From contig CAVURG010000006.1 in assembly GCA_963743865.1 (NCBI GenBank), positions 163,188 to 227,187 on the forward strand: a stretch of 64,000 nt of DNA, read 5' to 3'. Positions 1 through 64,000 of this stretch are shown one piece after another. The stretch is from an uncultured delta proteobacterium. Lineage in GTDB: Bacteria > Desulfobacterota > Binatia > Binatales > Binataceae. A program made the translations under genes and the position numbers. Numbering within the stretch: the stretch's first letter is position 1; each line of letters begins with the position of its first letter. The notes below the pieces were generated by a model. That model ran no database searches and had not been told where the DNA came from. It was given only the letters and a program-made list of their open reading frames with translations.

Positions 1-691
1 GCGCGAGGTCGGACAACTTCTCGATCGGATCGATCAGCCCGTGCGGATAATTGGCGGCCGAGCCCGCGATCGCGATGGTGTTGGGGCCGATCGCGAGCCG
101 CATCGCGTTCACGTCGGCCAAGTAATCGGCTCCGACCGGCACGCGAATCAGCTTGATGCCGAAAAAGTGCGCGCCCTTGGAAAATGCCGGATGAATTGTC
201 TCCGGCACCACCATCTCGGGCGCCGTAATTGCGCGCTCGGCTTTGGCTTTCTCCCGATACGCCAGCATCGGCAGAATGATGCTCTCGGTGCCGCCCGAAG
301 TGATCGCTCCGCATACCTCGGCCTGCGGGTCTTTCTCGCGCGCCAGTTCCGCGCCCAGCATCCGCGCCGTCATCGCGATTATCTCGCCCTCGAATTTGGT
401 GCCGCTCGGGCACATGTCGCGCTGCAGGAGATTGACGTGCGAGAAGAGCGCGAACACGCGGTTGAGGTAAGCGTAGTGCTCCATCCCGCCGTGGTAGTAG
501 GTGCCCGAGATCTGGCCGGTCTGCCAGCGCGCGTTTTCCTTGCGCGCGATGCTGCGCAACTCGCCCATGACCTCCTCGGGCTGGCGGCTCTTCGTCGGCA
601 GCTCGTGGTAGGTTTCGAAGGTTTCGCGATACGGGAACATATCTCCGAAAGGTCCGGAGGGCGCTGGCTGTTTCTTTGCTGCCTTGGGCAT
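1..691 (-). CDS. PLP-dependent decarboxylase / sphingosine-1-phosphate lyase-like protein (N-terminal part; runs off the window edge)
   Basis: Manual minus-strand translation from ATG at 691: MPKAAKKQ...W(Q)TGQISGTYYHGG...CPSGTKFEGEIIAMTARML...GAITSGGTESIILPMLAYRE...IHPAFSKGAHFFGI...SAANYPHGLIDPIEKL. These are group II decarboxylase / S1P-lyase motifs. Absent from the ORF track because its stop lies outside the window. Confidence 0.8.
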   Translation of the reverse strand, partial: MPKAAKKQPAPSGPFGDMFPYRETFETYHELPTKSRQPEEVMGELRSIARKENARWQTGQISGTYYHGGMEHYAYLNRVFALFSHVNLLQRDMCPSGTKFEGEIIAMTARMLGAELAREKDPQAEVCGAITSGGTESIILPMLAYREKAKAERAITAPEMVVPETIHPAFSKGAHFFGIKLIRVPVGADYLADVNAMRLAIGPNTIAIAGSAANYPHGLIDPIEKLSDLA

Positions 692-807
692 GGAACGACT
701 CCTTGGGGATTGCGGCGCCCGGATAATCCGGCGCGGGGGCCAAATATAACCTATTGTCCGGCGCTTTCCGAATTCGCCGGACGGGCCATGTGCACCAAGG
801 GCATTTC

Positions 808-836
808 TTGACAAATGTAAATTGTCATTTTACAAT
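808..836 (+). promoter_or_regulatory. sigma70 promoter of higBA with overlapping operator palindromes
   Basis: TTGACA (808-813), 17 bp spacer, TACAAT (831-836). Inverted repeats TGACAA-N7-TTGTCA (809-827) and TGTAAA-N7-TTTACA (816-834). Confidence 0.8.
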
Positions 837-842
837 CGGCAG

Positions 843-1121
843 GTGATAATGGGCTTCCGCCACCGTGGGCTGAGGCGGCTCTACGAAAAGGACGACCCCG
901 CCAGGGTTCCGGCCCGGGACTTAAACCGCATCCGCCTCATCCTCGCTGCGCTTGATGCGGCGCAGAGCGCAAAGGACGTGGACATCCATGCGTTCCATCT
1001 CCACCCGCTCAAGGGTGACCTGAAAGGCTTCTGGGCCATTACCGTGCGGGCCAACTGGCGGATTATTTTTCGCTTCGATAGAGGCAGCGTTTGCGAGGTC
1101 GATCTCGTGGACTATCACTGA
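843..1121 (+). CDS. higB: HigB toxin (RelE/ParE-family, plasmid maintenance killer type)
   Basis: MIMGFRHRGLRRLYEKDD...FHLHPLKGDLKGFWAITVRANWRIIFRF...VDLVDYH. Toxin gene lies upstream of the antitoxin. Start is GTG 843 or ATG 849. Confidence 0.93.
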   Translation: MIMGFRHRGLRRLYEKDDPARVPARDLNRIRLILAALDAAQSAKDVDIHAFHLHPLKGDLKGFWAITVRANWRIIFRFDRGSVCEVDLVDYH

Positions 1122-1140
1122 AAGACAGGAGTGCCAGACC

Positions 1141-1431
1141 ATGCCAATGAAGAATCCGCCCCATCCCGGAGAGCTGATACGGGAAAATCTTAAGGACCTC
1201 GGCCTGTCGGTGGCCGAAGCCGCCGCGGGACTCGGCGTAACGCGCCAGCAGCTCTACAACCTCATCAACGGCAAGAGCGGGATAACGCCAGAAATGGCAC
1301 TGCGCCTAGAAAAGGCTTTCGGCGGCTCCGCCGATATCTGGCTTCGGATGCAAGTCAATTACGACCTCGCCCAAGTCCGCCGGCGCGCCTCGGAAATCAT
1401 CGTCGAACGGCTTAGCCCGAGGCTGGCGTAA
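1141..1431 (+). CDS. higA: HigA antitoxin (Xre HTH)
   Basis: MPMKNPPHPGELIRE...AAAGLGVTRQQLYNLINGKSGITPEMALRLEKAFGGSADIWLRMQVNYDL, typical HigA. Confidence 0.93.
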   Translation: MPMKNPPHPGELIRENLKDLGLSVAEAAAGLGVTRQQLYNLINGKSGITPEMALRLEKAFGGSADIWLRMQVNYDLAQVRRRASEIIVERLSPRLA

Positions 1432-1567
1432 ATCGCTCCTCGATTCAGAACAACCTGTCGGGTTCCAGTTCCCAAGCATCCCGCCGCGGACCTCTCGTTC
1501 GTCGCACCGGCAGCGGAACTAAAGCAAGCCAACCGGGTTGAGGCGCCGGTAGATCGCGCGGTTGCGC

Positions 1568-3104
1568 TTATACGAACTCGAGGAACTCGCGGAACTGCCG
1601 ATCGTACAGGCGCCGGTTGGTCTCGATCGGCCGATACTCGGCGGCGATCTTCACCCGCGCTGAGATTTCTTCGACTGCGATCTCGCCGAGTGCGGTAAAC
1701 GCCGCCATCGCGGCGCCCACCGCGTTGGCATTGCGCGGGTTGGCGACCTGCCGCACCGTGCAGCCGAGCACGTCGGCCTGGATCTGGCACCACAGATCGG
1801 AGCTCGCGCCGCCGCCGATGAAATTAAGCTGCTCGAACGGCCGCCCGATGAACTTCTCGACGTGACCCTTGAGCCATCGCAGGTTGTAGGCGACCCCTTC
1901 CATCACTGCGCGCACGTAATGGCCGCGGCCGGTGCGCGCGTTCTGGTTGAAGAAGGCGCTGCGCGTCGATGCGTCCTCGTGCGGCGCGAGCACGCCGTTG
2001 ATCCACGGCGTGAAGATCAATCCGTCGCTCCCCGGCGCAACCTCCGCGGCGAGCCGGTTCATATCGCCGTAAACGTCGATGGGAGAATTCGCGCCGTCGG
2101 CGGGATACAGGATGTCTTTCAGGAACTCGAGACTGCGTCCCGCCGCGCCCTGCTCCGCACTGACCATGTAACGGCCCGGCAGCGCGGCCGGCATCGCGCT
2201 CAGCATGTGCAGCGGGTCGGTCTTCTTTGCCGGCACGTGGCAGCTCATCCACGCCGTCGTGCCGATATAGAAGTAGCCCTCGTAGTTGCGCCACCGCGCC
2301 CGCGCCCAAGGTCGCCGCATGGCCGTCGCACGAGCCCATCACGACGCGAGTGGATGGCGCCAGACCCAGATCCGCCGCGACTTCGGGCTTGATAGTGCCG
2401 AGCACGGCGTCAACCGGCCGCAAGTCCGGCAACTTGGCGCGATCGACGCCGGCCATCGCAAGCAGCTCAGGCACGTAGTCAATCCTGTTGGGGTTGCGAT
2501 TATCGGTCAGCCAGTACGTGAACATCGTCGCGTACGAGGCCGCGAACTGTCCGGTGAGCCGCAGATTGAGGTAATCCATCGGCTCGAGAAACTTGAAGGT
2601 CCGCGCATATACCTCGGGGCGCTCATGCTTGATGAACAGGATATGCCCCAAGCCATCGACGCCCGATTGAACCGGCGCGCCGCCCGTGAAGCGCAGCCAC
2701 TTGAGCAGCTTGAACAAGCCGTAGCCCTGCACTCGCGGCCATCCGCCGGCGACCGCGCGATTGTATTTCGCGCCGCGGGTGTCCATCCATGAGATCGCAT
2801 TGCCGATTGCGGCGCCGTCCTCGTCAACGGCCACCGTGACGGCCCACAGCGTGGTGCATACGACGGCGATGATTTGCGCCGCGGGCACGCGCGAAGCCGC
2901 GATCGCCTCCTTCGCTGCATCGCACACCGCCCGCCACCATTCCTCGGGATCCTGCTCGACCGCGCCTCCCGCCATGATCATGGTGGTCGTGTGGCGCAAT
3001 GCCGACGCGACGACCTCGCCCGCGCTCGAGACGACGGCGGCCTTGGTGCTGCCGGAGCCCATGTCGATGGCGAGTACGTATTTCAGCGCGGTGGAGGAGG
3101 GCAT
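1568..3104 (-). CDS. FGGY-family carbohydrate kinase (xylulokinase-like), one frameshift near 2292
   Basis: ORF 1824..3104 gives the N-domain (LAIDMGSGSTKAAVV, VEQDPEEWW, ISWMDTRG). ORF 1568..2320 gives the C-domain (GLIFTPWING, RAVMEGVAY, GGGASSDLWCQIQADVLG). Removing 1 bp restores GAGAVRNYEGYFYIGT. Confidence 0.85.
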
Positions 3105-3295
3105 CTGTGTGAGTTCCGCTCGCGGTTGATTTACCTGATGCGTCGGGCGAGTTTGATGCGCCGCGCGAGTTCCTCAGAATGACCGCATCACGAAAAATAA
3201 TCCAGCAGTTTGAAACTCTTCGAGGAGAGCGCAACGGTATCGGAGGTTCGCCCCTGCGCTTGCGCCGCGATGCGATGGCGGTGTAAGCGAAGCCG

Positions 3296-4588
3296 ATGGC
3301 CAAAGCCGATTCCATTGTCACCTTGGGCGTCGATGCGGCTCGGGCGCGTCGTCCCGCGATCATCGATCGTTTCGCGCGCAGCGCGGTTCTAAGCCGTCTG
3401 GCGGGAATCAAAAACGGCCGCATCGTGATCGAGGATGGCGACGAGCGCATCCCATTCGGCCAGGACATCGAGGACGCCGATTTGCGCGCCACCATCCGGG
3501 TCAAGGACCGCCGCTTCTATTCCGACATCGCGCTTGCGGGCAGCATCGGCGCCGGCGAAGCATACATGGCCGACTCGTGGACGACCGATAATCTGACCGC
3601 GCTCGCGCAAATCATGATCCGCAACCGCGAAGTGATGGAGGGCATGGACGGCGGCCTGGTGCGGCTGGCCAATCCCTTACGCCGCTTCATCCACTACCTC
3701 AATCGCAACACCAAAACCGGCAGCCGGCGCAACATCGCGGCCCATTACGACCTCGGCAACGATTTCTTTGAGCTGACTCTGGATCGCACGCTGATGTACT
3801 CGTGCGCGATCTTCGAGCGCCCCGACGCCACGCTGGAGGCGGCCGCGACCGCCAAGGTCGATCGCATCTGCCGCAAGCTCGATCTTCGGGCCCGCGATCA
3901 CCTCGTGGAGATCGGCACGGGATGGGGCGGGTTTGCGATTCACGCGGCCAAGAACTACGGATGCCGCGTCACGACCGCCACGATTTCGCGCGCGCAGCAC
4001 GACTACGCCGTCAAAAAAATCGCCGCCGAGGGCCTGTCGGAGCGCATCACCGTGCTGCTCAAGGATTACCGCGACCTCAGCGGCCAGTTCGACAAGGCCG
4101 TCTCGATCGAGATGATCGAAGCGGTCGGGCATCAGTTCGTCGATGCGTATTTCCGCAAATGCGGCGAGCTGTTGAAGCCCGACGGCATGATGCTGTTGCA
4201 GGCGATTACGATCACCGACCGCGAGTATGCGGGCGCGCTCAAGCGCGTCGATTTCATCAAGAAGTACATCTTCCCGGGCAGCTTCCTTCCGTCGGTCACG
4301 GCGCTGTGCGATTCGATCACGCGCGCGAGCGATCTGCGGCTGTTCCATCTCGAAGATCTCACGCCCAATTACGCCGAGACCCTGAAGAACTGGCGAATCC
4401 GGATGTTCGACAACATCGAACGCGTGCGCGCGCTCGGTTATCCGGAAGAATTCATCCGGATGTGGGAGTTCTACCTCCGCTACTGCGAGGCAGGCTTTCG
4501 CGAGCGTTACATCGGCGACGTGCAGATGATCCTGACCAAGCCCGATTCGCGACGCGCCCCAATTCTTCCAATTTTGCCCCGGCTGTAA
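3296..4588 (+). CDS. cfa: cyclopropane-fatty-acyl-phospholipid synthase family SAM methyltransferase
   Basis: NIAAHYDLGNDFF, MYSCAIF, LVEIGTGWGG, SIEMIEAVGH, FIKKYIFPGSFLP, RMWEFYL..CEAGF. Confidence 0.9.
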   Translation: MAKADSIVTLGVDAARARRPAIIDRFARSAVLSRLAGIKNGRIVIEDGDERIPFGQDIEDADLRATIRVKDRRFYSDIALAGSIGAGEAYMADSWTTDNLTALAQIMIRNREVMEGMDGGLVRLANPLRRFIHYLNRNTKTGSRRNIAAHYDLGNDFFELTLDRTLMYSCAIFERPDATLEAAATAKVDRICRKLDLRARDHLVEIGTGWGGFAIHAAKNYGCRVTTATISRAQHDYAVKKIAAEGLSERITVLLKDYRDLSGQFDKAVSIEMIEAVGHQFVDAYFRKCGELLKPDGMMLLQAITITDREYAGALKRVDFIKKYIFPGSFLPSVTALCDSITRASDLRLFHLEDLTPNYAETLKNWRIRMFDNIERVRALGYPEEFIRMWEFYLRYCEAGFRERYIGDVQMILTKPDSRRAPILPILPRL

Positions 4589-5039
4589 CCGCCTTCCCAC
4601 CCCCGTCAGCGTCAATAGCCGACGCTCCGCGTCGTTGTGGCAGCATCACGAGTTAGCACCGCTTCGGTTCCAAGATCGCCTGTTTTCAGCAATCATCTTG
4701 ACAAGCAAAACGACGCCAGCGCCAATTCCTATGTACACGATGAGGTTCCAAAGCTCCACGACGATCAACTCGTCACGGTATTGAGGAAACTTTTTCATTC
4801 TGGCGACGCCGACGCCTTCGACAGAGATCGCAATCAAGGCGTATGAAAGAAATGGTAGCGCGATGCAGGTAATAATTAGCTACCATCGTTGCCAGCGAGC
4901 AAGCGCCGGCCAGCCATGCGTCACGATAAACAGAACTATGGCCGCAATCGCGAGAAGCCAACCATAAAAGAAAAACGCATCTAAATCCGTGGCCTTTGTC
5001 CCTTGCAACAGGACCCTGGGACCGCCTTTGGATTGCTCG

Positions 5040-5447
5040 CTACCGGAGACCGACTTTGTGGCGGTGAAGAAGTATCGCCGTGCCCCAGCTGAAAGCGAAA
5101 GCAAAAATGACATAGACAATGTCGAAGATCATCTCGCTCTGCGAAGCTGGCGGTGGATTCCTCGCCGAAAAAAGCACCAGGTTGAGCGTGACGTAGATCG
5201 CATATGCGTAGCCGAGGTACATCGCATAGCGGCGCATCCGCCAGATCCCGGCCGCATAAATCAACAGAACAATTCCCAGCAGAGGCCCAAGGATCGCATC
5301 CGGTGTGCCGCTGAGCCGTTGGCCAAAAAAGACCAGGCCCGTGGTCGGACCCTCGAGATGAAGCGGCTTCAGGATGTCGGTTGATGCGAGAATTGCGAAC
5401 AGGACCGCCAAGGTTGTCAGCATTCCGCCACGCCTGGAATCAGCCAT
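5040..5447 (-). CDS. small integral membrane protein (~4 TM), unknown function
   Basis: GGAGG RBS before ATG 5447; four hydrophobic segments. Confidence 0.65.
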   Translation of the reverse strand: MADSRRGGMLTTLAVLFAILASTDILKPLHLEGPTTGLVFFGQRLSGTPDAILGPLLGIVLLIYAAGIWRMRRYAMYLGYAYAIYVTLNLVLFSARNPPPASQSEMIFDIVYVIFAFAFSWGTAILLHRHKVGLR

Positions 5448-5498
5448 CGCATGATCCTCCGCGGGTATCGATCTAATGGTCAAAAAGGGAAATTCCGG

Positions 5499-5996
5499 TT
5501 AATCTCCCTCGAACTCCCGACCTTTAACGAAGATTGCCGACTGGTCGCCAAAGTAAACTAGCCTCTCTTCCTGCCAGAAGCGGAACTCGTAGCGCAGCAC
5601 AACCCGCTTCGGCCCTTCGCGGGCCTTTGTCTCTTTGGAATGGAGCCGGAGTGGCGGTCCAATGGTTACCAGACTTCGGAAATCAGCACGATGGATGCGG
5701 TTGCCGAACCCGACCCATCCCTCCTCCCAACGACAGCCGTGCAGGAAGTAGGCGTGAAGGCAGCCGAGGTTGCCGGTCAGCAGTACCAGGTCGGGCCCCG
5801 ATACGTGCCGAGGATGGGTGCCGGGATCGCCCACTTGATACCGCGCGACGGGCAGCGGGCGCGTCGTGTCCATACGCGCCTCGATCTCTCGCTGCGCGAG
5901 GTCGACACACAGAACCTCGTCAACCAGGAATGCCTCGCTCGAATATGGAAACGTCGAGACGAAGCGCTCGAGCTCAAGCTTCGAAGGTGTGCTCAC
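5499..5996 (-). CDS. hotdog-fold protein (FabA/FabZ-like dehydratase family)
   Basis: FPYSSEAFLVDEV (cf. FabZ P.RYPFLLVDRV), IHRADFRSLVTIG, LRYEFRFWQEERLVYFG: hotdog topology. Confidence 0.6.
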   Translation of the reverse strand: MSTPSKLELERFVSTFPYSSEAFLVDEVLCVDLAQREIEARMDTTRPLPVARYQVGDPGTHPRHVSGPDLVLLTGNLGCLHAYFLHGCRWEEGWVGFGNRIHRADFRSLVTIGPPLRLHSKETKAREGPKRVVLRYEFRFWQEERLVYFGDQSAIFVKGREFEGD

Positions 5997-6266
5997 GGCA
6001 GCAGATCATTCCAAGCGTGATGAGAAATGACAAGCGGCGGACCAGACGGAACTTCGCGGGGGGGCGCCGTCCTAATTCGGGGATTGCCTCTTTCCCCCGG
6101 TCTTGACCGAATTGGGAGCACGGAAGCGCCGCTTTCAAGGGCTTCGAACTACCTTTACCCGGAATTTCTTTTTTGACTTTGCAAACACCCGATTCGTACT
6201 CGCGCACCCTCCTGTTAAAACCGGTTGGGGTTGGAGCCGGGTCCACTCTTCGAACAGCTGTCCCGC

Positions 6267-6302
6267 TTGACAACAGCGATAACCAGATGATAATGATTAT
6301 CA
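6267..6302 (+). promoter_or_regulatory. sigma70 promoter overlapped by a perfect 7-1-7 Fur box
   Basis: TTGACA 6267-6272, 16 bp spacer, GATAAT 6289-6294. TGATAAT-G-ATTATCA at 6288-6302, immediately upstream of a Fur-family gene. Confidence 0.85.
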
Positions 6303-6310
6303 CCTAGGTG

Positions 6311-6814
6311 ATGCAACTACAGCTGGTAAACGAACGGCGGCGCGGCCCTTACGCCGCCAAGCGCCTGTCCGAGTTCGCCGCGCGATGCCGGCGCGGCGGC
6401 CTGGCGGTCACGCCGCAGCGCCTGGCGATCATCAAGGCCCTGCTCGGCTCGGGCGAGCATCCGCGCGCCGACGCGATCTTTGCCGCAGTCCGAATGCAGC
6501 ATCCCCATATTTCGCTCGCCACGGTGCATCGCACGCTGGAAACGCTGTGCGACATCGGCGAGGCGCGCAAGGTTACGATGCTGCACGACAGCGCGCGCTA
6601 CGACGGGAATATCACCCCGCATCATCATGTGGTATGCGTGAAATGCCGGCGTATCCGCGATATCGAGATTCCCCGCCTTGACCGCCTGCTCGCCGGACAG
6701 TCGGAACTGGGCGAGTTCACGGTGCTCGGCTCGTCGCTGGAGATTCACGCACTGTGCGAGGATTGCGGGGCCAAGCGGGCCAGCGCGAATCGGACAAGGA
6801 AGCCGCGCCGTTGA
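6311..6814 (+). CDS. Fur-family regulator, PerR-like
   Basis: TPQRLAI, HPRADAIF, ISLATVHRTLETL, RYDGNITPHHHVVCVKC and C-terminal CEDC. Adjacent to rubrerythrin. Start is GTG 6308 or ATG 6311. Confidence 0.9.
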   Translation: MQLQLVNERRRGPYAAKRLSEFAARCRRGGLAVTPQRLAIIKALLGSGEHPRADAIFAAVRMQHPHISLATVHRTLETLCDIGEARKVTMLHDSARYDGNITPHHHVVCVKCRRIRDIEIPRLDRLLAGQSELGEFTVLGSSLEIHALCEDCGAKRASANRTRKPRR

Positions 6815-6870
6815 TTTTTTAAGTGCGCTCGATCAAACCAAACTGGAGTTAGAACCAGGAGAAACAAAAA

Positions 6871-7287
6871 ATGGCAAATCTCAAAGGAACCAAAACCCAT
6901 CAGAATCTCAAGGATGCGTTCGCAGGCGAGAGCCAGGCCAATCGCCGCTATCTCTATTTCGCCAAGATCGCCGACGTCGAAGGCCAGCCGGAAATCGCGG
7001 GCCTGTTTCGCGATACGGCCGAAGGCGAGACCGGGCACGCCCACGGCCATCTCGATTATCTGAAATCGGTTGGCGATCCGGCGACCGGCATGCCGATCGG
7101 CGATTCGATGACGAACCTTAAGTCCGCGGTTCATGGCGAGACTCACGAGTACACCGACATGTACCCGGGGATGGCGAAGACGGCGCGCGAAGAGGGCTTC
7201 GCGGAAATTGCCGATTGGTTCGAAACTCTCGCCAAGGCCGAAAAGTCCCACGCAGGACGCTTCGCCAAGGCGCAGGGCACGCTCTAA
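6871..7287 (+). CDS. rbr: rubrerythrin (short form, no rubredoxin domain)
   Basis: [19 protein letters not shown]...[10 protein letters not shown]...[37 protein letters not shown] di-iron motifs. Confidence 0.95.
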
Positions 7288-7307
7288 CAGGCATCGCAAA
7301 CACCGCC

Positions 7308-7338
7308 AGCGGGCGGGCCTCCGAGAAGCCCGCCCGCT
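7308..7338 (+). terminator. GC-rich hairpin after rbr (weak U-tract; partial terminator or mRNA-stabilising hairpin)
   Basis: AGCGGGCGGGC-ctccgagaa-GCCCGCCCGCT, 11-bp perfect stem followed by ATTTC. Confidence 0.55.
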
Positions 7339-7440
7339 ATTTCAACGGCGACGCCGCGCCGGACTGCGGTACGCGCGGTATCACGCCAGGCGCGCACGCA
7401 CGCGCCCATATCGAAAAGTCCGCAGCCAGGATTTTTCCCG

Positions 7441-8742
7441 ATGGCCAACCGAATCGAGGCCAGGCCGAGCGACGGCCTTTCCTACAATTCCACAGAGGCG
7501 AAGTACTGGGACCGCGCCGGACTCGACAAGGAAGTCGAGCGGGTGTTCGACATCTGTCACACCTGCCGTCTGTGCTTCAATCTTTGCCCGTCGTTCCCGG
7601 CGCTGTTCGACGCGACCGATCGCAACGACGGCGACGTGAGAGGGCTGACGGCGGCCGAGAAAGAGCGCGTGATCGAGCTCTGCTACGGATGCAAACTGTG
7701 CGAGATCAAATGTCCCTACACGCCGCGCGACGGTCACGAGTTCCAGCTCGATTTCCCGCGCCTCATCCTGCGAGCCAAGGCGGTGAGCGCGAAGGAAGAC
7801 GGGGTCAAGCTGCGCGAGCGGATGCTGGCCCGTCCCGATCAACTCGGCAAGGCGGGGGCGATGGCGCCGGCGCTGGCAAACTGGGGATGCCATCAAAAGT
7901 TCCAACGCGTGATGATGGAGAAGCTGCTCGGGATCGATCGCGGCAAGCTGCTTCCCGACTTCGCCGCCGAGACTTTCGACCAGTGGCTCAGGCGCACCGG
8001 GCTGCCCGCAATGCCGGCCGAGCCGACCGCGAAGGTCGCGATTTTCCCGACCTGTTTTGTCAATTACTACAACCCCGGGCCGGGCAAGGCCGCGGTCGAG
8101 GTCTTTGCGAAAAACGGATGCGCGGTGAAATGCCCGAAGCAGAACTGCTGCGGGATGCCCGCGCTCGACGGCGGCGACGTCGAGTTCGCGCGCAGGGAAG
8201 CGCGGGCGAATATCGATTCGATGCTGCCGCTGGTGCGCGAGGGCTACAAAATCGCCGCGATCAATCCGACCTGCTCGCTGATGATGCGCGCTGAGTATCC
8301 GAACCTGCTGGCCGGCGGCGAGGTCAGGGAGTTCGCGGCGGCGGTCGTCGATTCGCACGAGCTGCTCTACGAACTTCGCCGCGCCGGCAAGTTCAACAAG
8401 GAATTTCTGTCCACGCCCGGCACTATCGCGTACCACGTTCCGTGCCATCTCAAGGCGCAGGGCATCGGGCTGCGCTCGCGCGACCTGATGCGCCAGATTC
8501 CGGGCGTCGAAGTGACGACGGTCGATGCATGCACGGCGCATGACGGAACGTGGGCGATGAAAAAGGAGTTCTTCGCGCTCTCGATGAAGTGGGGCGAGAA
8601 GGCTTTCGCCGGGATGCGCGAAGCGGGAGCACGGGTGATGGCGACAGACTGTCCGCTGGCGGCGGTGCAAATCGAGCAGGCGACGGGAGTGCGTCCGCTT
8701 CATCCGCTGGAGGTGCTAGCGCGCGCGTACCAGCAGGGGTAA
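7441..8742 (+). CDS. Fe-S oxidoreductase (GlpC/HdrD-like: 4Fe-4S plus two CCG domains)
   Basis: CHTCRLCFNLCP, CYGCKLCEIKCP, QNCCGMP, NPTCSLM, YHVPCH, CTAHDG, DCPLA. Confidence 0.9.
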   Translation: MANRIEARPSDGLSYNSTEAKYWDRAGLDKEVERVFDICHTCRLCFNLCPSFPALFDATDRNDGDVRGLTAAEKERVIELCYGCKLCEIKCPYTPRDGHEFQLDFPRLILRAKAVSAKEDGVKLRERMLARPDQLGKAGAMAPALANWGCHQKFQRVMMEKLLGIDRGKLLPDFAAETFDQWLRRTGLPAMPAEPTAKVAIFPTCFVNYYNPGPGKAAVEVFAKNGCAVKCPKQNCCGMPALDGGDVEFARREARANIDSMLPLVREGYKIAAINPTCSLMMRAEYPNLLAGGEVREFAAAVVDSHELLYELRRAGKFNKEFLSTPGTIAYHVPCHLKAQGIGLRSRDLMRQIPGVEVTTVDACTAHDGTWAMKKEFFALSMKWGEKAFAGMREAGARVMATDCPLAAVQIEQATGVRPLHPLEVLARAYQQG

Positions 8743-8780
8743 CGATACGCCGGAGCGTATGACGGGAGAACTTGATTATA

Positions 8781-9073
8781 TGCGGAACCCGCCTGGGTTC
8801 CGCACCTCCTTGGGCAGGGGCTGCGGCCCCTGCACCCGCAGTGAGAAGACGCGAAAATCTGCGCAACGCATCTTTTCGCGACTACGCAATGGAACAGCCC
8901 GCGCGGCTGGGGACGCCGGCGAGCGGTTTCTTAATACTGCGCTGCCGTCGCCACGGCCAGGGGTGCCCCCCTGCGCCCGCAGTGAGAAGACGCGAAAATC
9001 TGCGCAGCGCATCTTTTCGCGACTACGCGATGGAAGAGCCATCGGACAGGGGAGGCCAGTATTAAGACCCGCT
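8781..9073. repeat. modular intergenic repeat (REP/MITE-like)
   Basis: 60-bp direct repeat at 8835-8894 and 8976-9035 (2 mismatches), each preceded by a (G/C)CAGGGG..CCCCTGC hairpin. 10-bp inverted pair CTTAATACTG (8930-8939) / CAGTATTAAG (9057-9066). 8930-8962 is identical to 59913-59945. Confidence 0.85.
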
Positions 9074-9145
9074 AACAGGGAGAGGGAAAATAGAGGTGCA
9101 GACCGAGCAGCTGACGCAAAGCTCTGCCTGAAAGGAGAATGACGA

Positions 9146-9727
9146 TTGAAGCCGATCGCTTTCGACGAAATACTTCCGCTGGCCGATTACGAACGGGTGC
9201 GCGAGCGGCTGCGCCCGCTGTTTATTCATGAGAAGGAACGGCGCCGGCTGCATGTCGGGTCGCATCTGACGCTGCTGTTCGAAAACGCGCAGACTGCGTG
9301 GTACCAGATCGAGGAGATGATCAGGGCCGAGAAAATGACGGAGCGCGAAGCGATCGCGCACGAAATCGACACTTACAACGAGTTGCTTCCAGCCGCGGGC
9401 GAAATTGCCGCGACACTGTTGATCGAGTACGCCGAGGCGCGGGAACGCGACGCCGGGTTGATCCGGCTGGTCGGACTGGAACGCCACTTGTGGCTGAAGG
9501 CGGGGGCGCAAAGGATCGCGGCGAGATTCGACGATCGCCAGATGTCAGGCGAAAAAATCAGCGCGGTCCAATTTGTCCGGTTCAGCATGGAGGGCGTGGA
9601 CGCGGCCCGGTTTCTTGAGCTTGCCGGCAAGGGCGAGGCAGCGGTGGAGGCGGATCACCCGAATCTCGCGGCTCGCGGCGCGATCGGCGGACTGCTGGCG
9701 GCGTCGCTGGCGGAGGATCTGCGGTAG
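9146..9727 (+). CDS. DUF3501-family protein
   Basis: TTG start after AAGGAG. RRRLHVG.HLTLLFEN..T.WYQIEEM.RAE...EID.YNELLP...ATL.IEY...SAVQFVRF. The rubrerythrin / Fe-S oxidoreductase context is typical of this family. Confidence 0.85.
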   Translation: MKPIAFDEILPLADYERVRERLRPLFIHEKERRRLHVGSHLTLLFENAQTAWYQIEEMIRAEKMTEREAIAHEIDTYNELLPAAGEIAATLLIEYAEARERDAGLIRLVGLERHLWLKAGAQRIAARFDDRQMSGEKISAVQFVRFSMEGVDAARFLELAGKGEAAVEADHPNLAARGAIGGLLAASLAEDLR

Positions 9728-9756
9728 CAGGCGGCGCGGGCATCGTGCACAGACAC

Positions 9757-9790
9757 GAACGCCGAATCCGGTAATCCGGATTCGGCGTTC
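9757..9790. terminator. hairpin between convergent genes (probable bidirectional terminator)
   Basis: GAACGCCGAATCCGG-taat-CCGGATTCGGCGTTC, 15-bp perfect stem. Confidence 0.7.
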
Positions 9791-9814
9791 GCCGTTTCGT
9801 GGTTTCGGTAGGAG

Positions 9815-11374
9815 TTAGTCCCGGGTAGCGGAAACTGTGTCCGTGCTGGTAGGTTGCGGCGTGAATGCCGGGAGCGCAACGCCGACCGGGAAGTTCATTT
9901 TAGCGTGCCGTCCTGAAACGATCAGCGTCGGGGGAATATCGCCGCCGCTCGTAGGAAAATCGGTAAACATCAGCAGCGAATTATTATCGCTGTTTACGAC
10001 GTACAGAGCGTCGTTCGCCGCGTCGATCGCGATGCCCTCCGGAGCTTTGAGTTTGGTGTGTTTGCCTTGAATCACGCCTTCCAGCTCGCCTTGGAAAAAG
10101 AAGTTAGCGCCGTCGAAATTCGTGAAAGGATAGAAGATTTTGATGCTGTTATCGCCGAAGTCTGTCACGTACACGTCGTCATCCTGGTCGACCGCAGCAG
10201 CAATCGGTTGCCGCAATGTGCCCGCGGTCGCACCGAACAAACCCATTAGGGCAGTCGGAAATTGGTCGCCAACCGCGCCAGGAGCATACACGGTGATGTA
10301 GCGAGGGACACACGAGAGGTCGAAGGCGTCGGCGCCAGCGTTGTTCACGACGAACAGGTAGCCAGATGCGTCAAACGTGAGGCCTGCCGGACCCGCCAGG
10401 AGACTGTAGCATCCGCCGATGGTGGCGTTCTGCTCGTATGGAGCCAAGGTGAACGGGTTGACCGCGTCCACCGTCCAGTTGCCCAAGGGTGCAAGGTCGC
10501 TGTTGTAGGCGGGGTAGGAAGCCAACGTCGATCTATCGTACATAGTAATCGTGCCCAAGCTCGAACCGGGCTTGATTACCCCCGCCCCGCACACTCCGGG
10601 GTGATGCTTGGTAGGTTCAATGTTCGAGGGCGCGGGTGCGCAGGCGGCCGCGCTGCAGGTAGCCTCAGGGTCGGAACTCGCGGGGCAGTCAGGAGAGCCG
10701 AATACAAGGGGAAACTGGTTCGCCACCGCCAGGATATCGTGCCCGGCGGGATTGACCCCGTCGTAGGGGCTTTCAAATGCCACGCCCTGGGGGTAGAAAA
10801 CGCCGGTAGTGTTGGGAGCACCGAACGCGAAATTCGGTGAGCAAATTATATTTTCCGGCGCTGAGTTGCCAGTCGAATCTGGCCCGAAGAGCTCGACCAA
10901 ACCGGTGCCATATGCGGGAGAAGCCGCGGGCTGGCCAAAAGGACCGCAGCCGGTAAGATCGAAAAAGTCAATCGGTATCGCCACCGCGATGTGATGATCG
11001 TTCATCGAGCTCACTGCGTCGCCAGCCGCACCGCTGCTAGCACCCAAAAACGTGGCCGGGCCGGTGATCCGAAAATGAGGCCTGGCATTGTGCCCCGCAC
11101 CGGCGACGAATGTCTCGAGGCTGCCGTCGAAAACAGCGCCGTAATTCGAGACAACGACCGTGTCTTCCAGAAGGTTGGCCACGTGGATGTTAGTTTTTTT
11201 CTTAGATTTCGCGTAGCTGGTGCCAGCTGTCCCCGCGACGAGCGCAGCGACCACGAAGACCGCGGCCACGAGCGAAAGCCGACGAGCGACCCCCATTAGC
11301 TTCAGCGCCCGTGGGTGCGCCAACGAGATCCCATCCCTGCCCTGAGTCATCGCCTGCATCCTTCCATGCGTCAT
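9815..11374 (-). CDS. secreted NHL-repeat / beta-propeller protein
   Basis: Signal-peptide-like N-terminus. Repeats PQGVAFE, PAGLTFDASGYLFVVN, PIAAAVDQDDDVYVTD, PEGIAIDAANDALYVVN, FPVGVAL. Cys-rich insert. Confidence 0.7.
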   Translation of the reverse strand: MTHGRMQAMTQGRDGISLAHPRALKLMGVARRLSLVAAVFVVAALVAGTAGTSYAKSKKKTNIHVANLLEDTVVVSNYGAVFDGSLETFVAGAGHNARPHFRITGPATFLGASSGAAGDAVSSMNDHHIAVAIPIDFFDLTGCGPFGQPAASPAYGTGLVELFGPDSTGNSAPENIICSPNFAFGAPNTTGVFYPQGVAFESPYDGVNPAGHDILAVANQFPLVFGSPDCPASSDPEATCSAAACAPAPSNIEPTKHHPGVCGAGVIKPGSSLGTITMYDRSTLASYPAYNSDLAPLGNWTVDAVNPFTLAPYEQNATIGGCYSLLAGPAGLTFDASGYLFVVNNAGADAFDLSCVPRYITVYAPGAVGDQFPTALMGLFGATAGTLRQPIAAAVDQDDDVYVTDFGDNSIKIFYPFTNFDGANFFFQGELEGVIQGKHTKLKAPEGIAIDAANDALYVVNSDNNSLLMFTDFPTSGGDIPPTLIVSGRHAKMNFPVGVALPAFTPQPTSTDTVSATRD

Positions 11375-12034
11375 TGTTTCTAACCCCCGCCGAGTCGAAT
11401 CGGTGTCCCGTCTGCTGACCCAATCAGCCTAGAAAACCCACGCGGCCGTCAGTTCGTTCTCCTCTCCCCGCAGAGCCACCGGAAGCCCCGCCAAGGTCCG
11501 GAAATCGCCCCGGACGCGCATTCGGTCGTCGTACCTACACTGATCGGACGACAAATTCAAGTGCGCCGTAACTCTTTGTTCATGATCGCAGTTGACGGTC
11601 AATCCAGAACCAACCGTGCGAATTGCGTCCAATCAAGACGAAACTTTATTCATTTCCCCGAAAGGATCGCAAGTGCCGCCCGGTATAAGGGCGGCATTCG
11701 AGCGGGCCTGCATAGTACCGCCAGAGCCGAAGAACCGCCGCCGGCCGGCGGTCCGATTCAGATCGATCATCCGGGCGCGGATTCGCCCTGCGCCGCCCTG
11801 TATCAACAAATTGAAACGACCGAATCGGGAATCGCCATATCACGCGGCGCTTAACGGGCTGTTGCCAACGCATTACGGGCGCATGTGCCCTTCTTGACAA
11901 GGTATGCGGGGGAATGATAGCTAAGCCGCGTTCGTAGATTCTTGCGCGCGAACGGGGAATGAGTGTCTGACGCTTGCCTGGTGGACAATCGGGCGAGGAG
12001 TCGTAACCACGAGGGCTCCAGCTTGGGGGTGACT

Positions 12035-13953
12035 ATGCAGAACGGGAATCAGGGATTCGGCGGAACGCGGTGGCGGAGTCTATTGGTGGCCGCCGTGGCA
12101 ACGGTCGGGACGCTATGGACATCGGTCGCAATGGCGACCATCACACAGGGCGATTTTTCCGTCTTTGGGTTTTTCGAAACTCGCGAGGCGGGTCGCTGGG
12201 GCGAAGGCAGCTCGAGCATCGACTCGACGCCGACGAAGCTGGTTCATTCGGGCGCCCAGACGTACGCGCTTCCCGGGCAATCGTTCGGGATGACAGGCGG
12301 CAGTTTCGATTTCAATCATTGGGATCTGGTCGAGCAGCGCAACCTTGCAGACGTGCGGCCCGATTACCACATGATCAAGAACTACAAGTTCCTTGGCCGC
12401 TTCGACACGCTGCTGATCAAGGATGCGGACTTTTTCGCGTACTACCGACCCTGGTACGACTCGTACGGTTCGCTCAAGAACAATGGCCGGCAGAGGCCGA
12501 ACACGGATGTGATCCCGTACTCATCGCAAGGAATGCAGGCGATTCAGGACGAATACATCAAGAATGATCTGCGCGAGTGGTATGCGCAGTTGAACTTTAC
12601 CGACAACTTCTCCGCACGTATCGGCAAGCAGCAGGTCATCTGGACGGAAGCCGACGCGCTGTCAGGAACCGAAGTCACCAACCCGGTCAATGCGACATGG
12701 CACGGAGTTTACGGCGCAGAGTCGCCTGAAGACCAGCGCACAAACGTGCGGATGATCAAGCTGAACTACATCCTGCCGGACTACTTCAAGACCGCCAACA
12801 ACGAGATTGAAGCCTTCATCATCCCCGGTGACTTCCAGGGCGCTGGGATTAACGTCCAACAAGATCAGCGCAATCCGTGGGTTGCTCCGGCCACACTGTT
12901 CGGTGGCTGCCCGGTCTCGACCTGTGGCTTTGGCGGCCTGGACACGCCGTTCCCATTCAGCATCAACCAGAACGGGCAGAGGATCAACGTCAGCGAGCTG
13001 CCTAACAGCGACTCAAAGGCGATGATCGCCCTGCCTTTCGGCCCCGTGATTGGCGGGCACCAGACGTATCAATATTACGACGTCATCCTGAAGAATATCA
13101 GCAGGAGGCCATCAAACTCCCTGAAAAACAGCGAATTCGGAGTACGTTTGTCGAGCCTGCTGCCGATTGGAAACGGACTCCAGACCAGCTTGATCTACTT
13201 GTACGAATTCCGCGATGCGACGCACTTCGGCTTGCACGAACTGCGGGCCGGCCGCGATGGGCGAACCGGGCGCGGTTGGTGTCGGTCCCGGCCAGTTCGT
13301 CATCCCCGGTTTCTATACCCACCGGCCTCATGCGGGTGTGCCCGTGGGCGGGACGTTTGAGGCCATTTCGGAGACCAACTATCGCCGCAACAATTTTTTC
13401 GGCATGACGGGAACCTACTACGATAAAGACCTGACCGACATCGTGTACCGTTATGACGTTCTGTACCAGCCGGATCACGCGGTCGGCGTTCCGAGCTTTC
13501 AGAATCCGGACGGTTCAGAATGGACCCAGTTAACCCGCTGGATCATCGCGGGTGACCGTCCGACCTACATCCCCTGGATGTCGAAGCAGCACACGTTCCT
13601 GACGGCTCAGTACACGGAGACGTGGCAGCCGGATCGTCCGGCTAATGCGATGACCATCGTAACCGGACTGCCGGCGCGGCAAGGCGCGTGAGATCAGCAG
13701 CCTCGCGTTCCTGTCGGCAACGAACTGGCTGATGAACGGGCAGTTGACGGCCGGCAACGTGTTCCTGTGGGACATCGACAACAACGTCGGCGAGCTGTCG
13801 ACCACCAACGTTTACCGGTATTCACGAAACATTCTGCTCGGGGTCAATGCCCAGTGGTTCATCGGACGCAGCGGCCGCTTCACGGATCCGTACCTGCTGA
13901 GCCGCGAGCAGCGTTTCAACGAACTCGAGTTCACCTTCACGTACGAAATCTAG
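12035..13953 (+). CDS. outer-membrane beta-barrel protein, DUF1302-like; two frameshifts (~13230, ~13685)
   Basis: Signal peptide. DLREWYAQL...RIGKQQVIWTEAD motif typical of DUF1302. Continuation in ORFs 13215..13691 and 13732..13953, ending in an amphipathic strand LEFTFTYEI. Confidence 0.65.
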
Positions 13954-13973
13954 AAGTCGATTGGACTGATCGG

Positions 13974-14009
13974 GCGGCTGTGGCATATGCTACAGCCGCT
14001 TTCTTTTTT
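13974..14009 (+). terminator. intrinsic terminator
   Basis: GCGGCTGTGGC-atat-GCTACAGCCGC stem followed by TTTCTTTTTT. Confidence 0.8.
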
Positions 14010-14097
14010 CCGGCAGGATGAGGACATTGCCGCGGCGAGCGGCCTGCGACCGGGTTTCTTTCGCCTCCGATCTGCCACGCCGGCCGCGCATATCGCG

Positions 14098-14613
14098 ATG
14101 GACGACAATCCACAGACAGACTGGTACCTGGTTCGCACCAAGACCGGCAAGGAGCGCTGGGTCCGCGATCAACTCGCCAACGCGGTGCCGGAGGTGTTTC
14201 TGCCGATGCTCAAAGCGAAGGCGCCGCGATGGGGACGGATGGCGGTGTCGATAGCTCCGCTGTTTCCATGCTACGTGTTCGCCAGGTTCGATCTTCAGCG
14301 CCAGTACTTCGAGGTAAAATATATGGCCGGGGTGCGCGCGATCGTGTCGGCGGGAATCGATCCGCTGGCGGTGCCCGCGGCGATAGTGTCGGAGATTCGC
14401 CGCCGCGGCGTGGACGACGTGATCGAAATACCCGACAAACCATTCGGCACGGGCGAGCGGGTGGTTGTGGTTGACGGTCCGTTCCGTGGATTCGAGGCGA
14501 TTTTCCAGCGTTATCTTTCCGGCGCGGAACGAGTGGCGATTCTGCTCAGCGCCGTCGAATCGGGCGGGCTGCGCGTCGTGCTCTCAGCCTCGGCGGTCGC
14601 CAAAGATAGCTGA
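14098..14613 (+). CDS. NusG paralog (RfaH/UpxY-like transcription antiterminator)
   Basis: WYLVRTKTGKE (NGN start), PLFPCYVFARF, KOW FGTGERVVVVDGPFRGFEAIF. Sits at the head of a polysaccharide locus. Confidence 0.88.
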   Translation: MDDNPQTDWYLVRTKTGKERWVRDQLANAVPEVFLPMLKAKAPRWGRMAVSIAPLFPCYVFARFDLQRQYFEVKYMAGVRAIVSAGIDPLAVPAAIVSEIRRRGVDDVIEIPDKPFGTGERVVVVDGPFRGFEAIFQRYLSGAERVAILLSAVESGGLRVVLSASAVAKDS

Positions 14614-14616
14614 CGG

Positions 14617-15183
14617 ATGCGGTCGCCGCGCGCACTCACAATTGTCCGCGCAATGCTGGTGGGCATGACGCTCGCGTGCGCGGCCTGCTCCGCCAGTTCG
14701 CCCGGATTGGCGATGCCCAAAATGCTGGGGCTCGCGGGACAGCCCAACCTGACGTCGTTTCTGGATGTGCGATTCGGCGATTCGCTGTATCGCGTGCAGA
14801 ACAGGTTTCCATCCGGTGCGATGGAGACGGCTCCCTACGGCGCCGACACCTACCGAATAAACAATATCGAGGTCGATTCAATCCGCTACGAGCAGGTGAA
14901 GTACGAGTTCACGAGCTATTCGGGCATGCAGCTCGTGATGGCGTGGTTCACGCCTGATTCGAGCGGGAAGGTGCTCGAGAAGCTGGTCCAAGCCGTCGGT
15001 CCGCCGAGCGAGCAGAACAGCTCCAAGGGCAGCGCTCCTGCCGACACGCAGGCGTTCTGGCAGCTTCCGCACGGCGAACGCGTCATCTATGACGGTCCGA
15101 AGCGATTCGTCGCAGTATTGGGGCCGGGCGGCGGCCCACTCAAGCAAGACGCCACAGAAAACGAAGCACTCGACAGTCCGTAG
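14617..15183 (+). CDS. putative lipoprotein, unknown function
   Basis: Hydrophobic leader with lipobox-like LAC/AAC; 3 nt downstream of the NusG paralog. Confidence 0.55.
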   Translation: MRSPRALTIVRAMLVGMTLACAACSASSPGLAMPKMLGLAGQPNLTSFLDVRFGDSLYRVQNRFPSGAMETAPYGADTYRINNIEVDSIRYEQVKYEFTSYSGMQLVMAWFTPDSSGKVLEKLVQAVGPPSEQNSSKGSAPADTQAFWQLPHGERVIYDGPKRFVAVLGPGGGPLKQDATENEALDSP

Positions 15184-15261
15184 CGCGCAGATTGCGCGAA
15201 GGTGCAGGGTTTTCGCGAGCGCATCAAACACGCGTTATCGTGCTTGTGAGGATGAAAGCGC

Positions 15262-15291
15262 TTGACGTTCGTTTCATTAGCGTGTTATAAC
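15262..15291 (+). promoter_or_regulatory. sigma70 promoter for the polysaccharide export operon
   Basis: TTGACG 15262-15267; extended -10 TGtTATAAC (15283-15291). Confidence 0.65.
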
Positions 15292-15593
15292 GCGTCTTCG
15301 GAGTTCTCGGCGGTAATAAACTAACCAGATTCGATTACTGCAGAGTCGTGTAAGATCGCCGGCTGCGGTTAGGAATCTGGACGGCGATCGCTCAATTTTG
15401 GCGACCGATGCCCAAGCCTGATAACACGGGACGGCGGACGCATGCCGCAAATCGTACGCAGACTCAAAACACTGCTTGTCTGCCCATGACCAGCTTTGGC
15501 CCTTTCTTTAATCGAAAATTTAGCTATCATGGCGGGGCTCAGATTTTAGCTGGCACCCGAAGTGGTTGCGCGGTAACCGCAGGGAGTCATACC

Positions 15594-18581
15594 ATGCGTA
15601 GTACTAATAAACATGCAGTTTTCACAACGCTGCGAAGTCTGATCCTTCTGCTCGCGCTGGGTTTCTTATTCTCTTCCGTCGCGCGCGCACAAATCGGCGA
15701 TTCCGGCGGCGCAGCGCTCGGCGGCGCCGGAGGTTTGGGCGGCTCCGGCAGCGCGGCAAGCGCGCCGGACGATGGCGCCAACAGCGATTCCCCGCAGGGT
15801 GCGGTGAGCAACGCGGTGAGCCGCGGATGCGTCGAGCCGGGTGACCCGAACGCGGCCAACTCCGGCCTGCCGTCGTGTACGAATTCAGATAACAACGGCG
15901 GTTCCGACCAGCCCGCCCAAGCCGGCCCGTCTACTCTTTCCGGCGGTGCGTCGGCGATGCGTGGCGCGCAGGGCTTCGCCAATACGATCAATAAGCAATC
16001 GATGGCTGCGGTCATCCAGCAGCTTGGAATTTCGCCCGACGAGCTCGGCAGCTTGAAAAGCGAAATGGCGTCGGGCGGTCTCAGTTCTGACGACATGCAG
16101 GAGCTATGTCTCCATTTTGCGGCGAAACAGCTTGGCGCCGGTGACGTTGCCGGAATCGCAAAATCGCTCGGCCTGACCTTCACCGACCAGCAGATGGCGC
16201 AGCTGAGAAGTTGCACCGGGCTTGCGGGGCAAGGCGGATCGGACGAGACAGCGTCGCCCGGGCGGCAGATGGGAATGACGCCGGCGGGGGCAAATCCGAG
16301 TCAGCCGGTGTCATCGGTTGAATCGCAATTCCGCTCGCTCGATTCCGCTGCCGCGCCCGCCGCGCCGAGCACGCGCAATCTGCAGCAATTCGGCTACTCG
16401 CTGTTTGCCTCGCGCGTTTCGACCTTCGCTCCGGTCGCCAACGTTCAGGTCAGCGACGACTACGTAATCGGTCCCGGCGACCAGCTCAAGATGCTGATGT
16501 GGGGGCGAATCAACAACACGCTGAATCTGACCGTCGGGCGCGACGGTTCGGTGAGTATTCCCGAGATCGGTCCGCTGCAGGTGGCGGGCTTGACCTTCGC
16601 GCAGACCAAGCAGCTCATCGAGGGTCACGCCGGACAAATCACCGGGGTGAAAGTCGACGTCACGATGGGCAAGCTCAAGACCATCCAGGTGTTCGTCGTC
16701 GGCGAAGTCGAGCAGCCCGGCGCCTACACCGTGAGCGCGTTGTCGCACGTATCGAACGCGCTCAGCGCGGCCGGCGGAATCACCAAAATAGGCAGCCTGC
16801 GCAAGGTCGAGCTTCGGCGCGGCAATCAACTCGTGCGCACGATCGATCTGTACAGTTTGCTGCTCGCCGGCAATGAGCAGGGCGACGAGCAGCTGCAGCC
16901 CGGCGATGTGATCTTTGTGCCGGTCATCGGGCCGGTGGTTGGAATGATCGGGGACGTGAAGCGGCCCGCCATCTACGAGCTCGGGCACTCCGGCGAGCCG
17001 CTCAACTCGGTCATCAAGCTCGGCGGCGGAATCAGCGCGTTCGGCTACTCGCAGCGCGTGCAGGTCGAGCGGGTTGCCGATCATCAGAAGCGAATCGCGC
17101 TCGACGTTGATTTGAACGACATCCGCTCGCAGCGCTTCGACATCCGCGACGGCGATCTGATCAAGATTTACCCGGTGCTGCCTGCCCAGCAGGACGTCGT
17201 GATTGTACGCGGCAGCGTCAATCGCCCGGGCAAGTTCGAATGGCATCAGGGAATGCGGGTCGCCGATTTGGTGGAACTCGCCGAAGGGGTCGCGCCGCAT
17301 ACCTTTTTCAAATACGCGCTGATTCGCCGCAAAGAGGGCAAGGCAAAGACGGTGCGGCTGGTGCCGGTCGATCTCGGCGAAGCGCTGTCGGCCAATATCA
17401 GCGGCCCGCAGAATCTCACGCTCAACCAGGAAGACGAGCTGACCGTGTTCAGCGAAGCGCAAATGAAGTATCTGCCGACCGTGCAGGTCTTCGGCGAGGT
17501 ACGCAATCCCGGCTACTACGTGATGAGCCAGGGCATGCACGTGAGCGACCTGCTTTACCTGGCGGGCGGTCTCAAGGACGACGCATATCAGAAAGCGGCC
17601 GAACTCGCGCGCACCCAGGTCGTTAACGGCACCCGCACCAGCCACACCTTCATGGATGTCGATCTGCGCGCGGCACTGTCAGGCTCGGACGAGCATAATC
17701 CCGCCCTTGAGGCGAACGATCAGCTATTCGTGCGCCGCGCGTCGGACTGGCATCTGCCATGGGTAGTGATGGTGCGCGGAATGGTCGCGCGGCCCGGGCC
17801 GTACACGATTCATGATGGCGAAAGAATCGCGTCGGTGCTCGAGCGCTCGGGCGGACTGCTGCCCGACGCCTATCTGCCGGCCACGGTGCTGATTCGACAG
17901 TCGATAAGAGAGCTTCAGCAAAAGCGCCTTGACGAGGCGCGTGAACGATTGCAGCAGTCGATCGTCCGGATTCAGATGAATCCGGGCACGATGAACCAGA
18001 TGGCTAGCAGCCAGGGAGATCAGAATCCCGCCACCAGTCCGACCACGCTCAACGCGCTCGAGCACGTGCTGACGGAAACCGAAGGCCAGCAAGCCCAGGG
18101 CCGCCTCGTTATCCACATGCATCCGCTCAACGAGCTCGCCAATTCGCCGGATAACGTGGTGTTGATCGATCAGGACCAGCTGACGATTCCGCGCCGTCCG
18201 GCCGCGGTGAATGTGCTCGGCCAGGTATACGCTCCCAACGCGATCGTATATCGGCCCGGGCTGACCACGCGCGACTATCTCAATCAGGCCGGCGGTCCGA
18301 ATGAAGGCGCCGACCCCGAGCACATCATGGTTATCAAGGCCGACGGCTCGGTGATGACCGACGATGGAGTCAAAGCGAGCAAGCAATCGACGATGTTCCC
18401 GCTGTTGCCGGTGATATCGGGCGGCCTGATGTCGGCGCGGCTCGATCCTGGGGATACGGTGTACGTTCCTGAGAAACTGATCTACGAAAATAAGATGCAG
18501 GAGACGGCGACGGTTACTCAGATCATCGCGAATGCCGCGTCGTCGCTGGCCGTGATCGGAATATTGGGCGCGAGTCTATAG
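15594..18581 (+). CDS. polysaccharide export protein with multiple SLBB domains (Wza/KpsD/OtnA-like)
   Basis: RBS AGGGAG then ATG 15594. Signal peptide, QQFGYSLF, DDYVIGPGDQL..LMWG, V.RDG.VSIPEIGP, repeated V.V.GEV..PG.Y and AGG motifs, LDPGDTVYVP. Confidence 0.9.
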   Translation: MRSTNKHAVFTTLRSLILLLALGFLFSSVARAQIGDSGGAALGGAGGLGGSGSAASAPDDGANSDSPQGAVSNAVSRGCVEPGDPNAANSGLPSCTNSDNNGGSDQPAQAGPSTLSGGASAMRGAQGFANTINKQSMAAVIQQLGISPDELGSLKSEMASGGLSSDDMQELCLHFAAKQLGAGDVAGIAKSLGLTFTDQQMAQLRSCTGLAGQGGSDETASPGRQMGMTPAGANPSQPVSSVESQFRSLDSAAAPAAPSTRNLQQFGYSLFASRVSTFAPVANVQVSDDYVIGPGDQLKMLMWGRINNTLNLTVGRDGSVSIPEIGPLQVAGLTFAQTKQLIEGHAGQITGVKVDVTMGKLKTIQVFVVGEVEQPGAYTVSALSHVSNALSAAGGITKIGSLRKVELRRGNQLVRTIDLYSLLLAGNEQGDEQLQPGDVIFVPVIGPVVGMIGDVKRPAIYELGHSGEPLNSVIKLGGGISAFGYSQRVQVERVADHQKRIALDVDLNDIRSQRFDIRDGDLIKIYPVLPAQQDVVIVRGSVNRPGKFEWHQGMRVADLVELAEGVAPHTFFKYALIRRKEGKAKTVRLVPVDLGEALSANISGPQNLTLNQEDELTVFSEAQMKYLPTVQVFGEVRNPGYYVMSQGMHVSDLLYLAGGLKDDAYQKAAELARTQVVNGTRTSHTFMDVDLRAALSGSDEHNPALEANDQLFVRRASDWHLPWVVMVRGMVARPGPYTIHDGERIASVLERSGGLLPDAYLPATVLIRQSIRELQQKRLDEARERLQQSIVRIQMNPGTMNQMASSQGDQNPATSPTTLNALEHVLTETEGQQAQGRLVIHMHPLNELANSPDNVVLIDQDQLTIPRRPAAVNVLGQVYAPNAIVYRPGLTTRDYLNQAGGPNEGADPEHIMVIKADGSVMTDDGVKASKQSTMFPLLPVISGGLMSARLDPGDTVYVPEKLIYENKMQETATVTQIIANAASSLAVIGILGASL

Positions 18582-18600
18582 GGCCGGCCAGAGACAACCG

Positions 18601-19338
18601 GTGGAAGTCCGAAAAACAATCATTGCGGCCGCGCTGTCGTTCGCGTTAATGGGCGCGAATGCGGCACAGGCGCAAGCGGGGCCGGCGGCCGGGCGCTCGC
18701 ACCCGGGCAACAATCGCTTGTTCCGCGCGGCGGCCGAGCTCTACCGCCTCGATCCCGATCTGCTGGCTGCGATTGCGGCCGTCGAGTCGGGTGGCAATTC
18801 AGATGCGGTCTCGCCCAAAGGCGCCCAAGGCCTGATGCAGCTGATGCCGGCGACGGCGAATCGCTTTCGCGTGCTCGACCCGTTCGATCCGGTCAGCAAT
18901 ACGCTCGGCGCCGTGCGGTTTATCAGTTATCTGCGCCGGTACCGTAGCGCTCGCGGCGATGGCGCGGGTCTGAGCCTGCCCGAGATGCTTGCGGCCTACA
19001 ACGCGGGCGAAGGCGCAGTGGATAAGTACGGCGGAATCCCGCCCTATCCCGAGACCCAGCACTATGTGCGCAAGGTGCTGATCGCATATCTGTTCGGCGA
19101 CAGCCGAAGCCCGCTCGCGGCGCGCCTGGGCGCACGCACGGCCGAACCAATCGATCCGGCGACAAGGCTCATTGTTCCCAAGCAGGGAATCGGCCACGCG
19201 CAGCCGGTCTTGATGCGCCAGAAAAATCCGCCGGCAGATTTGATCGACCGGCTCACCGAGATCCAGCGCCTTCGACAACTCGAGCTCGACCGACAACAGA
19301 GCACCAGCCGCATCGGTGAATCTGATGGCCCTCGTTAA
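18601..19338 (+). CDS. lytic transglycosylase (SLT domain), secreted
   Basis: IAAVESGG...AVSPKGAQGLMQLMPATA...LAAYNAGEGAVDKYGGIPPYPETQHYV. Confidence 0.92.
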   Translation: MEVRKTIIAAALSFALMGANAAQAQAGPAAGRSHPGNNRLFRAAAELYRLDPDLLAAIAAVESGGNSDAVSPKGAQGLMQLMPATANRFRVLDPFDPVSNTLGAVRFISYLRRYRSARGDGAGLSLPEMLAAYNAGEGAVDKYGGIPPYPETQHYVRKVLIAYLFGDSRSPLAARLGARTAEPIDPATRLIVPKQGIGHAQPVLMRQKNPPADLIDRLTEIQRLRQLELDRQQSTSRIGESDGPR

Positions 19339-20998
19339 CACGGCGCGGTCCGCGCGCCGCACAAAATTTGCGCTCATCCTGGCGGCGCTGGCGATCACGT
19401 GGCTCGCGCGCCCGGCATTCGCTTCGACATACGCGGCCTACGTTCCGCTCGACAGCTCGATCTATGACGAGCTGAATACGCTGAACGACCTGGGACTCGC
19501 GGACAGCTATATTTCGGAAATCCAGCCCATCACCCGCGTCGAGGCGGCGCGCATCGCGGTCGAGGCCGAGTCGAAGCTGTCCGAAATGCAGAATCAGAGC
19601 GAACTCGCACGCAGTTGCATCAATGCGCTGCGGCTGCAGTTGCCCGAAGAAGTGCAATGGGTCGAGCAGGACCACGAAGACAACCTGCCCACGATGTTCC
19701 ACCCTGTCGATCGCGTTGAGGGCCAGTACGTCTTGTCGGAGGGCAAGCGGCGCTCGGTCCAGACTGGAGCCAGTGGACTCGACTACCGGGAAGGAACGCC
19801 GCTTCTGCCGAACAACGACAACCTCCCCACCGACCAGGGGAGCAATGAAGTACTTCGGTGGTCGGGATGGGCCGGGATCGGCGGCTTCGTCACCGGCTAC
19901 GGCGAAGGCGCGCTGGCGGGTCCGCTGACCGACAGTCCGAGCCAGGCAAGTCGCGCGCAACTGTTGACGGGCGCGGTGGTCGTCAGTCTGGGCAACACGG
20001 CTATCTCCTTCGGGCAGGAGGAGATGTCATGGGGGGTTTCGCACTACAACCAACTTTCGCAGTCCAATAACGCGCAGCCGTTCCCGGCCTTGCGCATCCA
20101 GAATATTCATCCGGGCCATCTGCCCGGCATTCTGCGTTATCTGGGGCTGTATCGGTATCAAGCGTTCCTTGGCCAGCTCAACGCGGGACGGACGTTCTCG
20201 CGGCCGTGGCTCTCCGGCCAGGTGATTACCTTCAGGACGCTGCCGTTCCTGGAATGGGGCATCGATCACACGATCATGTTCGGCGGCAGCGGCAACGACA
20301 ATTACAGTTCGATGGGATTTCTCGGAGACCTGACCGGTCTTTCGACGGGGAATTCACAGGTTGCCAATACCAACACGCGCTTCGGCATGTTCGCCAAGGC
20401 GTACGTCCCGCGGCTGCGCAATACGCAAGTCTATGGCGAGGTCCTGGCCGAAGATTATTTCCTGCCGTTCGGCAAGAGCATCGCCTTAAAGCTGCCGTTC
20501 AAGGGACCGTCGTACACTGCCGGAATCTATGTTCCACAGGTCACGCTCGACGGGCGCACCACCGCGCGATTCGAATACGCACTGACCGACAAAGAGTATT
20601 CGATCCACAACGACTCGCTGTACTGGTCCTACGAGAACGCGCTGATGGGCAGTTCGCTGGGGCCGGGCGCATGGCAGGTCAATTTCGAGATCGATCGATG
20701 GGTCAATTTGCAGTCGCGCATCGGCGTGGACACTTTCTATACTCGTGGTCAGGCCATTGTAGCGCCGTCGTTCACGCCGCTTTTACGCAACACGGAGACC
20801 GGTTACGGTGTCGCTTTTGACTTCCTTCACCTGCCGCTCGAAATCGGGCCGCTTGCAGATTCGCTCGGCGAGATGAAGGCGCGCGCGGGAATCGAATACG
20901 TCAGCGATATCAACTACACCAACGCCAACTCTTTCCGCGCTCTGCTCCAGCTCAGTTTCGCGTTTACGCCCTCCTGGGGCGGCCTGGTCTGGCGCTAA
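19316..20998 (+). CDS. wzi: capsule assembly protein Wzi family (outer membrane)
   Basis: Signal peptide; FGQEEMSWG, LSQSNNAQPFPALRI, QVYGEVLAED, YSIHN, MGSSLGP. Position within a capsule export cluster. Confidence 0.78.
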   Translation: MNLMALVNTARSARRTKFALILAALAITWLARPAFASTYAAYVPLDSSIYDELNTLNDLGLADSYISEIQPITRVEAARIAVEAESKLSEMQNQSELARSCINALRLQLPEEVQWVEQDHEDNLPTMFHPVDRVEGQYVLSEGKRRSVQTGASGLDYREGTPLLPNNDNLPTDQGSNEVLRWSGWAGIGGFVTGYGEGALAGPLTDSPSQASRAQLLTGAVVVSLGNTAISFGQEEMSWGVSHYNQLSQSNNAQPFPALRIQNIHPGHLPGILRYLGLYRYQAFLGQLNAGRTFSRPWLSGQVITFRTLPFLEWGIDHTIMFGGSGNDNYSSMGFLGDLTGLSTGNSQVANTNTRFGMFAKAYVPRLRNTQVYGEVLAEDYFLPFGKSIALKLPFKGPSYTAGIYVPQVTLDGRTTARFEYALTDKEYSIHNDSLYWSYENALMGSSLGPGAWQVNFEIDRWVNLQSRIGVDTFYTRGQAIVAPSFTPLLRNTETGYGVAFDFLHLPLEIGPLADSLGEMKARAGIEYVSDINYTNANSFRALLQLSFAFTPSWGGLVWR

Positions 20999-21027
20999 AC
21001 GGGAACCGCCGGTCTCCGGCAACTTTT

Positions 21028-22089
21028 ATGGATCCTTCAGGCAGCGACGGGCATTTGACTTCGCCGGTGGGCGCAACCGCTTCCGCCGCCGGCGCTGGCG
21101 CGCCCGCTCATCTCACAGAGGCGCAACACGCGACGCTGCAGCTTCTCCATTACATCGACCTGCTGCGTGCGCGATGGATCCTGATTGCAGCCCTCACGAT
21201 GGGAATCGGCCTCGGCTACGGGTTGTACACAAAATTCCTGACCGTGAAGTGGTATCGCGCGCAGGCCACCGTCACTCCGGTGCCGCCCGAAGCGGGCCTC
21301 TCGATAGGGACAGGAAGCGCCAGTGACATGGTTGATGGATTGGGAGGAGGAATCGCGTCGCTGCTCGGCGGCGGCGGCGCCGACACGGTTACGCTGGCGC
21401 AACGCTATACGGCGATCATGAACAGCTATGCGTTCACGACCGACCTCGTCAGCAAATATCATCTCGAGCACAACATCATCGGCGTCCGAAGCAAGAATGC
21501 GCCGACCGTGACGAAGTGGTTGATTCATACAAAGATTGCGGATCGATTCAGCACCGAATACGACTTCAAGAGCGGCAATCTGACCTTGTATTTCATGGAT
21601 CCGTCGCCGGTCGAAGCTCAACGCGTGCTCGGATTTTACCTCGACAGCCTGCGCGACAAGCTTCGCAACGAGGAAGTGCAAGCCGGCGCCAGCGCGGCCG
21701 CTTCCCTGCAGGATGAGGTCCGGAAAACTTCCGACGCGCTTTTGCAGACTCAACTCTACGAGCTGATGGCGCGGCAGATTCAGCGCGAGAAACTCGCGCA
21801 GGTGCAATCCGACTTCGCCTTCAAGGTCGTCGAACCTCCGGTCGTGCCCGACAATTATTTCGAGCCCAAAGCGCGCAACAACGCCGTCCTGGCAGCCTCG
21901 ATCACCTTCGTGCTCGTTTGCACATGGATTCTCGGGTCGGATTTCATTCGCCGCGCCAAAGCGCAGCTCGAAAGCATGAATCAGGCGCCGGACGAGCCCG
22001 CAACGACGCTTGAAGACCCGTCGCCACACCCCGACGATAGCGAGACATTGCCTCCCCGCTTTGTTCGCAATCTTCGCCCCAAGGCTTGA
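21028..22089 (+). CDS. Wzz-like chain-length determinant / polysaccharide co-polymerase (no kinase domain)
   Basis: Two TM segments flanking a coiled-coil region; Y.A.ATV.P; FKVVEPPVVP...P before the C-terminal TM. Confidence 0.8.
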   Translation: MDPSGSDGHLTSPVGATASAAGAGAPAHLTEAQHATLQLLHYIDLLRARWILIAALTMGIGLGYGLYTKFLTVKWYRAQATVTPVPPEAGLSIGTGSASDMVDGLGGGIASLLGGGGADTVTLAQRYTAIMNSYAFTTDLVSKYHLEHNIIGVRSKNAPTVTKWLIHTKIADRFSTEYDFKSGNLTLYFMDPSPVEAQRVLGFYLDSLRDKLRNEEVQAGASAAASLQDEVRKTSDALLQTQLYELMARQIQREKLAQVQSDFAFKVVEPPVVPDNYFEPKARNNAVLAASITFVLVCTWILGSDFIRRAKAQLESMNQAPDEPATTLEDPSPHPDDSETLPPRFVRNLRPKA

Positions 22090-22176
22090 CGCCGCACCGC
22101 TCTTCACCGCCCATTCGCCGCCCGCGGGATTTCCTCCTACTTTAGTTGACAACCGGGCGGACGCATCCAACTCGAA

Positions 22177-23379
22177 ATGCCGCTGGCCAGACAGCAAGCA
22201 CTCGCGGCCCAGGCGCTGCGCGCATCTGCCAACGCGATTCTGAGCGGCGCGGCAAAATGCCTGTGGCCGAGGCGGCGACCGCTCGATGCGAAGCGCGTGT
22301 GCATCTATCGGATCGGAAATATCGGCGACACCGCGTGTGCGATCCCCGCGATGCATGCGATTCGGCGCGCGTACCCGGCGGCGCATCTCGCGCTGGTGAC
22401 GTCACCGGGCAAGGCGGGCTCGGTCGGCGCGCGCGAGCTGCTCGAGGGCGTGGGCTGGATCGATGAGATCATCGTATATCACACCGAAGATATTGCGACC
22501 GTGCGGGGCCGGCTCGAGTTGATGCGCCGGTTGCGCGCGCGCCAGTTCGATGTATGGATCGAGTTGTCGGCGGTCGCGGCGCCGCTGGCGACGTTGTTTC
22601 GCAATCTGACGGTGGCGCGATCGGCCGGTGCGCGGTGGGGCTTCGGCTGGCGATACGAACCCAGGTTTTTTGCGCCGGCGCAGTCCAGGTTTATCGACTT
22701 CCCCGACGAAGTGGAGCGGTTGCTCGAGATTGTCCGAGCGGGAGGGTTCGCGGGATACGATGGTGATTTTCCGCTCGAGCTCAGCGACTCGAATCGGCTC
22801 AGGGTGACCGAACTGCTCGATCAAGCGGGAGTATCGGCCGCCGAACTGAAGATTGCCTTCGCGCCCGGGGCGAAGGCGGAACCGAATCGATGGCCTGCCG
22901 ATCGGTTCATCGAGGTTGCGAACAATCTGGCTGCGCGTGGCTGCCGGATCGTCGTTCTCGGTGGCAGTTCCGACGCGCCGCTGTGCGAGCGGATCGCAAA
23001 TGCGATCGGCCGCGGCGCAGCGAGCCTGGCGGGCAAGACCACGGTTCGCGAATCGTGCGAGCTGCTTGCGCGCTGTGCGATGCTGATTTGCAACGACTCC
23101 GGCGTGCAGCATCTTGCCGCGGCGGTCGGCACGCCATGCGTCTCGCTCTTCACGCGCCGCGAATTCCCCGGGATGTGGTGGCCGCATGGGTCGCACCACG
23201 AAGTGCTGATGAAGAATGTCGAGTGCCACACCTGCTTTCTCGATGTCTGCCCGTACGACAACAAATGCATCAAGGCGATCGGCGTCGATGAAGTGATCGC
23301 GGCGGCGGCGCGCGTACTCGCGCATCCGGCAAATTCCAAAAGATCGGAAACCGTAGCGGCCAGACCGCAGGTGGCCTGA
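22177..23379 (+). CDS. glycosyltransferase family 9 (heptosyltransferase-like)
   Basis: RIGNIGDTACAIPAM, APGAK...RWP, LAGKTTVRESCELL..C.MLICNDSGVQHLAAAVGTP. Confidence 0.88.
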   Translation: MPLARQQALAAQALRASANAILSGAAKCLWPRRRPLDAKRVCIYRIGNIGDTACAIPAMHAIRRAYPAAHLALVTSPGKAGSVGARELLEGVGWIDEIIVYHTEDIATVRGRLELMRRLRARQFDVWIELSAVAAPLATLFRNLTVARSAGARWGFGWRYEPRFFAPAQSRFIDFPDEVERLLEIVRAGGFAGYDGDFPLELSDSNRLRVTELLDQAGVSAAELKIAFAPGAKAEPNRWPADRFIEVANNLAARGCRIVVLGGSSDAPLCERIANAIGRGAASLAGKTTVRESCELLARCAMLICNDSGVQHLAAAVGTPCVSLFTRREFPGMWWPHGSHHEVLMKNVECHTCFLDVCPYDNKCIKAIGVDEVIAAAARVLAHPANSKRSETVAARPQVA

Positions 23380-23380
23380 G

Positions 23381-24598
23381 ATGGATGGCAGCTACCGCGT
23401 TGCGTGCCTGGTCAGTCATCCGATCCAGTACCAGGCGCCGCTGTTCCGCCATCTGGCGGCGCATCCGGGGATCGATCTGACGGTTTTTTTTCTGAGCGAT
23501 CTCTCGATCCACGCCTATCGCGATTCGGGCTTTGGCGTGAGCGTGAAATGGGATGTGCCGCTGCTCGACGGCTACCGCCATGATTTTCTGCCGCGCCTGG
23601 GTTCGGGAAACGAGCTTTCGTTCTGGCGGCCGTGGACGTTCGGTCTGCGCGCGCGCCTGAGACGGGGGCGATTCGACGCGTTGTGGGTGCACGGCTACGC
23701 GCATCGCGGATGTCTGGCAGGAATCGCGGCGGCGAAGTCGCTGGGCATCCCGGTAATGCTGCGCGGCGAGTCCAATCTGCTCAGCGAGACCGATGACGCG
23801 CTGAAGCTGGGCCTCAAGCGCATCGCGATGCCGGCGCTGCTGCGGACCATCGACGGCTTGCTGGCGATCGGGCGGCTCAATCGCGAATACTATCTTCATT
23901 ACGGAGTCGAAGCGGGCCGAATTTTCCCGATGCCTTACGCGGTGGACAACCAATTTTTTCGCACCGCCGCGGATCAAGCGCGGCCGCGCCGCGAACGGCT
24001 GCGCGCCGAGCTTGGATTGCATCCGGGACGCGCGGTGATTCTGTTCGCTTCCAAGATGCAGCCGCACAAGCGCGCCGGCGACCTGCTCGAGGCCTACGCG
24101 CGCATGTCGCCCGGCCCAGCCGCCGAGCCCGCGGCCTGCCTGGTCTTCGCCGGCGACGGCGAGGAGCGGGCCCAGCTCGAACGGCGCGCGCGCTCTCTGA
24201 AGTGGGACTCGATCCGCTTCATCGGCTTCAGGAACCAATCCGAACTTCCCGCCTTGTACGACCTTTGCGACGTATTCGTGCTGCCCTCCGAGCACGAGCC
24301 GTGGGGGCTGGTGATCAACGAGGTGATGAACGCGGGCAAGCCGGTCGTCGTGAGCGATCGCGTCGGCGCGGGGCCGGACCTGGTCGAGGACGGCGTCAAT
24401 GGATTCGTGTTTCCGGCGCGCGACGTCGCGGCGCTTGCAGATCGGCTGCAGCGGATGGTCGAAAGCCCTGAGCATCGCGCCGCGATGGGCGGGCGCGCGA
24501 TCGAAAAGGTTGCGCGACTTGGCTTCGACGCGGATCGCGACGGCTTGCTATCCGCGCTCGATTCGATTGTCGGCAAGAAAGCGCGCGCTGCGGCCTGA
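23381..24598 (+). CDS. glycosyltransferase family 4
   Basis: SHPIQYQAPLF; DVFVLPSEHEPWGLVINEVMNAGKPVVVSDRVG. Confidence 0.92.
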   Translation: MDGSYRVACLVSHPIQYQAPLFRHLAAHPGIDLTVFFLSDLSIHAYRDSGFGVSVKWDVPLLDGYRHDFLPRLGSGNELSFWRPWTFGLRARLRRGRFDALWVHGYAHRGCLAGIAAAKSLGIPVMLRGESNLLSETDDALKLGLKRIAMPALLRTIDGLLAIGRLNREYYLHYGVEAGRIFPMPYAVDNQFFRTAADQARPRRERLRAELGLHPGRAVILFASKMQPHKRAGDLLEAYARMSPGPAAEPAACLVFAGDGEERAQLERRARSLKWDSIRFIGFRNQSELPALYDLCDVFVLPSEHEPWGLVINEVMNAGKPVVVSDRVGAGPDLVEDGVNGFVFPARDVAALADRLQRMVESPEHRAAMGGRAIEKVARLGFDADRDGLLSALDSIVGKKARAAA

Positions 24599-24607
24599 CA
24601 TGGCCCT

Positions 24608-25624
24608 GTGCCGGATGCCATGATTCGCGGCCGGACAAAAGTCCCGCTCGATCCGTTCCTGGTCGCCAATCTCGTCTGCCCGCGCGATCACACCGACCTC
24701 GACGCGGCCGGCGAGGTCCTCGATTGCGCACAGCAGCATCGCTATCGCGTGGTTGGCGATATCCCGGTGATGCTGCTGGACGACGTGCCGCAGACGCTCG
24801 GCGTCGCGTCCGATTCGCTGCGCGCAATGAGCGACGGTGCTGAAGCGTCAGCATCATCAAGTGCGCGGCCGGCAGCGAGCGGTGTTGACGCTTACGTGCA
24901 GAGCGCAATCGCTGCGACCGGCGGACATTTGTACGAGGGGCTGATCGGTTCGCTCACCGAGTATCCAATCCCCGAGATGCGTCTGCAGCGCGCTACGGGA
25001 CCGGGCCAGTACCTGCTCGATATCGGATCGAACTGGGGGCGATGGTGCATAGCGGCGTCGCGACTCGGTTACGAGCCGGTTGGAATCGACCCGGGTCTCG
25101 CGTCGATTCAGGCGGCTTCAAGAGTCGCCAGGCAGCTCGGCGCAAAGGCGCGCTTTGTGGTAGGCGACGCGCGCTATCTGCCGTTTTGCGATTCAGTTTT
25201 CAGCGTCGCGTTTTCGTACAGCGTATTGCAGCACTTTGCAAAGCCGGACGCGGTGCGCGCATTCGGCGAGGCCGGCCGCGTGCTGATGCCGGGCGGGCGC
25301 GCGTTGATCCAGATGGCGAATGTTTACGGCTTGCGGTGCCTCTACCATCAGGCGCGGCGCCGCTTTCGCCAACCGGTTGGGTTCGAGGTTCGCTATTGGA
25401 CGCCGCGCGAACTGAGACTTGCGGCATCGCGGCTGATCGGGCCGGCCACGCTTTCAGTCGATGGCTACTTCAGCCTCAATCCGCAGCACTCCGACCTATG
25501 CATCCTGCCTGCGCGATATCGCCTGATTGTGCGTGCGTCCGATGCGTTGCGCGCCGTCAGCGAGCGTGTGCCGCCGATGCTCCAGTTTGCCGACAGTATC
25601 TACCTGAGCGCGCAAAGACCGTGA
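24608..25624 (+). CDS. class I SAM methyltransferase with N-terminal Trm112-like domain
   Basis: LVCPRDH...YRVVGDIPVML; LLDIGSNWG; GDARYLPF; FSYSVLQHF. Confidence 0.82.
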   Translation: MPDAMIRGRTKVPLDPFLVANLVCPRDHTDLDAAGEVLDCAQQHRYRVVGDIPVMLLDDVPQTLGVASDSLRAMSDGAEASASSSARPAASGVDAYVQSAIAATGGHLYEGLIGSLTEYPIPEMRLQRATGPGQYLLDIGSNWGRWCIAASRLGYEPVGIDPGLASIQAASRVARQLGAKARFVVGDARYLPFCDSVFSVAFSYSVLQHFAKPDAVRAFGEAGRVLMPGGRALIQMANVYGLRCLYHQARRRFRQPVGFEVRYWTPRELRLAASRLIGPATLSVDGYFSLNPQHSDLCILPARYRLIVRASDALRAVSERVPPMLQFADSIYLSAQRP

Positions 25625-25632
25625 AGCGACCA

Positions 25633-25944
25633 ATGGCCGCACGGCCAGCGGCCAGCCGGCAATCTGCCTGGAATGAGTTCGGTGGGGAAACTGTCTCGGT
25701 GATAATTCCCGTCTTCAACGGCGAGCGTGCGATCGCGCGCGCGATCGATAGCGCGCTCGCGCAGGAATTCAACGGCGAGATCGAAGTGATAGTCGTCAAC
25801 GACGGATCGACCGACGGCACGCGCGCGAAACTCGCAAAATTCGGCGCTCGAATCCGAGTGATCGATCAAGGGAACGCGGGCGTCGCGGCTGCGGCGCAGC
25901 CGGTCGAGTCCGCCGGAACACGGCTTGCCGATCGTACGCAATGA
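25633..25944 (+). pseudogene. truncated GT2 glycosyltransferase (N-terminal ~90 aa only)
   Basis: VSVIIPVFNGERAIARAIDSALAQ...EVIVVNDGSTDGT...N.GVAAA, then loss of similarity. The next gene starts immediately, leaving no room for the rest. Confidence 0.75.
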
Positions 25945-25951
25945 GCCGCAA

Positions 25952-27184
25952 GTGAAACCCCGGTTGCTTATCACGATATACGCGAATCCGGATTATTATC
26001 CGCCGACGGTGTATGCAGTCCGGATACTAAGTGGCTATTTCAGGATACATATTCTTTGCCGGAATATGGATGAGCCGATTCAAGAATGGCCAGCCGATGT
26101 GACTATCGAGCGAGTCGGCGGGTACGCATCGCCGCGCGAAAAAGAGGCGGCGAGCGCGAGTGCAAAGCTGATCGAATATGCGAAATTCGCCGCTCGGACC
26201 CGCGCGCTGGTCAAGCAGATGCAGCCGGCGATTGTCTATTCGTACGACCCGCACGCGTTTGTCGCAAGCATTGCCGGGCGGCTGGGCCGGAGATCGACGC
26301 CGCTGATATTTCATCTCCACGAGTTGCCGGAGACGGGGAGTCTTTCGTGGACCTCCCTGCAAGCGTGGGTGGTAAAGGCGGCGCTGACAGGCACCAAGTC
26401 GGCAGATGCAGCAGTGTTTCCGGAAAAGTATCGCGCCCGCCACTGGCTAATGGCGGCAGGAGACTCGCGCGCGCCGATGATCGTGCCGAATTGTCCCGAC
26501 CGGAGTTACTTTCCCGGACCCGCGGATTGGAACGAGACGATCGCCGAGAGGTTTCGCGCGCGAGAAGTGGTTTACGTCGGTTACGCGGACGCGGACAACG
26601 GTCATCTGGAGGGACTGCGCGCGCTGGCGATGACGGAGGCCGAGATTCGAATGCGGGTGATTGGCAGTTTTCGTCCGGAATTCGAGACGAGCTTCAACGC
26701 GCTTGCACGCGAGCTTGGGGTAGCGGAACGAATCAGCCTGGACGGATGGATAGCTCATGATGAGGTTCCCGCGCACGCGTCTCGCGCGTCAGTGGGACTC
26801 TCGCTTCACAAGCCGGCGACGAAGAATCTGGAATATCTGGGATCGGCAAGCAACAAGCTGTTCGAATACGCGGCGATGGGATTGCCGGTGCTAGTGCCGG
26901 ATCGCGAGAGCTACCGCGACTTTCTGGGCGATGCGGAGTGGGTGACGTATGCCGACATCGACGATCCAGGATCGATCGCGCGCGCGATTACCTCGATCTT
27001 CGCGGACCGCGAGCGATATACCGCGATGAGCCGCGCGGCGCGGCGCGCATTCGAGGAACAATACAATTACGAGCGTGTCTTCGCACCGGTGCTCGAGCGC
27101 ATTTTCGAATTGAGCGGCGTGGCGAAACCCAGCCAGGTCCCGGCATGCGATCTTATCGAGCGGCAGGCGCCGCCGGCATTGTGA
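25952..27184 (+). CDS. glycosyltransferase family 4
   Basis: GTG start; ASNKLFEYAAMGLPV (GT-B C-terminal motif). Confidence 0.85.
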   Translation: MKPRLLITIYANPDYYPPTVYAVRILSGYFRIHILCRNMDEPIQEWPADVTIERVGGYASPREKEAASASAKLIEYAKFAARTRALVKQMQPAIVYSYDPHAFVASIAGRLGRRSTPLIFHLHELPETGSLSWTSLQAWVVKAALTGTKSADAAVFPEKYRARHWLMAAGDSRAPMIVPNCPDRSYFPGPADWNETIAERFRAREVVYVGYADADNGHLEGLRALAMTEAEIRMRVIGSFRPEFETSFNALARELGVAERISLDGWIAHDEVPAHASRASVGLSLHKPATKNLEYLGSASNKLFEYAAMGLPVLVPDRESYRDFLGDAEWVTYADIDDPGSIARAITSIFADRERYTAMSRAARRAFEEQYNYERVFAPVLERIFELSGVAKPSQVPACDLIERQAPPAL

Positions 27185-28341
27185 AGATCTGTGTTGGCAG
27201 CGCCGGCCGGTTTCACGCCTTCGATCTGGCGCGCCAGATGGAACGCCTCGGCCATCTGACCCGCCTCTACACTGCCTATCCGCGCTGCAAGGTGGATGGA
27301 CTGCCCGCCGCGAAAGTGAGTACCTTCCCCTGGATCATGGGACCCGCGACGCTCGCGGGACGATTCGGACTGCCGGGGCTTCGCGAGCGCCTGAATTTTC
27401 CGATGATCGAGACGTTCGATCGCTGGATGGCTGCGCGGCTCGAGCCCTGCGACGTTTTCCATTGCCTGTCCAGCTTCGGCTTGCAGAGCCATCGCGCGGC
27501 GCGCATGCGCCACGGCGCGCTTACGGTATGCGACCGCGGTTCGGCGCACATCGTTTTCCAAAATGAGATTCTGCGCGAGGAATATGCCCGCTTCGATATC
27601 CCATATCGCGGTACCGACGCGCGCATCGTCGAGCGCGAGCTTGCCGAGTACGAATTCTGCGACCTGATCAGCGTGCCGTCCAGCTTCGCGCTGCGATCGT
27701 TCCTCGAGAAAGGCGCGGCGCGCGAAAAGCTGCGGCTTAATCCCTACGGCGTCGATCTCTCGATGTTCCATCCGATGCCCAAGCGCGACGCCGTCTTCCG
27801 CGTGCTGTTTGTCGGTTCGATTTCGATTCGCAAGGGAATCGCTTACCTGCTCGAGGCGGTAAAGCGCGCTGCGATTGGGGCGCTTGACCTGGTGCTGATT
27901 GGAGACGTCGATAAGGACGCGGCGCGCGTCCTCGCCAAGTGTGATATGCCCCTGCGCCATCTGGGCGTGCTCCCCCGCGCCAAACTCGCGGAGCATTATT
28001 CGCAGGCGTCTGTGCTGGTCCTCCCATCGCTGGAAGAAGGGCTGGCGCTGGTGCAGGCGCAGGCGATGGCGTGCGGCGTCCCGGTGATCGCGACGACCAA
28101 CACCGGCGCCGAGGATCTGTTTACCGACGGTGTCGAAGGGTTCATCGTTCCGATCCGCGACGCGGCCGCGATTGCCGACAAGATCGTCTTTCTGTACGAG
28201 CATCCCGAAGTCCGCGACGCGATGGCTGCCGCCGCTCTTGCCCGGGTGCGCGCGCTGGGCGGATGGAACAGCTACGGCGAGCGGATGGCGTCGATGTATC
28301 AGGCCGCGCTTGCCGCACGCGCATCCGCGGCGATGAAATAG
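27181..28341 (+). CDS. glycosyltransferase family 4
   Basis: GTGA overlap with the previous gene; RKG..YLLEA; VLVLPSLEEGLALVQAQAMACGVPVI. Confidence 0.92.
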   Translation: MKICVGSAGRFHAFDLARQMERLGHLTRLYTAYPRCKVDGLPAAKVSTFPWIMGPATLAGRFGLPGLRERLNFPMIETFDRWMAARLEPCDVFHCLSSFGLQSHRAARMRHGALTVCDRGSAHIVFQNEILREEYARFDIPYRGTDARIVERELAEYEFCDLISVPSSFALRSFLEKGAAREKLRLNPYGVDLSMFHPMPKRDAVFRVLFVGSISIRKGIAYLLEAVKRAAIGALDLVLIGDVDKDAARVLAKCDMPLRHLGVLPRAKLAEHYSQASVLVLPSLEEGLALVQAQAMACGVPVIATTNTGAEDLFTDGVEGFIVPIRDAAAIADKIVFLYEHPEVRDAMAAAALARVRALGGWNSYGERMASMYQAALAARASAAMK

Positions 28342-28347
28342 TTATCG

Positions 28348-29292
28348 GTGGACCGCATGATGCGTGAACAAATCATCGGGCGCGCCAAAGCCCTGATTCG
28401 GCCGGTCGCGCGGCATCGGTTTCTGCTCGAGCGCATGAAATTTCTGGGCGAGACTATACTCAGTGCTGAGCAGGGCAATGACCGATTGGCTGCGATGATC
28501 CATCACGGCGGCGCGGCGGGCAAAATTGGCGCGACCGAGATCAAGGTCTCACGAGTTTACCTGCGCCGGCGCGACGACGACGGCCTCTGTCACAATTTCG
28601 GCCACTATGCATGGTGGGCGCACGTCACCGCCGGCATCTATCCGCCCGATCCCCCGACGCTGTCGCGCTTTTGCCGCTGCTACCTGGAAACTCTCGAAGG
28701 TATTGACCTGCTTGCCGTGTGGTTCAATTTCGGCGAGGCCGCCGCCCGCCGGCGCTATGCTCCCGGCGCAACGCTGTGCGAGCTTTCTGCGCTTGAGCCG
28801 TATTACCATGAGCGGCCATGGAGCGCGCAGTTGGCAGGTAAACGGGTCGTGGTGGTAAGCCCGTTCGAGAAGTCGATCCAGGCTCAATATCAGCGGCGGG
28901 AAAAGATTTGGGCGGCCAAGCCCGAGGTGCTGCCCGCGTTCGATCTCCGCATCGTGCGATGCCCGCAGCCTGCGGGGATTATCGACCGGCCCGAATATCC
29001 CGACTGGTTCACCGGGCTGGAAGCGCTGAAAGCGCAGCTCGGCGCCCGTCCGTTCGATGTCGCGATTATAGGTGCGGGCGCATGGTCGATACCGCTGGCG
29101 ATCCATGCGAAGTCGTTGGGCGCCTTCGGGATTCATCTGGGCGGAGCGACGCAGTTGCTATTCGGGATTATGGGCGGGCGATGGGTATCCAATCCGGAAA
29201 TCGGCGCGTTCGTGAATGACGCGTGGACGCGCCCGTCCGAAGACGAGCGGCCGCGAAATTACCGCCTTCATGAAAACGGTTCGTACTGGTGA
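28348..29292 (+). CDS. conserved polysaccharide-locus protein (possible GT-D-like fold)
   Basis: LSALEPYYHE.PWS..L.GKRVVVVSPF..SI..QY, FDVAIIG.GA..IPLA.HAK..G..GIHLGGATQLLFGI.G.RW. This pattern is recalled from glycan loci; the fold assignment is tentative. Confidence 0.6.
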   Translation: MDRMMREQIIGRAKALIRPVARHRFLLERMKFLGETILSAEQGNDRLAAMIHHGGAAGKIGATEIKVSRVYLRRRDDDGLCHNFGHYAWWAHVTAGIYPPDPPTLSRFCRCYLETLEGIDLLAVWFNFGEAAARRRYAPGATLCELSALEPYYHERPWSAQLAGKRVVVVSPFEKSIQAQYQRREKIWAAKPEVLPAFDLRIVRCPQPAGIIDRPEYPDWFTGLEALKAQLGARPFDVAIIGAGAWSIPLAIHAKSLGAFGIHLGGATQLLFGIMGGRWVSNPEIGAFVNDAWTRPSEDERPRNYRLHENGSYW

Positions 29293-29336
29293 ATTGAAGA
29301 TTCCGTTGATCCGCTCTTTTGGAAATCGGAGATTGC

Positions 29337-30434
29337 GTGCGAATCCTTTACGCTGAGACGAGCGACTTTCTGCCCACCAGCGCGCACTTTCTGGAAGCGC
29401 TCGCGGCGATGGCGGAGCGCGGCGAATGCGAGTTCACGTTCTTCGATGAAGCCGGGTATCGCCGCCCGCAGCGTTCGATCGCGGGGCGAATCGTGCGGCG
29501 CCTGGCCGGCCACCCGGCCGGTTATCGCGCGCTCAACGCCGCGCTCATAGCCGAGGCGCGGCGCTTGCACCCCGATCTCGTGCTGATCGGCAAGGGCGCC
29601 TATTTCGCTCCCGCCACAATTGCCGCGGTTCGCACCGCGACGGGAGCATCGATGGTCAACTGGGCCACCGACGATCCTTTCAACCCGGCCAACAGCACCC
29701 GCGACCTGCTTGAATCGATCGCACTCTACGACCTCTACGTATGCACCAAGCGCGCGATAATGGACGACGCGCGGCGCGCGGGATGCGCCAACGTCGCCTA
29801 CCTCCGCTTCGGATACAAGCCGCAGGTGCATTTTCCCGAGGCGCCCGCGACCGATGACGAGGCGCGGCGCTTCGAATCCGACGTGACATTTATCGGCGGC
29901 GGGGACGATGACCGCGCTCCATACTTCGAGACGATCGTCCGCGCGATCCCGGAGCTTCGCCTGCATCTGCACGGCGGTTACTGGAATCGCTATCCGAAGC
30001 TGCGCCCATATTGGCGCGGCAGCGCAACCGGGCGCGATTTCCGTCTCGCGGTCGGCGGCGCAAAAATTTCGGTCAATCTGGTGAGGCGCGCGAATCGGGA
30101 CGATCACGTAATGCGCACCTTTGAAATTCCCGCGTGCGGCGGCTTCATGCTCACGGAGAGATCCGCCACCCACGATGAATTATTTTCCGAAGACAAGGAA
30201 GCGGCGTTTTTCAACTCGCCCGATGAACTGGTCGCCAAGGTCCGCAGTTATCTTGGGCGCGATGAAGATAGAGTCAGGATTGCCGCCGCGGGGCATCGCA
30301 AAATCACTCAGGGGCGGCATACCTACGACGATCGGCTGGCGGAAATTATCCAGGCTGCGCGATCGGTGAAAGGATTGCAGAGGCCGGCGACGGTTGGCGC
30401 CGCGCAAACCAATGAGATCGAATCGAATGGCTGA
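29337..30434 (+). CDS. CgeB/DUF3880-type glycosyltransferase (Glyco_trans_1_2)
   Basis: GTG start after GGAG; VNWATDDP; AKISVN; HVMRTFEIPACGGFML; HTYDDR. Confidence 0.85.
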   Translation: MRILYAETSDFLPTSAHFLEALAAMAERGECEFTFFDEAGYRRPQRSIAGRIVRRLAGHPAGYRALNAALIAEARRLHPDLVLIGKGAYFAPATIAAVRTATGASMVNWATDDPFNPANSTRDLLESIALYDLYVCTKRAIMDDARRAGCANVAYLRFGYKPQVHFPEAPATDDEARRFESDVTFIGGGDDDRAPYFETIVRAIPELRLHLHGGYWNRYPKLRPYWRGSATGRDFRLAVGGAKISVNLVRRANRDDHVMRTFEIPACGGFMLTERSATHDELFSEDKEAAFFNSPDELVAKVRSYLGRDEDRVRIAAAGHRKITQGRHTYDDRLAEIIQAARSVKGLQRPATVGAAQTNEIESNG

Positions 30435-30435
30435 A
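30418..30435 (+). repeat. 18-bp direct repeat, copy 1 (TCGAATCGAATGGCTGAA)
   Basis: Identical to 31409-31426; contains overlapping ATG start and TGA stop. Confidence 0.9.
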
Positions 30436-31425
30436 GCCTTCAAGCAACCTATGGCGCAATTGTCAGTAGGGAGCGATTGTCCAATCTGCATGAGTCCGCG
30501 AGCGCTTCAACTAGCTCATCGCTTTGAAGAAGACCCATATTATGTCGTGACGTTGTAAGGCATGCTGCGTCGAGACGATCCTGCCTCATCCTACAAGCAG
30601 GCTTTTGAAGGAATTCTATTCCGACTACCACAATACTCGAACCGCCGAAGAGCAAATGCCGCTTCTCATCGGGCGATCCGTTGAATTGCTCGAAGTGTTG
30701 CTAAGTCATCTGCCTCTTGCTCCAGGACGAAAGCCGTTGCGATACATGGAAGTGGGATTCGGCAACGGAGCGAGTCTGCTGGCCGCGGCTCAACTGGGTA
30801 TGGAGGCTGTTGGCTTTGATTTGGATCCGAGCAACGTACGGGAAGTTACCCAACGGGCTCAGTCCAGAGGTCTCAGTGTGCAGCTCCGATGCGGCGATAT
30901 CGGTGAGGCTATCGAGGGAACGGAACCGGTCGACTTCGTCAAGGCTTCGCAGTTGATCGAACACCTCATCGATCCTGTTAGTTTTGTCCGATCAATCTCA
31001 AAGGTAATGACGCCCAGGGGGTATCTTTACCTCGAATGTCCGAACAACAACGCGGCGTTTCTTCGAATCAAGAATCGACTCCGAAAACGATTCGCGCGAA
31101 TGAATTTCTACAATTCCCTCAAGATCGGCAAGCATCTCTGGGGTTTCAGCCAGTCTGGCATGAACCGGCTGTTGCGGCTTTCAGGCTATGAAGTGGTATT
31201 CTGCTCTAGCTATCCGCTTCGCCATCGCTATTTCCAGCCGGAAAATCTCTTTTGGTATCCAAGTGTGCGGTCCGGCGTGGCCGAAGCATTTCGAGTCGGC
31301 AAGCGTTTCCTCTTTTGAAGTCGATGATTCCTGTCTTCGACGGCTTGGCGTCTTTCGCGCTTTCGGAAGGAATAGGACTCGCAACGCTGGCGCGAAAGCA
31401 GGATGAAGTCGAATCGAATGGCTGA
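30427..31425 (+). CDS. class I SAM methyltransferase with N-terminal CxxC..CxxC Zn ribbon; frameshifts at ~30551 and ~31315
   Basis: MAEAF..CPIC + RCKAC joins ORF 30605..31318 (MEVGFGNG, SQLIEHLIDP, LYLECPN) after a 1-bp correction. A second shift continues LKSMIP...QDEVESNG*. Visibly AT-richer than neighbours. Confidence 0.75.
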
Positions 31426-31426
31426 A
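31409..31426 (+). repeat. 18-bp direct repeat, copy 2
   Basis: Identical to 30418-30435. Confidence 0.9.
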
Positions 31427-32948
31427 CAGTTCGAATCCGCGCCGCTGCGTCCGCCGGATGACGAGTGGTATGCGCGAATCACCACGCCGAGGCCGGGGTC
31501 CGCCAGTCTGGGCAAGGCGCTGAAGCTGTTGGCGGCGGTCGCAATCGCGTTGATCGCTCTGAACCTCTACGCTCCCGCTTCGCCGACGATCCTCGAGCGA
31601 GTATTCGCGTCCGCGATACTGGCCTCGCTCGCGCTTCCGGTCTGGCTATGGATGTCAGGCGCGGATCGAACGATTCCGTTCATGCCATTCCTGACGCTGA
31701 TGTTCGCCTATTACTACGCGCTGCCGGTTTTCCTGTTGCACCGATATGCCACCGGACTGTTCAAGCCGCCTGTTGCCGAACATTTCATCACACTCGCGCT
31801 CGGATACTCACTACTCGGTCTCTACTGCATGTTTGCCGGATACTATGGACCGGCGAGATGGCTATTCGCACCGATACTACCGCGATTCAACTTGCAATGG
31901 CGCGACGAGCGAGTAGTGAGGCTGGTCGCGCTGATGCTGGGAGTCGGGGGATTGTTCATGTCCTCCTCGCAGTGCCGCGTTTCTGCCCGAGAGTCTGGCC
32001 CAGATCGGCGTATTCGCGGCTGACTTATCGATGGTTGGAATCTGCACGCTGGTCGCGCTTCAGTTGGCGGGAAGACTGGATCGGATCACATCGGTGTTCG
32101 TCTGGGGGTTTCTGATTCCGGTCAGAATCGCAATCGGCCTGGGCAGCGGCTCGGCCGGGGGCCGTCTGATGGTCGGCGTCGCCGTCGCAATGATTTTCGC
32201 TTCCGTGCGCCGATCGATCCCATGGAAGACGCTGACTGCTGGGCACTATCGTGGCGGTGTTCATCATCCGGCCCGCAGAGGTGCCGTATCGCGCGGCGAC
32301 CTGGGGCGGAAGATTATCGGATGCGGGCGCGATCGAGAAAGCCCGCCTGTACGGAGATATTCTTTACCGCATCACGATCGGCGGGGCGGTGGAGCCGCAA
32401 GTGCTGATCGAATTCGGAAGCCTGCGCCTGGCGCAATTCACAACGTTCGGCGAAGTAATCGCGGACACGCCCGCAATGGTGCCTTTTTGGGGGGGCGAGT
32501 CTTACTATCCGATCCTGTTCAAACCGATTCCGCGCGTCGTCTGGCCGGACAAACCGGAAGAGTTGAGCGGACAAACGTTTGGCCATCGCTACGCCTTGAT
32601 CTCCGCCGGGAACACTGACACTTCGATCAATCTTCCGCAGCTAGTCGAGTTGTATGCGGAACTTCGGACTCACCGGAGTGATCGCGGGGATGTTCATATT
32701 CGGGTTGATCTACCGGCTGCTGATCGAGATGTACGTTCATCCCGGAATGGGGCTCGGCGCTCTGGTTGGCGCCGTTTACGTTTCGTCGAAGTTGCTTGAT
32801 GTCGGCTCCGCCGCCTCGATGGTTTTCGGAGGGATCCCATGGAGCCATCATCTTCATCGCGCTGATTCACCTGTTCATCCAATTCGCAGAGGTTGACGCG
32901 ATGGCGCTGGGGCAGCTTGGCTTCGAAAAAGGAGTCCGCCGTATCTGA
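31418..32948 (+). CDS. Wzy-like polysaccharide polymerase (multi-TM), about 4 frameshifts
   Basis: Fragments 31403..32023, 32031.., 32251..32799, 32654..32896 and 32766..32948 join into a polytopic protein with IPRVVWPDKP and ELYA-NFGLTG motifs typical of Wzy. Confidence 0.68.
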
Positions 32949-33002
32949 TCCAGTCACAATTCAACGCGAATATTACCGGCGCACCGCGTCGCAATATGAC
33001 GA
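32945..33002 (+). repeat. 58-bp direct repeat, copy 1 (copy of the 5' end of the 34472 methyltransferase)
   Basis: CTGATCCAGTCACAATTCAACGCGAATATTACCGGCGCACCGCGTCGCAATATGACGA, identical to 34479-34536. Confidence 0.92.
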
Positions 33003-34419
33003 GCTGCGCCTTGTGCAGCCCGCCGCCTGATCGCGGGCCGGCGATCGTGTTCCGCGCGACGCTGGCGCTAACGCTCGCCAACGCGCTCTGGTTCATCTGG
33101 TCAAACCGGTTCATCCCGATGTCGGACTATCCCGACTGGGTATACCAGGGGTGGATACTTTCGGGCATCCTGCGCGGTGCCGCCCATCCGCTGTATCACT
33201 TCAGATCGTATCCTCCAACGCACGCCGCAGTCACAATAGCCACCGCTCTTCTCGACTACGGCTTCGGTGCAGAGACCTCGGCAAAGCTGGTGTTGTCAAG
33301 CGCGGTCTGCGCATTCGCGATTGGCAGCACCTACCTTCTGAAAGCGTGTGGGGCCTCCGAGCGGCACCCGCTTCTGTATGTGCCGCTGCTGTTCATCTTC
33401 GACACTTGGTTCTTCACCGGCGAGATTGATTATTATCTCGCCTTGACGGGGTTCTTCTTTCTGGCGGGATATCTGCTGCGGCGCGCGGACTCGCCCGGTC
33501 GAATTAACCCGCTGGTCGTGCTCGTGGGTCTTCTGGCGATTTTTGTGGCGCATTTGATCGTCTACCTGGCGTGCGGCGCTGTTTGTATCGCGATAGTTCT
33601 TGCGCATCCAAGCCCGGTCAAGGCGCGCCGACTCCTGCTGCCGGCGCTGGCCTCGGTGCCGATCCTCGCATGGTATGTGCTGGGCCGGGCGACGTCTCAT
33701 GACTTGGGCACTCAGCCGCTTTTGGTGCCCTGGACGGCCCGCCAGCTCGCCAGCAACTTCATCGATGCGTTCTCGCTGTTTCACGCGTTTGCGCCGTGGC
33801 TCAGTCCGCACTCGAAGTTGATGCACCTAGCGGCTATGTGCAACTTGATCAGCGATGGCGGCATCTTTACTCTCTTTTGCGTGTGCGCGGTGATGTGGTT
33901 CAGGGGTACTCGTGATGATGCCGCGCCCCTGCTCGCAGCCCTGTTGTGCCTGATCGGATACGTCGCAGGAGGCTATGCGATCGCCGGTGTGTTCGGCGCG
34001 GAACGCCTGACCTACCCGGCTGCATGGCTGGTCCTTGCATGGCTGGCTGGAAATTGGACTCCCGCGCGAGAGTCTGCCCGCCTCGTAGCCATCTGTGTGA
34101 TTGGCGCCGTGCTAGCTATTCAGTGCGTTTACGTCGATCATGCCGTGGGACAAGTGTGCGACCGCTTGGCCCAAACCTCGCCGATCGCCTCGCGCAAGCG
34201 CCGTCGCGCAAGGACCTCTGTTCGATATACGAGCCTTACTTCCAGCAAAGCTGGGGCGGCCAACACCGTAGCGGCTGGGAGCGCTTCGTTCCGGACCACG
34301 CCAGTGTCATTCGCCTGCCGTATTATCTCTATATAGAGCGGGGAGAGGCGGCCCCTATTTTTGAAGCAGGGATCTTCAATTATTCGGGGCGTGGAGATAA
34401 CAACGACCTGTGCAGGTAG
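32996..34419 (+). CDS. polytopic membrane protein, GT-C-like; one frameshift ~34175
   Basis: About 11 TM segments; PMSDYPDW acidic motif after TM1; soluble C-terminus continues in ORF 33946..34419. Confidence 0.6.
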
Positions 34420-34471
34420 CCTGTTCGCGCTTGCCGTCGCGCAAGGCGCAATTGCGAGGGGAAGCGAATAG

Positions 34472-35188
34472 ATGACGGCTGATCCAGTCACAATTCAACG
34501 CGAATATTACCGGCGCACCGCGTCGCAATATGACGACCGGCACGTGCACTCGGATGGTGAGCATACGTTCGCGCTGTGGTTCATGGTGTCGATGATCCGT
34601 TACTTGGAGTGCCGCTCAGTGCTGGACATTGGCTCTGGAACCGGGCGCGCGCTGATAATGCTCAAGAAAGAGATGCCCGGGATTCGAATCTGCGGGATAG
34701 AGCCGTCACCTGAACTACGGGCCGCGGCGCAAGCGAAGGGCCTGGCGCCGCATGAGATAGTGGATGGCGACGCGCAGGCGCTCAAATATCCCGACGGTGA
34801 CTTCGACCTGGTGTGCGCCTTCGGCGCATTGCATCACATTCCGAAGCCCTCGCTTGCGGTCGGCGAGATGCTGCGGGTATCCAGGCGAGCGATCTTCATC
34901 TCGGACGCAAACAACTTCGGCCAGGGCTCGACGCCGGCGCGCGCTGTCAAACAGATCGCGAACTTCCTCGGACTATGGCCGTTGCTCGATTTCATCAAGT
35001 CGCGGGGTAAGGGCTATCGCCTCTCGGAAGGGGACGGTCTTTCATACTCCTATTCTGTATTCAACGATTACGCGCAGGTCCTGCGCGCCTGCGCGTCCGT
35101 CCATCTATTGAACACGACGGCAGCGGGCGTGAATCCGTATCGGACCGCATCGCATGTCGCGCTGCTCGGCATCAAATCAGGATCGTAA
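34472..35188 (+). CDS. class I SAM methyltransferase
   Basis: SVLDIGSGTG, GIEPS, DGDAQALKYPDGDFDLVCAFGALHHI. Confidence 0.88.
   Translation: MTADPVTIQREYYRRTASQYDDRHVHSDGEHTFALWFMVSMIRYLECRSVLDIGSGTGRALIMLKKEMPGIRICGIEPSPELRAAAQAKGLAPHEIVDGDAQALKYPDGDFDLVCAFGALHHIPKPSLAVGEMLRVSRRAIFISDANNFGQGSTPARAVKQIANFLGLWPLLDFIKSRGKGYRLSEGDGLSYSYSVFNDYAQVLRACASVHLLNTTAAGVNPYRTASHVALLGIKSGS
34479..34536 (+). repeat. 58-bp direct repeat, copy 2
   Basis: Identical to 32945-33002. Confidence 0.92.
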
Positions 35189-35190
35189 GG

Positions 35191-36448
35191 GTGATTTTTT
35201 CAGACGAAGACGCCGGCGCAATCCGCGTCCTGCACGTAAGTCCGTTCTTCGCACCAGCGTGGGTTTACGGCGGACTGGTCGAGTCGGCCTATCAGTTCGC
35301 CCGGCATCTGGCGCGCGCGGGAGCGGCGGTTCGGGTGCTGACCACGGACGCGAACGGATCGGGAAAGAAGCTGGACTCGGCGGCGAAGGCGCCGTACACG
35401 CGCGGCCAGGGATTCGAAGTTCGCTACTGCGCGCGAGTCGCGCGTCAGTCGGTATCGCTCGAGCTTCTCGGCGCGCTCGTCGAACAGGTGCGATGGGCCG
35501 ACGTGGTTCATCTGCACGCGGCGTACTCGTTTCCGACTATTCCAGCCTTACTCGTGGCGCGGATGCTGGAACGGCCGGTGGTATGGACTCCGCATGGCGC
35601 GCTGCAGCGCTGGAGCGGGTCGCGGCGAACCGCGGCTCAAGTCGCTGTGGGAGAAGGTGTGCAGCCTGGTTGCGCCGCGCGCCCTGGTGCTTCACCTGAC
35701 CTCGCAGAGCGAGGTCGAGGAAACTCGCGCACGGTTTCCGCGCGCCGCCATCGGACTGATTCCTAACGGAGTCGAGATTCCGCAATCGCTTCAGCGCGAG
35801 CCACGCGGCGCTGGGCTGCGGCTCGGATTTGTCGGCCGCCTCGATCCCAAGAAGGGAATTGAGAATCTGCTCGCCGCCTGTCGCATTCTGAAAGAGCGGG
35901 GCGGGCCGGTTTTTTCGCTCGCGATCGCGGGTTCGGGCTCGAGCGGCTACGAGGCAAAACTTCGCCGCGAGATCGATCGCCTCGATCTGTCCGGCGAGGT
36001 CGCACTTCTTGGCGACCTTCGCGGCGAGGAAAAACAGCGGATGTTCGAGCGGACCGACGTCGTCGTGGCGCCGTCGTTCACCGAGAATTTCGCGATAGTC
36101 GTAGCCGAAGCACTGGCGCACGGCGCCGCCGTGATTGCGAGCACCGGCACTCCGTGGAAAGAAGTCGAAAAGATGGGCTGCGGGCTGTGGGTCGGCAACG
36201 ATCCCGCGAGCCTGGCGGACGCAATCTCCACGGTAAGCACGATGCCCGTCGCAGAGATGGGTGAGCGCGGACGGCGGTGGATGGCGGCCGCCTTTTCGTG
36301 GGACAAATGCGCGCTGCAAATGCTGGCGCTCTACCAAGACCTGCTGGCTCGGCCCGGCGATCGGGATGCGCGCCGCCGCGCATCGGTGGTAAGCCGATGC
36401 GGCTCTCCGCGTGGTTGTGCGGATGGCGCGCCGCCACCGGGACGATGA
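35191..36448 (+). CDS. glycosyltransferase family 4; frameshift ~35630
   Basis: N-part RVLHVSP..YGG..., VWTPHG; C-part FVGRLDPKKGIENL, APSFTENFAIVVAEALAHG. The true C-terminus is uncertain. Confidence 0.85.
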
Positions 36449-37875
36449 CAACGTTCGCGCGACGCGAGTGGTTATTCATTGCGCTGGTGGCTGCGTTCTG
36501 CGCCATCTTTCTGCTCGAGTATCCGGCCTCGTTCGCAATCGCCGACGAGTGCGAGATCCTCTCGCTCGCCTACAGCATTGCGCACGGCACGGCTTATCCC
36601 GACCGTGCCGGACTGCTCACCTGGAACCCGTCGATGGAACTCGCGGTCGGCGGCCACCGCATCGTCAAGTACTCGCCGTTTCACGCGATGCTGCTGGCGC
36701 CGGCGGTTGCGAGCGACTGGCGGCTCGGTTTCCTGGTGAGCGCGGCGTTTTTCATCGTGGGCGCGTTTGCGGTGCGTGCGATGCTCCGCGACGCGGGACT
36801 CGCGACCGACTGGTGCATCCTGTATTTCCTGCTGCCCGGGATGCTCTACTACTCGGCCACGCTGATGGCCGCCGTTCCGAGCGCGGCGATGGGCGCAGTC
36901 GGAGTCGCTCTGCTGTGGCGCGAACGCGCGCGCCGCGTATCGGGAGCGCTCGCGCTCGGCGCCGCGGTCCTGCTGCATGAGTGGATGGCGGTATTTGCGA
37001 TCGCGTCGGCGGGAGCGTGGTGGCTGTCGCGGCCGCGCGCCCGGCGATGGTCCGACGCGGTGGCGCTCGCGGCGGGCGCCGCGCCGGCGATTATTGCGCT
37101 CGGAGCGTACAACTATGCCACCACGGCGTCGGCGCTGCGCGGAGGCTACGCGATCAACGGCGAGGCCTTCTGGTTTACCGGCGAGCACTTCGCGTCGTTC
37201 TTCCCGTTCTACGTCGCATCGATCGTGATTTTCCCGGTAGCCGGACTTGCAGCGCTTTCGCCGCGATGGTCGCGAGGTTGGCAAACGCCGGCCGCGGTGG
37301 CTGCCGTAGTGCTGGCGGCGTCGCTCTACGGTTATCGCGACGGCCTTACCAGCGGACTCACGCCGGCGATGGCGATGCTCGCGGGTGCGGTCCCCGGGCA
37401 ACGCTTTATCCTGCCGGCATCGGTAGTCGCGTGCGTGCCGGCGGTGCGATGGCTCGATCAGCGGCTCGGGCAACGGGGATTCGCCTGGACCACCGCGCGC
37501 CGGTGCGCGGCGCTCGCCGCCTTCGTGGCATGCTTCGGGGTGATGGCCACGCTCCACCAGGACTTCCTGCGCGCCAACGCTGCGGTGCAGACGGCGATCG
37601 CGCGCGCGGTTCCGGCCGGAGGACAAATCGTGGGCGCCGGCGAGGTGCTCAAGGAACTCGCGCCCGTGTACCGAAACGTCCGGCTGCGCCAGGTGGCTCC
37701 CGACGATCCCAATGTCGCGTCCGCCGCCGATTCATACCTGGTCTGGATGGGCGCGCCCGGCGCCGAGCCGCCGCCGGATTGGACGCGCGGCAGGACGACC
37801 GAACTGGTCCGTGCGCGGTCGTGGGCATGGAATCGCGATCTCTGGATCGCCTGGCCCCGCGCCGCCCACGCTTAG
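36397..37875 (+). CDS. polytopic membrane protein, GT-C-like
   Basis: IADECE acidic motif after TM1, about 12 TM segments, QRFILP motif, short soluble C-domain. Start is 36397 or 36445. Confidence 0.6.
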   Translation: MRLSAWLCGWRAATGTMTTFARREWLFIALVAAFCAIFLLEYPASFAIADECEILSLAYSIAHGTAYPDRAGLLTWNPSMELAVGGHRIVKYSPFHAMLLAPAVASDWRLGFLVSAAFFIVGAFAVRAMLRDAGLATDWCILYFLLPGMLYYSATLMAAVPSAAMGAVGVALLWRERARRVSGALALGAAVLLHEWMAVFAIASAGAWWLSRPRARRWSDAVALAAGAAPAIIALGAYNYATTASALRGGYAINGEAFWFTGEHFASFFPFYVASIVIFPVAGLAALSPRWSRGWQTPAAVAAVVLAASLYGYRDGLTSGLTPAMAMLAGAVPGQRFILPASVVACVPAVRWLDQRLGQRGFAWTTARRCAALAAFVACFGVMATLHQDFLRANAAVQTAIARAVPAGGQIVGAGEVLKELAPVYRNVRLRQVAPDDPNVASAADSYLVWMGAPGAEPPPDWTRGRTTELVRARSWAWNRDLWIAWPRAAHA

Positions 37876-37951
37876 CTCATCGGTTTGCGCACGGTGACGT
37901 ACGCGCAACAATTTGGAGAAATATAAGGCAAGAATCAGTTCGCGGGCATCA

Positions 37952-39703
37952 ATGTTAGTCGTAGGAATCAACGCATATCACGGCGACGCGAGCGCAGCCG
38001 CAATCGTGGACGGGATGCTGGTGGCAGCCGCGGAAGAGGAGCGCTTCAACCGCATCAAGCACGCCGCCGGCTTTCCGGCTGAGGCCTTGAAGTACGTGGT
38101 GTCTGCCGCCGGCGCATCGCCGCGCGACATCGACATCATTGCCGTCGCGCGCGATCCGTGGGCGCGAATCATGCGCAAGGCGTGGTACGCGCTGAAGATG
38201 CCGTCGGCTGCGCGCGACAGGCTGAGCGTGCAATCGCGCTTTGCCTCGATTGGCGCGGAGGCCGCGCGCGCGCTGGGCGCCGGCGGGAGTTCGATTCCGG
38301 TGCGCCGCGTCGAGCACCATCGCGCGCATCTCGCGAGTTCGTTTCTGGTCTCTCCGTTCGACCAGGCGGCGCTGCTGTCGATCGACGGGTTGGGCGACTT
38401 CGCCAGCGCGATGTGGGGCGTGGGGCGCGGCGGTACGATTTCGCCGATGGGCGTGGTGACATTTCCGCATTCGCTGGGAATCTTCTACACCGCGCTGACG
38501 CAGTACCTGGGGTTTCCGAAATACGGCGACGAATACAAGGTGATGGGGCTGGCGTCGTACGGGGAGCCGGAGATGCTCGAGGAGTTCCGCAAGATCGTGA
38601 TCGCGCCCGACGGCGGGCGCATGGATTTCATGCTCGCGCCGGAATATTTCACCCATCAGAGGTCGGGCGGTGAGATGACGTGGCGTGCAGGCGAGCCCAC
38701 GATCGGAAGGCTGTACTCGGACTTCCTGGTGACCCGGCTGGGCCCGGTGCGCGATCCGGCCGAGCCGGTGGACAAACGCCATATCGCGATCGCGGCGTCG
38801 ATGCAGCGGCGGCTCGAAGAAGTGATAATCGATCGGCTGCGAAACTTGCAGCGCGCGACCGGACTGAAAAAGCTCTGCCTTGCGGGCGGCGTTGCCTTCA
38901 ACTGCGTGGTCAACGGCAAGATCCTGGAGCAGACGGGCTTCGAGGACATCTATATACAGTCGGCGGCGGGCGATGCGGGCCTGGCGATAGGCGCGGCTTT
39001 CGACCAATGGCATTCGAGCCCGTCGCGGCCGCGCGAGTTCGTGATGGAGCATGCCAATTGGGGGCCCGAATTCAGCGCCGATAAGATCGCGGGATTACTC
39101 AGATCGCGCGAATCTGAAATAGCCAGTCAGGGCTGCGTGATTAGCAAGATCGAAGATGAAGACGAACTCTGCCGCGCCACTGCCGCGACGATCGCGGATG
39201 GGCAGGTCGTGGGATGGTTCCAGGGGCGGATGGAGTGGGGTCCGAGGGCGCTGGGCAATCGCAGTATCCTGGCCGACCCGCGCCGGGCCGGGATGCGCGA
39301 CATCCTGAATTCGAAAATCAAGCGCCGCGAAATGTTCCGGCCCTTTGCGCCTTCGATTCTGGAGGAAGCCGCCGCTGACTACTTCACGCAGTCCTATCCG
39401 TCACCATTCATGCTGATGGCATACTCAGTGCGGCCCGAGAAGCGCGCGGTAATTCCGGCCACGACCCACGTTGACGGAACGGGACGGCTGCAGACGGTGA
39501 GTGCGCGGCAGAACCCGCTATACCACAAGCTGATCCGCGAGTTCGGCCGCCAGACCGGAGTGCCGGTGCTGCTCAACACCTCATTTAACGAAAACGAACC
39601 GGTGGTTTGTCGCCCCGAACAGGCGCTCGATTGTTTCCTCAGAACGAAAATGGACCTGCTGGTGATGGGACAGTTCGCCGTTCGCCGCGGCGGCGGGAAC
39701 TAG
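37952..39703 (+). CDS. carbamoyltransferase (NodU/CmcH/TobZ family)
   Basis: GINAYHGDASAA, AEEERFNRIKH, VEHHRAH, IDGLGD, EYKVMGLASYG, AGGVAFNC, GWFQGRMEWGPRALGNRSILADP, THVDGTGRLQTV, LLNTSFN. Confidence 0.95.
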   Translation: MLVVGINAYHGDASAAAIVDGMLVAAAEEERFNRIKHAAGFPAEALKYVVSAAGASPRDIDIIAVARDPWARIMRKAWYALKMPSAARDRLSVQSRFASIGAEAARALGAGGSSIPVRRVEHHRAHLASSFLVSPFDQAALLSIDGLGDFASAMWGVGRGGTISPMGVVTFPHSLGIFYTALTQYLGFPKYGDEYKVMGLASYGEPEMLEEFRKIVIAPDGGRMDFMLAPEYFTHQRSGGEMTWRAGEPTIGRLYSDFLVTRLGPVRDPAEPVDKRHIAIAASMQRRLEEVIIDRLRNLQRATGLKKLCLAGGVAFNCVVNGKILEQTGFEDIYIQSAAGDAGLAIGAAFDQWHSSPSRPREFVMEHANWGPEFSADKIAGLLRSRESEIASQGCVISKIEDEDELCRATAATIADGQVVGWFQGRMEWGPRALGNRSILADPRRAGMRDILNSKIKRREMFRPFAPSILEEAAADYFTQSYPSPFMLMAYSVRPEKRAVIPATTHVDGTGRLQTVSARQNPLYHKLIREFGRQTGVPVLLNTSFNENEPVVCRPEQALDCFLRTKMDLLVMGQFAVRRGGGN

Positions 39704-39797
39704 CTATCGTCGCGGGCCGAAAGATGCGTATCATCATACCTATAACCGCAAGTCATGAAGCTGGATCAATCTTGCACACCCAGCATAGGAGCCGTTC

Positions 39798-40832
39798 ATG
39801 AAGAGAGTCCTGGTCACTGGCGCCGGTGGTTTCATCGGTCACCATCTGGTGAGTTATCTAAAGAAAAAGGGCGAATGGGTGCGCGGCGCGGATCTGAAAT
39901 ACCCCGAATATGAGGCGAGCGCGGCCGACGACTTTGCACTGCTAGACCTGCGCCGGTGGGAAAACTGCCTCAAGGCGACCGACGGAATCGACGAGGTCTA
40001 TGCTCTGGCCGCCGACATGGGAGGAATGGGTTTCATTTCGGCGCATCACGCCGAGATTCTCCGCAACAATTCGTTGATTAACATTCACACGATTGACGCG
40101 GCGCGCGAGAATGGCGCCAAGCGCTACCTCTACACCTCCTCGGCCTGCGTTTACCCGGAGTACAGGCAGACCGACCCGAATGTCACACCGCTCAAGGAAG
40201 AAGACGCCTACCCGGCGCAGCCGCAGGACGCCTACGGCTGGGAGAAGCTCGTAACCGAGCACCTGTGCACGCACTATCGGGAAGATTACGGACTCGAGAC
40301 GCGCATCGTGCGCTTCCACAACATCTTCGGCCCGCTGGGCACCTGGGACGGTGGTCGCGAGAAGGCGCCCGCCGCGTTGTGTCGCAAGGTGTCGCTCGCC
40401 AGGCTTTACGGCCGATCCGAGATCGAGATCTGGGGCGACGGCGAGCAGACGCGCTCGTTCTGTTACATCGACGATTGCGTGGAAGGCATCTACCGGTTGA
40501 TGCGCTCGGATTACCGGGAGCCGCTCAACCTTGGACAGGATCGACTCGTGACTATTAACCAACTCGCCGATATTGTCGCTGCGGCGGCAGGGGTCAGCAT
40601 AACGAAGAAGCACGTAGCAGGCCCACAAGGCGTGCGCGGCCGCAATTCTGACAACACGCGGCTGCGCGAAGTCCTTCATTGGGAGCCCGAGATAAGCCTG
40701 GAAGAAGGTCTCAGGCGCACCTATCTCTGGATCGATCAGCAGGTGCGCGCGGCCGATCGTCGGGTCGCGTCCGGGTCATCCGGCACACTGGAGAATCCAT
40801 CGAGCGCGGTGCGCCGCGGCCCCGCATCGTAG
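39798..40832 (+). CDS. GDP-mannose 3',5'-epimerase-like extended SDR
   Basis: GAGGFIG, LAADMGGMGFI, SSACVYPEYRQ, AYPAQPQDAYGWEK, RFHNIFGP.GTWDGGREKAPAALCRK, QTRSFCYIDDC, GPQGVRGRNSDN closely match known GME motifs. Confidence 0.85.
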   Translation: MKRVLVTGAGGFIGHHLVSYLKKKGEWVRGADLKYPEYEASAADDFALLDLRRWENCLKATDGIDEVYALAADMGGMGFISAHHAEILRNNSLINIHTIDAARENGAKRYLYTSSACVYPEYRQTDPNVTPLKEEDAYPAQPQDAYGWEKLVTEHLCTHYREDYGLETRIVRFHNIFGPLGTWDGGREKAPAALCRKVSLARLYGRSEIEIWGDGEQTRSFCYIDDCVEGIYRLMRSDYREPLNLGQDRLVTINQLADIVAAAAGVSITKKHVAGPQGVRGRNSDNTRLREVLHWEPEISLEEGLRRTYLWIDQQVRAADRRVASGSSGTLENPSSAVRRGPAS

Positions 40833-40925
40833 TCCTATGACAGGCGTGAAAAGCAAAGAGCTTTTTCGCCGGCGCCGCCAGAGCCGGCGCGCGATTTCCG
40901 GAACCGTTCAATTCCGGTTAGTCAA

Positions 40926-42143
40926 ACGCGAGTACTATTCTTAAACCGATCGTTCTGGCCTGACCACGAAGCTACCGGTCAATTCCTGACCGAACTTTGC
41001 GACGATCTTTCGCGGGACCACGAGGTTACAATCGTGGCGGGGCCGTCGCGTCGCCGTGGCTTTGCGGGCTTTCGTTTGTGGTCGCACGAACAACGCGGCA
41101 AGGTTTCGATCGTTCGCACCTGGGGAACGGGATTTTCAAAGTCTAAGCTGGCCGGCCGATTAGTCAATCTGGGTAGCTACTACCTATTGGCGGCAATAGT
41201 GGCATTGCGGCTGCCGCGCCCCGATGTAATAGTCGCCGAGACCGATCCTCCGCTGCTCGGCGCGCTGGCGGCGGTGCTGAAACGGCGCTGGGGATGCAGG
41301 CTGATTTACAACGTGCGGGATCTTTATCCTGATATCGCGGAAGTTACCGGCGGCGTGCGCAACCCGTTCCTGCTCGGGTTGCTGCGCCGCGCCAACGACT
41401 ACGCCTACCGGCGCGCCGACCTGATTGTGACGCTCGGCCATGATATGGCGGATCGAATCATCAACAAGGGTGTCCCGGCGGACAAGGTGGTGGTGGTTCC
41501 GGATTGGGTGGATTGCGGTCGCATCCGTCCGCTCGAGAGCAGTCCGCTGCGCCGCAACTTCGGGGAGAAGTTTGTCGTGATGTACTCGGGCAACATCGGA
41601 CTTTCGCAGCAACTAGAGGCCGTGCTCGAGGCCGCCGACCGGCTGCGCGATGACAACCGCATTCTGTTCGCGATTATCGGCGAAGGCGCGCGCAAAAAGT
41701 GGCTCGAGGAGCGGGCGCGCGCGATGGGATTGCCCAACGTGATTTTACTGCCCTATCAGCCGCTGGAGAATCTGGCCGAGTCGCTGACTGCCGCCGATCT
41801 CCATCTCATTCCGCTCGCGCCGGGTGCGGCGGGATGCCTGGTGCCGAGCAAGGTTTACGGAATCCTGGCGGCGGGCCGGCCGTTCATCGCAATGATGGAA
41901 GAGAGCGCGGAGGTCGCACAAATCGCGCGCGAAGACGCGGTCGGCTTTGTCGTGCGGCCGGGCGACGTCGATGCTCTCATCGGCGCGATCCGCGAGGCGG
42001 TTGATGCGCCGCAGCGCCTCGAGCAGATGGGGATGCGGGCGCGCCGTCTGGCAGAGCTGCGGTTCGATCGGGTCAAAGTTACCAGCCAGTTCGGCTCAGT
42101 CCTGGACAGCGTCGCGATGGAGAACCAGCGGGAGAAAAGATGA
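40926..42143 (+). CDS. GT4 glycosyltransferase, WcaI/WbuB-like
   Basis: RVLFLNRSFWPD..ATGQ.LTEL, TDPPLL, DLYPDIA, MYSGNIG, VPSKVYGILAAG. No canonical start at the expected position (ACG at 40926). Confidence 0.85.
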   Translation, partial: TRVLFLNRSFWPDHEATGQFLTELCDDLSRDHEVTIVAGPSRRRGFAGFRLWSHEQRGKVSIVRTWGTGFSKSKLAGRLVNLGSYYLLAAIVALRLPRPDVIVAETDPPLLGALAAVLKRRWGCRLIYNVRDLYPDIAEVTGGVRNPFLLGLLRRANDYAYRRADLIVTLGHDMADRIINKGVPADKVVVVPDWVDCGRIRPLESSPLRRNFGEKFVVMYSGNIGLSQQLEAVLEAADRLRDDNRILFAIIGEGARKKWLEERARAMGLPNVILLPYQPLENLAESLTAADLHLIPLAPGAAGCLVPSKVYGILAAGRPFIAMMEESAEVAQIAREDAVGFVVRPGDVDALIGAIREAVDAPQRLEQMGMRARRLAELRFDRVKVTSQFGSVLDSVAMENQREKR

Positions 42144-42502
42144 ATCGAGCGCGAAAGCCGGTCCGGATTGTGCCCAAGGGATGGGGCCGCGAGGTATGGA
42201 TCGCAAACGGCGATCTCTACTGCGGGAAGATTCTGGAAATTCGCAAGGGCAAGAAGTGCTCGCTGCACTACCACAAGCTCAAGACCGAATCGTTCTACCT
42301 GCGCAGCGGCAGGTTGATCGTGCGGATCAAGGAGTCGCCGGAAAGCGCCACGATCGAGGAGTTTGAATTGAGCGCGGGCGAATGCATGGACGTGCCGATC
42401 GGATTGGTCCATCAGATGGAAGCGATCGAGGATGCCGAGCTGTTTGAATTTTCCACCCAGCACTTTGACAGCGATTCGCATCGGCTGGTGCGCGGCGACT
42501 GA
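42140..42502 (+). CDS. cupin-domain protein (sugar isomerase-like)
   Basis: [11 protein letters not shown]...YCGKIL...CSLHYH..KTESFY...HQM...LFEFST.H; ATGA overlap. Confidence 0.75.
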
Positions 42503-42645
42503 ATCCGGGACCGGCGAAAATCGATCGATGCGCCTGCTCAGGCGCGGCGAAATACGCCGCGCCTTTTTTGTTTCCGGCCATAGGCTGGTTTTTGCGCACT
42601 GGCGGAAGTGGTATATTGCTGGGCGCTGCGCGGCGCGGCCTCAAG

Positions 42646-43662
42646 ATGGGAAAAGTAGCATTGATTACCGGCGTGACCGGACAGGATGGCTCCTACCTCG
42701 CCGAGTTTCTTCTGAAAAAGGGTTGCGAAGTGCATGGGATGGTGCGGCGCACTTCGAGTTTCGCCACGGGACGGATCGATCATCTGCGCAAGGGCTTCGG
42801 ACCCGATTCCGAGGGTTTGCAGTTGCACTATGGCGACCTCGGCGACGGCACCGGGCTTAGGCGAATCATCGAGCAGGTGCGTCCCGACGAGGTTTACAAT
42901 CTCGCCGCGCAATCGCACGTGCGCATCTCATTCGATCAACCCGAATACACGGCCGATGTGGTCGGGCTGGGGGCGCTGCGGCTGCTCGAGGCGCTGCGCG
43001 ATCACAACAAGCGCCGCGGCCGGGCTGCGCGGCTGTACCAGGCGGGATCGTCGGAGATGTTCGGCAAGGTGGCGGAAAGTCCGCAGCGCGAGACCACGCC
43101 GTTTCATCCGCGCAGTCCTTACGCGTGCGCCAAGCTCTATGCGCACTGGCAGACGATTAATTATCGCGAAGCCTACGGGCTGTTCGCGTGCAACGGAATC
43201 CTGTTCAACCACGAGTCGCCGAGGCGCGGCGAAAATTTCGTCACCCGCAAGATCACGCGCAGCGCGACGCGAATCAAACTGGGCCTCCAGGAGAAGCTCG
43301 CACTGGGAAACCTGGACGCGCACCGCGACTGGGGATTCGCCGGCGACTACGTCGAGGCTATGTGGCTGATGCTGCAGCAGGAGCAGCCCGACGACTACGT
43401 AATCGCCACCGGCGAGACTCATTCGGTGCAGGAGTTTCTCGAAGTCGTGTTCGATCGCCTGAAAATGAAATGGCAGGATCACGTCGAGATCGATCAGCGA
43501 TTCTTCCGTCCCGCGGAAGTCGATCTGTTGATCGGTGACGCTTCAAAGGCGAAGCGCCAACTCGGTTGGGAACCCAAAGTTAAGTTCGAAAAGCTCGCCG
43601 AATTGATGGTCGAAGCGGATCTTGAACTTGCCGAACGCGAACTGCGCGGCAAGGCGCATTAG
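42646..43662 (+). CDS. gmd: GDP-mannose 4,6-dehydratase
   Basis: [69 protein letters not shown]. Confidence 0.97.
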
Positions 43663-43685
43663 CAAATCCTGTTACGCAAGTAACC

Positions 43686-43718
43686 TGACCGACTGACCGC
43701 ATAGCGGTCAGTCGGTCA
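43686..43718. terminator. hairpin closing the polysaccharide operon
   Basis: TGACCGACTGACCGC-ata-GCGGTCAGTCGGTCA, 15-bp perfect stem; no clear U-tract. Confidence 0.55.
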
Positions 43719-43829
43719 AATCGCTTCATGTGAATTGCCCTGCTCGCAGCGGGGTGCTTACGATACATGGTCGATCATTCATTCGATCATCCATTCGATC
43801 ATCGATCGTACCTCATCGAAGGAACAGAG

Positions 43830-44432
43830 ATGCCACAAAAAGCTTATCCCGCGCGGACGACATTTCGGACGAGCGCGTCGCGCTCGCGCCATTCGGTGGT
43901 GCTTTCCGATTCGATTCTGGATATCGCCACCGTCGAGCCGATTCAATTCATCGACCTCACGGATTACCTCAGCGAGCATCTGGCGATGAACGCGGTCGAG
44001 AGCGGTACGGTGACTGTGTTCTCACGGCACACGACGGCGGCGATCAAGATCAATGAAGCGGAAGAGCTGCTGATCGAGGACTTCAAGAAGATGCTGCGCG
44101 AGCTGATCCCCTCGGAGCGCGGCTACAACCATAATGACATGAGCCGTCGCAAGCCGCCGATAGCTCCCGACGAGCGCCCCAACGCGCATTCGCATTTGAT
44201 GCATCTGCTGCTTTCGACCAGCGAGACGATTCCGGTGATCGACGGCCGGCTGGCGCTCGGCACCTGGCAGCGCGTGTTCATGGTCGAGCTCGATGGACCC
44301 CGCGAGCGCCAGGTGATGATCCGATGCGAGGCGTATCATCCGCACGAAAAGGCGGAGGCCGTGGAACTGCACGCGGTTGACGGCGGCAACGGGCGCAACG
44401 GCTTGACGCACCATCGCGCGCACCTCAAGTAA
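43830..44432 (+). CDS. yjbQ: YjbQ/UPF0047-family protein
   Basis: FSRHTTAAIKINE, YNHN, NAHSH, LALGTWQRVFMVELDGPRER. Confidence 0.9.
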   Translation: MPQKAYPARTTFRTSASRSRHSVVLSDSILDIATVEPIQFIDLTDYLSEHLAMNAVESGTVTVFSRHTTAAIKINEAEELLIEDFKKMLRELIPSERGYNHNDMSRRKPPIAPDERPNAHSHLMHLLLSTSETIPVIDGRLALGTWQRVFMVELDGPRERQVMIRCEAYHPHEKAEAVELHAVDGGNGRNGLTHHRAHLK

Positions 44433-44456
44433 TTCCGCAATTGCTCAAATGGACGG

Positions 44457-47400
44457 CTAGCCGGCGGCGCGCTTGACGGCGGCGGCTTCGAATTCGCGCT
44501 CGAGCCGCTCGATATCGGCGGGTGAGAGGCTGAAATATCTCGCCTCAGGATGATGGAAGACGACGGCGCTGACCGGCGCTTTCCGGGTCCATCATGAAAC
44601 CCTCGGTCAGTTGCACGCCGATCGCTTCTTCTCGACTTCGAGCAGGCGGAAGAGCTGCTCCTGATCCTCGAGACGCGGGCAGGCGGGATAACCGAACGAG
44701 AAGCGCTTGCCGCGATAGTGCGCCTGAACGAGATCCTTCAGCGTGAGTCCCGGCGGATCGCCGATTCCCCACATCTGGCGAATCTTCTCGTGCAGCAGCT
44801 CGGCGAACGCCTCGGCGCCCTCGAGCGCGAGCACCTGCAGGATGTGCGAGCGCAGATAGTCGCCCTTGTTCTTCCATTCCTCGGCGAGCGCGCGCACGCC
44901 CGGCGCCGATGGTGGTGACAAACATGCACACATAATCGGTGCGGCCGCGAATCGCGCGCGGCGACGTAATCGGCCAGACACAGATGCGGCGCGTCGCTCT
45001 GGCGGCCGAAAGTGAACGTCTCGAGCACCGTTTTGCCGTCCGGCGAGTAGATCATGACCGTGCGCTCGCCGTCGGATTGCGCGGGGAAAAATCTGTAAAC
45101 GGCGTTGGCCGAGATGTCCCCGCGCGCAAGAATCTGCTCGGCGACTTCCTCGACCGCGATCGCGCAGTTCCCGCGCCTTGGAGTCGCCGGCCGTCGAACG
45201 CCTCGTCAAAGTTCTTGAAAGCCGAGATGCTTGGCGTAAAGCATCTTCGGATTGATGTACTCGAAAATCTCGCCGAGATCGTAATTGCGGATCACGTGAG
45301 TCTTGAGATCGGGCGGAACCGGAATCTCGACGTCCCGGCGCACCGATGAAGTGCGCGGCGCCGCGTCCGCGCTCGCGTCGGCGACCTTCGGCGGCGGTCT
45401 CGAGCATCTTCGCGGACTGCTCGGCAAGCACGCGCTGAGCGATTCGCGCCGCTTCGAAGTCCATGATCTGATTGGCGAGGTCGAGTCCGTTCATCGCGTC
45501 GTTGGCGTACGCGACCAGGCCGTCGTACTCGGGCGCGATCTTCATCCGCGTGAAGCGATTCGACAGCGCGGCGCCGCCGACCAGGATCGGGCAGTCGATC
45601 CCGCGGCCTTCAAGTCCTGCGCCGTCGACCACCATCATCTGCGCCGACTTCACCAGCAGCCCGGACAGACCGATCGCGTCGGGGCGATGCTCGCGGATAG
45701 GCCTTGATCAGCTCCTCGGGCGGCACCTTGATGCCGAGGTTGATGATCCGGTAGCCGTTGTTGCTGAGGATGATGTCGACCAGGTTCTTGCCGATGTCGT
45801 GCACGTCGCCCTTGACCGTCGCGAGCATGATCTTGCCCTTGGTCGCGCTCTCGGCCTTCTCCATGTGCGGCTCGAGGTGCGCGACCGCCGCCTTCATCGC
45901 TTCGGCCGATTGCAGCACCTCGGCGACGATCATCTCGTTGGCGTTGAACAGGCGGCCGACCTCGTCCATGCCGTCCATCAACGGGCCGTTGATGATTTCG
46001 AGCGGTCCGCGCGCCGCAGCGCCTCGTCGAGGTCGTCGAACAGGCCGTCCTTCGAACCTTCGAGGATGTAGCAGCGCCAGCCGATCGTCGAGCGGCATCG
46101 ACTTGCGCTGCTCGACCGTCACGGTGCTTTTGCGCGCGCGGAAATGCGCGGCAAATGCGGCGATCGGATCGTCGCCGCGCCACCAGATCAGATCCTCGGC
46201 GAGCCGGCGCTCCTCTTCGGGAATCGACGGATAGCGTTCGCAGCTTCTCCGAGTTGACGATCGCCATGTCGAGGCCCGGCCTGCACGCAGTGGTAGAGGA
46301 ACACCGAGTTCAGCACTTCGCGGCCCGCCTCCGGCAGACCGAAGGAGACGTTGGAGATGCCGAGGAGCGTCTTGCAATTCGGCAGCGCGCTGCTTGATCA
46401 GCGCGGATGCCCTCGATCGTCTCGACGCCGGCGCCGATGTAGTTCTTGTCGCCGGTGCCGACCGGGAAACACCAGCGCGTCGAAGATGATGTCTTCGGGC
46501 TCGACGCCGTACTTTCCGGTCAGCAGCTCGAACGAGCGCTGCGCGATCTGCAGCTTGCGCTCGCGCGTGATCGCTTGCGCCTGCTGCTTGTCGTCGTCGA
46601 TGCAGCCGACCACCAGCGCCGCGCCGTAGCGGCGCGCCAGCGGCACGACCTTGCTGGAAGCGCTCCTCGCCGTCCTCGAGATTGATCGAGTTGATGATCG
46701 ACTTGCCCTGCGTGCGCTTGAGCGCCTCTTCGATCACCGCGACGTCGGTCGAGTCGATCATCAGCGGCACTTTGACTTTCTTGACCACGATTTCGAGGAA
46801 AGCGGTGACGTCGGCGATCTCGTTGCGATCGGGATCCTGCAGGCAGACGTCGAGCACGTGCGCGCCCTGCGCACCTGCACGCGCCCGACTTCGGCAGCCT
46901 CCTCGAACTTGCCGTCGGCGATCAGCTGCTTGAACTTGCGGCTGCCGAGCACGTTGGTGCGCTCGCCGACGATCACCGGCCGCGTGTCCTTGTCGATGAC
47001 CAGCGTCTCGATTCCGGAGACCACCGAGCGCCGGACGGTCGAGCGCTGTCGCGGACGCTTGCCTGCCACCGCTTCGACCAGCAGCCGGATGTGTTCCGGC
47101 GTCGTGCCGCAGCATCCGCCGACCAGGTTGACCCATCCGTTGTCGGCAAAGCGCGCGACTTTCCTGCGCCAGCATCGCCGGCGTCTCGTTGTAATGCCCT
47201 TCTTCGTCGGGCAGGCCCGCGTTGGGCACGCACGCGACGAAGAAGCGCGAGATGCTCCGCCAGCGTGCGCAGATGGTCGGTCATGAAGTCGGGACCGGTG
47301 GCGCAGTTCAGGCCCATCCAGAGCAGGTCGCGATGCGCGAGCGAGATGTAGAATGCCTCGATATCCTGGCCCGCGAGCAGCGTGCCCATCGTCTCGATCG

Positions 47401-48002
47401 TTCCCGAGACCGCGACCGCGACGCGCGACGCCGAGTTTTTCGATCGCAGCGCTCGATGCCGACCAGGCCGGCCTTGACGTTGAGCGTGTCGTTGACGGTT
47501 TCGAGCAGCAGGACGTCGACGCCGCCCTCGATCAAGCCTTCGGCCTGCACCTGGTATGCCGTCGCGCATCTGATCGAACGTGATGCCGCCGGTGACCGAG
47601 ATGGTCTTGGTCGTCGGGCCCATCGAGCCCGCCACGAAGCGCGGCTTGTCCGCGGTGCTGAAGCGTGCGGCTTGCTCGCGGGCGAGAATCGCGGCGAGGC
47701 GGTTGAGCTCGTGCGCGTCGTGTTCGAGACCGTATTCGGCGAGCACGATGGAGCTGGCCTGGAAGCTCGCGGTCTCGATTATGTCGGCGCCGACTTCGAG
47801 AAACCCGTCATGCATCCGGCGAATCAGCTCCGGGCGGGTGCGGACGACGTTTTCGTTGCAGCCTTCGTATCGAGCGCCGCCGATAATCGGCGGCGCTCAG
47901 ATTCTGGCCGAGCACGAAGGTGCCGAATGCGCCGTCCAGAACGAGGATACGTTCGGCGAGCAATTCCTTGAGCAGCTTGATCCTGTGCGCATCGGTGGTC
48001 AT
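44457..48002 (-). CDS. metH: cobalamin-dependent methionine synthase; at least 10 small indels
   Basis: Fragments in order: [131 protein letters not shown]. Confidence 0.92.
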
Positions 48003-48125
48003 TGTTGGATGCTCGCATAAGATGCGGGCGGTAACGAACTAAGTTATCCTAGCGATGGAAACCACGCAATTTTGCCCAATGCGCCTGCGTCCGCGCGGCG
48101 CAAGCGCCGCAAACGGCCTCGCTCG

Positions 48126-49046
48126 ATGAGCACAAACTCGCAATCGCAACGGCAGGGGCGTCTGGTGCTGGTGACCGGCGGCGCGGGCTTTATCGGATCG
48201 CATCTCGTGGACGCGCTGGTCGCCGCCGGAATGCGAGTGCGAGTGATCGACAACTTCGCCACCGGCCGGCCCGAGTATGTGAACCGCGCGGCCGCGCTCG
48301 TCGAAGCCGATATCCGCGACGCGTCCTCGATCGGCGATGCGTTCGACGGTGTCGATACGGTGTTCCACGTCGCCGCGCTGCCGCGCATCCCGCTTTCGAT
48401 CGCGAAGCCGGTCGAAACGCACATGACCAACGTGGTCGGGACGCTGAACGTTCTGATCGCGGCGCGCGATCGGAAAGTTCGGCGGGTGGTGTACTCGGGA
48501 TCGTCATCGGTGTACGGCGAGCAGGCGAAGATGCCGCTGGTCGAGACGATGACGCCGAATCCGCTCAATCCATACGCGCTGCAGAAGTATGTCGGCGAGC
48601 AGTACGCGCGGATGTTTCATCGGTTGTTCGCGATGCAGACGATTACGCTGCGCTACTTCGGCGTGTACGGTGCGCGAATGCCTGACGAGGGATCCTACGT
48701 GTTGGCAATCGCGGCGTTCCTGAAGGCGCGGCGCGAGGGGCGCGCGCTGGAAATTCACGGCGACGGCGAACAGACGCGGGATTTTACGCACGTCAGCGAC
48801 GTGGTGTCGGCGAACATCCTCGCGATGGACTGCGAAATTGCCGACGGGCGGGCGATAAACATCGGGCGCGGCGAGAACGTCAGTGTGAACCGGATTGCGG
48901 CGATGATCGGGGGACCGACCATCCACCGCGAAGCGCGCGCGGGCGACATGCGCGATACGCTCGCGGATCGCACCCAAGCCGAGCGGATTCTTGGATGGCG
49001 TCCCCGCGTGTCGATCGAGGACGGGATCGCGGATTTGCTGAAGTGA
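48126..49046 (+). CDS. NAD-dependent nucleotide-sugar epimerase (UDP-Glc/GlcNAc 4-epimerase-like SDR)
   Basis: LVTGGAGFIGSHLV, NVVGTLNVL, SSSVYG, YALQK, GDGEQTRDFTHV. Confidence 0.88.
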   Translation: MSTNSQSQRQGRLVLVTGGAGFIGSHLVDALVAAGMRVRVIDNFATGRPEYVNRAAALVEADIRDASSIGDAFDGVDTVFHVAALPRIPLSIAKPVETHMTNVVGTLNVLIAARDRKVRRVVYSGSSSVYGEQAKMPLVETMTPNPLNPYALQKYVGEQYARMFHRLFAMQTITLRYFGVYGARMPDEGSYVLAIAAFLKARREGRALEIHGDGEQTRDFTHVSDVVSANILAMDCEIADGRAINIGRGENVSVNRIAAMIGGPTIHREARAGDMRDTLADRTQAERILGWRPRVSIEDGIADLLK

Positions 49047-49112
49047 TATCGCACAGCGCCGATCGGAAATCCGGCCGGCGCTGTGCGCATGGCGCGATTG
49101 AACGGCGCGCGT

Positions 49113-50199
49113 TCAGTCGAACATCAGCACCGTGCGCGCGACTTCTCCGGCCTTCATCGCGCGGAACGCCTCGTTGACGTCCTCGAGTTTGCCGCGGCGC
49201 GTGATCATGTCGTCGAGGTCGAGCCGCCCTTGCTGATAGAACTCGATGATGCGCGGCATGTCGATGCGGAAGCGGTTCGATCCCATGAAGCATCCCTGGA
49301 TGCGCTTCTCGAACAGGAACGAGAAACCGTCCACTTCGACTTTCTGCCCGAGCGGCACCATCCCGACAATCGTGGCGACGCCGCCAACGCCGATCGATTC
49401 ATAAGCCTGCTCGGCTGCCGTCTTGAGTCCGATCGCTTCGAACGAGTAATCGACGCCGCCGCCGGTGAGCGAGCGAATCTGGCTGACCGCATCGCCCTTT
49501 GACGCATCGACGGCGTGAGTCGCGCCGAGCTTTTTGGCCAGTTCGAGCTTGGCGGGGAACTTGTCCACCGCGATGATCATTCGCGCGCCCGCGATTCGCG
49601 CACCCTGGATGATCGCGAGGCCGACTCCGCCCGCGCCGAACACGGCGACGGTCGATCCCGGCGCGACTTTCGCGGTGTTAAGCGCGGCGCCGACACCGGT
49701 CATCACGCCGCATCCGATCAGCGCGGCGCGATCGAAGCGGCACATCGTTGGGAATCTTCACCAGTGCATTTTCGTGCACCAGCATCTTTTCGGCGTATCC
49801 CGACAGGTCGGCGAACTGACTGACCGGCTTGCCGTTCTGCGAGAGGCGCGGCGGGTCGCTGGCGGCGCGCTGGGTGGCCTCCTTGTTAGAGCAGAGGTTC
49901 GGACGGCCGGACATGCATTCCTCGCAGTAGCCGCAAAAGACCGACAGGCAGGCGATCACGTGGTCACCGGGCGTGAGGTACGAGACCTGCGAGCCGACTT
50001 TCTCGACGACGCCGGCGGCCTCGTGGCCGAGGATCGCGGGCGTCGCCCAAAAGTACAGCCCGTCCACGAAATGAAGATCGCTATGGCATACGCCGCTGGC
50101 GACCGTGCGCACGACGACCTCGCGCGCTTTGGGTTCGTCGATATCGACCTGCTCGATCGTGAGTGGCTGACCGGGACCGTGGAAGACAGCAGCTTTCAT
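49113..50199 (-). CDS. Zn-dependent alcohol dehydrogenase (class III-like MDR); frameshift ~49737
   Basis: GVCHSD, ILGHEAAG, CGYCEEC..GRPNLC; after a 1-bp correction DRAALIGCGVMTG, VAVFGAGGVG. Confidence 0.88.
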
Positions 50200-50230
50200 C
50201 TGGATTGCTCCTCTTTTCAGTGAATCCGCT

Positions 50231-51340
50231 CTAGTTGAACATCAACACAGTGCGCGCGACCTCGCCGGCCTTCATGGCGCGGAACGCCTCGTTGACGTCC
50301 TCGAGCTTGCCGCGGCGGCTGATCATGTCGTCGAGATTGAGGCGGCCCTGCATGTAGAAGTCGATGTAACGGGGCATGTCGATGCGGAATCGGTTCGAGC
50401 CCATGTTGGAGCCTTGCAGCTTGCGCTCGGTCAGAAACATGTAGCCGTCGATTTCGACCTTCTGGCCGACGGGAATCATGCCGATCACGGTCGCAGTGCC
50501 GCCGGCCTTGAGCGAGTTGAACGCCTGCTCGGCGGCCTTCTTGAGTCCGATCGCTTCAAACGAGTAGTCAACGCCGCCGCCGGTCATTTTTCGGATTTCA
50601 TCGACGGGATCGCTGTTCGACGCGTCAACGGTGTCGGTCGCTCCCATCCGCCTGGCCATCGCGAGCTTGCCCTCGAACATATCGACCGCGATTATTTTGC
50701 GCGCGCCCGCGATCCGCGCGCCCTGGATCGCGGCGAGTCCGACGCCGCCCGCGCCGAAGACCGCGACCGTCGAGCCGGCTTCGATCTTCGCGGTATTGAG
50801 CACCGCGCCGACGCCGGTGGTGACGCCGCATCCGATCAACGCCGCGCGATCCAGCGGCAGGTCCTCGCGAATCTTCACCACCGCATTCTCATGCAGCAGC
50901 ATCTTCTCGCAGTAAGACGAGATGTCCAGGAACTGAAAGACCGGCTTGCCCTTCTGCGAGATGCGCGGCTTGTCCTGGGGGTTGCGCTGGGTGGCGACCT
51001 TGTTCGTGCATCGATTCGGATGGCCCGACATGCATTGCTCGCAGTTGCCGCAGAACACCGACAGGCAGCAGATCACGTGATCGCCGGGCTTGACGTAGGT
51101 TACCTGTTTGCCGACTTCTTCGATGATTCCGGCGGCCTCGTGGCCGAGCACCGCGGGCGCAGGGTACGGGTATAAGCCGTCAACGAAATGCAGATCGCTG
51201 TGGCATACGCCGCTGGCGACGGTTTTGATCAGGACTTCGCGGTCTGCGGTTGTCGAGACTTCGCGGTCCTGCGGTTTGTCGAGTTCGACGTCCTCGATGC
51301 TGAGCGGCAAATTGGGCCCGTGGAAAACGGCGGCTTTCAT
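50231..51340 (-). CDS. Zn-dependent alcohol dehydrogenase (tandem paralog)
   Basis: GVCHSD, VLGHEAAG, CGNCEQC..GHPNRC, LIGCGVTTG, FGAGGVG; C-terminus identical to the neighbour (KLEDVNEAFRAMKAGEVARTVLMF). Confidence 0.92.
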   Translation of the reverse strand: MKAAVFHGPNLPLSIEDVELDKPQDREVSTTADREVLIKTVASGVCHSDLHFVDGLYPYPAPAVLGHEAAGIIEEVGKQVTYVKPGDHVICCLSVFCGNCEQCMSGHPNRCTNKVATQRNPQDKPRISQKGKPVFQFLDISSYCEKMLLHENAVVKIREDLPLDRAALIGCGVTTGVGAVLNTAKIEAGSTVAVFGAGGVGLAAIQGARIAGARKIIAVDMFEGKLAMARRMGATDTVDASNSDPVDEIRKMTGGGVDYSFEAIGLKKAAEQAFNSLKAGGTATVIGMIPVGQKVEIDGYMFLTERKLQGSNMGSNRFRIDMPRYIDFYMQGRLNLDDMISRRGKLEDVNEAFRAMKAGEVARTVLMFN

Positions 51341-51497
51341 TCTGAGTGCTCCTTGAGTGTGGCGATAGTATTGGCTGCACGCGCGGGCAGCGAAAAATGA
51401 AAAACGTCCTGCACCGCGCGAGCGCCGTGGCGATTACCTTACTACCACACTGGCGGCGCATTTCCAGTGCGGGGCTTCCAGGCGCCGATGGATGGAA

Positions 51498-53084
51498 CTA
51501 CGGAAACATAGCCGGCCGGGCTGTGCCCGGGAACGGAACACCCTTGAGCCGGGCGGCAGCTGAGTTCGCGCGCGCGTACAGCCGGGCCGTGTCGTCGCTA
51601 TAGATGAGCCGCCAATCCTCGCGCGAGTCCATCAGGTTGCGTGCCCCAATGTCCGGCGCAATCAGCACGTAGTCGGTCGGATATTTGGTCAACGCCGCAT
51701 CGGCGCCCGCCTGGTTGTAGGTGAACACGAAAAACTTCTTCAGCACGTCTTGCGGATAGACCGTGTCGTAGCGCCCGTCCATGAATACTTTCGAGTCCGG
51801 CCCCAAGCGCCAAATCAGGTACTCGCCCCATGAAAACAGCCCAAGCACGTTGCCCTTGAGATCGTGATCCTTCATGAATGCGCAGGCACTGACGGGATAC
51901 GGATCGAAGGACGTGAGCCGATTCGAGAAGAGACCGCTGGACCACAGGATTGCCAGCGCGAGCATCGCAAGTATCGCCTGGTTAAGCCGCGGCGAGGGCC
52001 GCGCCGCTCGAGGATCGTCGCAAATCGCAGGCCATCGGCGCTCGAGCGCTCGCGGCAGATGACGCGCGAGTGGCGCGATAATCGCGATCACCGCAACCGG
52101 TATGTTGCGCACCGAAATGAACGCCGCCGCGGACATCACGGCTGCTATCGCGATCAGCGGGAGATCGTTCTTCGATGGGCTCAAGATGAACGAAACGGCC
52201 AGCGCCGCCATCGGGACAATCCCGAGCACCAGGTAGGTCGGGCCGACCGCCTGGGAATGCCAACTCGCGACGATTGCTTTCAAAAGCGGCTGCCAATCGA
52301 CCATTACGATCCGCGTGTACGGATTGAACAACGCATGAAGTACCGCACGCCATGCGCCGAATCCGTATGGGTTCACCAGCGTCGCGAGTATCGATAACGC
52401 CGTAATCGCACCGAGCCGAATTGCACGTGCGATGCCGCGGTGATCGACGACATCCTGCACGCCGGACACCGCGCTATAGATGGCGAGCGTCGCGATTCCG
52501 AGGATGAATCCGCCGTGCAGATTGGCCCACACTGCAAGCATCGGAACCGCCAGCCATAGCGGCGAGGCGCGGCGGCCATAAACCTCGCGCGTGAGCATAT
52601 GGATGAGCGCGCTCAGCAGGACGAAGCTGAAGAGCTGCGGCCGGAATTGCACATACGGCGCGATCGCCAGGGCAGAAACCAGCAGGATTGCGAACTGGAT
52701 CAGTGGCGGTGCGCCGGTCTCGCTTTCCGAAGCGGCGAGAAAGACAACGATCAGGGCCGCACACCCAAGTTTCATCAGCTTGAGGCCGAAGACGCCCAGA
52801 TGATTGTAGAGCGTCCCCATTATCAACTCGCTTGACCATTCGTGATTGAGCCACAGATGGCCCGGTGCGGAATATGAATACGGATCGCGCCACACGATGT
52901 GTCCCGCGCTGAGCACGGCCTGCCCGAAGCGGACGTGACCCCACAGATCCGGGTCGGCGAGGCGGTTCAAGTCGGCGATGGCAATCGCGACCAGGATCAG
53001 CGCCGGGGAGTAGCGAAACAGCGACGCGACGGCGGACCGTGCGGGCTGCGACGATTCGGAAGTAAGGGAGGATTCAGGCGTCAC
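51498..53084 (-). CDS. polytopic membrane protein, GT-C-like family, paralog 1
   Basis: GTG start after GGAG. ADPDLWGH, WLNHEW, RPQLF, WANLHGGF, DWQP, FMDGRYD..YP. Confidence 0.7.
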   Translation of the reverse strand: MTPESSLTSESSQPARSAVASLFRYSPALILVAIAIADLNRLADPDLWGHVRFGQAVLSAGHIVWRDPYSYSAPGHLWLNHEWSSELIMGTLYNHLGVFGLKLMKLGCAALIVVFLAASESETGAPPLIQFAILLVSALAIAPYVQFRPQLFSFVLLSALIHMLTREVYGRRASPLWLAVPMLAVWANLHGGFILGIATLAIYSAVSGVQDVVDHRGIARAIRLGAITALSILATLVNPYGFGAWRAVLHALFNPYTRIVMVDWQPLLKAIVASWHSQAVGPTYLVLGIVPMAALAVSFILSPSKNDLPLIAIAAVMSAAAFISVRNIPVAVIAIIAPLARHLPRALERRWPAICDDPRAARPSPRLNQAILAMLALAILWSSGLFSNRLTSFDPYPVSACAFMKDHDLKGNVLGLFSWGEYLIWRLGPDSKVFMDGRYDTVYPQDVLKKFFVFTYNQAGADAALTKYPTDYVLIAPDIGARNLMDSREDWRLIYSDDTARLYARANSAAARLKGVPFPGTARPAMFP

Positions 53085-53104
53085 GATGGCTCCGGCGTCA
53101 GGCC

Positions 53105-54667
53105 TCAAGGAAATTGCCGGTGATGGTGCGGTCCCGACTCGGAAACTGCGGGAATATTCGCGGCGTCGGATCCCTTGCGCGCGTACAGCACGGCGACCGG
53201 ATCTGAGTAGATGAGCCGCCAATCGTGCTCGGAAGCCATCAGCTTCGCGCTCGGCGAATCTCTCACAGCCAGGACGAAATCATGCGGATACGCCGCCAGC
53301 ATATGCGATCCGCCGGCCATGTTGTTGGCGAACTCAAGGTAGTCCTGAACCACTGCGGGAGGATAGGCCAGGTCATAACGGCTGTCGATGAAGACTTTAG
53401 TGCCTGGCGCGCCATGCCAAATGACGTACTGACCCCATGCGTAGTCAGCCAGCACGTTTCCGGTGAGCCGATGGCTGTTCATGAAGTTGACCGCATCAAC
53501 AGGATTGTCGGATGCGTCTATGCCGGGCGACAGAATTCCGCTGTACCGCGCGAGCCCGATGGCGGCGACCGCGACCAGGATATCAACGACCAACCGGCCC
53601 GCACGCGGCATCGTACGAGCGCTCGAAGCCGGCGCGGCGGTGGCCTCGCGCGGCCGGACGAGCAAGCCCAGGTGGTTCGCAAACACAGGAGCGATCGCAA
53701 TCGCCGCAATCGGGATGTTGCGGACGGCCGCGAAGGCTGCCGCGAGCATTACGGCGGCGACCGCGACCAGCGGCGCGTCCGCAGCTTTCGGTGTGAGAAC
53801 AACCGATACGGCGGCGGCGGCAAAAAAGAAAAGCACCAGGACGAAATACTTCTTATCGACGCTCCCGCTGTGCGCGGCCGTCAGAGCAGCTATCAGCGGT
53901 TTCCAATCCAAAATCGCGTAATGCGTCATCGGGTTCAGGATCGAGCGGATCAGCGTGTACCAAGTGTCGCGCGCGGGCGGGATTAGAAACGTGCACAAAG
54001 TAGATGCGGCCGCGGCGGCGGCAATTGCAACAATGCCAAGCCCGCGGCGCGGACCGTGGCCCGCAAGGATGTCAGACAGGAGAGCAGTTGCTCCATACAC
54101 GCCGATCGCGACGAGGCCTATAAAAAATCCGCCGTGGAGATTGCTCCAAATCGCGACGATCGGGATCGCAATCCAGAGCCTCGCGGAACCGCGCCAGTTG
54201 TGACGGGCGAGTAGCGCGATAATCGCTGACAGCGCGACGAAATCGAAAAGCTGCGGCCGAAACTGCATCACCGGCGCCAGGATCAGCGCCACGACCAACA
54301 GGATTGCCGACTGCACGAATGCTGGCGCCGCGGATTCGGACTCAGCGAGAACAATAAGGCAGATAGTGCCGGCCGTGCACGTGAACTTGAGCAGCTTGAG
54401 GCCGAACGGGCCGAACTTGTCGAACATCGCGGCCATCAGGACTTCGCTCAACCATTCATGACGCAGCCACGGGTAGCCCGGCGCCGAATACGAATAGGGA
54501 TTGCCGTGCGGCAACGAGCCATGAGCAAGGAGCTCGCGGCCCCACAGAACGTGTCCCCACAGATCGGGGTCGCTGAGCTGGCGGGCGTCCGCAATCACGA
54601 TCGCGAACAGGATCAGCGCCGGGGAGTAGCGCCACAGCGAGACGCGAGCGGGATTGGCGTCCACCAT
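53105..54667 (-). CDS. polytopic membrane protein, GT-C-like family, paralog 2
   Basis: SDPDLWGH, WLRHEW, RPQLF, WSNLHGGF, DWKP, FIDSRYD..YP. Confidence 0.7.
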   Translation of the reverse strand: MVDANPARVSLWRYSPALILFAIVIADARQLSDPDLWGHVLWGRELLAHGSLPHGNPYSYSAPGYPWLRHEWLSEVLMAAMFDKFGPFGLKLLKFTCTAGTICLIVLAESESAAPAFVQSAILLVVALILAPVMQFRPQLFDFVALSAIIALLARHNWRGSARLWIAIPIVAIWSNLHGGFFIGLVAIGVYGATALLSDILAGHGPRRGLGIVAIAAAAAASTLCTFLIPPARDTWYTLIRSILNPMTHYAILDWKPLIAALTAAHSGSVDKKYFVLVLFFFAAAAVSVVLTPKAADAPLVAVAAVMLAAAFAAVRNIPIAAIAIAPVFANHLGLLVRPREATAAPASSARTMPRAGRLVVDILVAVAAIGLARYSGILSPGIDASDNPVDAVNFMNSHRLTGNVLADYAWGQYVIWHGAPGTKVFIDSRYDLAYPPAVVQDYLEFANNMAGGSHMLAAYPHDFVLAVRDSPSAKLMASEHDWRLIYSDPVAVLYARKGSDAANIPAVSESGPHHHRQFP

Positions 54668-54676
54668 GGTATCCCG

Positions 54677-56296
54677 TTATACACGCGCGCCGGGGCAGAT
54701 CGTATCGCTGCCGAGACGCGCCTCGCGGACTACGGGAAACATCGCCGGCCCGGCTGTACCCTTGAACGGAACGCCCTCAAGCCGGGCGGCAGGTGAGTTC
54801 GCGCGCGCGTACAGCACGGCGACCGGATCTGAGTAAATGAGCCGCCAATCGCGCTGAGACTCCATCAGCTTCGCGCCCGGTGAATCTCTCTGGACCAACA
54901 CGAAATCATGCGGATATGCCGCCAGCATATGCGATCCGCCGGCCATGTTGTTGGCGAGCTCAAGGTAGTCGCGGATCACCGCGGCGGGATAGCCCTCGTC
55001 GTAGCGGCTGTCGATGAAGACTTTAGTGCCTGGCGCGCCATGCCAAATGACGTACTGGCCCCATTCAAAGGTAGTCAGCACGTTTCCCGTGAGCCGGTGG
55101 CTGTTCATGAAGTTTATGGCGTCGGCGGGATTGTCGGTTGCATCTATGCCGGGCGACAGAATTCCGCTGTACCGCGCGAGCCCGATGGCGGCGACCGCGA
55201 CGAGGATTTCAATGACCAACCGGCCCGCACGGGGCATCGCACGAGCGCTCGCAGCGGGTGCGGCGGTGGTGACCTCGCGCGGCCGCACGAGCAAGCCCAG
55301 GTGGTTCGCAAACACAGGAGCGATCGCAATCGCCGCAATCGGGATGTTGCGGACGGCCGCGAAGGCTGCCGCGAGCATTACGGCGGCGACCGCGACCAGC
55401 GGCGCGTCTGCACCTTTCGGTGTGAGAACGACCGATACGGCGGTGGCGGCAAAAAAGAAAAACACCAAGACGAAATACTTCTTCGCGATGCTCCCGCTAT
55501 CCGCGGTGGTCAGAGCAGCTATCAGCGGTCTCCAATCCGCAATCTGCTTGCGCGTCATCGGGTTCAGGAGCGCGCTGATCAGGAAGGACCAGCTGTCGCG
55601 CGCGGGCGGGATTAGAAACGTGCACAAAGTAGATGCGGCAGCGGCGGCGGCAATCGCTACCACGCCCAGCCCGCGACGTGGACTGCGGCCCGCAAGGATG
55701 TCGGACAGGAGGGTAGTTGCTCCATACACGCCCATCGCAACGAAGCCTATAAAAAATCCACCGTGAAAATTGCTCCAAACCGCTACGATCGGGATCGCAA
55801 TCCATAGCGGCGCCGAACCGCGCCAGTTGTGACGGGCAAGCAGCGCGATAATCGCCGACAGCGCGACGAAATCGAAAAGCTGCGGCCGAAACTGCATCCA
55901 GAGCGCCAGGGTCATCGCCACCAGCAGCAGGATTGCCGCCTGCACGAACGCTGGCGCCGCGGTTTCGGACTCAGCGAGAACAATAAACCAGATAGTGCCG
56001 GCCGCGCAGGTGAACTTGAGCAGCTTCAAGCCGAACGGGCCGAACTTGTCGAACATCGCGGCCATCAGGACTTCGCTCAACCATTCATGACGCAGCCACG
56101 GGTAGCCCGGTGCCGAATACGAATGAGGATTGACGCGCGGCAGCGAGCCATGAGTGAGAAGCTCGCGGCCCCAGAGGACGTGTCCCCAGAGATCGGCACC
56201 GGTGTGCTGGAGTGCGTCTGCGATCACAATCGCGAGCAGGATCAGTGCCGGGGAGTAGCGCAGCAGCGAGACGCGAGCGGGACTGGCGGCCACCAT
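54677..56296 (-). CDS. polytopic membrane protein, GT-C-like family, paralog 3 (true stop probably 54730-54732)
   Basis: GADLWGH, WLRHEW, RPQLF, WSNFHGGF, DWRP, FIDSRYD. TTTCCCGTAG versus paralog 1 TTTCCGTAG suggests that one extra C extends the ORF. Confidence 0.7.
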   Translation of the reverse strand: MVAASPARVSLLRYSPALILLAIVIADALQHTGADLWGHVLWGRELLTHGSLPRVNPHSYSAPGYPWLRHEWLSEVLMAAMFDKFGPFGLKLLKFTCAAGTIWFIVLAESETAAPAFVQAAILLLVAMTLALWMQFRPQLFDFVALSAIIALLARHNWRGSAPLWIAIPIVAVWSNFHGGFFIGFVAMGVYGATTLLSDILAGRSPRRGLGVVAIAAAAAASTLCTFLIPPARDSWSFLISALLNPMTRKQIADWRPLIAALTTADSGSIAKKYFVLVFFFFAATAVSVVLTPKGADAPLVAVAAVMLAAAFAAVRNIPIAAIAIAPVFANHLGLLVRPREVTTAAPAASARAMPRAGRLVIEILVAVAAIGLARYSGILSPGIDATDNPADAINFMNSHRLTGNVLTTFEWGQYVIWHGAPGTKVFIDSRYDEGYPAAVIRDYLELANNMAGGSHMLAAYPHDFVLVQRDSPGAKLMESQRDWRLIYSDPVAVLYARANSPAARLEGVPFKGTAGPAMFPVVREARLGSDTICPGARV

Positions 56297-56444
56297 GGTA
56301 TCGGGCTAGGCGCGTGCGCCGGAGCAGATCGTCTCGTTGCTGAGCCGCACGACGCCGCCGGCTGCCGCATATTCCCGCGCGGACCGGCCTTCTGCCGGCT
56401 TTTCATTTTTCAAATCGTCGGGATTCTGAAGGCTCATCGCAATT

Positions 56445-57926
56445 TCACCTTCGCAGAACCGTTACGCCGCGCAGCCGCATGACCACATCCGGATATTCCT
56501 TTCTATATGACCGGGCGGCATCCGGCGCGAGGTTCTGACGCCCAAGAATCAACACGGCAGGCGCTGATGCTGACTCGCCGTAGCGAACCGCGCGATCGAG
56601 TTGATCGGCGGGGAGATAATATCGGACGACTTCGATCGCATACGCCGGGACAACGGTCATGACCTCGCCGGGTTTGAGCGCGGAGGAGGCGGCCGCAATT
56701 GCTTCGCGATACTGAGCGTCGTGCGGCTTGCGATCGTACGAAACGATATGGCCGGCGGAGAATGCGACTGCGAGCGCAAGCGCGCCGATGCGGACGAGAT
56801 CGCCGGGCAGCTCGAATATCCCCAGCGCGACGAGGATGAAAAACGGAACGAAGCACGACAGCGCGTAACGCTCGACGAACACCGGCGCGATCGTGTATGA
56901 CGCGGCAACCATCGCCACCGGCGGCGCCCACATCCAGAGGAGCGCGAAGCCGACGGCGTCGTGCGCGCCGCGGCGCCATCCGCGGACCGCACCCCAAATC
57001 GCAAGCGCCGCGAGGATCGGGAACGCGAAGCTGCCGGTTGCTTTATTGAATAGCGCGAAGGGCGCGTATAATGCCGGCGGCCTGCGCCATCCGCCGACGC
57101 TCCCGGCCGAGGCCGCGCGCAGAGACGAAAAAAGCTTCGGTACGAGAATCAATCCTGCCGCCGCGAGCGCAATCGCGATCGCCCACCCGCGCCGCGCCTT
57201 CGCATCATCCGGGCGCCATCCCGCGCGCGCGACTACATTCAGCAGCCACAAGCCTTCGGTCGCCGGCACCAGCAATGCGGCGAAGTTCGAGGCGATCGCA
57301 ATTGCCGTCAGAACCACGACCGCCGCGTAATTCGCGAGACCGCCGACGCGAAGCGCACGGAGGAACATCGCTACTTGCGCGAGAACCGCCGCGAGCATCA
57401 GCGGATACATCCGCGCCTCGCGCGAGTACTTGATCGTGACGAGGTTCACGGCAAAGACCAGTGCGCCAAGGCCGGCAATTATCCTGACGTCGTCGCCGGT
57501 CAGCGCCGATTCTCTTTCAGACCCGGGCGCGAACAGTTCGCAGCTGACAAGATAAACCAGCAGTATCGCGACGACGCCGAAGGCCGCCGACATCGCGCGC
57601 ATCGCGACCAGGCTCGATCCGAAAATCGCGATCCATCCATGCAGCATCAAGTCATGTATCGGCAGCTCGCCGGGATTGAGCGCTGGCTGGCGCGCGATCA
57701 CTTCGGCGGCGGTCGGCGCGGAGGCGGCGGCCCATGATGCGCCCTCGTCCGCCGACATCTCGAGCGCGCCGAGATTGTAAAAGCGCAGCGCACCGCCGGC
57801 GGCGAGAGCGACGATGAGCAGGATGAGACTTAGCGCACGGGCCGAAACGATCGGGCGGGGCGTCGTTTGAGCGTGCGGATGATCGCGTGGTTGATCGCGC
57901 TCGCCGGCTTTGGAAGCGGCCGTCAG
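56445..57926 (-). CDS. ArnT/PMT-family (GT39/GT83-like) glycosyltransferase
   Basis: LRFYNLG..EMSADEG, YSREARMYPL, RALSA-like AMRAMSAAFG, ERYALSC. The frame is open back to a CTG at 57926 overlapping the HU stop. Confidence 0.78.
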   Translation of the reverse strand: MTAASKAGERDQPRDHPHAQTTPRPIVSARALSLILLIVALAAGGALRFYNLGALEMSADEGASWAAASAPTAAEVIARQPALNPGELPIHDLMLHGWIAIFGSSLVAMRAMSAAFGVVAILLVYLVSCELFAPGSERESALTGDDVRIIAGLGALVFAVNLVTIKYSREARMYPLMLAAVLAQVAMFLRALRVGGLANYAAVVVLTAIAIASNFAALLVPATEGLWLLNVVARAGWRPDDAKARRGWAIAIALAAAGLILVPKLFSSLRAASAGSVGGWRRPPALYAPFALFNKATGSFAFPILAALAIWGAVRGWRRGAHDAVGFALLWMWAPPVAMVAASYTIAPVFVERYALSCFVPFFILVALGIFELPGDLVRIGALALAVAFSAGHIVSYDRKPHDAQYREAIAAASSALKPGEVMTVVPAYAIEVVRYYLPADQLDRAVRYGESASAPAVLILGRQNLAPDAARSYRKEYPDVVMRLRGVTVLRR

Positions 57927-58192
57927 AGACCCTTCCTTAGCTGCGGCGCCGGACGAAAGCCCACCGTGCGAGCCGCCGGAATGGTCATTGGCGCGTTGGT
58001 GCGTGGATTGAAGCCGGCGCGTGCGCGGCGGCGGCGCACGGAAAAAGTGCCGAAGCCGGGCACCCAGAAGCGCTTGTCCTTGCGAATCGAACGCGCAATT
58101 TGTTCGAATGCGAGGTCCAGGGTGGTGGCGACCAGTTTTTTGGGCTGATCGGTGGACCGGGCGATCGTGTCAATCAATTCGGCTTTGGTCAT
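57923..58192 (-). CDS. hup: HU/IHF-family DNA-binding protein
   Basis: MTKAELIDTIA...VPGFGTFSVRRRRARAGFNPRT..MTIPAARTVGFRPAPQLRK. Confidence 0.92.
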   Translation of the reverse strand: MTKAELIDTIARSTDQPKKLVATTLDLAFEQIARSIRKDKRFWVPGFGTFSVRRRRARAGFNPRTNAPMTIPAARTVGFRPAPQLRKGL

Positions 58193-58214
58193 CGACAAGG
58201 ACCTCCACAAATTC

Positions 58215-59564
58215 CTATAGCCGAAGTGCGCGCGGAGCCATAGCCGCAGGTGGTTCGATTTGATTGCGCTCGATCCACGCGTCGATCGCCGCCAGCGCAC
58301 GCGTCCCCATCTCGATTTTCTTCTCACGGCCTCGCGCGCGGATCTTCAAATCAGGCATCAGGCCGTAGTTCGCGTTCATCGGCTGGAAGTCGCGCCGCGC
58401 GGGATCGGTGATATACGCGATGATCGATCCGACCGCGGTCTCGGGCGGCGGAACGATCAGTTCGCGACTCATCACCAGGTTGGCGGCGTTGATTCCGGCC
58501 AGCAATCCCGCGGCGGCGGACTCGACGTAGCCTTCGACTCCGACCATCTGGCCGGCCAAAAACAAATCGTCGCGCGCCTTGAGCTGGAGGGTGGGACGGA
58601 GCAGGCGTGGCGAGTCGATAAACGTGTTGCGATGGATCGAGCCGAGGCGCACGAACTGCGCCTTGCCCAGTCCGGGGATCATTCGCAGCACGCGGAGCTG
58701 CTCCGGATACGTCATCTTGGTCTGGAATCCGACCATGTTGTACAGCCGGCCGGCGGCGTCGTCCTGCCGCAACTGCACGACCGCAAACGGCCGGCGCCCG
58801 CTATGCGGCTCTGAGAGCCCGACCGGACGCATCGGACCGAATGCGAGAGTCATCGGGCCGCGGCGCGCCATTTCCTCAATCGGCATGCATCCTTCGAAAT
58901 AAACCGGCTTCTCGAATGGGTGCGGTGCGATTTTTTCAGCCGCCACAACCGCCGCGACGAAGGCGTGGTACTGAACATCGGTCATCGGGCAGTTGATGTA
59001 ATCATCGCCGCCCTTGCCATAGCGCGAGGCTTTGAACGCCACGGCCATGTCGATCGAATCGGCGGCGACGATTGGCGCGATCGCGTCGTAGAAATATAAG
59101 TTGCGCGCACCGATCAGGCGGTTCAGCGACTCGCCCAGCGCCGGGCTGGTTAGAGGACCGGTGGCGAGAATGGTCAGCCCGCCAGGTATCTCCGACGCCT
59201 CGACACGTGAGATCTCCACCAGCGGATGATCCTCGAGCGCCACGGTGATGGCGCGCGAGAAGTCGTTGCGATCGACGGCGAGTGCGGAACCCGCCGGCAC
59301 CCGCGCGCGATCGGCGGCCGCAATCACCAGCGAGCCAAGCCGGCGCATCTCTTCTTTCAGCACGCCGACGGCGGTCTCCATCGAATCGTTGCGCAGCGAA
59401 TTCGAGCACACCAGCTCCGCAAAATCCGCGGTCCGATGCGCTTCGGTCATTTTGACCGGCCGCATCTCGACCAGGCGCACGGCAATACCCCTGCGCGCGA
59501 GCTGGTAGGCGGCCTCGCTGCCCGCGAGTCCCGCTCCGACCACGGTGACCTGGCTTTCACTCAT
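58215..59564 (-). CDS. trmFO: tRNA (uracil-54 C5)-methyltransferase, FAD/folate-dependent
   Basis: VGAGLAGSEAAYQLA, AELVCSNSL, ATGPLTS, FYDAIAP, YNMVGFQT, GSIHRNTFI, AGQM.GVEGYVES, FQPMNANYGL. Confidence 0.96.
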   Translation of the reverse strand: MSESQVTVVGAGLAGSEAAYQLARRGIAVRLVEMRPVKMTEAHRTADFAELVCSNSLRNDSMETAVGVLKEEMRRLGSLVIAAADRARVPAGSALAVDRNDFSRAITVALEDHPLVEISRVEASEIPGGLTILATGPLTSPALGESLNRLIGARNLYFYDAIAPIVAADSIDMAVAFKASRYGKGGDDYINCPMTDVQYHAFVAAVVAAEKIAPHPFEKPVYFEGCMPIEEMARRGPMTLAFGPMRPVGLSEPHSGRRPFAVVQLRQDDAAGRLYNMVGFQTKMTYPEQLRVLRMIPGLGKAQFVRLGSIHRNTFIDSPRLLRPTLQLKARDDLFLAGQMVGVEGYVESAAAGLLAGINAANLVMSRELIVPPPETAVGSIIAYITDPARRDFQPMNANYGLMPDLKIRARGREKKIEMGTRALAAIDAWIERNQIEPPAAMAPRALRL

Positions 59565-59845
59565 CGGGAATTGCCGCCTGAACAGGAGCCTGGATGCGGC
59601 GAGACGAGATCGTGGTGTTTTTCTGACTGATCGAATGGGGCCGGAAAGAGCAATTTATACCATCAATTGTGGTTTTGGGACGGCTGGCCTCCAGGGCTAG
59701 CTTTGTTCCGACAAAAGCTATGTCTGCCGAAAGCCGACCTCGCCCGATTTTGGGCGAGCCGGGCGAGTACGGGATATCCTGGCGGTTGACCATAGCGTAC
59801 GCATAGCACACCAAATCCGGTGGGGGCAGGCTGAATAGTTCATCC

Positions 59846-59945
59846 GCAGGGGTGACCCCTGCACCCAATGTTAAGGCCGCGCTCCGTTGTCGCGCGCGGC
59901 CCCTGCCAACGGCTTAATACTGCGCTGCCGTCGCCACGGCCAGGG
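59846..59945. repeat. second member of the REP/MITE-like repeat family
   Basis: GCAGGGG-tga-CCCCTGC-ACCC at 59846-59866; 33 bp CTTAATACTGCGCTGCCGTCGCCACGGCCAGGG identical to 8930-8962. Confidence 0.85.
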
Positions 59946-60056
59946 CGGCGCCGGCTTTTCGACGGTGGCGTAAACCAGCGCGGATCGAGGGACCCGCGCG
60001 AATCCGACGCAGTGAAACAGTGAAAAAGTGAAAAGGGGGAAAGCGAAATGGAGGCG

Positions 60057-62382
60057 CTATACGGGAGACGTCGAGGCTGGCGCAGGCGCGGCCTGCTCGG
60101 CGGCGGGAGCGGCAGCTTTGTAGCCGCATTCCTTGTTGGCGCATTGCCAGGTGATGCCGGTGCGCTTCAAGTTCTTCTCGACCATGTAGTTCGCGCCGCA
60201 AGACGGGCATGGATGCGGGACGACTTTGTCCCAGGCCGCGAATTTACATTTTGGATAGCGGCCGCATCCGTAGAAAATTTTTCCGCGGCGGCTGCGACGC
60301 TCGAGGATTTCGCCTTCCTTGCACTCCGGACACGCGACCCCGGTCTTCGACGGCGCCGATTGCAGGCGCTTGATTCCGTCGCACTCCGGATACCCCGAGC
60401 ATCCCAGGAATTCGCCAAAGCGTGAGCGCCGCTTGACCATCGGCTTGCCGCACTTCTCGCAGACTTCATCGGTAGGCACGGGCGCCGACGGAGCCTTGAG
60501 CGTGATCTTGCCCTGGTCGTCGCGCGCGATCTCTCCGGTGTTGGTGCATTTGGGGTAGTTCGAGCAGGCGACGAACTCGCCGTTGCGCCCCCATTTGATC
60601 ACCATGTCGCCGCCGTCGAGCTCGCATTTGAGCCCGGTGGGCAAACCCTTGCGCTTGACCTCGGGCATTTTATCCTTCGCCTCGGCCAGGTCCTTCGCGA
60701 ACGGGCCGTAAAAGCGCCCGAGCGTCTTCACCCAGTTCTCGGCGCCTGCTTCGACCTTGTCGAGATCCTCTTCGAACTGCGCGGTGAAGCCGGATTCCAA
60801 AATGTCGGGAAACGCCTTGACCAGCATGTCGTTGACGACCCGCCCAAGCGACGTCGGACGCATCCGCTTGCTCTCGTCTTCTTCGACGTACTCGACCTTC
60901 AGGATGCTCGTCATGATTGCGGCGTAGGTCGAGGGACGCCCTATGCCCTGTTCTTCGAGCTCCTTGATGAGCGTGGCTTGCGTGAAGCGCGGCGGCGGCT
61001 GGGTGAAATGCTGCTCGGGTTCCAGCCCGAGCAATTTGAGCGTCTCGCCTTCGCTGAGTAACGGCAGGGTGCCTTCTTCGTCTTCGCCGGAGGTATCGTC
61101 CTGGCCTTCGATATACACGCGCATGAAGCCGTCGAACTTCATCACCTGCCCGGTCGCGCGGAAAATCGCGTGGGCAGATTCGATGTCCACGGTCGTGCGG
61201 TCGTACACCGCCGGGGTCATCTGGCTCGAGACGAAGCGGTTGTAAATCAGCGTGTAGAGCGCGAGCGCATCCTTGTCGAGGTAGCGGGCGATCGATTCGG
61301 GGTCGCGCTCGACGGCGGTCGGGCGAATAGCTTCGTGCGCGCCCTGCGCCTGCTTGCCGGATCGATAAAAGTTCGGCTTGTCGGGAACGTACTGCTTGCC
61401 ATAGCGCGAGCCGATATGGTTGCGGACGGACTCGAGCGCCTGGTCGGAAACGCGCGGCGAGTCGGTGCGCATATAAGTGATAAGCCCGACCGCGCCCTGC
61501 TCGCCAAGCTCGACGCCCTCGTACAGCTTCTGCGCGATCTGCATCGTGCGCCGCGGCTGAAAGTAGAGCTTGCGCGAGGCCTCCTGCTGAAGCCGCGAGG
61601 TGATGAACGGGGGCGTCGGACTGCGGCGGACTTCCTTGCGCTCGACGCTTTTGACTTTGAAGGGCGCAGCCTCGACGGCCGCCATGATCGCGCGCGCCTC
61701 GATCTCGGGCCAGCTTGCGGGATTTGTTGTCGATGCGGTCGTCTTTGTAGCTGAAGAGCCGCGCCTTGAACGGCGGGGGATTCTTGCCGGAAAGGCGGGC
61801 GTCGAGCGTCCAGTACTCTTCGGCGCGGAATGCCTCGCGCTCGCGTTCGCGATCGACGATTATCCGCAGCGCAACCGATTGCACGCGCCCGGCGCTGATC
61901 CCGCGCTTGACCTTGTCCCACAGCAGCGGACTTATCTTGTAGCCAACCAGCCGATCGAGCACCCGGCGCGCCTGGTACGCGTCGAACAGGTTGTGATCGA
62001 GGTCCGAAGGATTGGCGACCGCCTGCTTGACGGCAGCAGCCGTGATTTCATGGAGCAGCACGCGGCGGACGTTGGACTTGGTCTTGCCGAGATGATCGGC
62101 GATATGCCACGCGATCGCCTCGCCTTCGCGGTCGGGGTCGCTGGCGAGGTAGATATTCTCCTTGCCCTTGGCGGCGCTCTTGATCTCGCCGATTACCTTC
62201 TCTTTGCCCTTGATTACGACGTAGTCGGGAGCGAAATCGTGCTCGACATCGACGCCCAGCTTGCTCTTGGGCAGGTCCACCACGTGCCCGACCGAGGGCA
62301 TGACCTGGTAATCGCTACCGAGGTAACGCTTGATGGTTTTCGCCTTTGCGGGCGATTCGACGATTACGAGATTTTTTGCCAC
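60057..62382 (-). CDS. topA: DNA topoisomerase I; one frameshift ~61705
   Basis: LVIVESPAKAKTI, ASDPDREGEAIAWH, SAGRVQS, PFITSRLQQ, GLITYMRTDS, AHEAIRPT, GIGRPSTYA, three C-terminal Zn ribbons. Confidence 0.96.
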
Positions 62383-62459
62383 CGATTTAGGCGCCTCCAG
62401 CTCCCATTCCCCCACCCATTCCCAGTGAGGGCAAGAGCTACAGGCGCACCCTGCCAGAC

Positions 62460-63650
62460 TTATGCAAGCGAGAAAAGCTTGCCCGGATGCTGGGTAACGC
62501 GACCCTCGAGTTCCAGTTCCAGCAATAACCTAAGCACGGTTTGGGCATTTAGCCCGGAGGACTCGATTATCGAATCAACGTGGAGCCTTTCGGATTCTTT
62601 TAGATTCTCTAAGATTGTCATAGCATCATTAGCAACTACTTCGAGAGTCTTGGCACCTTCGGCCGAGCTCGGCAATGGGAGCGACTTCAGCTCTCGTGTC
62701 GGACGTTGCATGCGTCGGAGCCTGTTCTATCGGATTGGTTGGGCAGGCTCCGGGTCGCGCACCGGCCTGCTGCCCATCTGAGGCGCCAGCTCCTCGATCA
62801 CGTCCTCGACGCATTCGACCAGCTTCGCGCCGTCCTTCAGCAGGCGATTGCTGCCTCGCGTTTTGCCGGACAGCGGGCTGCCGGGAACGGCGAACACCTG
62901 GCGATCCTGTTCGAGCGCCATCCGCGCCGTGATCAGCGAGCCGCTTTTTTCGGCCGCCTCGACGATTACGACGCCCAGGCATAGGCCCGACAGGATGCGG
63001 TTGCGAGTTGGGAAGTTCTCCGCCAGCGGCTGCGTTCCAATCGGGAGTTCACTGACGAGGGCGCCGCCGCCCGCGAGGATCGCGTCGGCCAGCTTGCGAT
63101 GCTCGGCGGGATAGATGACGTCAACGCCGCATCCCAGCACAGCGAGCGTTTTGCCGTGCGCGTCGAGCGCTCCCTGATGCGCCTCGCCGTCGATTCCACG
63201 CGCCAGGCCGCTCACGACGGTGAAGCCCTTGGCGGCGAGCTCGAGGCCGAGCCTCTGCGCCATCCGCCGGCCGATATCGCTGGCCGCGCGAGCGCCGACG
63301 ATTGCGATGCAGGCGGCATCGCTGAGCTGGGCTTGGCCGCGCACGAACAGGAATGGCGGCGGGTCGGCGATTTGGCGCAAATTTGGCGGATAGTCGGCGT
63401 CAGTCCATTTGACGAGGCGCGCGCCGATGTTCGGCAGCTCGCACAGCTCTTTCTCGAGCGGTTCGAAGTCGCGAAACTCGGCGATATTGCGCGCGGTGTT
63501 GCGCGGCACGCCGGCGGCTGCGATCTCGCCGGAATTGAGCTGGAATATTTTTTCGGGCGCGCCGAACTTTTCGATCAGCAGCTTGCAGGTTCGCGGACCG
63601 ACTCCGCGAGCACGTCTCAATGCGAGCCAATATACGTCTGGTGACGGCAT
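62460..63650 (-). CDS. dprA: DNA-processing protein DprA/Smf; reading-frame break between 62640 and 62730 before the winged-helix domain
   Basis: YPPNLRQIADPPPFLFVRG, AIVGAR, VVSGLARGID..AH.GAL, FPTRNRILSGL, SGSLITA, VFAVPG; ORF 62460..62711 encodes LHVDSII...LLELELEG. Confidence 0.92.
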
Positions 63651-64000
63651 CGCGCACCACCCGCGACAATCGCGCGGCTCCCTTTCGATGGACAGCCGGC
63701 AATTTCGCGCTGTGATATAAGTAAGTTGTTCTTAACGCCGAAGATTCGCAACCTGATCATCAAAGCGGCGGATTGCGCGGCGACGGGCCGCCGGAGGCAT
63801 CGCCGCGGCCGCGTTTTATTGATCGTGCGAAAGGAATCGCATAAGTTACGCACAACCGTCTCATCTGATATTATTACACATTGGCCGTCGTTTTTTGACG
63901 GTTGACGGAGGACGAAGTATTGGGCGCTACATCACTTGCAACGAGAGATTTCACCGGAATGTCTGCGAAAGAGAAGCAGATTCTCATCTTTAGCTTCTAT

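Follow-up and report, generated by a model that had tools for sequence, protein, structure and literature searches.

A single methyltransferase gene sits exactly at the stop/start junction between two genes of a putative polysaccharide operon in an uncultured member of the Binataceae, bracketed by two 24-nucleotide copies of that junction. The upstream neighbor (gene D) encodes a CgeB-like glycosyltransferase and the downstream one (gene F) a Wzy-like membrane protein. Within the genus, 24 species genomes (Binataceae MAGs) carry the locus with a gene D orthologue, and in about 17 of them D and F are joined through a single copy of the motif. We consider it reasonably probable that the gene arrived by illegitimate insertion at the junction with duplication of 24 nt, and that homologous exchange and further illegitimate insertions followed. 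The whole stretch analyzed, hereafter the window, spans 64,000 nucleotides (C6:163188-227187), and the features discussed below are as follows.

29319-30434, + strand: gene D, CgeB-like glycosyltransferase, 371 amino acids (Pfam Glyco_trans_1_2, E=1.6e-31).
30412-30435, + strand: junction copy 1, 24 nt; contains the exact 18-mer (30418-30435), the gene D stop and ATG 30427.
30436-30450, + strand: 15-nt leader that separates the native methyltransferase start from the junction.
30451-31425, + strand: predicted class I SAM-dependent methyltransferase, 324 amino acids when intact (assigned by Pfam matches, the intact orthologue in genome G008 and a family alignment).
31403-31426, + strand: junction copy 2, 24 nt; contains the exact 18-mer (31409-31426), the methyltransferase stop at 31423-31425 and the wzy-like start at 31418.
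31418-32948, + strand: gene F, Wzy-like polytopic membrane protein (508 amino acids in G008).
32945-33002, + strand: 58-nt duplication, copy 1, overlapping the wzy-like stop and providing ATG 32996 of gene G.
34479-34536, + strand: 58-nt duplication, copy 2, codons 3-22 of methyltransferase gene H (34472-35188).

A preliminary description of this DNA had proposed an exact 18-bp repeat on either side of the methyltransferase gene. The 18-mer TCGAATCGAATGGCTGAA is present at 30418 and 31409 as proposed, and an independent repeat search gave a true repeat length of 24 nt (ATGAGATCGAATCGAATGGCTGAA and ATGAAGTCGAATCGAATGGCTGAA, 22 of 24 positions identical, spacing 991); the two copies match at 23 of 24 positions in a relative. 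A search for the 18-mer at other loci found only these two copies in the whole 3.67-Mb assembly, both at the junction, and shuffled versions of the window contained on average 0.13 matches with up to 3 mismatches tolerated. The junction reads GAA TCG AAT GGC TGA in the upstream frame and ATG GCT GAA in the next, giving a D/F stop/start overlap of 8 nt with the upstream stop 5 nt past the downstream start. Gene D terminates at TGA 30432-30434 within copy 1. The upstream proteins do end alike, as had been suggested (...NEIESNG for gene D and ...DEVESNG for the methyltransferase), but a start at the junction-encoded MAE is doubtful for the methyltransferase.

The native methyltransferase start is the internal ATG 30451 (MAQLS...), and all family members begin at the equivalent position in our alignment. 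Here the 15-nt leader preceding it continues the reading frame of the junction ATG (MAEAFKQP-M...), whereas in G008 a stop lies inside the leader and the junction ATG opens a 6-codon mini-ORF only (MAEALK, then stop). The leader is missing upstream of L023, the closest stand-alone homologue of the methyltransferase; this gene (78% identity) lacks the motif, and its homology runs from ATG 30451 to near the LARK sequence. At the 3' end, family homology stops near 31401, and the last ~8 codons (..DEVESNG and stop) come from the duplicated junction. A resemblance between the methyltransferase tail (ATLARKQ) and the glycosyltransferase tail (ATVGAAQT) was considered as a sign of a longer duplication and rejected: the family alignment shows that methyltransferases of this family natively carry ..GIGLAxLARK, which limits the duplication to about 24 nt.

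Pfam models Methyltransf_23, 11, 31, 25 and 12 all score above cut-off (54.5 bits for Methyltransf_23, cut-off 27; 52.3 bits for Methyltransf_11, cut-off 21.2), identifying a Rossmann-fold SAM-binding domain. All aligned family members share the motif E-x-G-F-G-N-G, and the N-terminus of the protein carries a Cys4 zinc-ribbon-like motif. The 973 bp between the exact repeat copies hold one ORF only, which abuts both neighbors. That the insert is AT-richer, as first noted by eye, is borne out by its composition: 52.6-52.8% GC against 62.0% for the window, and a GC3 of 57% in the intact orthologue against 70-82% in neighboring genes. We located 22 homologues among 5.8 billion proteins. Across 30 genomes of the genus the gene has no copy anywhere else, and a related-locus search of the genome contigs with the methyltransferase as query returned nothing. 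Low GC and GC3, the rarity of homologues and the stand-alone context of the closest one mark the gene as one of apparently foreign origin. Its product most likely methylates the polysaccharide repeat unit and would thereby alter the surface polymer.

The methyltransferase frame is broken in this assembly, running in frame 1 (30427-30558), frame 2 (to 31318) and frame 1 again (to 31425), because, compared with G008, an A is added at 30550 and a T is lacking at 31289; the ORF is intact in G008 and in L081. In gene F, four 1-nt insertions (31972, 32234, 32657 and 32843) spread the coding sequence over three frames. Comparison with G008 over 162 kb yielded 126 isolated non-3n indels, 98 of them extra bases, a rate of 0.78 per kb across the genome and 0.81 per kb around the locus. 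Because the same insertion-biased indel rate holds across this control, the methyltransferase and wzy-like frameshifts are most likely assembly errors, and a pseudogene or decaying locus, which the two and four frameshifts might suggest, was rejected on the same comparison. Gene F matches O-ag_pol_Wzy with E=0.009 (15.1 bits, below the cut-off of 26.6) and the XrtY-associated Wzy-like model XrtY_assoc_Wzy with E=1.9e-9 (36.7 bits, below the cut-off of 420), and we use "Wzy-like" to denote resemblance at scores short of the Wzy family cut-off.

An empty glycosyltransferase/wzy junction had been predicted, and it exists in about 17 species genomes (G003, G005, G007, G011, G013, G015, G020, G022 and G023; further, G041, G049, G052, G053, G055 and G057; and, with 2 mismatches in the motif, G046 and G056) and in more than 10 metagenome contigs, each with one junction copy. 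At these sites the BLAST match of D runs 17-18 nt into that of F; in two genomes this overlap is 40-41 nt. Removing one copy plus the 973 bp on paper reproduces this state, as expected of a seamless junction, and the single-copy sites of relatives support a precise one-gene insertion. Relatives that carry the methyltransferase gene also carry the repeats. A search for identical D and F proteins in other samples, which might have uncovered a filled/empty polymorphism, led back to the same data set only. In trees of D and F, all methyltransferase carriers form one subclade, and every cassette-bearing locus sampled there falls in one shallow clade. Genome G058, found later and left out of the trees, stands at the identity levels of a distant group (D 66%, F 72%). 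G005 has a clean empty site inside a clade whose other members bear cassettes or methyltransferase scars.

We compared nine single-copy sites that had been picked by homology and not by searching for the motif. Of these, 5 contain the exact 18-mer and 4 differ from it at 1 position; the 18-mer is the most conserved stretch within ±150 nt (0.98 versus a mean of 0.85). Because the 18-mer is the best-conserved part of the junction across the genus, the identical 18-mers are no proof of recent insertion or activity; on this evidence copy identity is explained by conservation of the junction itself and is no evidence of a recombining att site. We assume that conservation at synonymous sites within the 18-mer reflects translation initiation or coupling, and strong purifying selection on the junction would be the main reason why the copies stay identical. 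The repeat, the empty sites and the composition of the insert are observed directly, as are the alternative occupants, the scars and the lack of a nearby recombinase described below; selection on the junction, the recombination mechanism and the biochemical role of the methyltransferase are things we infer.

The D/F junction has at least nine states: empty, the methyltransferase, X, V1, Y, Y plus Z, W, a second methyltransferase and a radical-SAM gene. The alternative occupants are:

X (G002): PMT_2 GT-C protein; duplication of 42 nt, 38/42 identical.
V1 (G048): duplication of 90 nt, 78/90 identical.
Z (L080): duplication of about 50 nt.
W (G059/L087): insertion after wzy codon 7; no second junction.
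Y (L084): gene D tail truncated by Y.
Second methyltransferase (G054): ATG inside the gene D tail; no junction copy remains.
Radical-SAM gene (G058): at the D/F junction; junction destroyed.

The duplications at this junction thus measure 24, 42, about 50 or 90 nt, or are missing. Such variable boundaries and duplication lengths argue against site-specific recombination. In L080, Y and Z lie in tandem with junction copies between them. The Y cassettes retain a methyltransferase 3' end at an equal offset before the junction (26/29 to 27/30 nt at best), with matches of 26/29, 27/30, 20/22 and 19/22 in L084, L080, L082 and L040, respectively; the score of the L084 scar was reached by 0 of 300 shuffles. 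These scars are remnants of a displaced gene beside the newcomer. L084 also pairs a divergent gene D (72% amino acid identity) with a wzy head that is 88% identical. In G002, the right-hand copy differs from the G000-type allele at 2 of 42 positions and from its own gene D tail at 4 of 42, which is a weak signal. The methyltransferase and X cassettes carry a similar 15-16-nt leader after the junction (10/15 at fixed offset, plus ATGGCG), and this could hint at a common cassette end; the likeness is not significant in free local alignment, where 90 of 300 shuffles reach the score. Taken together, the alternative occupants define the D/F junction as a hot spot of single-gene swaps in one shallow clade.

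A comparable arrangement is found one gene downstream. The ancestral overlap of genes F and H is ATGCCTGA, and an inserted membrane protein gene (gene G) is bracketed by two identical 58-nt copies of the 5' end of methyltransferase gene H. The W gene is located at the D/F junction in G059 and at the F/H junction in G048. The F/H junction is a second hot spot that follows the same insertion logic as D/F.

We next consider mobile-element machinery. No Phage_integrase domain (PF00589) is encoded in the window, and the nearest of the 4 in the genome (C6:89279-89791) lies 74 kb upstream of the window start. RNA folds of 71-nt contexts revealed no attC-like structure at the junction (z-scores of +1.67, -0.09, +0.69 and +1.66 versus shuffles), and the junction contains no inverted repeat. 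The insert encodes no transposase, the methyltransferase being its sole product, and inspection of its ends (GCCTTCAAGC... and ...GCAGGATGAAG) found no terminal inverted repeats. A transposon or insertion sequence with target-site duplication is rejected on the variable duplication length and the lack of terminal inverted repeats and of a transposase, and an integron-like site on the lack of a fold and of an integrase. Ku was not found in the 82%-complete genome, which makes classical end-joining capture unlikely, and we rejected the idea that Ku-dependent end joining gave rise to the duplications. Of transformation-related genes, only a ComEC-like one was seen in the genome.

The junction is present as a single copy across most of the genus. 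In the sequence of events that we favor, a foreign, low-GC methyltransferase gene would have entered exactly there, by a route that was not site-specific, duplicating 24 nt. With the upstream stop lying 5 nt beyond the downstream start, duplication of the junction is forced, and it would make the insertion viable, as D and F stay whole and the downstream gene stays coupled. Copy 1 terminates the glycosyltransferase and opens the short leader into the methyltransferase, and copy 2 terminates the methyltransferase and starts wzy. The insert would then have spread and been replaced as the flanking genes underwent ordinary homologous recombination and further illegitimate insertions took place, creating the hot spot.

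The same anatomy would arise if the junction were the attachment site of an active, reversible cassette system, in which promoterless single-gene circles (991 bp for the methyltransferase) enter and leave by Campbell-type crossover with a junction copy. Such a system would be integron-like within an operon and driven either by a recombinase whose gene lies elsewhere or by host recombination acting on the 18-24-nt repeat. It would account for the direct junction repeats around the methyltransferase, X, V1 and Z cassettes, the tandem pair parted by junction copies in L080, the W gene at two junctions, the clean site in G005 among bearers of cassettes or methyltransferase scars, and a junction conserved beyond coding needs. 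We nevertheless regard it as unlikely: the window lacks a tyrosine recombinase and the cassette a second ORF, the junction has neither inverted repeats nor a stable fold, motif and methyltransferase occur at no other locus, and replacements leave scars, unlike site-specific exchange. Moreover, repeat lengths range from 0 to 90 nt, insertion points lie tens of nucleotides apart between cassettes, and the occupants in G054 and G058 destroyed the junction. That the junction is a functional docking site, at which the operon swaps modifying enzymes through promoterless circles with translational coupling kept, seems to us improbable, and equally so that it represents an integron-like cassette system within the operon, served by a trans-acting or host recombination activity.

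We think it very unlikely that the methyltransferase gene and both repeats are ancestral and that empty junctions arose by repeated precise deletion, that is, by loss rather than gain. Direct repeats 991 bp apart can delete precisely, and the scars in the Y cassettes of L084, L080, L082 and L040 suggest that the methyltransferase was once more widespread in the variable clade, so the empty junction of G005 may perhaps be a secondary loss. However, all deep lineages of the genus except G058 are single-copy, which would call for many independent precise losses, and the methyltransferase gene keeps an unameliorated foreign composition. Its closest homologue stands alone without the motif, and its family natively ends in ..LARK, from which it follows that the ..EVESNG tail was acquired from the target. 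Finally, there is next to no chance that the repeat is an artefact, be it a join or collapse introduced when an error-prone long-read MAG was assembled, or a chance similarity of two coupling junctions: although the source assembly is indel-prone, the identical period-991 architecture recurs in three independent data sets (the source MAG; G008 with the Logan contigs of SRR2029816/7; and VFSW01015758.1), and the 24-nt extension, the empty sites and the scars demand true homology.

Among known systems, the minimal mobile elements (MMEs) of Neisseria (Saunders & Snyder 2002, cited in PMC1797815) share several of these features. As the term is used in PMC1797815, MMEs combine conserved flanking genes with whole-gene cassettes that differ between strains; they possess no mobility genes and are presumed to spread via homologous recombination in the flanks. 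The D/F junction likewise combines conserved flanks with alternative occupants, as a hot spot does. It differs in being an 8-nt stop/start overlap in a co-translated operon rather than an intergenic site, and in that insertions bring 24-90-nt junction duplications and fuse to neighboring frames. In T6SS effector-immunity modules and Rhs/CDI orphan arrays, incoming modules displace residents sequentially by homology-facilitated illegitimate recombination, leaving 3' remnants and short duplicated segments in scarred arrays without an integrase (PMC5361080). The methyltransferase 3' scar in Y cassettes and the Y-Z tandem resemble this outcome, and the mechanism is a deduced one in both cases. The cargo here consists of polysaccharide-modifying enzymes and not of toxin-immunity pairs, and the anchor, there the constant 5' part of a single gene, is here a gene junction. 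Like integron cassettes, the inserts are single-ORF, putatively promoterless units in series at one site, with upstream-driven expression, but IntI, attI, attC and a folded single-stranded site are all missing here and the boundaries vary. In O-antigen and capsule loci, serotype-modifying accessory genes encode methyl- and acetyltransferases and GT-C side-branch transferases. A class I methyltransferase and GT-C-like genes are similarly variable in the present Wzy-dependent-type cluster, although the Binataceae case is known from genes alone and its 22-member methyltransferase family is uncharacterized.

The locus is a clean and well-sampled example of new genes entering an operon whose overlapping members are tightly coupled. 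The overlap-forced duplication leaves a diagnostic signature of 24-90-nt repeats, fused leaders and tails, and nested scars, and this signature allows the order of events to be reconstructed. As it stands, the finding extends known hot-spot and illegitimate-recombination models and reveals no new machinery; if circles or mixed filled/empty sites exist, it would point to a new kind of cassette exchange. For the Binataceae, an uncultured soil and peat lineage, it documents rapid diversification of surface polysaccharides.

The gene that separates D, a CgeB-like glycosyltransferase gene, from F, a Wzy-like membrane-protein gene (wzy), is bracketed by an exact repeat, as the preliminary description had claimed. 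The 18-mer TCGAATCGAATGGCTGAA occurs twice, and a search of other loci found no further copies in the 3.67-Mb assembly:

29319-30434: D, glycosyltransferase gene, 371 aa (Pfam Glyco_trans_1_2, E=1.6e-31)
30418-30435: junction copy 1, containing the TGA of D and an ATG at 30427
31409-31426: junction copy 2, containing a TGA (31423-31425) and the ATG of F (31418)

In a repeat search the two copies extend to 24 nt each, with 22/24 positions identical and a spacing of 991. The 973 bp separating the copies encode a SAM-dependent class I methyltransferase (MT; it exceeds the cut-offs of five Pfam methyltransferase models) and are AT-richer, as had been noted (52.6% GC versus 62.0% for the window). 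The junction ATG thought to start the downstream proteins with MAE is present in copy 1, but the native MT start is an internal ATG at 30451, shared by 18/18 aligned family members, and the 8-codon leader ahead of MT is interrupted by TAA in G008, a relative with 95% identity. In the family alignment, the native C-terminus is ..GIGLAxLARK plus 0-8 residues, and the terminal ..EVESNG* of MT thus derives from the duplicated junction. The family is rare and uncharacterised (22 homologues among 5.8 billion proteins, all metagenomic), with a CPxC...CxxC motif at the N-terminus and, at the C-terminus, a conserved segment (YPLLKSLI..FD..GIGLAALARK) that may form a membrane-association helix.

In this assembly MT is spread over frames 1, 2 and 1, with a surplus A at 30550 and a missing T at 31289 compared with G008, where the ORF is intact (324 aa); the wzy-like gene has four additional single-base insertions. 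A control comparison, 162 kb of G008 against the whole genome, returned 126 isolated non-3n indels (98 extra bases, 28 missing). The local rate (0.81 per kb) is close to the genome-wide rate (0.78 per kb), which makes the frameshifts most likely assembly errors. Insertion-biased indels are seen across the window (e.g. 30550, 31289, 31972, 32234, 32657, 32843, 33019, 34180 and 35632). Many of its ORFs are artificially split, and pseudogene calls here require read support.

The locus is present in 24 of the 46 other species genomes of the genus. The predicted empty junction is real: in ∼17 of the 24, D and F are joined via one junction copy (D and F BLAST matches overlapping by 17-18 nt, by 40-41 nt in two genomes, or an empty site with 2 motif mismatches). 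Among species genomes, only that of the window (G000) and G008 carry MT, which is also found in two metagenome sources, VFSW01015758.1 and the Logan contigs of SRR2029816/7 (the same underlying data as G008). No carrier lacks the repeats; all show a period of 991 and two exact 18-mer copies. MT is found at no other locus among 30 genomes of the genus. Its closest homologue (78%) is a stand-alone gene without the junction motif, whose DNA homology to the window extends from the ATG at 30451 to near 31401, and in G008 GC3 is 57% for MT versus 70-82% for its neighbours. Empty sites, confinement to one junction, the stand-alone homologue and the low GC3 together argue that MT is a foreign insertion into a junction already in place, in line with the precise cassette originally proposed.

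Other genes occupy the same junction in relatives. In trees of D and F, all cassette-bearing loci sampled there fall in one shallow clade, to which the states listed below belong, that of G058 apart.

Occupants of the D/F junction in genomes (G) and individual loci (L)
MT: G000, G008, L081; flanking duplication 24 nt
X, PMT_2 GT-C protein, 505 aa: G002; flanking duplication 42 nt (38/42)
V1, membrane protein, 479 aa: G048; flanking duplication 90 nt (78/90)
Y, membrane protein, 447 aa: L084, L080, L082, L040; D tail truncated
Y and Z in tandem: L080; ∼50 nt flanking Z
W: G059/L087 (L128 2115-3650); inserted after wzy codon 7, second junction copy absent
Unrelated methyltransferase, 245 aa: G054; ATG inside D tail, junction copy gone
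Radical-SAM gene (Pfam 61.4 bits): G058 (L130)
Empty: G005; single clean junction

The Y cassettes end in the MT 3' end (26/29 to 27/30 nt) at an unchanged offset from the junction, a score reached by 0/300 shuffles; Y therefore took the place of an earlier MT. The X leader resembles that of MT (10 of 15 positions agree at a fixed offset, along with ATGGCG), which is only suggestive of a retained MT-like leader. The clean site in G005 could plausibly be a secondary precise loss between repeats. In G054 and in G058, whose D and F have the identity levels of the distant group (66 and 72%, respectively), overlapping stop/start pairs are re-formed anew after each insertion. The G054 ATG overlaps the D tail as ATGAGTGA (L129), and wzy then starts anew at a GTGA overlap.

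W sits at the D/F junction in G059 but at the F/H junction in G048 (L127, reverse-complemented, about 5280-6000), H being the downstream methyltransferase gene; cassettes therefore move between operon junctions. The two W copies share 80-86% aa identity, and each retains ∼45 nt of upstream sequence belonging to W itself. The ancestral F/H junction is a ATGNCTGA overlap as at D/F, seen as ATGCCTGA in relatives lacking G, the membrane-protein gene inserted there in the window:

32945-33002 and 34479-34536: 58-nt exact duplication of the 5' end of H, flanking G

G starts within the duplicated segment (ATG at 32996). The four copies that G000 and G008 have between them are the same in sequence, although the two genomes diverge by ∼4.7% nearby. 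In G005 (L013 7880-8800) the head of H is kept as a short ORF (MPDPVTIQREYYRRTASRYEDE*), followed by a different class I methyltransferase replacing H. Upstream of D, distant relatives (L019, L020, L014 and others) have the GT4 gene B overlapping it by 23 nt; members of the variable clade have gene C (314 aa, function unassigned) between the two (L011 2860-3960), with no detectable duplication around it. The repeat search also returned two sets of tandem paralogous genes in 49115-51152 and 51502-57900, repeating every ∼1118 nt (72-84% identity) and every ∼1616-1629 nt (72-92%).

Of nine single-copy junctions, picked by homology and not by motif search, five have the exact 18-mer and four differ from it at one position, although identity to the window is just 71-92% in the flanks; no other 18-nt stretch within ±150 nt is as conserved (0.98 versus a mean of 0.85). 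As the junction is conserved on its own, identical copies prove neither recency nor recombinational activity. Junction contexts show no excess of structure over shuffles (z −0.09 to +1.67), a result more in keeping with an open translation-initiation region than with a folded recombination site. Because F starts before D has ended (overlap ATGGCTGA), an insertion sparing both genes must duplicate the overlap; retaining wzy initiation would require some upstream sequence to be duplicated as well. The D/F overlap thus offers a simple selective explanation for the junction duplication.

The differing boundaries, duplications of 0-90 nt, scars and reading-frame fusions speak against a dedicated recombinase and for a hot spot without site specificity, at which serial illegitimate insertion and replacement would generate the different states and homologous exchange would spread them between lineages. 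A ComEC-like gene is present; Ku was not found in this genome (one 3.57-Mb contig and ten small contigs, estimated completeness 82.6%). A circle that carries a junction copy and enters by a Campbell-type crossover would leave identical anatomy, yet we consider this improbable, and the reversible cassette first envisaged is mechanistically unsupported. The MT cassette has a single ORF, and the genome shows no dispersal of the motif. The defining features of an integron cassette fail (no fold beyond shuffles, no tyrosine recombinase within the 64-kb window), as do those of a transposon insertion (flanking duplications of variable length).

Hot spots with alternative cassettes are already known. 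Closest are the Neisseria minimal mobile elements, alternative cassettes between conserved genes without mobility functions (PMC1797815), and T6SS effector-immunity modules and Rhs orphans, sequentially displaced by homology-facilitated illegitimate recombination that leaves 3' remnants (PMC5361080), comparable with the MT scar in Y cassettes. What differs in the Binataceae is the setting inside an overlapping co-translated junction, with long, variable junction duplications. The D/F site is a moderately interesting, well-resolved example of a hot spot from an uncultured phylum.

Follow-up and report, generated by a model that had tools for sequence, protein, structure and literature searches.

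How did two single genes come to lie between direct repeats in a tightly packed operon, with the frames on either side kept intact, and is a dedicated cassette system needed to explain them? The question is raised by the Wzy-type polysaccharide operon of an uncultured soil Candidatus Binatus (Binatota), contained in a stretch of 64,000 nt (GCA_963743865.1, contig CAVURG010000006.1, positions 163,188-227,187 of the forward strand) that is referred to below as the window. Every ORF between 15 and 41 kb of the window is a polysaccharide gene. The host genome (3.67 Mb) was compared with 19 congeners and with metagenome contigs.

Two repeat pairs at translationally coupled junctions

A first-pass annotation had reported two genes flanked by direct repeats at start/stop junctions, and both pairs were found where it had placed them. 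The features involved are:

25687-25929, + strand: remnant of a 339-codon GT2 glycosyltransferase gene of which the first ~85 codons remain (64% tblastn identity to the GT2 of locus L054, residues 3-85)
29319-30434, + strand: glycosyltransferase GT (Glyco_trans_1_2; Pfam PF13524, E 1.6e-31), with orthologues in 19 congeners
30412-30435, + strand: junction copy 1a, the former GT-stop/POL-start overlap, single-copy in empty alleles
30451-31425, + strand: cargo 1, the class I SAM-dependent methyltransferase MT1 (Pfam Methyltransf_23/11, E 1e-15)
31403-31426, + strand: junction copy 1b, where POL (start ATG 31403) overlaps MT1 (stop TGA 31423-31425)
31403-32948, + strand: Wzy-like polysaccharide polymerase POL (513 aa in G008; intact in G008, G002 and G005)
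32945-33007, + strand: repeat copy 2a, relic of the first ~20 MT2 codons, with the native MT2 leader and the POL stop still attached
33013-34419, + strand: cargo 2, the polytopic membrane protein MEMa (native start GTG 33013, stop TAG 34417-34419)
34420-34478, + strand: spacer imported with cargo 2, its first ~18-30 nt homologous to the post-MEMa spacer of L054
34472-35188, + strand: intact class I SAM-dependent methyltransferase MT2, 238 aa (Pfam Methyltransf_11/25, E 1e-17)
34479-34541, + strand: repeat copy 2b, codons 3-23 of intact MT2
35191-36448, + strand: GT4-family glycosyltransferase, the conserved downstream neighbour (Pfam Glyco_transf_4, Glycos_transf_1; 418-aa ORF in G008)

At site 1, ATGAGATCGAATCGAATGGCTGAA (30412-30435) and ATGAAGTCGAATCGAATGGCTGAA (31403-31426) match at 22 of 24 positions, the last 18 exactly. 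The GT stop (TGA 30432-30434) falls within copy 1a, the sequence of which is, in empty alleles, the 3' end of GT and the 5' end of POL at once. In the filled allele the former POL start codons in this copy (MRSNRMAE) head a short relic frame preceding MT1, and the last seven codons and stop of MT1 derive from the duplicated GT tail. MT1 carries a CxxC motif at its N-terminus and is intact in G008 (L033:6040-7014, 324 aa). POL, for its part, gave family matches below the cut-offs (NCBIfam XrtY-associated Wzy-like, E 1.9e-9; Pfam O-ag_pol_Wzy, E 0.009). The methyltransferase gene entered the 23-nt GT/POL overlap with duplication of that overlap, an event that kept both the GT stop and the POL start and gave MT1 an ending copied from the GT tail.

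At site 2, the repeat is exact over 58 nt (32945-33002 and 34479-34536) and matches at 61 of 63 positions when extended to 63 nt. Copy 2a starts on the POL stop (TGA 32946-32948), and copy 2b starts 7 nt past the MT2 start (ATG 34472). In clean assemblies copy 2a is in frame with MEMa, the corresponding ORF of G008 (L033:8478-10001) reading DPVTIQREYYRRTASQYD and, immediately after the joint, ELRLVQPPPDRGP; the MEMa homologue in L054 begins at the corresponding GTG. The remainder of the spacer provides MT2 with a Shine-Dalgarno-like GAGGGGAAG and the new start ATGACGG. MEMa matched no Pfam family. Its AlphaFold model (pLDDT 72.5, pTM 0.78) found AftB, STT3/PglB, AftD and ArnT as best PDB matches (TM 0.41-0.48, E 3e-3 and weaker), and on this modelling the protein is probably a GT-C-fold glycosyltransferase. 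This GT-C-like gene was inserted 58 nt downstream of the point at which the POL stop and MT2 coding sequence meet. The MEMa frame is now headed by the initiation region of MT2 with its first ~20 codons, and intact MT2 by a second copy of the MT2 head with a start supplied by the insert.

The first-pass caution about an error-prone assembly was well placed. About nine insertions of 1-2 nt in 11 kb of the window are missing in G008 and in short-read contigs of four runs, including frameshifts in MT1 (30550, 31288) and GT4 (35632), four 1-nt insertions that break POL (31970, 32234, 32657, 32843) and errors in MEMa (33019, 34179-80); runs X1, X5 and X6 lack the additional C at 33019. With roughly one indel error per kb, the repeats might be suspected of being artefacts as well, either two strain haplotypes assembled in series or long-read errors. 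However, the same structure recurs in G008, in VFSW01 metagenome contigs broken at the repeat, and in contigs of run X1, where the contig of the 58-mer has a depth of 33.8, twice the 13.7-16.4 of flanks and cargo. Because they are present in three independent assemblies the repeats are not artefacts, and the chance that this explanation is right is negligible. Moreover, a second match to either repeat occurred in 0 of 100 dinucleotide shuffles of the window, and the 58-mer, with exactly two occurrences in the 3.67-Mb genome, is the longest isolated local direct repeat there (scan filtered to at most two genome copies per repeat).

Empty and alternative alleles in the genus

The ancestral layout is GT-POL-GT4, with GT-POL-MT2-GT4 in some lineages. 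Two junctions of these layouts are overlaps: the end of GT shares 23 nt with the beginning of POL, and the end of POL shares 8 nt (ATGCCTGA) with the beginning of MT2. Eleven congeners have GT-POL-GT4 only, with a POL/GT4 overlap of (A/T)TGA; G025 (L035) and loci L067-L071 have GT-POL-MT2-GT4 with a single copy of each junction; and site 1 is empty in G005. Orthologues of MT2 in G008, G002 and G025 are 84-98% identical. The first-pass annotation had staked its reading on the existence of empty alleles, and these were found in the eleven congeners, in G025 and in metagenome contigs. The repeat pairs are thus target duplications from two separate insertions into translationally coupled junctions. 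That the inserts sit in start/stop junctions with frames and coupling kept, as first claimed, was confirmed.

In other lineages these junctions hold different cargo, and one cargo gene occupies two different junctions. Site 1 holds a PMT_2 membrane protein in G002, with a 42-nt duplication (38/42) using the POL start codons; in G035 a membrane protein of 487 aa, preceded by a POL relic of 12 codons; and another methyltransferase, without duplication, in L054 and L076. MEMa itself recurs in L054 (88.6% identical across window positions 33002-34434), located there between MT2 and GT4 and flanked by TCAGGATCGTAAG, which is exact over 13 nt and degenerate over 35 nt, a match reached by 0 of 1000 shuffles. 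The 13-nt MT2 tail carries the GT4 ribosome-binding site. In G005, the 58-nt MT2 head ends in a TGA overlapping the ATG of a different methyltransferase (MT3), and the 13-nt tail is also kept, both being relics without a retained MT2 gene. Contigs of run X4 add further combinations, in one of which the joint falls at position 30 within the MT2 head. Across the alleles this head is followed by MEMa, by MT3 and, in X4, by two unknown genes.

In total, at least eight layouts occur on a three-gene core within one genus. Between G000 and G008, MEMa-MT2 is 98.5-98.8% identical and GT, POL and GT4 are 94-95% identical; because the former exceeds its flanks, import of MEMa-MT2 as a donor block is plausible from the sequences. 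The truncated GT2 mentioned in the first-pass annotation was verified (25687-25929). A related locus has GT2 and two methyltransferase genes at this place, and L054 2985-5502 is absent from the window (blastn).

Recombination without dedicated machinery

No PF00589 integrase was found in the window, and the genome has only four tyrosine-recombinase matches, none of the recombinases lying within 15 kb on either side of the inserts. Likewise, no Rfam family was matched across 28-37 kb of the window, the repeats form no hairpin and fold in no unusual way (z 0.3-0.6), the cassette ends have no common motif, shared 8-mer or terminal inverted repeats, and the cargo has no additional copies elsewhere in the genome. 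On the absence of a linked recombinase, attC or IS in the window, the two analyses agree. Each insert consists of the cargo gene alone, with duplications of 13, 24, 42 and 58-63 nt. A transposon or IS was rejected, there being no transposase or inverted repeats at the inserts and no fixed duplication length; an integron cassette, as the window gave no attC fold, Rfam match or tyrosine recombinase; and the attL/attR of an integrative element, as no recombinase is near and the repeats differ at every site.

Elsewhere in the genome, about 13 similar footprints were observed with unrelated cargo, low-GC single-gene inserts at gene 3' ends, and the process is therefore not special to the polysaccharide operon. 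These inserts, with their flanking direct repeats, could also reflect an unlinked site-specific recombinase, integron- or tyrosine-integrase-like, that integrates circular cassettes at junctions and leaves the repeats as attL/attR, and a 417-aa integrase-like protein is encoded at C6:862537. Such an enzyme is nevertheless very unlikely to account for the locus, given that the repeats are target-derived, specific to each site in sequence, variable in length (13-63 nt), devoid of core, end motif or hairpin, and more than 15 kb from any recombinase.

The explanation that we favour, with a probability of about 0.6, is that the genes were gained horizontally in the ordinary way, through illegitimate or one-sided-homology recombination, and that selection followed; it matches insertion with long target duplication as described for restriction-modification genes (Nobusato 2000, Gene 259:99; Furuta 2010, NAR 38:2428, PMC2853133). 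In those cases the repeats often span start/stop sites, and gene fusions occur with no mobile element (PMC2853133). Shared with the present locus are the gain of one to a few genes, the duplication of a unique target of tens of bases and variable length, a single-copy empty site in a relative, the absence of transposase, integrase and inverted repeats, and intact target genes; operon-like targets and joint fusions have also been reported. Site 2 (58-63 nt) and the G002 allele (42 nt) pass the cut-off of >30 bp used by the authors of that work, whereas site 1 (24 nt) and L054 (13 nt exact) fall below it. Further differences are that the cargo here is polysaccharide-modifying (methyltransferase, GT-C-like), that the host is an uncultured member of the Binatota, and that the same junctions were hit repeatedly by varied cargo.

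As for the recombination route, we infer that the inserts came by horizontal exchange between related loci. A homologous crossover in the shared downstream gene may have been combined with an illegitimate microhomology joint just inside the 5' end of that gene; alternatively, the inserts may have arisen by insertion with long target duplication, the mechanism of which is still unexplained. Under either route selection would have retained only products with all reading frames and ribosome hand-over intact, which is why the surviving joints would hug starts and stops, and no dedicated recombinase or recognition site would be involved. The varying breakpoints and lengths, together with the events without duplication, argue against a dedicated cassette system and in favour of selection acting on the products of non-specific recombination. 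Site 2 has at its left joint a possible microhomology of 1-5 nt (A/GCTG) to L054 intergenic sequence, which is ambiguous. In G000 as in G008 the two copies of the 58-mer do not differ at any position, which fits in-situ duplication better than a diverged donor and recipient. Furthermore, the breakpoint in the MT2 head is 58|59 for both MEMa (G000) and MT3 (G005), in apparently independent events, a coincidence unexpected under random illegitimate joints.

Copies identical at origin are also accounted for by tandem duplication across the junction, the interior being swapped later by homologous recombination with a diverged locus carrying the extra gene. Duplication and substitution is the alternative model published for the same footprint (Lim et al. 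2012, PMC3457768), and the two orders MT2-MEMa (L054) and MEMa-MT2 (G000) are those expected from a trimmed duplicated MT2-MEMa unit. However, at least three steps are required per site, an intermediate with both copies complete was found neither in the 19 congeners nor in the metagenome contigs, and the 32-44 nt between the MEMa spacer and the second MT2 copy have no L054 counterpart; we consider this sequence of events improbable. A donor with MEMa directly upstream of an MT2 starting ATGACGGCTGATCC would favour one-sided homologous capture.

In the reading closest to the first-pass proposal, the junction segments are portable linkers. Short-homology recombination at them would bring cassettes in, release them as circles and swap them, giving surface variation in the population with no linked recombinase. 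The GT/POL overlap, the 58-nt MT2 head and the 13-nt MT2 tail would then form a recombinase-free, integron-like system shuffling single polysaccharide-modifying genes, each linker at the same time coupling translation, as a relay reading frame, to the gene inserted behind it. Several cargoes behind one MT2 head, the 58|59 breakpoint common to G000 and G005, an X4 contig joining a G000-type left context to a G005-type right joint, one cargo at two junctions with duplication at each, and the at least eight layouts in the genus all speak for linkers. Yet ordinary homologous exchange of locus segments after rare illegitimate events gives all of these patterns too, the site-1 duplications differ (24 vs 42 nt) and several events lack one, and 13-24 nt of homology is short for RecA-dependent exchange. 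Excision or switching found no support in the contigs inspected, which drop rare variants: no empty or circular form appeared in insert-carrying populations, the cargo depth in run X1 (16.4) equals that of the flanks (13.7-15.8), and no empty joints occurred among contigs of four runs. The span of duplication lengths, 13 to 58-63 nt, and the duplication-free events likewise tell against a dedicated system. Portable linkers, their shuffling of single genes and their double role as couplers are hence unlikely in our estimate; if real, they would amount to recombinase-free shuffling of surface genes in Binatus populations.

Relation to known systems and implications

The mechanism was first proposed to be undescribed, a claim that does not stand, as the footprint had been published as insertion with long target duplication (PMC2853133) and remnant-marked junctions are known from O-antigen clusters (PMC5399914). 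In O-antigen and capsule clusters, one-sided homologous replacement leaves gene remnants (Reeves and co-workers; Kenyon et al. 2017, PMC5399914). The present operon resembles these in being a hypervariable Wzy-type locus with one end homologous and the other marked by a remnant, and in having mature modules with stop/start overlaps for translational coupling. It differs in that clean duplications with both neighbours intact are found instead of the usual remnants or IS, and in that the newcomer takes its initiation region from the relic of a downstream gene head. Integron cassettes, similarly, are single promoterless genes joined to an array and driven by upstream signals, but attC, IntI and attI are lacking here and the repeats are target-derived and vary by site.

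In homology-facilitated illegitimate recombination, a homologous anchor is combined with a microhomology joint and foreign DNA is added beside the anchor. The process was reportedly described in naturally transformable bacteria by de Vries and Wackernagel and by Prudhomme et al., both in 2002. Its published products typically delete recipient DNA, whereas here a duplication is found, and the likeness would be one of sequence compatibility. In Rhs/CDI toxin-tip displacement, an incoming cassette recombines at its own conserved segment, pushes the old segment downstream and leaves direct repeats. In such loci a long, conserved coding core is repeated and the 3' end is the displaced piece, in contrast to the short junction segments repeated in this operon. 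One displacement of the Rhs/CDI type was observed in the host genome (C6:3006367).

How insertion with long target duplication comes about has been an open question since 2000, and prior cases were mostly single pairwise comparisons of restriction-modification genes. To this previously described footprint the present locus brings an unusually rich set of related alleles, a natural series in one genus with one cargo at two junctions, one junction with many cargoes, and in-frame fusions to a displaced initiation region. It can be tested here whether breakpoints cluster or fall at random, whether recipient or donor supplied the duplicated segment, and whether coupling depends on the relic frames. 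The about 13 further such inserts in the same genome suggest that this insertion route contributes noticeably to its gene gain. The locus also illustrates how surface-polysaccharide diversity originates in the Binatota, a widespread uncultured soil phylum.

Two repeat pairs in a Wzy-type polysaccharide locus

The genome under study (G000, an uncultured Candidatus Binatus; 3.67 Mb in 11 contigs, one of 3.57 Mb) carries a Wzy-type polysaccharide locus at 15-41 kb of the window. The locus runs from a Wza-like exporter, Wzi and Wzz through GT9 and GT4 transferases and a methyltransferase to the genes considered here, and on to a carbamoyltransferase and an epimerase. The first-pass annotation had described direct repeats at start and stop junctions around two of these genes, and a repeat search of the window, together with shuffles and relatives, recovered both pairs as described:

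Repeat pair 1 (copies 1a/1b, GT/POL junction, cargo MT1): 30412-30435 and 31403-31426, 24 nt, 22/24 matching
Repeat pair 2 (copies 2a/2b, head of MT2, cargo MEMa): 32945-33007 and 34479-34541, 63 nt, 61/63 matching, first 58 exact

Shuffling the window 100 times produced no second match to either repeat. Genome-wide the 58-mer occurs exactly twice, and it is the longest isolated, genome-unique local direct repeat in G000, where 31 local direct repeats of at least 18 nt without flanking similarity were counted in 3.57 Mb. Given one pair, the chance of another within 4 kb is approximately 7%; local enrichment is therefore modest on its own, and the argument rests on comparative data instead.

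The window had also been suspected of being error-prone, and comparison with G008, the closest relative, and with short-read contigs confirmed insertion errors. Over 11 kb the window is 95.6% identical to G008 with 13 indels. Nine of these are frame-breaking insertions of 1-2 nt on the side of the window, and all nine are left out in short-read contigs of sequencing runs X1, X4, X5 or X6. These insertions are errors of the long-read assembly underlying the window, and gene structures were therefore taken from G008 (locus L033). Within 27000-38000 they occur about once per kb and are absent from G008 and the contigs of the four runs; they break POL four times, as well as MT1, MEMa and GT4, and the same rate probably applies to the whole window. 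The repeats themselves are not an assembly artefact, as both pairs are present in G008 and independent assemblies agree: metagenome contigs (VFSW01) end and resume exactly at the 58-mer, and in X1 the 58-mer forms a separate contig at depth 33.8, twice that of the flanks (15.8 and 13.7; cargo 16.4).

In clean sequence the genes are arranged as follows:

GT 3' end: TGA 30432-30434, reading ..NEIESNG before the stop
MT1: ATG 30451, TGA 31423-31425; 324-aa class I SAM methyltransferase with a CxxC head (Pfam E 1e-15)
POL: start 31403 inside the second copy, stop TGA 32946-32948; 513 aa
MEMa: own start GTG 33013, stop TAG 34417-34419
MT2, intact: 34472-35188, beginning via ATGACGG and containing repeat 2b

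The last 23 nt of GT contain the former POL start, ATGA(G/A)ATCGAATCGAATGGCTGA, the frame of which reads MKSNRMAEALK in G008 and stops 5 nt before the MT1 ATG (window 30451). MT1 in turn extends into the second copy, where its last residues before the stop, ..QDEVESNG, are the duplicated GT tail. POL is probably a Wzy-like polymerase, with weak family matches, and its stop forms the first bases of repeat 2a. Together with approximately 40 nt before it, this repeat corresponds to the original MT2 leader plus the opening ~20 codons of MT2. In G008, X1, X5 and X6 the frame of the MT2 head (the first 58 nt of MT2) runs without a stop into MEMa, as ..DPVTIQREYYRRTASQYD followed by ELRLVQPPPDRGPAIVFRAT..; in the window this frame is broken by an additional C at 33019, which is an assembly error. 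The GTG at 33013 is where MEMa begins in a related locus in which it stands alone. Behind MEMa a 52-nt spacer containing GAGGGGAAG, together with a new ATGACGG, leads into repeat 2b, and GT4 begins two bases after MT2. The spacer was also compared with the MT2 head and tail, of either of which it might have been a decayed partial copy, and no significant resemblance emerged (402/2000 and 127/2000; 168/1000 shuffles).

Both MT1 and MT2 belong to the class I methyltransferases and are of an ordinary kind. MEMa gave no sequence match in Pfam, NCBIfam or PDB, the searches including solved structures. An AlphaFold model based on 11 homologues (pLDDT 72.5, pTM 0.78) best matched the GT-C enzymes AftB, STT3/PglB, AftA/AftD and ArnT (TM 0.41-0.48, E 3e-3 and weaker), and an invariant SDYPDW motif lies near the start of the protein. 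Judging from the predicted fold, it is reasonable to regard MEMa as a putative GT-C-like glycosyltransferase.

Empty and filled junctions among relatives

A genus search covered 36/36 species genomes, in 19 of which the GT-to-GT4 segment was mapped; metagenome contigs and contigs from an exact-protein look-up were mapped as well.

Layouts of the GT-to-GT4 segment (G, genomes; L, related loci; MT3 and MT4, further methyltransferases)
A: GT-POL-GT4; 11 species and one truncated contig
B: GT-POL-MT2-GT4; G025, L067-L071
C: GT-MT4-POL-MT2-GT4; L076
D: GT-MT4-POL-MT2-MEMa-GT4; L051, L054-L056
E: GT-POL-MEMb-(MT2 head relic)-MT3-GT4; G005, L052
F: GT-C1 (PMT_2 family)-POL-MEMb-MT2-GT4; G002
G: GT-MT1-POL-(MT2 head)-MEMa-MT2-GT4; G000, G008, VFSW01, X1
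H: GT-(POL head relic)-C1'-POL-GT4; G035

GT and POL share one copy of (A/G)TGAGATCGAATCGAATGGCTGA at their junction in layouts A, B and E. Layout B has one ATGCCTGA overlap at the POL/MT2 junction, with one 58-nt copy after it, and the overlap of POL with GT4 in layout A is (A/T)TGA. It follows that the filled state is the derived one and that there are empty alleles, in layouts A and B and, for GT/POL, also in E; their absence had been named beforehand as the result that would speak against cassette exchange.

The individual insertions differ considerably. At the GT/POL junction MT1 is associated with a 24-nt duplication and the cargo of G002 with one of 42 nt (38/42); the latter is read from the duplicated POL start (VRSNRMAE followed by GLRQ..), and its stop overlaps the POL ATG. 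Downstream of the left joint MT1 and the G002 cargo agree at 10/14 positions at a fixed offset (local-alignment shuffles, 201/2000). If genuinely shared, this sequence would mean one event followed by a swap of cargo. In G035 the cargo lies behind the first 12 POL codons and POL has gained a new N-terminus, while insertion of MT4 was accompanied by loss of the last five GT codons, a new POL N-terminus and a GTGA overlap. MEMb is inserted approximately 14 codons before the POL stop, and the old POL end is left between MEMb and MT2. MEMb homologues (66-69% identity), preceded by a methyltransferase-like gene, occur at a second, different locus in several Binatus species (L058-L065; e.g. at ~1.45 Mb of the G007 chromosome), and are a possible source of MEMb in the GT-POL operon of G002 and G005.

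At site 2 of G000, MEMa follows the MT2 head and the duplication measures 58 nt. L054 carries the same gene (88.6% nt identity over window 33002-34434) after the complete MT2, flanked by TCAGGATCGTAAG, which is the MT2 stop plus the GT4 ribosome-binding site; this repeat is exact over 13 nt and degenerate over 35 nt, and was reached by 0/1000 shuffles. In G005 MT3 has replaced the MT2 body, leaving 58 nt of head, which end in a TGA overlapping the MT3 ATG, and 13 nt of tail. Contigs of X4 show a further joint, at position 30 of the MT2 head, and also a G000-type left context combined with a G005-type right joint.

Gain and loss extend beyond these two sites. GTC499, a 499-aa polytopic membrane protein (window 36396-37923) encoded between GT4 and the carbamoyltransferase, represents a further insertion into this operon, since it is absent from L054, L067 and G025; GT4 has gained a longer C-terminus reading into it, and no convincing target duplication was found at this insertion. 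The truncated GT2 reported nearby was recovered as a gene remnant at 25687-25929 (85/339 codons). As L054 has a GT2, a methyltransferase and a Methyltransf_21 gene at the same place, the lineage of the window has lost ~2.5 kb here. Finally, in L072-L075 (~6619-7711) a POL homologue, of which the final 126 codons are present, overlaps an MT2 homologue (76% identity) by the same 8 nt, ATGCCTGA. The pair lies next to cobalamin genes in surroundings unrelated to the operon; this is a broken piece of the operon relocated in another organism.

Possible routes of insertion

The duplications are target-derived and 13, 24, 42 or 58-63 nt long, and some events delete instead. The ends of 15 inserts showed no shared motifs or inverted repeats, the genome holds no extra copies of the MT1 or MEMa cassettes, and no Rfam family was matched in 28-37 kb. 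A hairpin or attC-like structure in the repeats was ruled out (fold z 0.3-0.6). The earlier observation that no recombinase is linked to the locus holds: the window contains no integrase and none of the genome's four tyrosine-recombinase hits, and all genes within 15 kb are polysaccharide genes. Variable target-derived repeats and deletions, with no end motif, fold or recombinase, count against a site-specific system.

The MEMa-MT2 block (32945-35188) is 98.5-98.8% identical between G000 and G008, compared with 94-95% for GT, POL and GT4, which suggests that the block was exchanged between the two lineages after their divergence. At the left joint of site 2 the MT2 head meets sequence homologous to intergenic DNA upstream of MEMa in L054 (GCTG(C/G)GCC..GTGCAG), with 1-5 nt of possible microhomology. 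We propose that insertion may occur when related loci recombine in the course of exchange: homology in MT2 would anchor a donor fragment, MEMa-spacer-MT2, which would be joined illegitimately at position 58 of the recipient MT2, and such one-sided capture would yield the recipient MT2 head, then the cargo, then a complete MT2. Two observations fit less easily with this proposal. G000 and G008 each have two 58-nt copies without a single mismatch, and a third strain has one difference, as in-situ duplication would predict; and the MT2 head is broken at the same nucleotide in G000 and G005, with unrelated cargo. If there is a donor locus in which MEMa immediately precedes an MT2 that begins ATGACGGCTGATCC, one-sided homologous capture would be favoured; without such a locus, the identical copies would favour duplication in situ.

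Contigs of the four runs contained no joints skipping either cargo, although rare events could be missed in contigs, and in X1 cargo depth equals flank depth. The position of the inserts may reflect selection. In overlapping genes only insertions that duplicate the overlap would leave both genes intact, and cargo without initiation signals of its own would be expressed only behind a start already in use. Relic frames whose ends coincide with or closely precede the next start (TAA-5 nt-ATG; ATGA; GTGA) may likewise keep ribosomes flowing.

The same footprint elsewhere and its precedents

Approximately 13 further isolated, unique direct repeats, 20-42 nt long and 0.6-2 kb apart, bracket low-GC single-gene inserts in the genome (0.51-0.60 versus 0.62), the first copy often being the last 20-50 nt of a gene, stop included.

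Further repeat pairs in contig C6 of G000, outside the window (first/second copy)
775071/775944
568724/569935
3130837/3131829
815504/817367
2174806/2175550
3144158/3146157
2308511/2309703
3267516/3268242
1761150/1763234
2972308/2974059
2489427/2490258
451364/452046
Rhs core repeat: 3006367-3007499, 20 nt at the core end (..DPIGFGGG..YVDPSGL), bracketing a low-GC (0.51) C-terminal tip

Their cargo comprises a dodecin, a UPF0047 protein, a DUF6338 protein, a PMT_2 (GT-C) transferase, several membrane proteins and the Rhs tip, the last showing the usual picture of Rhs toxin-tip displacement. No recombinase or common end motif was found among these inserts. From their distribution, the footprint appears not to be specific to the polysaccharide operon. 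Separately, tRNA 3' halves recur in C6 as 37-55-nt repeats ~1-3 kb apart (692327/693342, 1628890/1629989, 998323/1001496), representing either neighbouring tRNA genes or small integrated elements.

Comparable insertions are on record. Furuta et al. 2010 described restriction-modification genes inserted with long, variable, unique target duplications and without a mobile element, and their cases include an operon-like insertion target and genes fused at the joint (PMC2853133). Site 2 agrees with such insertions in every feature by which they were defined, and site 1 in every one except the 30-bp length cut-off. For O-antigen clusters, Reeves and co-workers have reported module replacement in which one end recombined homologously and the other is marked by a remnant (PMC5399914). 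The proposal of an undescribed mechanism is thus not borne out, its footprint being already present in PMC2853133. What stands of the cassette-exchange interpretation is junction-preserving gain and exchange, with empty alleles and no linked recombinase. Comparison of the loci indicates that this gain and exchange of genes is real in the polysaccharide operon; relative to known insertions the cargo and the host are new, the mechanism is not.

What the first reader, a model, noticed from the sequence alone, without database searches (positions are those of the whole stretch)
32945..34536. Membrane-protein gene bracketed by an exact 58-bp duplication of the downstream gene's 5' end
Copy 1 overlaps the wzy-like stop (TGA 32946-32948) and supplies, in another frame, the ATG (32996) of the inserted GT-C-like gene. 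Copy 2 is codons ~3-22 of the 34472 methyltransferase. An AAGGAG just before copy 1 precedes GTA-TCT-GAT-CCA, resembling a decayed original start. The 100% identity implies a recent event, and recombination between the copies would delete 1534 bp.
Basis: partly seen in the sequence, partly recalled or inferred. Interest (0 to 1): 0.7.

Follow-up and report, generated by a model that had tools for sequence, protein, structure and literature searches.

The report
Leftover gene stub beside a membrane gene
The exact 58-base repeat is real, but it is the leftover front end of a methyltransferase gene that once sat upstream of the membrane-protein gene in a sugar-polymer operon whose genes are often reshuffled, which makes it an ordinary scar rather than a fresh insertion.

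Summary
The 58-bp exact direct repeat (32945-33002 = 34479-34536) is real. It occurs only twice in the genome and is present in three independent assemblies. In short-read graphs it is a 58-nt node at twice the depth of its neighbours.

The organism is an uncultured Candidatus Binatus (Binatota) MAG. The assembly carries about one indel per kb. The reported ATG 32996 "in another frame" depends on one such extra C at 33019. The conserved start of the membrane gene is GTG 33013.

The membrane gene is not an insert, because every relative found has one. Some relatives have the order wzy-MT-mem-GT4. Against them the window lacks 666 nt (the MT body) upstream of mem, and has about 755 nt (spacer plus MT) downstream of it.

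Copy 1 is therefore the 5' stub of a lost upstream MT copy. It was joined in frame to mem at an AGCTG microhomology. The same junction occurs in a diverged clade, where the stub has decayed at 5-9 of 58 positions. So the scar appears old. Its perfect identity here most likely reflects gene conversion from copy 2, or a recent repeat of the same deletion.

This is an ordinary relic of cassette reshuffling and of modest interest.

The parts
31403..32948 (+). wzy-like polytopic membrane protein gene. It is intact in G008 (513 aa). In the window it is split by four extra bases at 31970, 32234, 32657 and 32843. Its last codons read through the MT ribosome-binding site, and its stop TGA 32946-32948 lies inside copy 1.
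   Evidence: The Pfam match to O-ag_pol_Wzy is weak (E 0.009, below the cut-off). The extra bases at 32657 and 32843 are absent from the run contigs covering them. The two at 31970 and 32234 are known only from the comparison with G008.
32917..33012 (+). Relic of the upstream methyltransferase gene. It holds TTG 32917 (the start that a gene caller uses for the intact MT at this position in relatives), AAGGAG 32929-32934, the decayed GTG>GTA at 32941-32943, MT codons up to about +63, and 10 nt derived from the old MT-mem spacer. It is in frame with memX.
   Evidence: The global alignment places window 32600-33011 on L030 11181-11590, then skips L030 11591-12256, then resumes in memX.
32945..33002 (+). 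Copy 1 of the exact 58-nt repeat, the core of the relic.
33013..34419 (+). memX, a 467-aa polytopic membrane protein of an uncharacterised and rare family, possibly of GT-C type. The frame is intact once the assembly's extra C (33019) and CG (34179-34180) are left out, and is then 463/468 identical to G008.
   Evidence: The fold search gives only weak GT-C hits.
34420..34471 (+). Intergenic spacer with the present MT ribosome-binding site (GAGGGGAAG). Only its first ~20 nt are shared with the post-mem sequence of other locus types. The origin of the rest is unknown.
   Evidence: No other match was found in the genome or in held loci.
34472..35188 (+). Class I SAM-dependent methyltransferase gene (238 aa), intact.
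   Evidence: Pfam Methyltransf_11 (E 1.7e-17) and Methyltransf_25. It is 92-94% identical in DNA to the MT of L027 and G002.
34479..34536 (+). Copy 2 of the repeat, running from the second base of MT codon 3 into codon 22.
35191..36448 (+). GT4-family glycosyltransferase gene, the conserved right-hand neighbour. It is split in the window by an extra G at 35632.

Best explanation
The window lies in a polysaccharide-synthesis operon of an uncultured Candidatus Binatus (Binatota) genome.

Copy 1 is a pseudogene stub. It holds the ribosome-binding site, a decayed start and the first ~63 nt of a methyltransferase gene that once lay between the wzy-like gene and the membrane gene memX. This is the arrangement still seen in relatives with the order wzy-MT-memX-GT4.

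In the lineage of the window the MT now lies downstream of memX. The upstream copy lost its body, 666 nt including the old spacer. The deletion ran between two AGCTG microhomologies and fused the stub in frame to the GTG start of memX.

The simplest history is a stage with an MT on both sides of memX, followed by loss of one copy or the other. The stub appears old: an identical junction occurs in a clade about 10% diverged. Its perfect identity to the live MT 5' end in the window clade is most likely due to gene conversion from copy 2 across the 58-63 nt of shared sequence. The alternative is a recent recurrence of the same microhomology deletion from two full MT copies that had been kept alike.

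Shown: the repeat, the assembly indels, the locus types, and the positions of the 666-nt and ~755-nt differences. Inferred: the order of events, the microhomology mechanism and the gene conversion.
For: 1. The repeat is real and is held by independent assemblies and unitig graphs.
2. Type 1 loci (L027, L030, L031, L038-L041, from at least five samples) have wzy, then a full MT in exactly the context of copy 1, then memX starting at the same GTG, then GT4.
3. In the global alignment the window differs from L030 by one 666-nt gap (L030 11591-12256) upstream of memX and by ~755 extra nt (window 34423-35176) downstream.
4. The post-repeat bases of copy 1 (GAGCTGC) match ancestral MT sequence (L027 GAACTGCACGTG, G002 CAGCTGCACGTA). 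The next bases, CGCCTTGTGCAG, match the L030 spacer GGCCACTGTGCAG. AGCTG occurs at the left deletion end in the window's and G002's MT, where L030 reads AACTG, and at the right end in the L030 spacer.
5. The same junction is present in L033-35 (stub-memX-MT-GT4), in L020, L025, L036 and L037 (stub-memX-GT4, no MT) and in L032 (stub-memX-other MT). Those stubs differ at 5-9 of 58 positions from live MT 5' ends, and at 7 of 58 from L033's own MT.
6. memX is not foreign. A mem gene is present in all locus types, and homologues start at the position of GTG 33013.
7. The window's extra bases are absent from the short-read contigs that cover them and from G008. Leaving them out gives an intact 467-aa memX.
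Against: - No locus with an MT on both sides of memX was found, so the proposed intermediate is hypothetical.
- The origin of the 30-40 nt just upstream of copy 2 (window 34440-34478) is unexplained.
- Gene conversion over only 58-63 nt is feasible but infrequent. In L026 copy 1 already differs from copy 2 at one base, and in L033 the two copies have diverged freely.
- The statistical case against simple non-decay is weak. Zero changes were seen where about three were expected, so P is about 0.05.
- Only one lineage with the type 1 order was sampled, so the direction of some changes at the junction cannot be polarised.
Confidence: 0.78

Rival explanations
1. The membrane gene was recently inserted into the 5' end of the methyltransferase gene of a wzy-MT locus, and the event duplicated 58 bp of the target.
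For: - The structure has the form flank-R-insert-R-flank.
- The flank upstream of copy 1 is the MT's own upstream region.
- Loci with wzy directly followed by the MT exist.
- The block 32800-35000 is about 99% identical between G000 and G008, against 93-96% in most flanks. This shows recent exchange of the block as a whole.
Against: - In the wzy-MT loci memX lies immediately after the MT, so they are not empty sites.
- All locus types carry a mem gene.
- The same left junction exists in a clade ~10% diverged, with decayed stubs.
- Nothing in the 1476 nt between the copies suggests mobility. It holds only memX and a spacer, and there are no terminal inverted repeats.
- A 58-bp target duplication fits no known transposition mechanism (own knowledge).
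Confidence: 0.07
2. The stub is a selected functional element. It would act as a portable translation-initiation leader (MT ribosome-binding site, start and first ~20 codons) that drives or couples translation of whatever cassette follows wzy. Selection, not conversion, would then keep it intact.
For: - The stub is in frame with memX, with no stop or indel, in all five lineages that carry it.
- TTG 32917 is the start that a gene caller uses for the intact MT at this position (L040), and it is retained in the window.
- In G005 and L028 the same stub forms a 22-codon mini-ORF with ATG and RBS. Its TGA overlaps the ATG of a different methyltransferase cassette (GAATGAAG), a classic coupling arrangement.
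- There are no changes in the stub in G000 and G008.
Against: - Stubs of the other clade have 5-9 changes in 58 nt, mostly non-synonymous in the MT frame (P>S, V>G, Y>H, R>W, S>A).
- There is no RNA structure above shuffled controls (z = 0.1) and no Rfam or promoter-like hit.
- Type 1 loci express memX without any stub, from a 24-nt spacer.
- Gene callers mostly start memX at the GTG after the stub.
Confidence: 0.12
3. Assembly artefact. The two copies would come from two strains joined at a shared 58-mer.
For: The genome is a metagenome-assembled genome with many indel errors.
Against: - The same arrangement occurs in G008 and in contig L026.
- The unitig depths of flanks and middle piece are equal, and the repeat node is at twice that depth.
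- A 58-nt repeat is shorter than ordinary reads, and the window contig is 3.57 Mb long.
Confidence: 0.02

Closest known systems
Gene remnants at cassette junctions of surface-polysaccharide loci (O-antigen, capsule and EPS clusters), where truncated copies of neighbouring genes mark past recombination (own knowledge of E. coli/Salmonella O-antigen and pneumococcal cps loci)
   Same: A short 5' fragment of a neighbouring gene lies at a junction inside a glycan operon. Related strains carry different gene orders and alleles between conserved flanking genes. No mobile-element genes are present.
   Different: Here the remnant is still 100% identical to the live gene over 58 nt and is fused in frame to the next gene. 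The host is an uncultured Binatota lineage in which such loci have not been described.
Minimal mobile elements of Neisseria (Saunders & Snyder 2002; Snyder et al. 2007). [quoted passage not shown]
   Same: The conserved flanks (wzy-like and GT4) hold different contents in different strains: memA or memX; MT, another MT or none; and either order. Identity between species is mosaic, which points to homologous exchange. There is no recombinase.
   Different: Minimal mobile elements swap whole cassettes cleanly. Here the rearrangement left a partial gene duplicate, and it involves a change of gene order rather than presence or absence only. Natural transformation is unknown for this organism.
Gene-order change by duplication followed by loss of one copy (the tandem-duplication/random-loss model, best known from organelle genomes; own knowledge)
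   Same: Two alternative orders of the same two genes exist. Partial relics of the lost copy lie at the old position: the 5' stub upstream of mem in the window type, and a possible 3' stub downstream of mem in type 1.
   Different: The doubled intermediate has not been observed. The spacer in front of the downstream MT is not explained by a simple tandem duplication.

Membership tests
Target-site duplication of a transposable element | Short (2-14 bp) direct repeats flanking an element that has terminal inverted repeats and/or a transposase | tested here: not met
   The repeat is 58 bp. No inverted repeats lie at the ends of 33003-34478. The segment encodes only memX and a spacer.
Gene remnant (pseudogene fragment of a neighbouring gene) | Homology to one end of an intact gene that extends into that gene's own upstream signals | tested here: met
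   Copy 1, its 16-33 nt upstream (AAGGAG, GGCTTCGAAAA) and 5 nt downstream all match MT starts of L030, L033, G002 and G005.
Gene remnant (pseudogene fragment of a neighbouring gene) | An intact gene occupies the same position in relatives | tested here: met
   L027, L030, L031 and L038-41 have a full MT between wzy and memX. A single 666-nt gap separates them from the window there.
Gene remnant (pseudogene fragment of a neighbouring gene) | Decay of the fragment in lineages where it is not renewed | tested here: met
   Stubs of L020, L025, L032, L033 and L036 differ at 5-9 of 58 positions from live MT 5' ends, which differ from each other at 2-6.
Minimal mobile element (Neisseria type) | Two conserved genes with different whole-gene cassettes between them in different strains | tested here: met
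   Six arrangements occur between wzy and GT4.
Minimal mobile element (Neisseria type) | Spread by homologous recombination in the flanks after DNA uptake | tested here: inconclusive
   The mosaic identity profile between two species, with a 99% block at 32800-35000, fits this feature. DNA uptake cannot be tested.
Integron gene cassette | A folded attC recombination site at the cassette boundary | tested here: not met
   The 58-nt element and its surroundings fold no better than shuffled sequence (z = 0.10, -0.42 and 1.39). An integrase was not searched for.
GT-C fold glycosyltransferase (for memX) | Polytopic fold like ArnT, AftB or STT3, with an acidic motif in the first external loop | tested here: inconclusive
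   The model has pLDDT 66 and pTM 0.68. The best PDB hit is AftB at E 0.027 and TM 0.34, followed by ALG9 and the yeast/human oligosaccharyltransferase complexes at E 0.7-0.9. An invariant D38-Y-P-D41 follows the first helix. There is no Pfam hit.
Class I SAM-dependent methyltransferase (for the 34472 gene) | Match to methyltransferase domain profiles above their cut-offs | tested here: met
   Methyltransf_11 scores 64.3 bits against a cut-off of 21.2, and Methyltransf_25 scores 60.4 against 27.

The most novel reading that the evidence does not exclude
The operon may diversify by a regular junction-preserving cassette exchange. Under this reading, the MT leader (RBS, start and first ~20 codons) and similar stop/start junctions are duplicated or kept on purpose, so that each new or moved cassette inherits working translation signals. 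The stub in front of memX, the mini-ORF coupled to another MT in G005 and the 18-bp junction repeat around the neighbouring MT1 gene would then be products of one recurrent, selection-filtered process without a recombinase, not unrelated scars.
Probability: 0.15. Interest if true: 0.55.

Novelty: new member of a known kind. Interest (0 to 1): 0.3.

Why it matters
The case documents how gene order changes inside a surface-glycan operon of an uncultured phylum. One gene was copied to the other side of its neighbour, the old copy was lost by a microhomology deletion, and a stub remained fused in frame to the next gene.

It is also a caution for annotation. This long-read MAG has about one indel per kb. 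These indels create false pseudogenes and, here, a false overlapping-frame start codon.

If the stub proves to be used for translation, it would show how relics can be recruited as ready-made initiation regions during cassette exchange. As it stands, this is an ordinary recombination scar.

Tried and rejected
- RNA element: the repeat and both of its contexts fold no better than shuffles. There was no Rfam match at E <= 0.1 in 30000-37000. No promoter-like site was found, and terminator-like sites were not above expectation.
- Empty-site reading of L027: I first took L027 for the allele lacking the insert. A 73-nt memX match at the end of the locus and the fuller loci L030 and L031 showed that memX lies after the MT there, so I dropped this reading.
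- Origin of the spacer in front of copy 2 (34420-34478): short-word BLAST against the whole genome and all loci found only itself and its orthologues.
- The idea that L020-type loci arose from the window type by deleting the MT between TCGCGCT-like microhomologies: the alignments were too weak to decide. Deriving them from type 1 by the 666-nt deletion alone is simpler.
- Other contexts of the element seen as loose ends of X4 contigs: no 16-mer of them occurs in any held sequence.
- An intermediate with MTs on both sides of memX: not found among the members of the memX cluster looked up.
- Getting more of the JGI contig behind L027 through the genome search failed because the record is not held. 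An exact-protein look-up solved this instead.
Full report
**Observation**

The two copies, 32945-33002 and 34479-34536, are identical over exactly 58 nt and lie 1534 nt apart. The 58-mer occurs nowhere else in the 3.67-Mb genome. Copy 1 contains the stop of the wzy-like frame (TGA 32946-32948). Copy 2 runs from the second base of codon 3 into codon 22 of the methyltransferase (MT) gene that starts at 34472.

**Is it an assembly artefact?**

No. The window is C6:163188-227187 of a metagenome-assembled genome consisting of a 3.57-Mb contig and ten small ones. A genome of another species of the same genus, G008, has the same arrangement at 98-99% identity with both copies identical. Metagenome contig L026 also holds both copies.

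In Logan unitigs of runs X1 and X2 the graph breaks at the repeat. There is a 58-nt node at depth 33.8 (X1) and 32.1 (X2), a 1533-nt middle piece at 16.4 and 14.1, and flanks at 15.8/13.7 and 12.6/13.1. This is what a two-copy repeat looks like when every genome carries the middle piece.

**Quality of the window**

Against G008 the window shows 13 indels in 12 kb, nine of them 1-2 extra bases. The four indels inside 32300-35300 (32657, 32843, 33019 and 34179/80) are absent from the contigs of every run that covers them. This includes contigs that are otherwise identical to the window.

These indels split several genes that are intact in G008: the wzy-like gene, the first methyltransferase MT1, memX and the GT4 gene. 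Without the extra C at 33019 and the CG at 34179-80, memX is an intact 467-aa frame from GTG 33013 to TAG 34419. It is then 463/468 identical to G008.

As assembled, the GTG frame stops after five codons and the ATG 32996 frame is open. In G008 the ATG frame stops after 24 codons. The "ATG supplied in another frame" is therefore an artefact.

**Organism and locus**

Record titles of related loci name Candidatus Binatus and Binataceae MAGs. G005, labelled as the same genus as the window, lies on a contig of the same length (73,982 bp) as the Candidatus Binatus sp. SPRUCE 224 record. Binatota is an uncultured phylum (PMC8262859).

The genes around the finding are glycosyltransferases, methyltransferases and polytopic membrane proteins. 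memX belongs to a rare family. Only 8 clusters were found among 5.8 billion proteins, and there is no Pfam match. An AlphaFold model of moderate quality (pLDDT 66, pTM 0.68) gives only weak GT-C hits. The best is AftB at E 0.027 and TM 0.34. An invariant D-Y-P-D motif follows the first helix.

**Locus types in relatives**

| Type | Loci | Arrangement |
|---|---|---|
| Type 1 | L027, L030, L031, L038-41 (at least five samples) | wzy-MT-memX-GT4 |
| Type 2, window clade | G000, G008, L026, L029 | wzy-stub-memX-MT-GT4 |
| Type 2, old clade | L033-35 | Same order as type 2. A 150-nt spacer precedes an MT that begins AAGGAGTCCGCAGTG. |
| Type 3 | L020, L021, L025, L036, L037 | wzy-stub-memX-GT4, no MT |
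| L032 | L032 | wzy-stub-memX, then a different 217-aa MT, then GT4 |
| Type 4 | G002 | wzy-memA-MT-GT4. memA is 38% identical to memX. |
| Type 5 | G005, L028 | wzy-memA, then a 22-codon MT stub whose TGA overlaps the ATG of the other MT |

A mem gene is thus a constant member of the operon. It is not an insert.

**What copy 1 is**

In type 1 a full MT lies exactly where the window has copy 1, with the same upstream context (GGCTCCGAAAAAGGAGTCCGCC...). In the global alignment, window 32600-33011 pairs with L030 11181-11590. L030 11591-12256 (666 nt, the MT body plus spacer) has no counterpart in the window. The alignment then resumes at the memX start.

Downstream of memX, window 34423-35176 (~755 nt, spacer plus MT) has no counterpart in L030. 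So compared with type 1 the MT has changed sides, and copy 1 is the 5' stub of the lost upstream copy.

The bases after copy 1 (GAGCTGC) are MT sequence. Compare L027 GAACTGCACGTG and G002 CAGCTGCACGTA. The next bases, CGCCTTGTGCAG, correspond to the end of the L030 spacer, GGCCACTGTGCAG. AGCTG stands at the left deletion end in the window's and G002's MT (L030 itself reads AACTG there) and at the right end in the L030 spacer. This points to a microhomology-mediated deletion, which is an inference. The fusion is in frame with memX.

**Age**

The same junction is present in the old type 2 clade and in type 3, whose memX is about 10% diverged from the window's. There the stub differs at 5-9 of 58 positions from live MT 5' ends. 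Live MT 5' ends differ from one another at 2-6 positions. In L033 the stub differs at 7 of 58 from that locus's own MT. The scar therefore appears to be old.

In the window clade the stub shows no change at all in G000 and G008, and one change in L026. Its 16-nt upstream flank differs at 3 of 16 positions from the L033 or L030 equivalents. With roughly three changes expected, zero observed gives P of about 0.05.

Two explanations fit:
- Gene conversion from copy 2, limited to the 58-63 nt that the two sites share.
- A recent, independent recurrence of the same AGCTG deletion in an ancestor that still had two full MT copies kept alike.

I favour conversion slightly. The junction bases CGCCT-GTG are shared by both clades and differ from the type 1 spacer. 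The block 32800-35000 is about 99% identical between G000 and G008, against 93-96% in most flanks. The present form has therefore been exchanged recently between species as a unit.

**Could the stub be functional?**

- It stays in frame with memX, without stops, in all lineages that have it.
- TTG 32917 is the start a gene caller uses for the intact MT at that position (L040).
- In G005 the stub forms a mini-ORF coupled to another cassette.

Against this:
- The stub decays, with mostly non-synonymous changes, in the other clade.
- It has no RNA structure or known RNA family.
- Type 1 loci express memX without it.

I keep this as a minor rival.

**Relation to earlier notes**

An earlier follow-up on the neighbouring MT1 gene (30418-31426) described an 18-bp junction repeat and a cassette hot spot resembling minimal mobile elements. 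My loci show different contents at that junction too:
- a 324-aa MT in G000 and G008;
- a PMT_2-like protein in G002;
- nothing in G005;
- a 245-251-aa MT elsewhere;
- an acyltransferase next to it in L032 and L036.

The operon as a whole is a mosaic of exchangeable single-gene cassettes between conserved genes. This matches the definition of minimal mobile elements quoted in PMC3082526.

**Verdict**

It is wrong on three points: the membrane gene is not an insertion, the event is not recent, and the ATG frame is an artefact. The feature is a gene relic left by a gene-order change in a glycan operon. That is a known kind of scar, seen here in a new lineage.

Noticed in passing
window 27500-39411: There are 13 indels against G008 in 12 kb, nine of them 1-2 extra bases in the window (for example 30550, 31970, 32234, 32657, 32843, 33019, 34179-80, 35632). 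They split MT1, the wzy-like gene, memX and GT4 into false pseudogenes. The genome's estimated completeness is only 82.6%, which fits a long-read assembly that was not fully polished.
   Followed up: partly
L013 6990-7058 (G005), also L028: A 22-codon relic of the MT start, with RBS and ATG intact, ends in a TGA that overlaps the ATG of a different 217-aa methyltransferase (GAATGAAG). The relic looks like a coupling leader for the replacing cassette.
   Followed up: partly
L030 12210-12233 and 13672-13697: In wzy-MT-memX-GT4 loci the last ~14-30 nt of the MT (GTCAGGATCGTAAG plus weaker similarity upstream) recur after memX, directly before GT4. This could be a 3' relic of a former downstream MT, or simply the conserved GT4 ribosome-binding region.
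   Followed up: partly
L012 5570-5600 (G002) and L013 5505-5530: After the wzy stop of memA-type loci, the sequence AAGTAGTCCGCCGGTCAGTCACAC resembles the window's AAGGAGTCCGCCGTATCTGATCCAGTCACAA. This may be a shorter and older MT-start relic in front of memA as well.
   Followed up: no
L033 5432-5540 (also L034, L035): There is an AT-rich stretch of about 110 nt, of unknown origin, between memX and the downstream MT in a GC-rich operon. It has no match in the window's genome.
   Followed up: partly
window 32974, 34445 and 34535 (run X4): Contigs of soil metagenome X4 leave the window sequence inside or beside the 58-nt element and run on with unrelated sequence. No 16-mer of that sequence is found in any held locus. 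Further locus types that use this element as a junction probably exist.
   Followed up: partly
window 27500-39400 vs L011: Identity between two species of the genus is a mosaic. Blocks of 98-100% (28400-29200, 30600-30800, 31000-31400, 32800-35000) lie among stretches of 88-95%. This indicates frequent homologous exchange within the operon.
   Followed up: partly
window 33013-34419 and homologues P0001-P0015: The memX family is very rare: 8 clusters among 5.8 billion proteins, with no Pfam domain. It has an invariant N-R-F-x-P-x-x-D-Y-P-D motif after the first helix and a conserved Cys-containing C-terminal soluble part (F-C-x-I-Y ... R-L-P-Y-Y ... L-C).
   Followed up: partly
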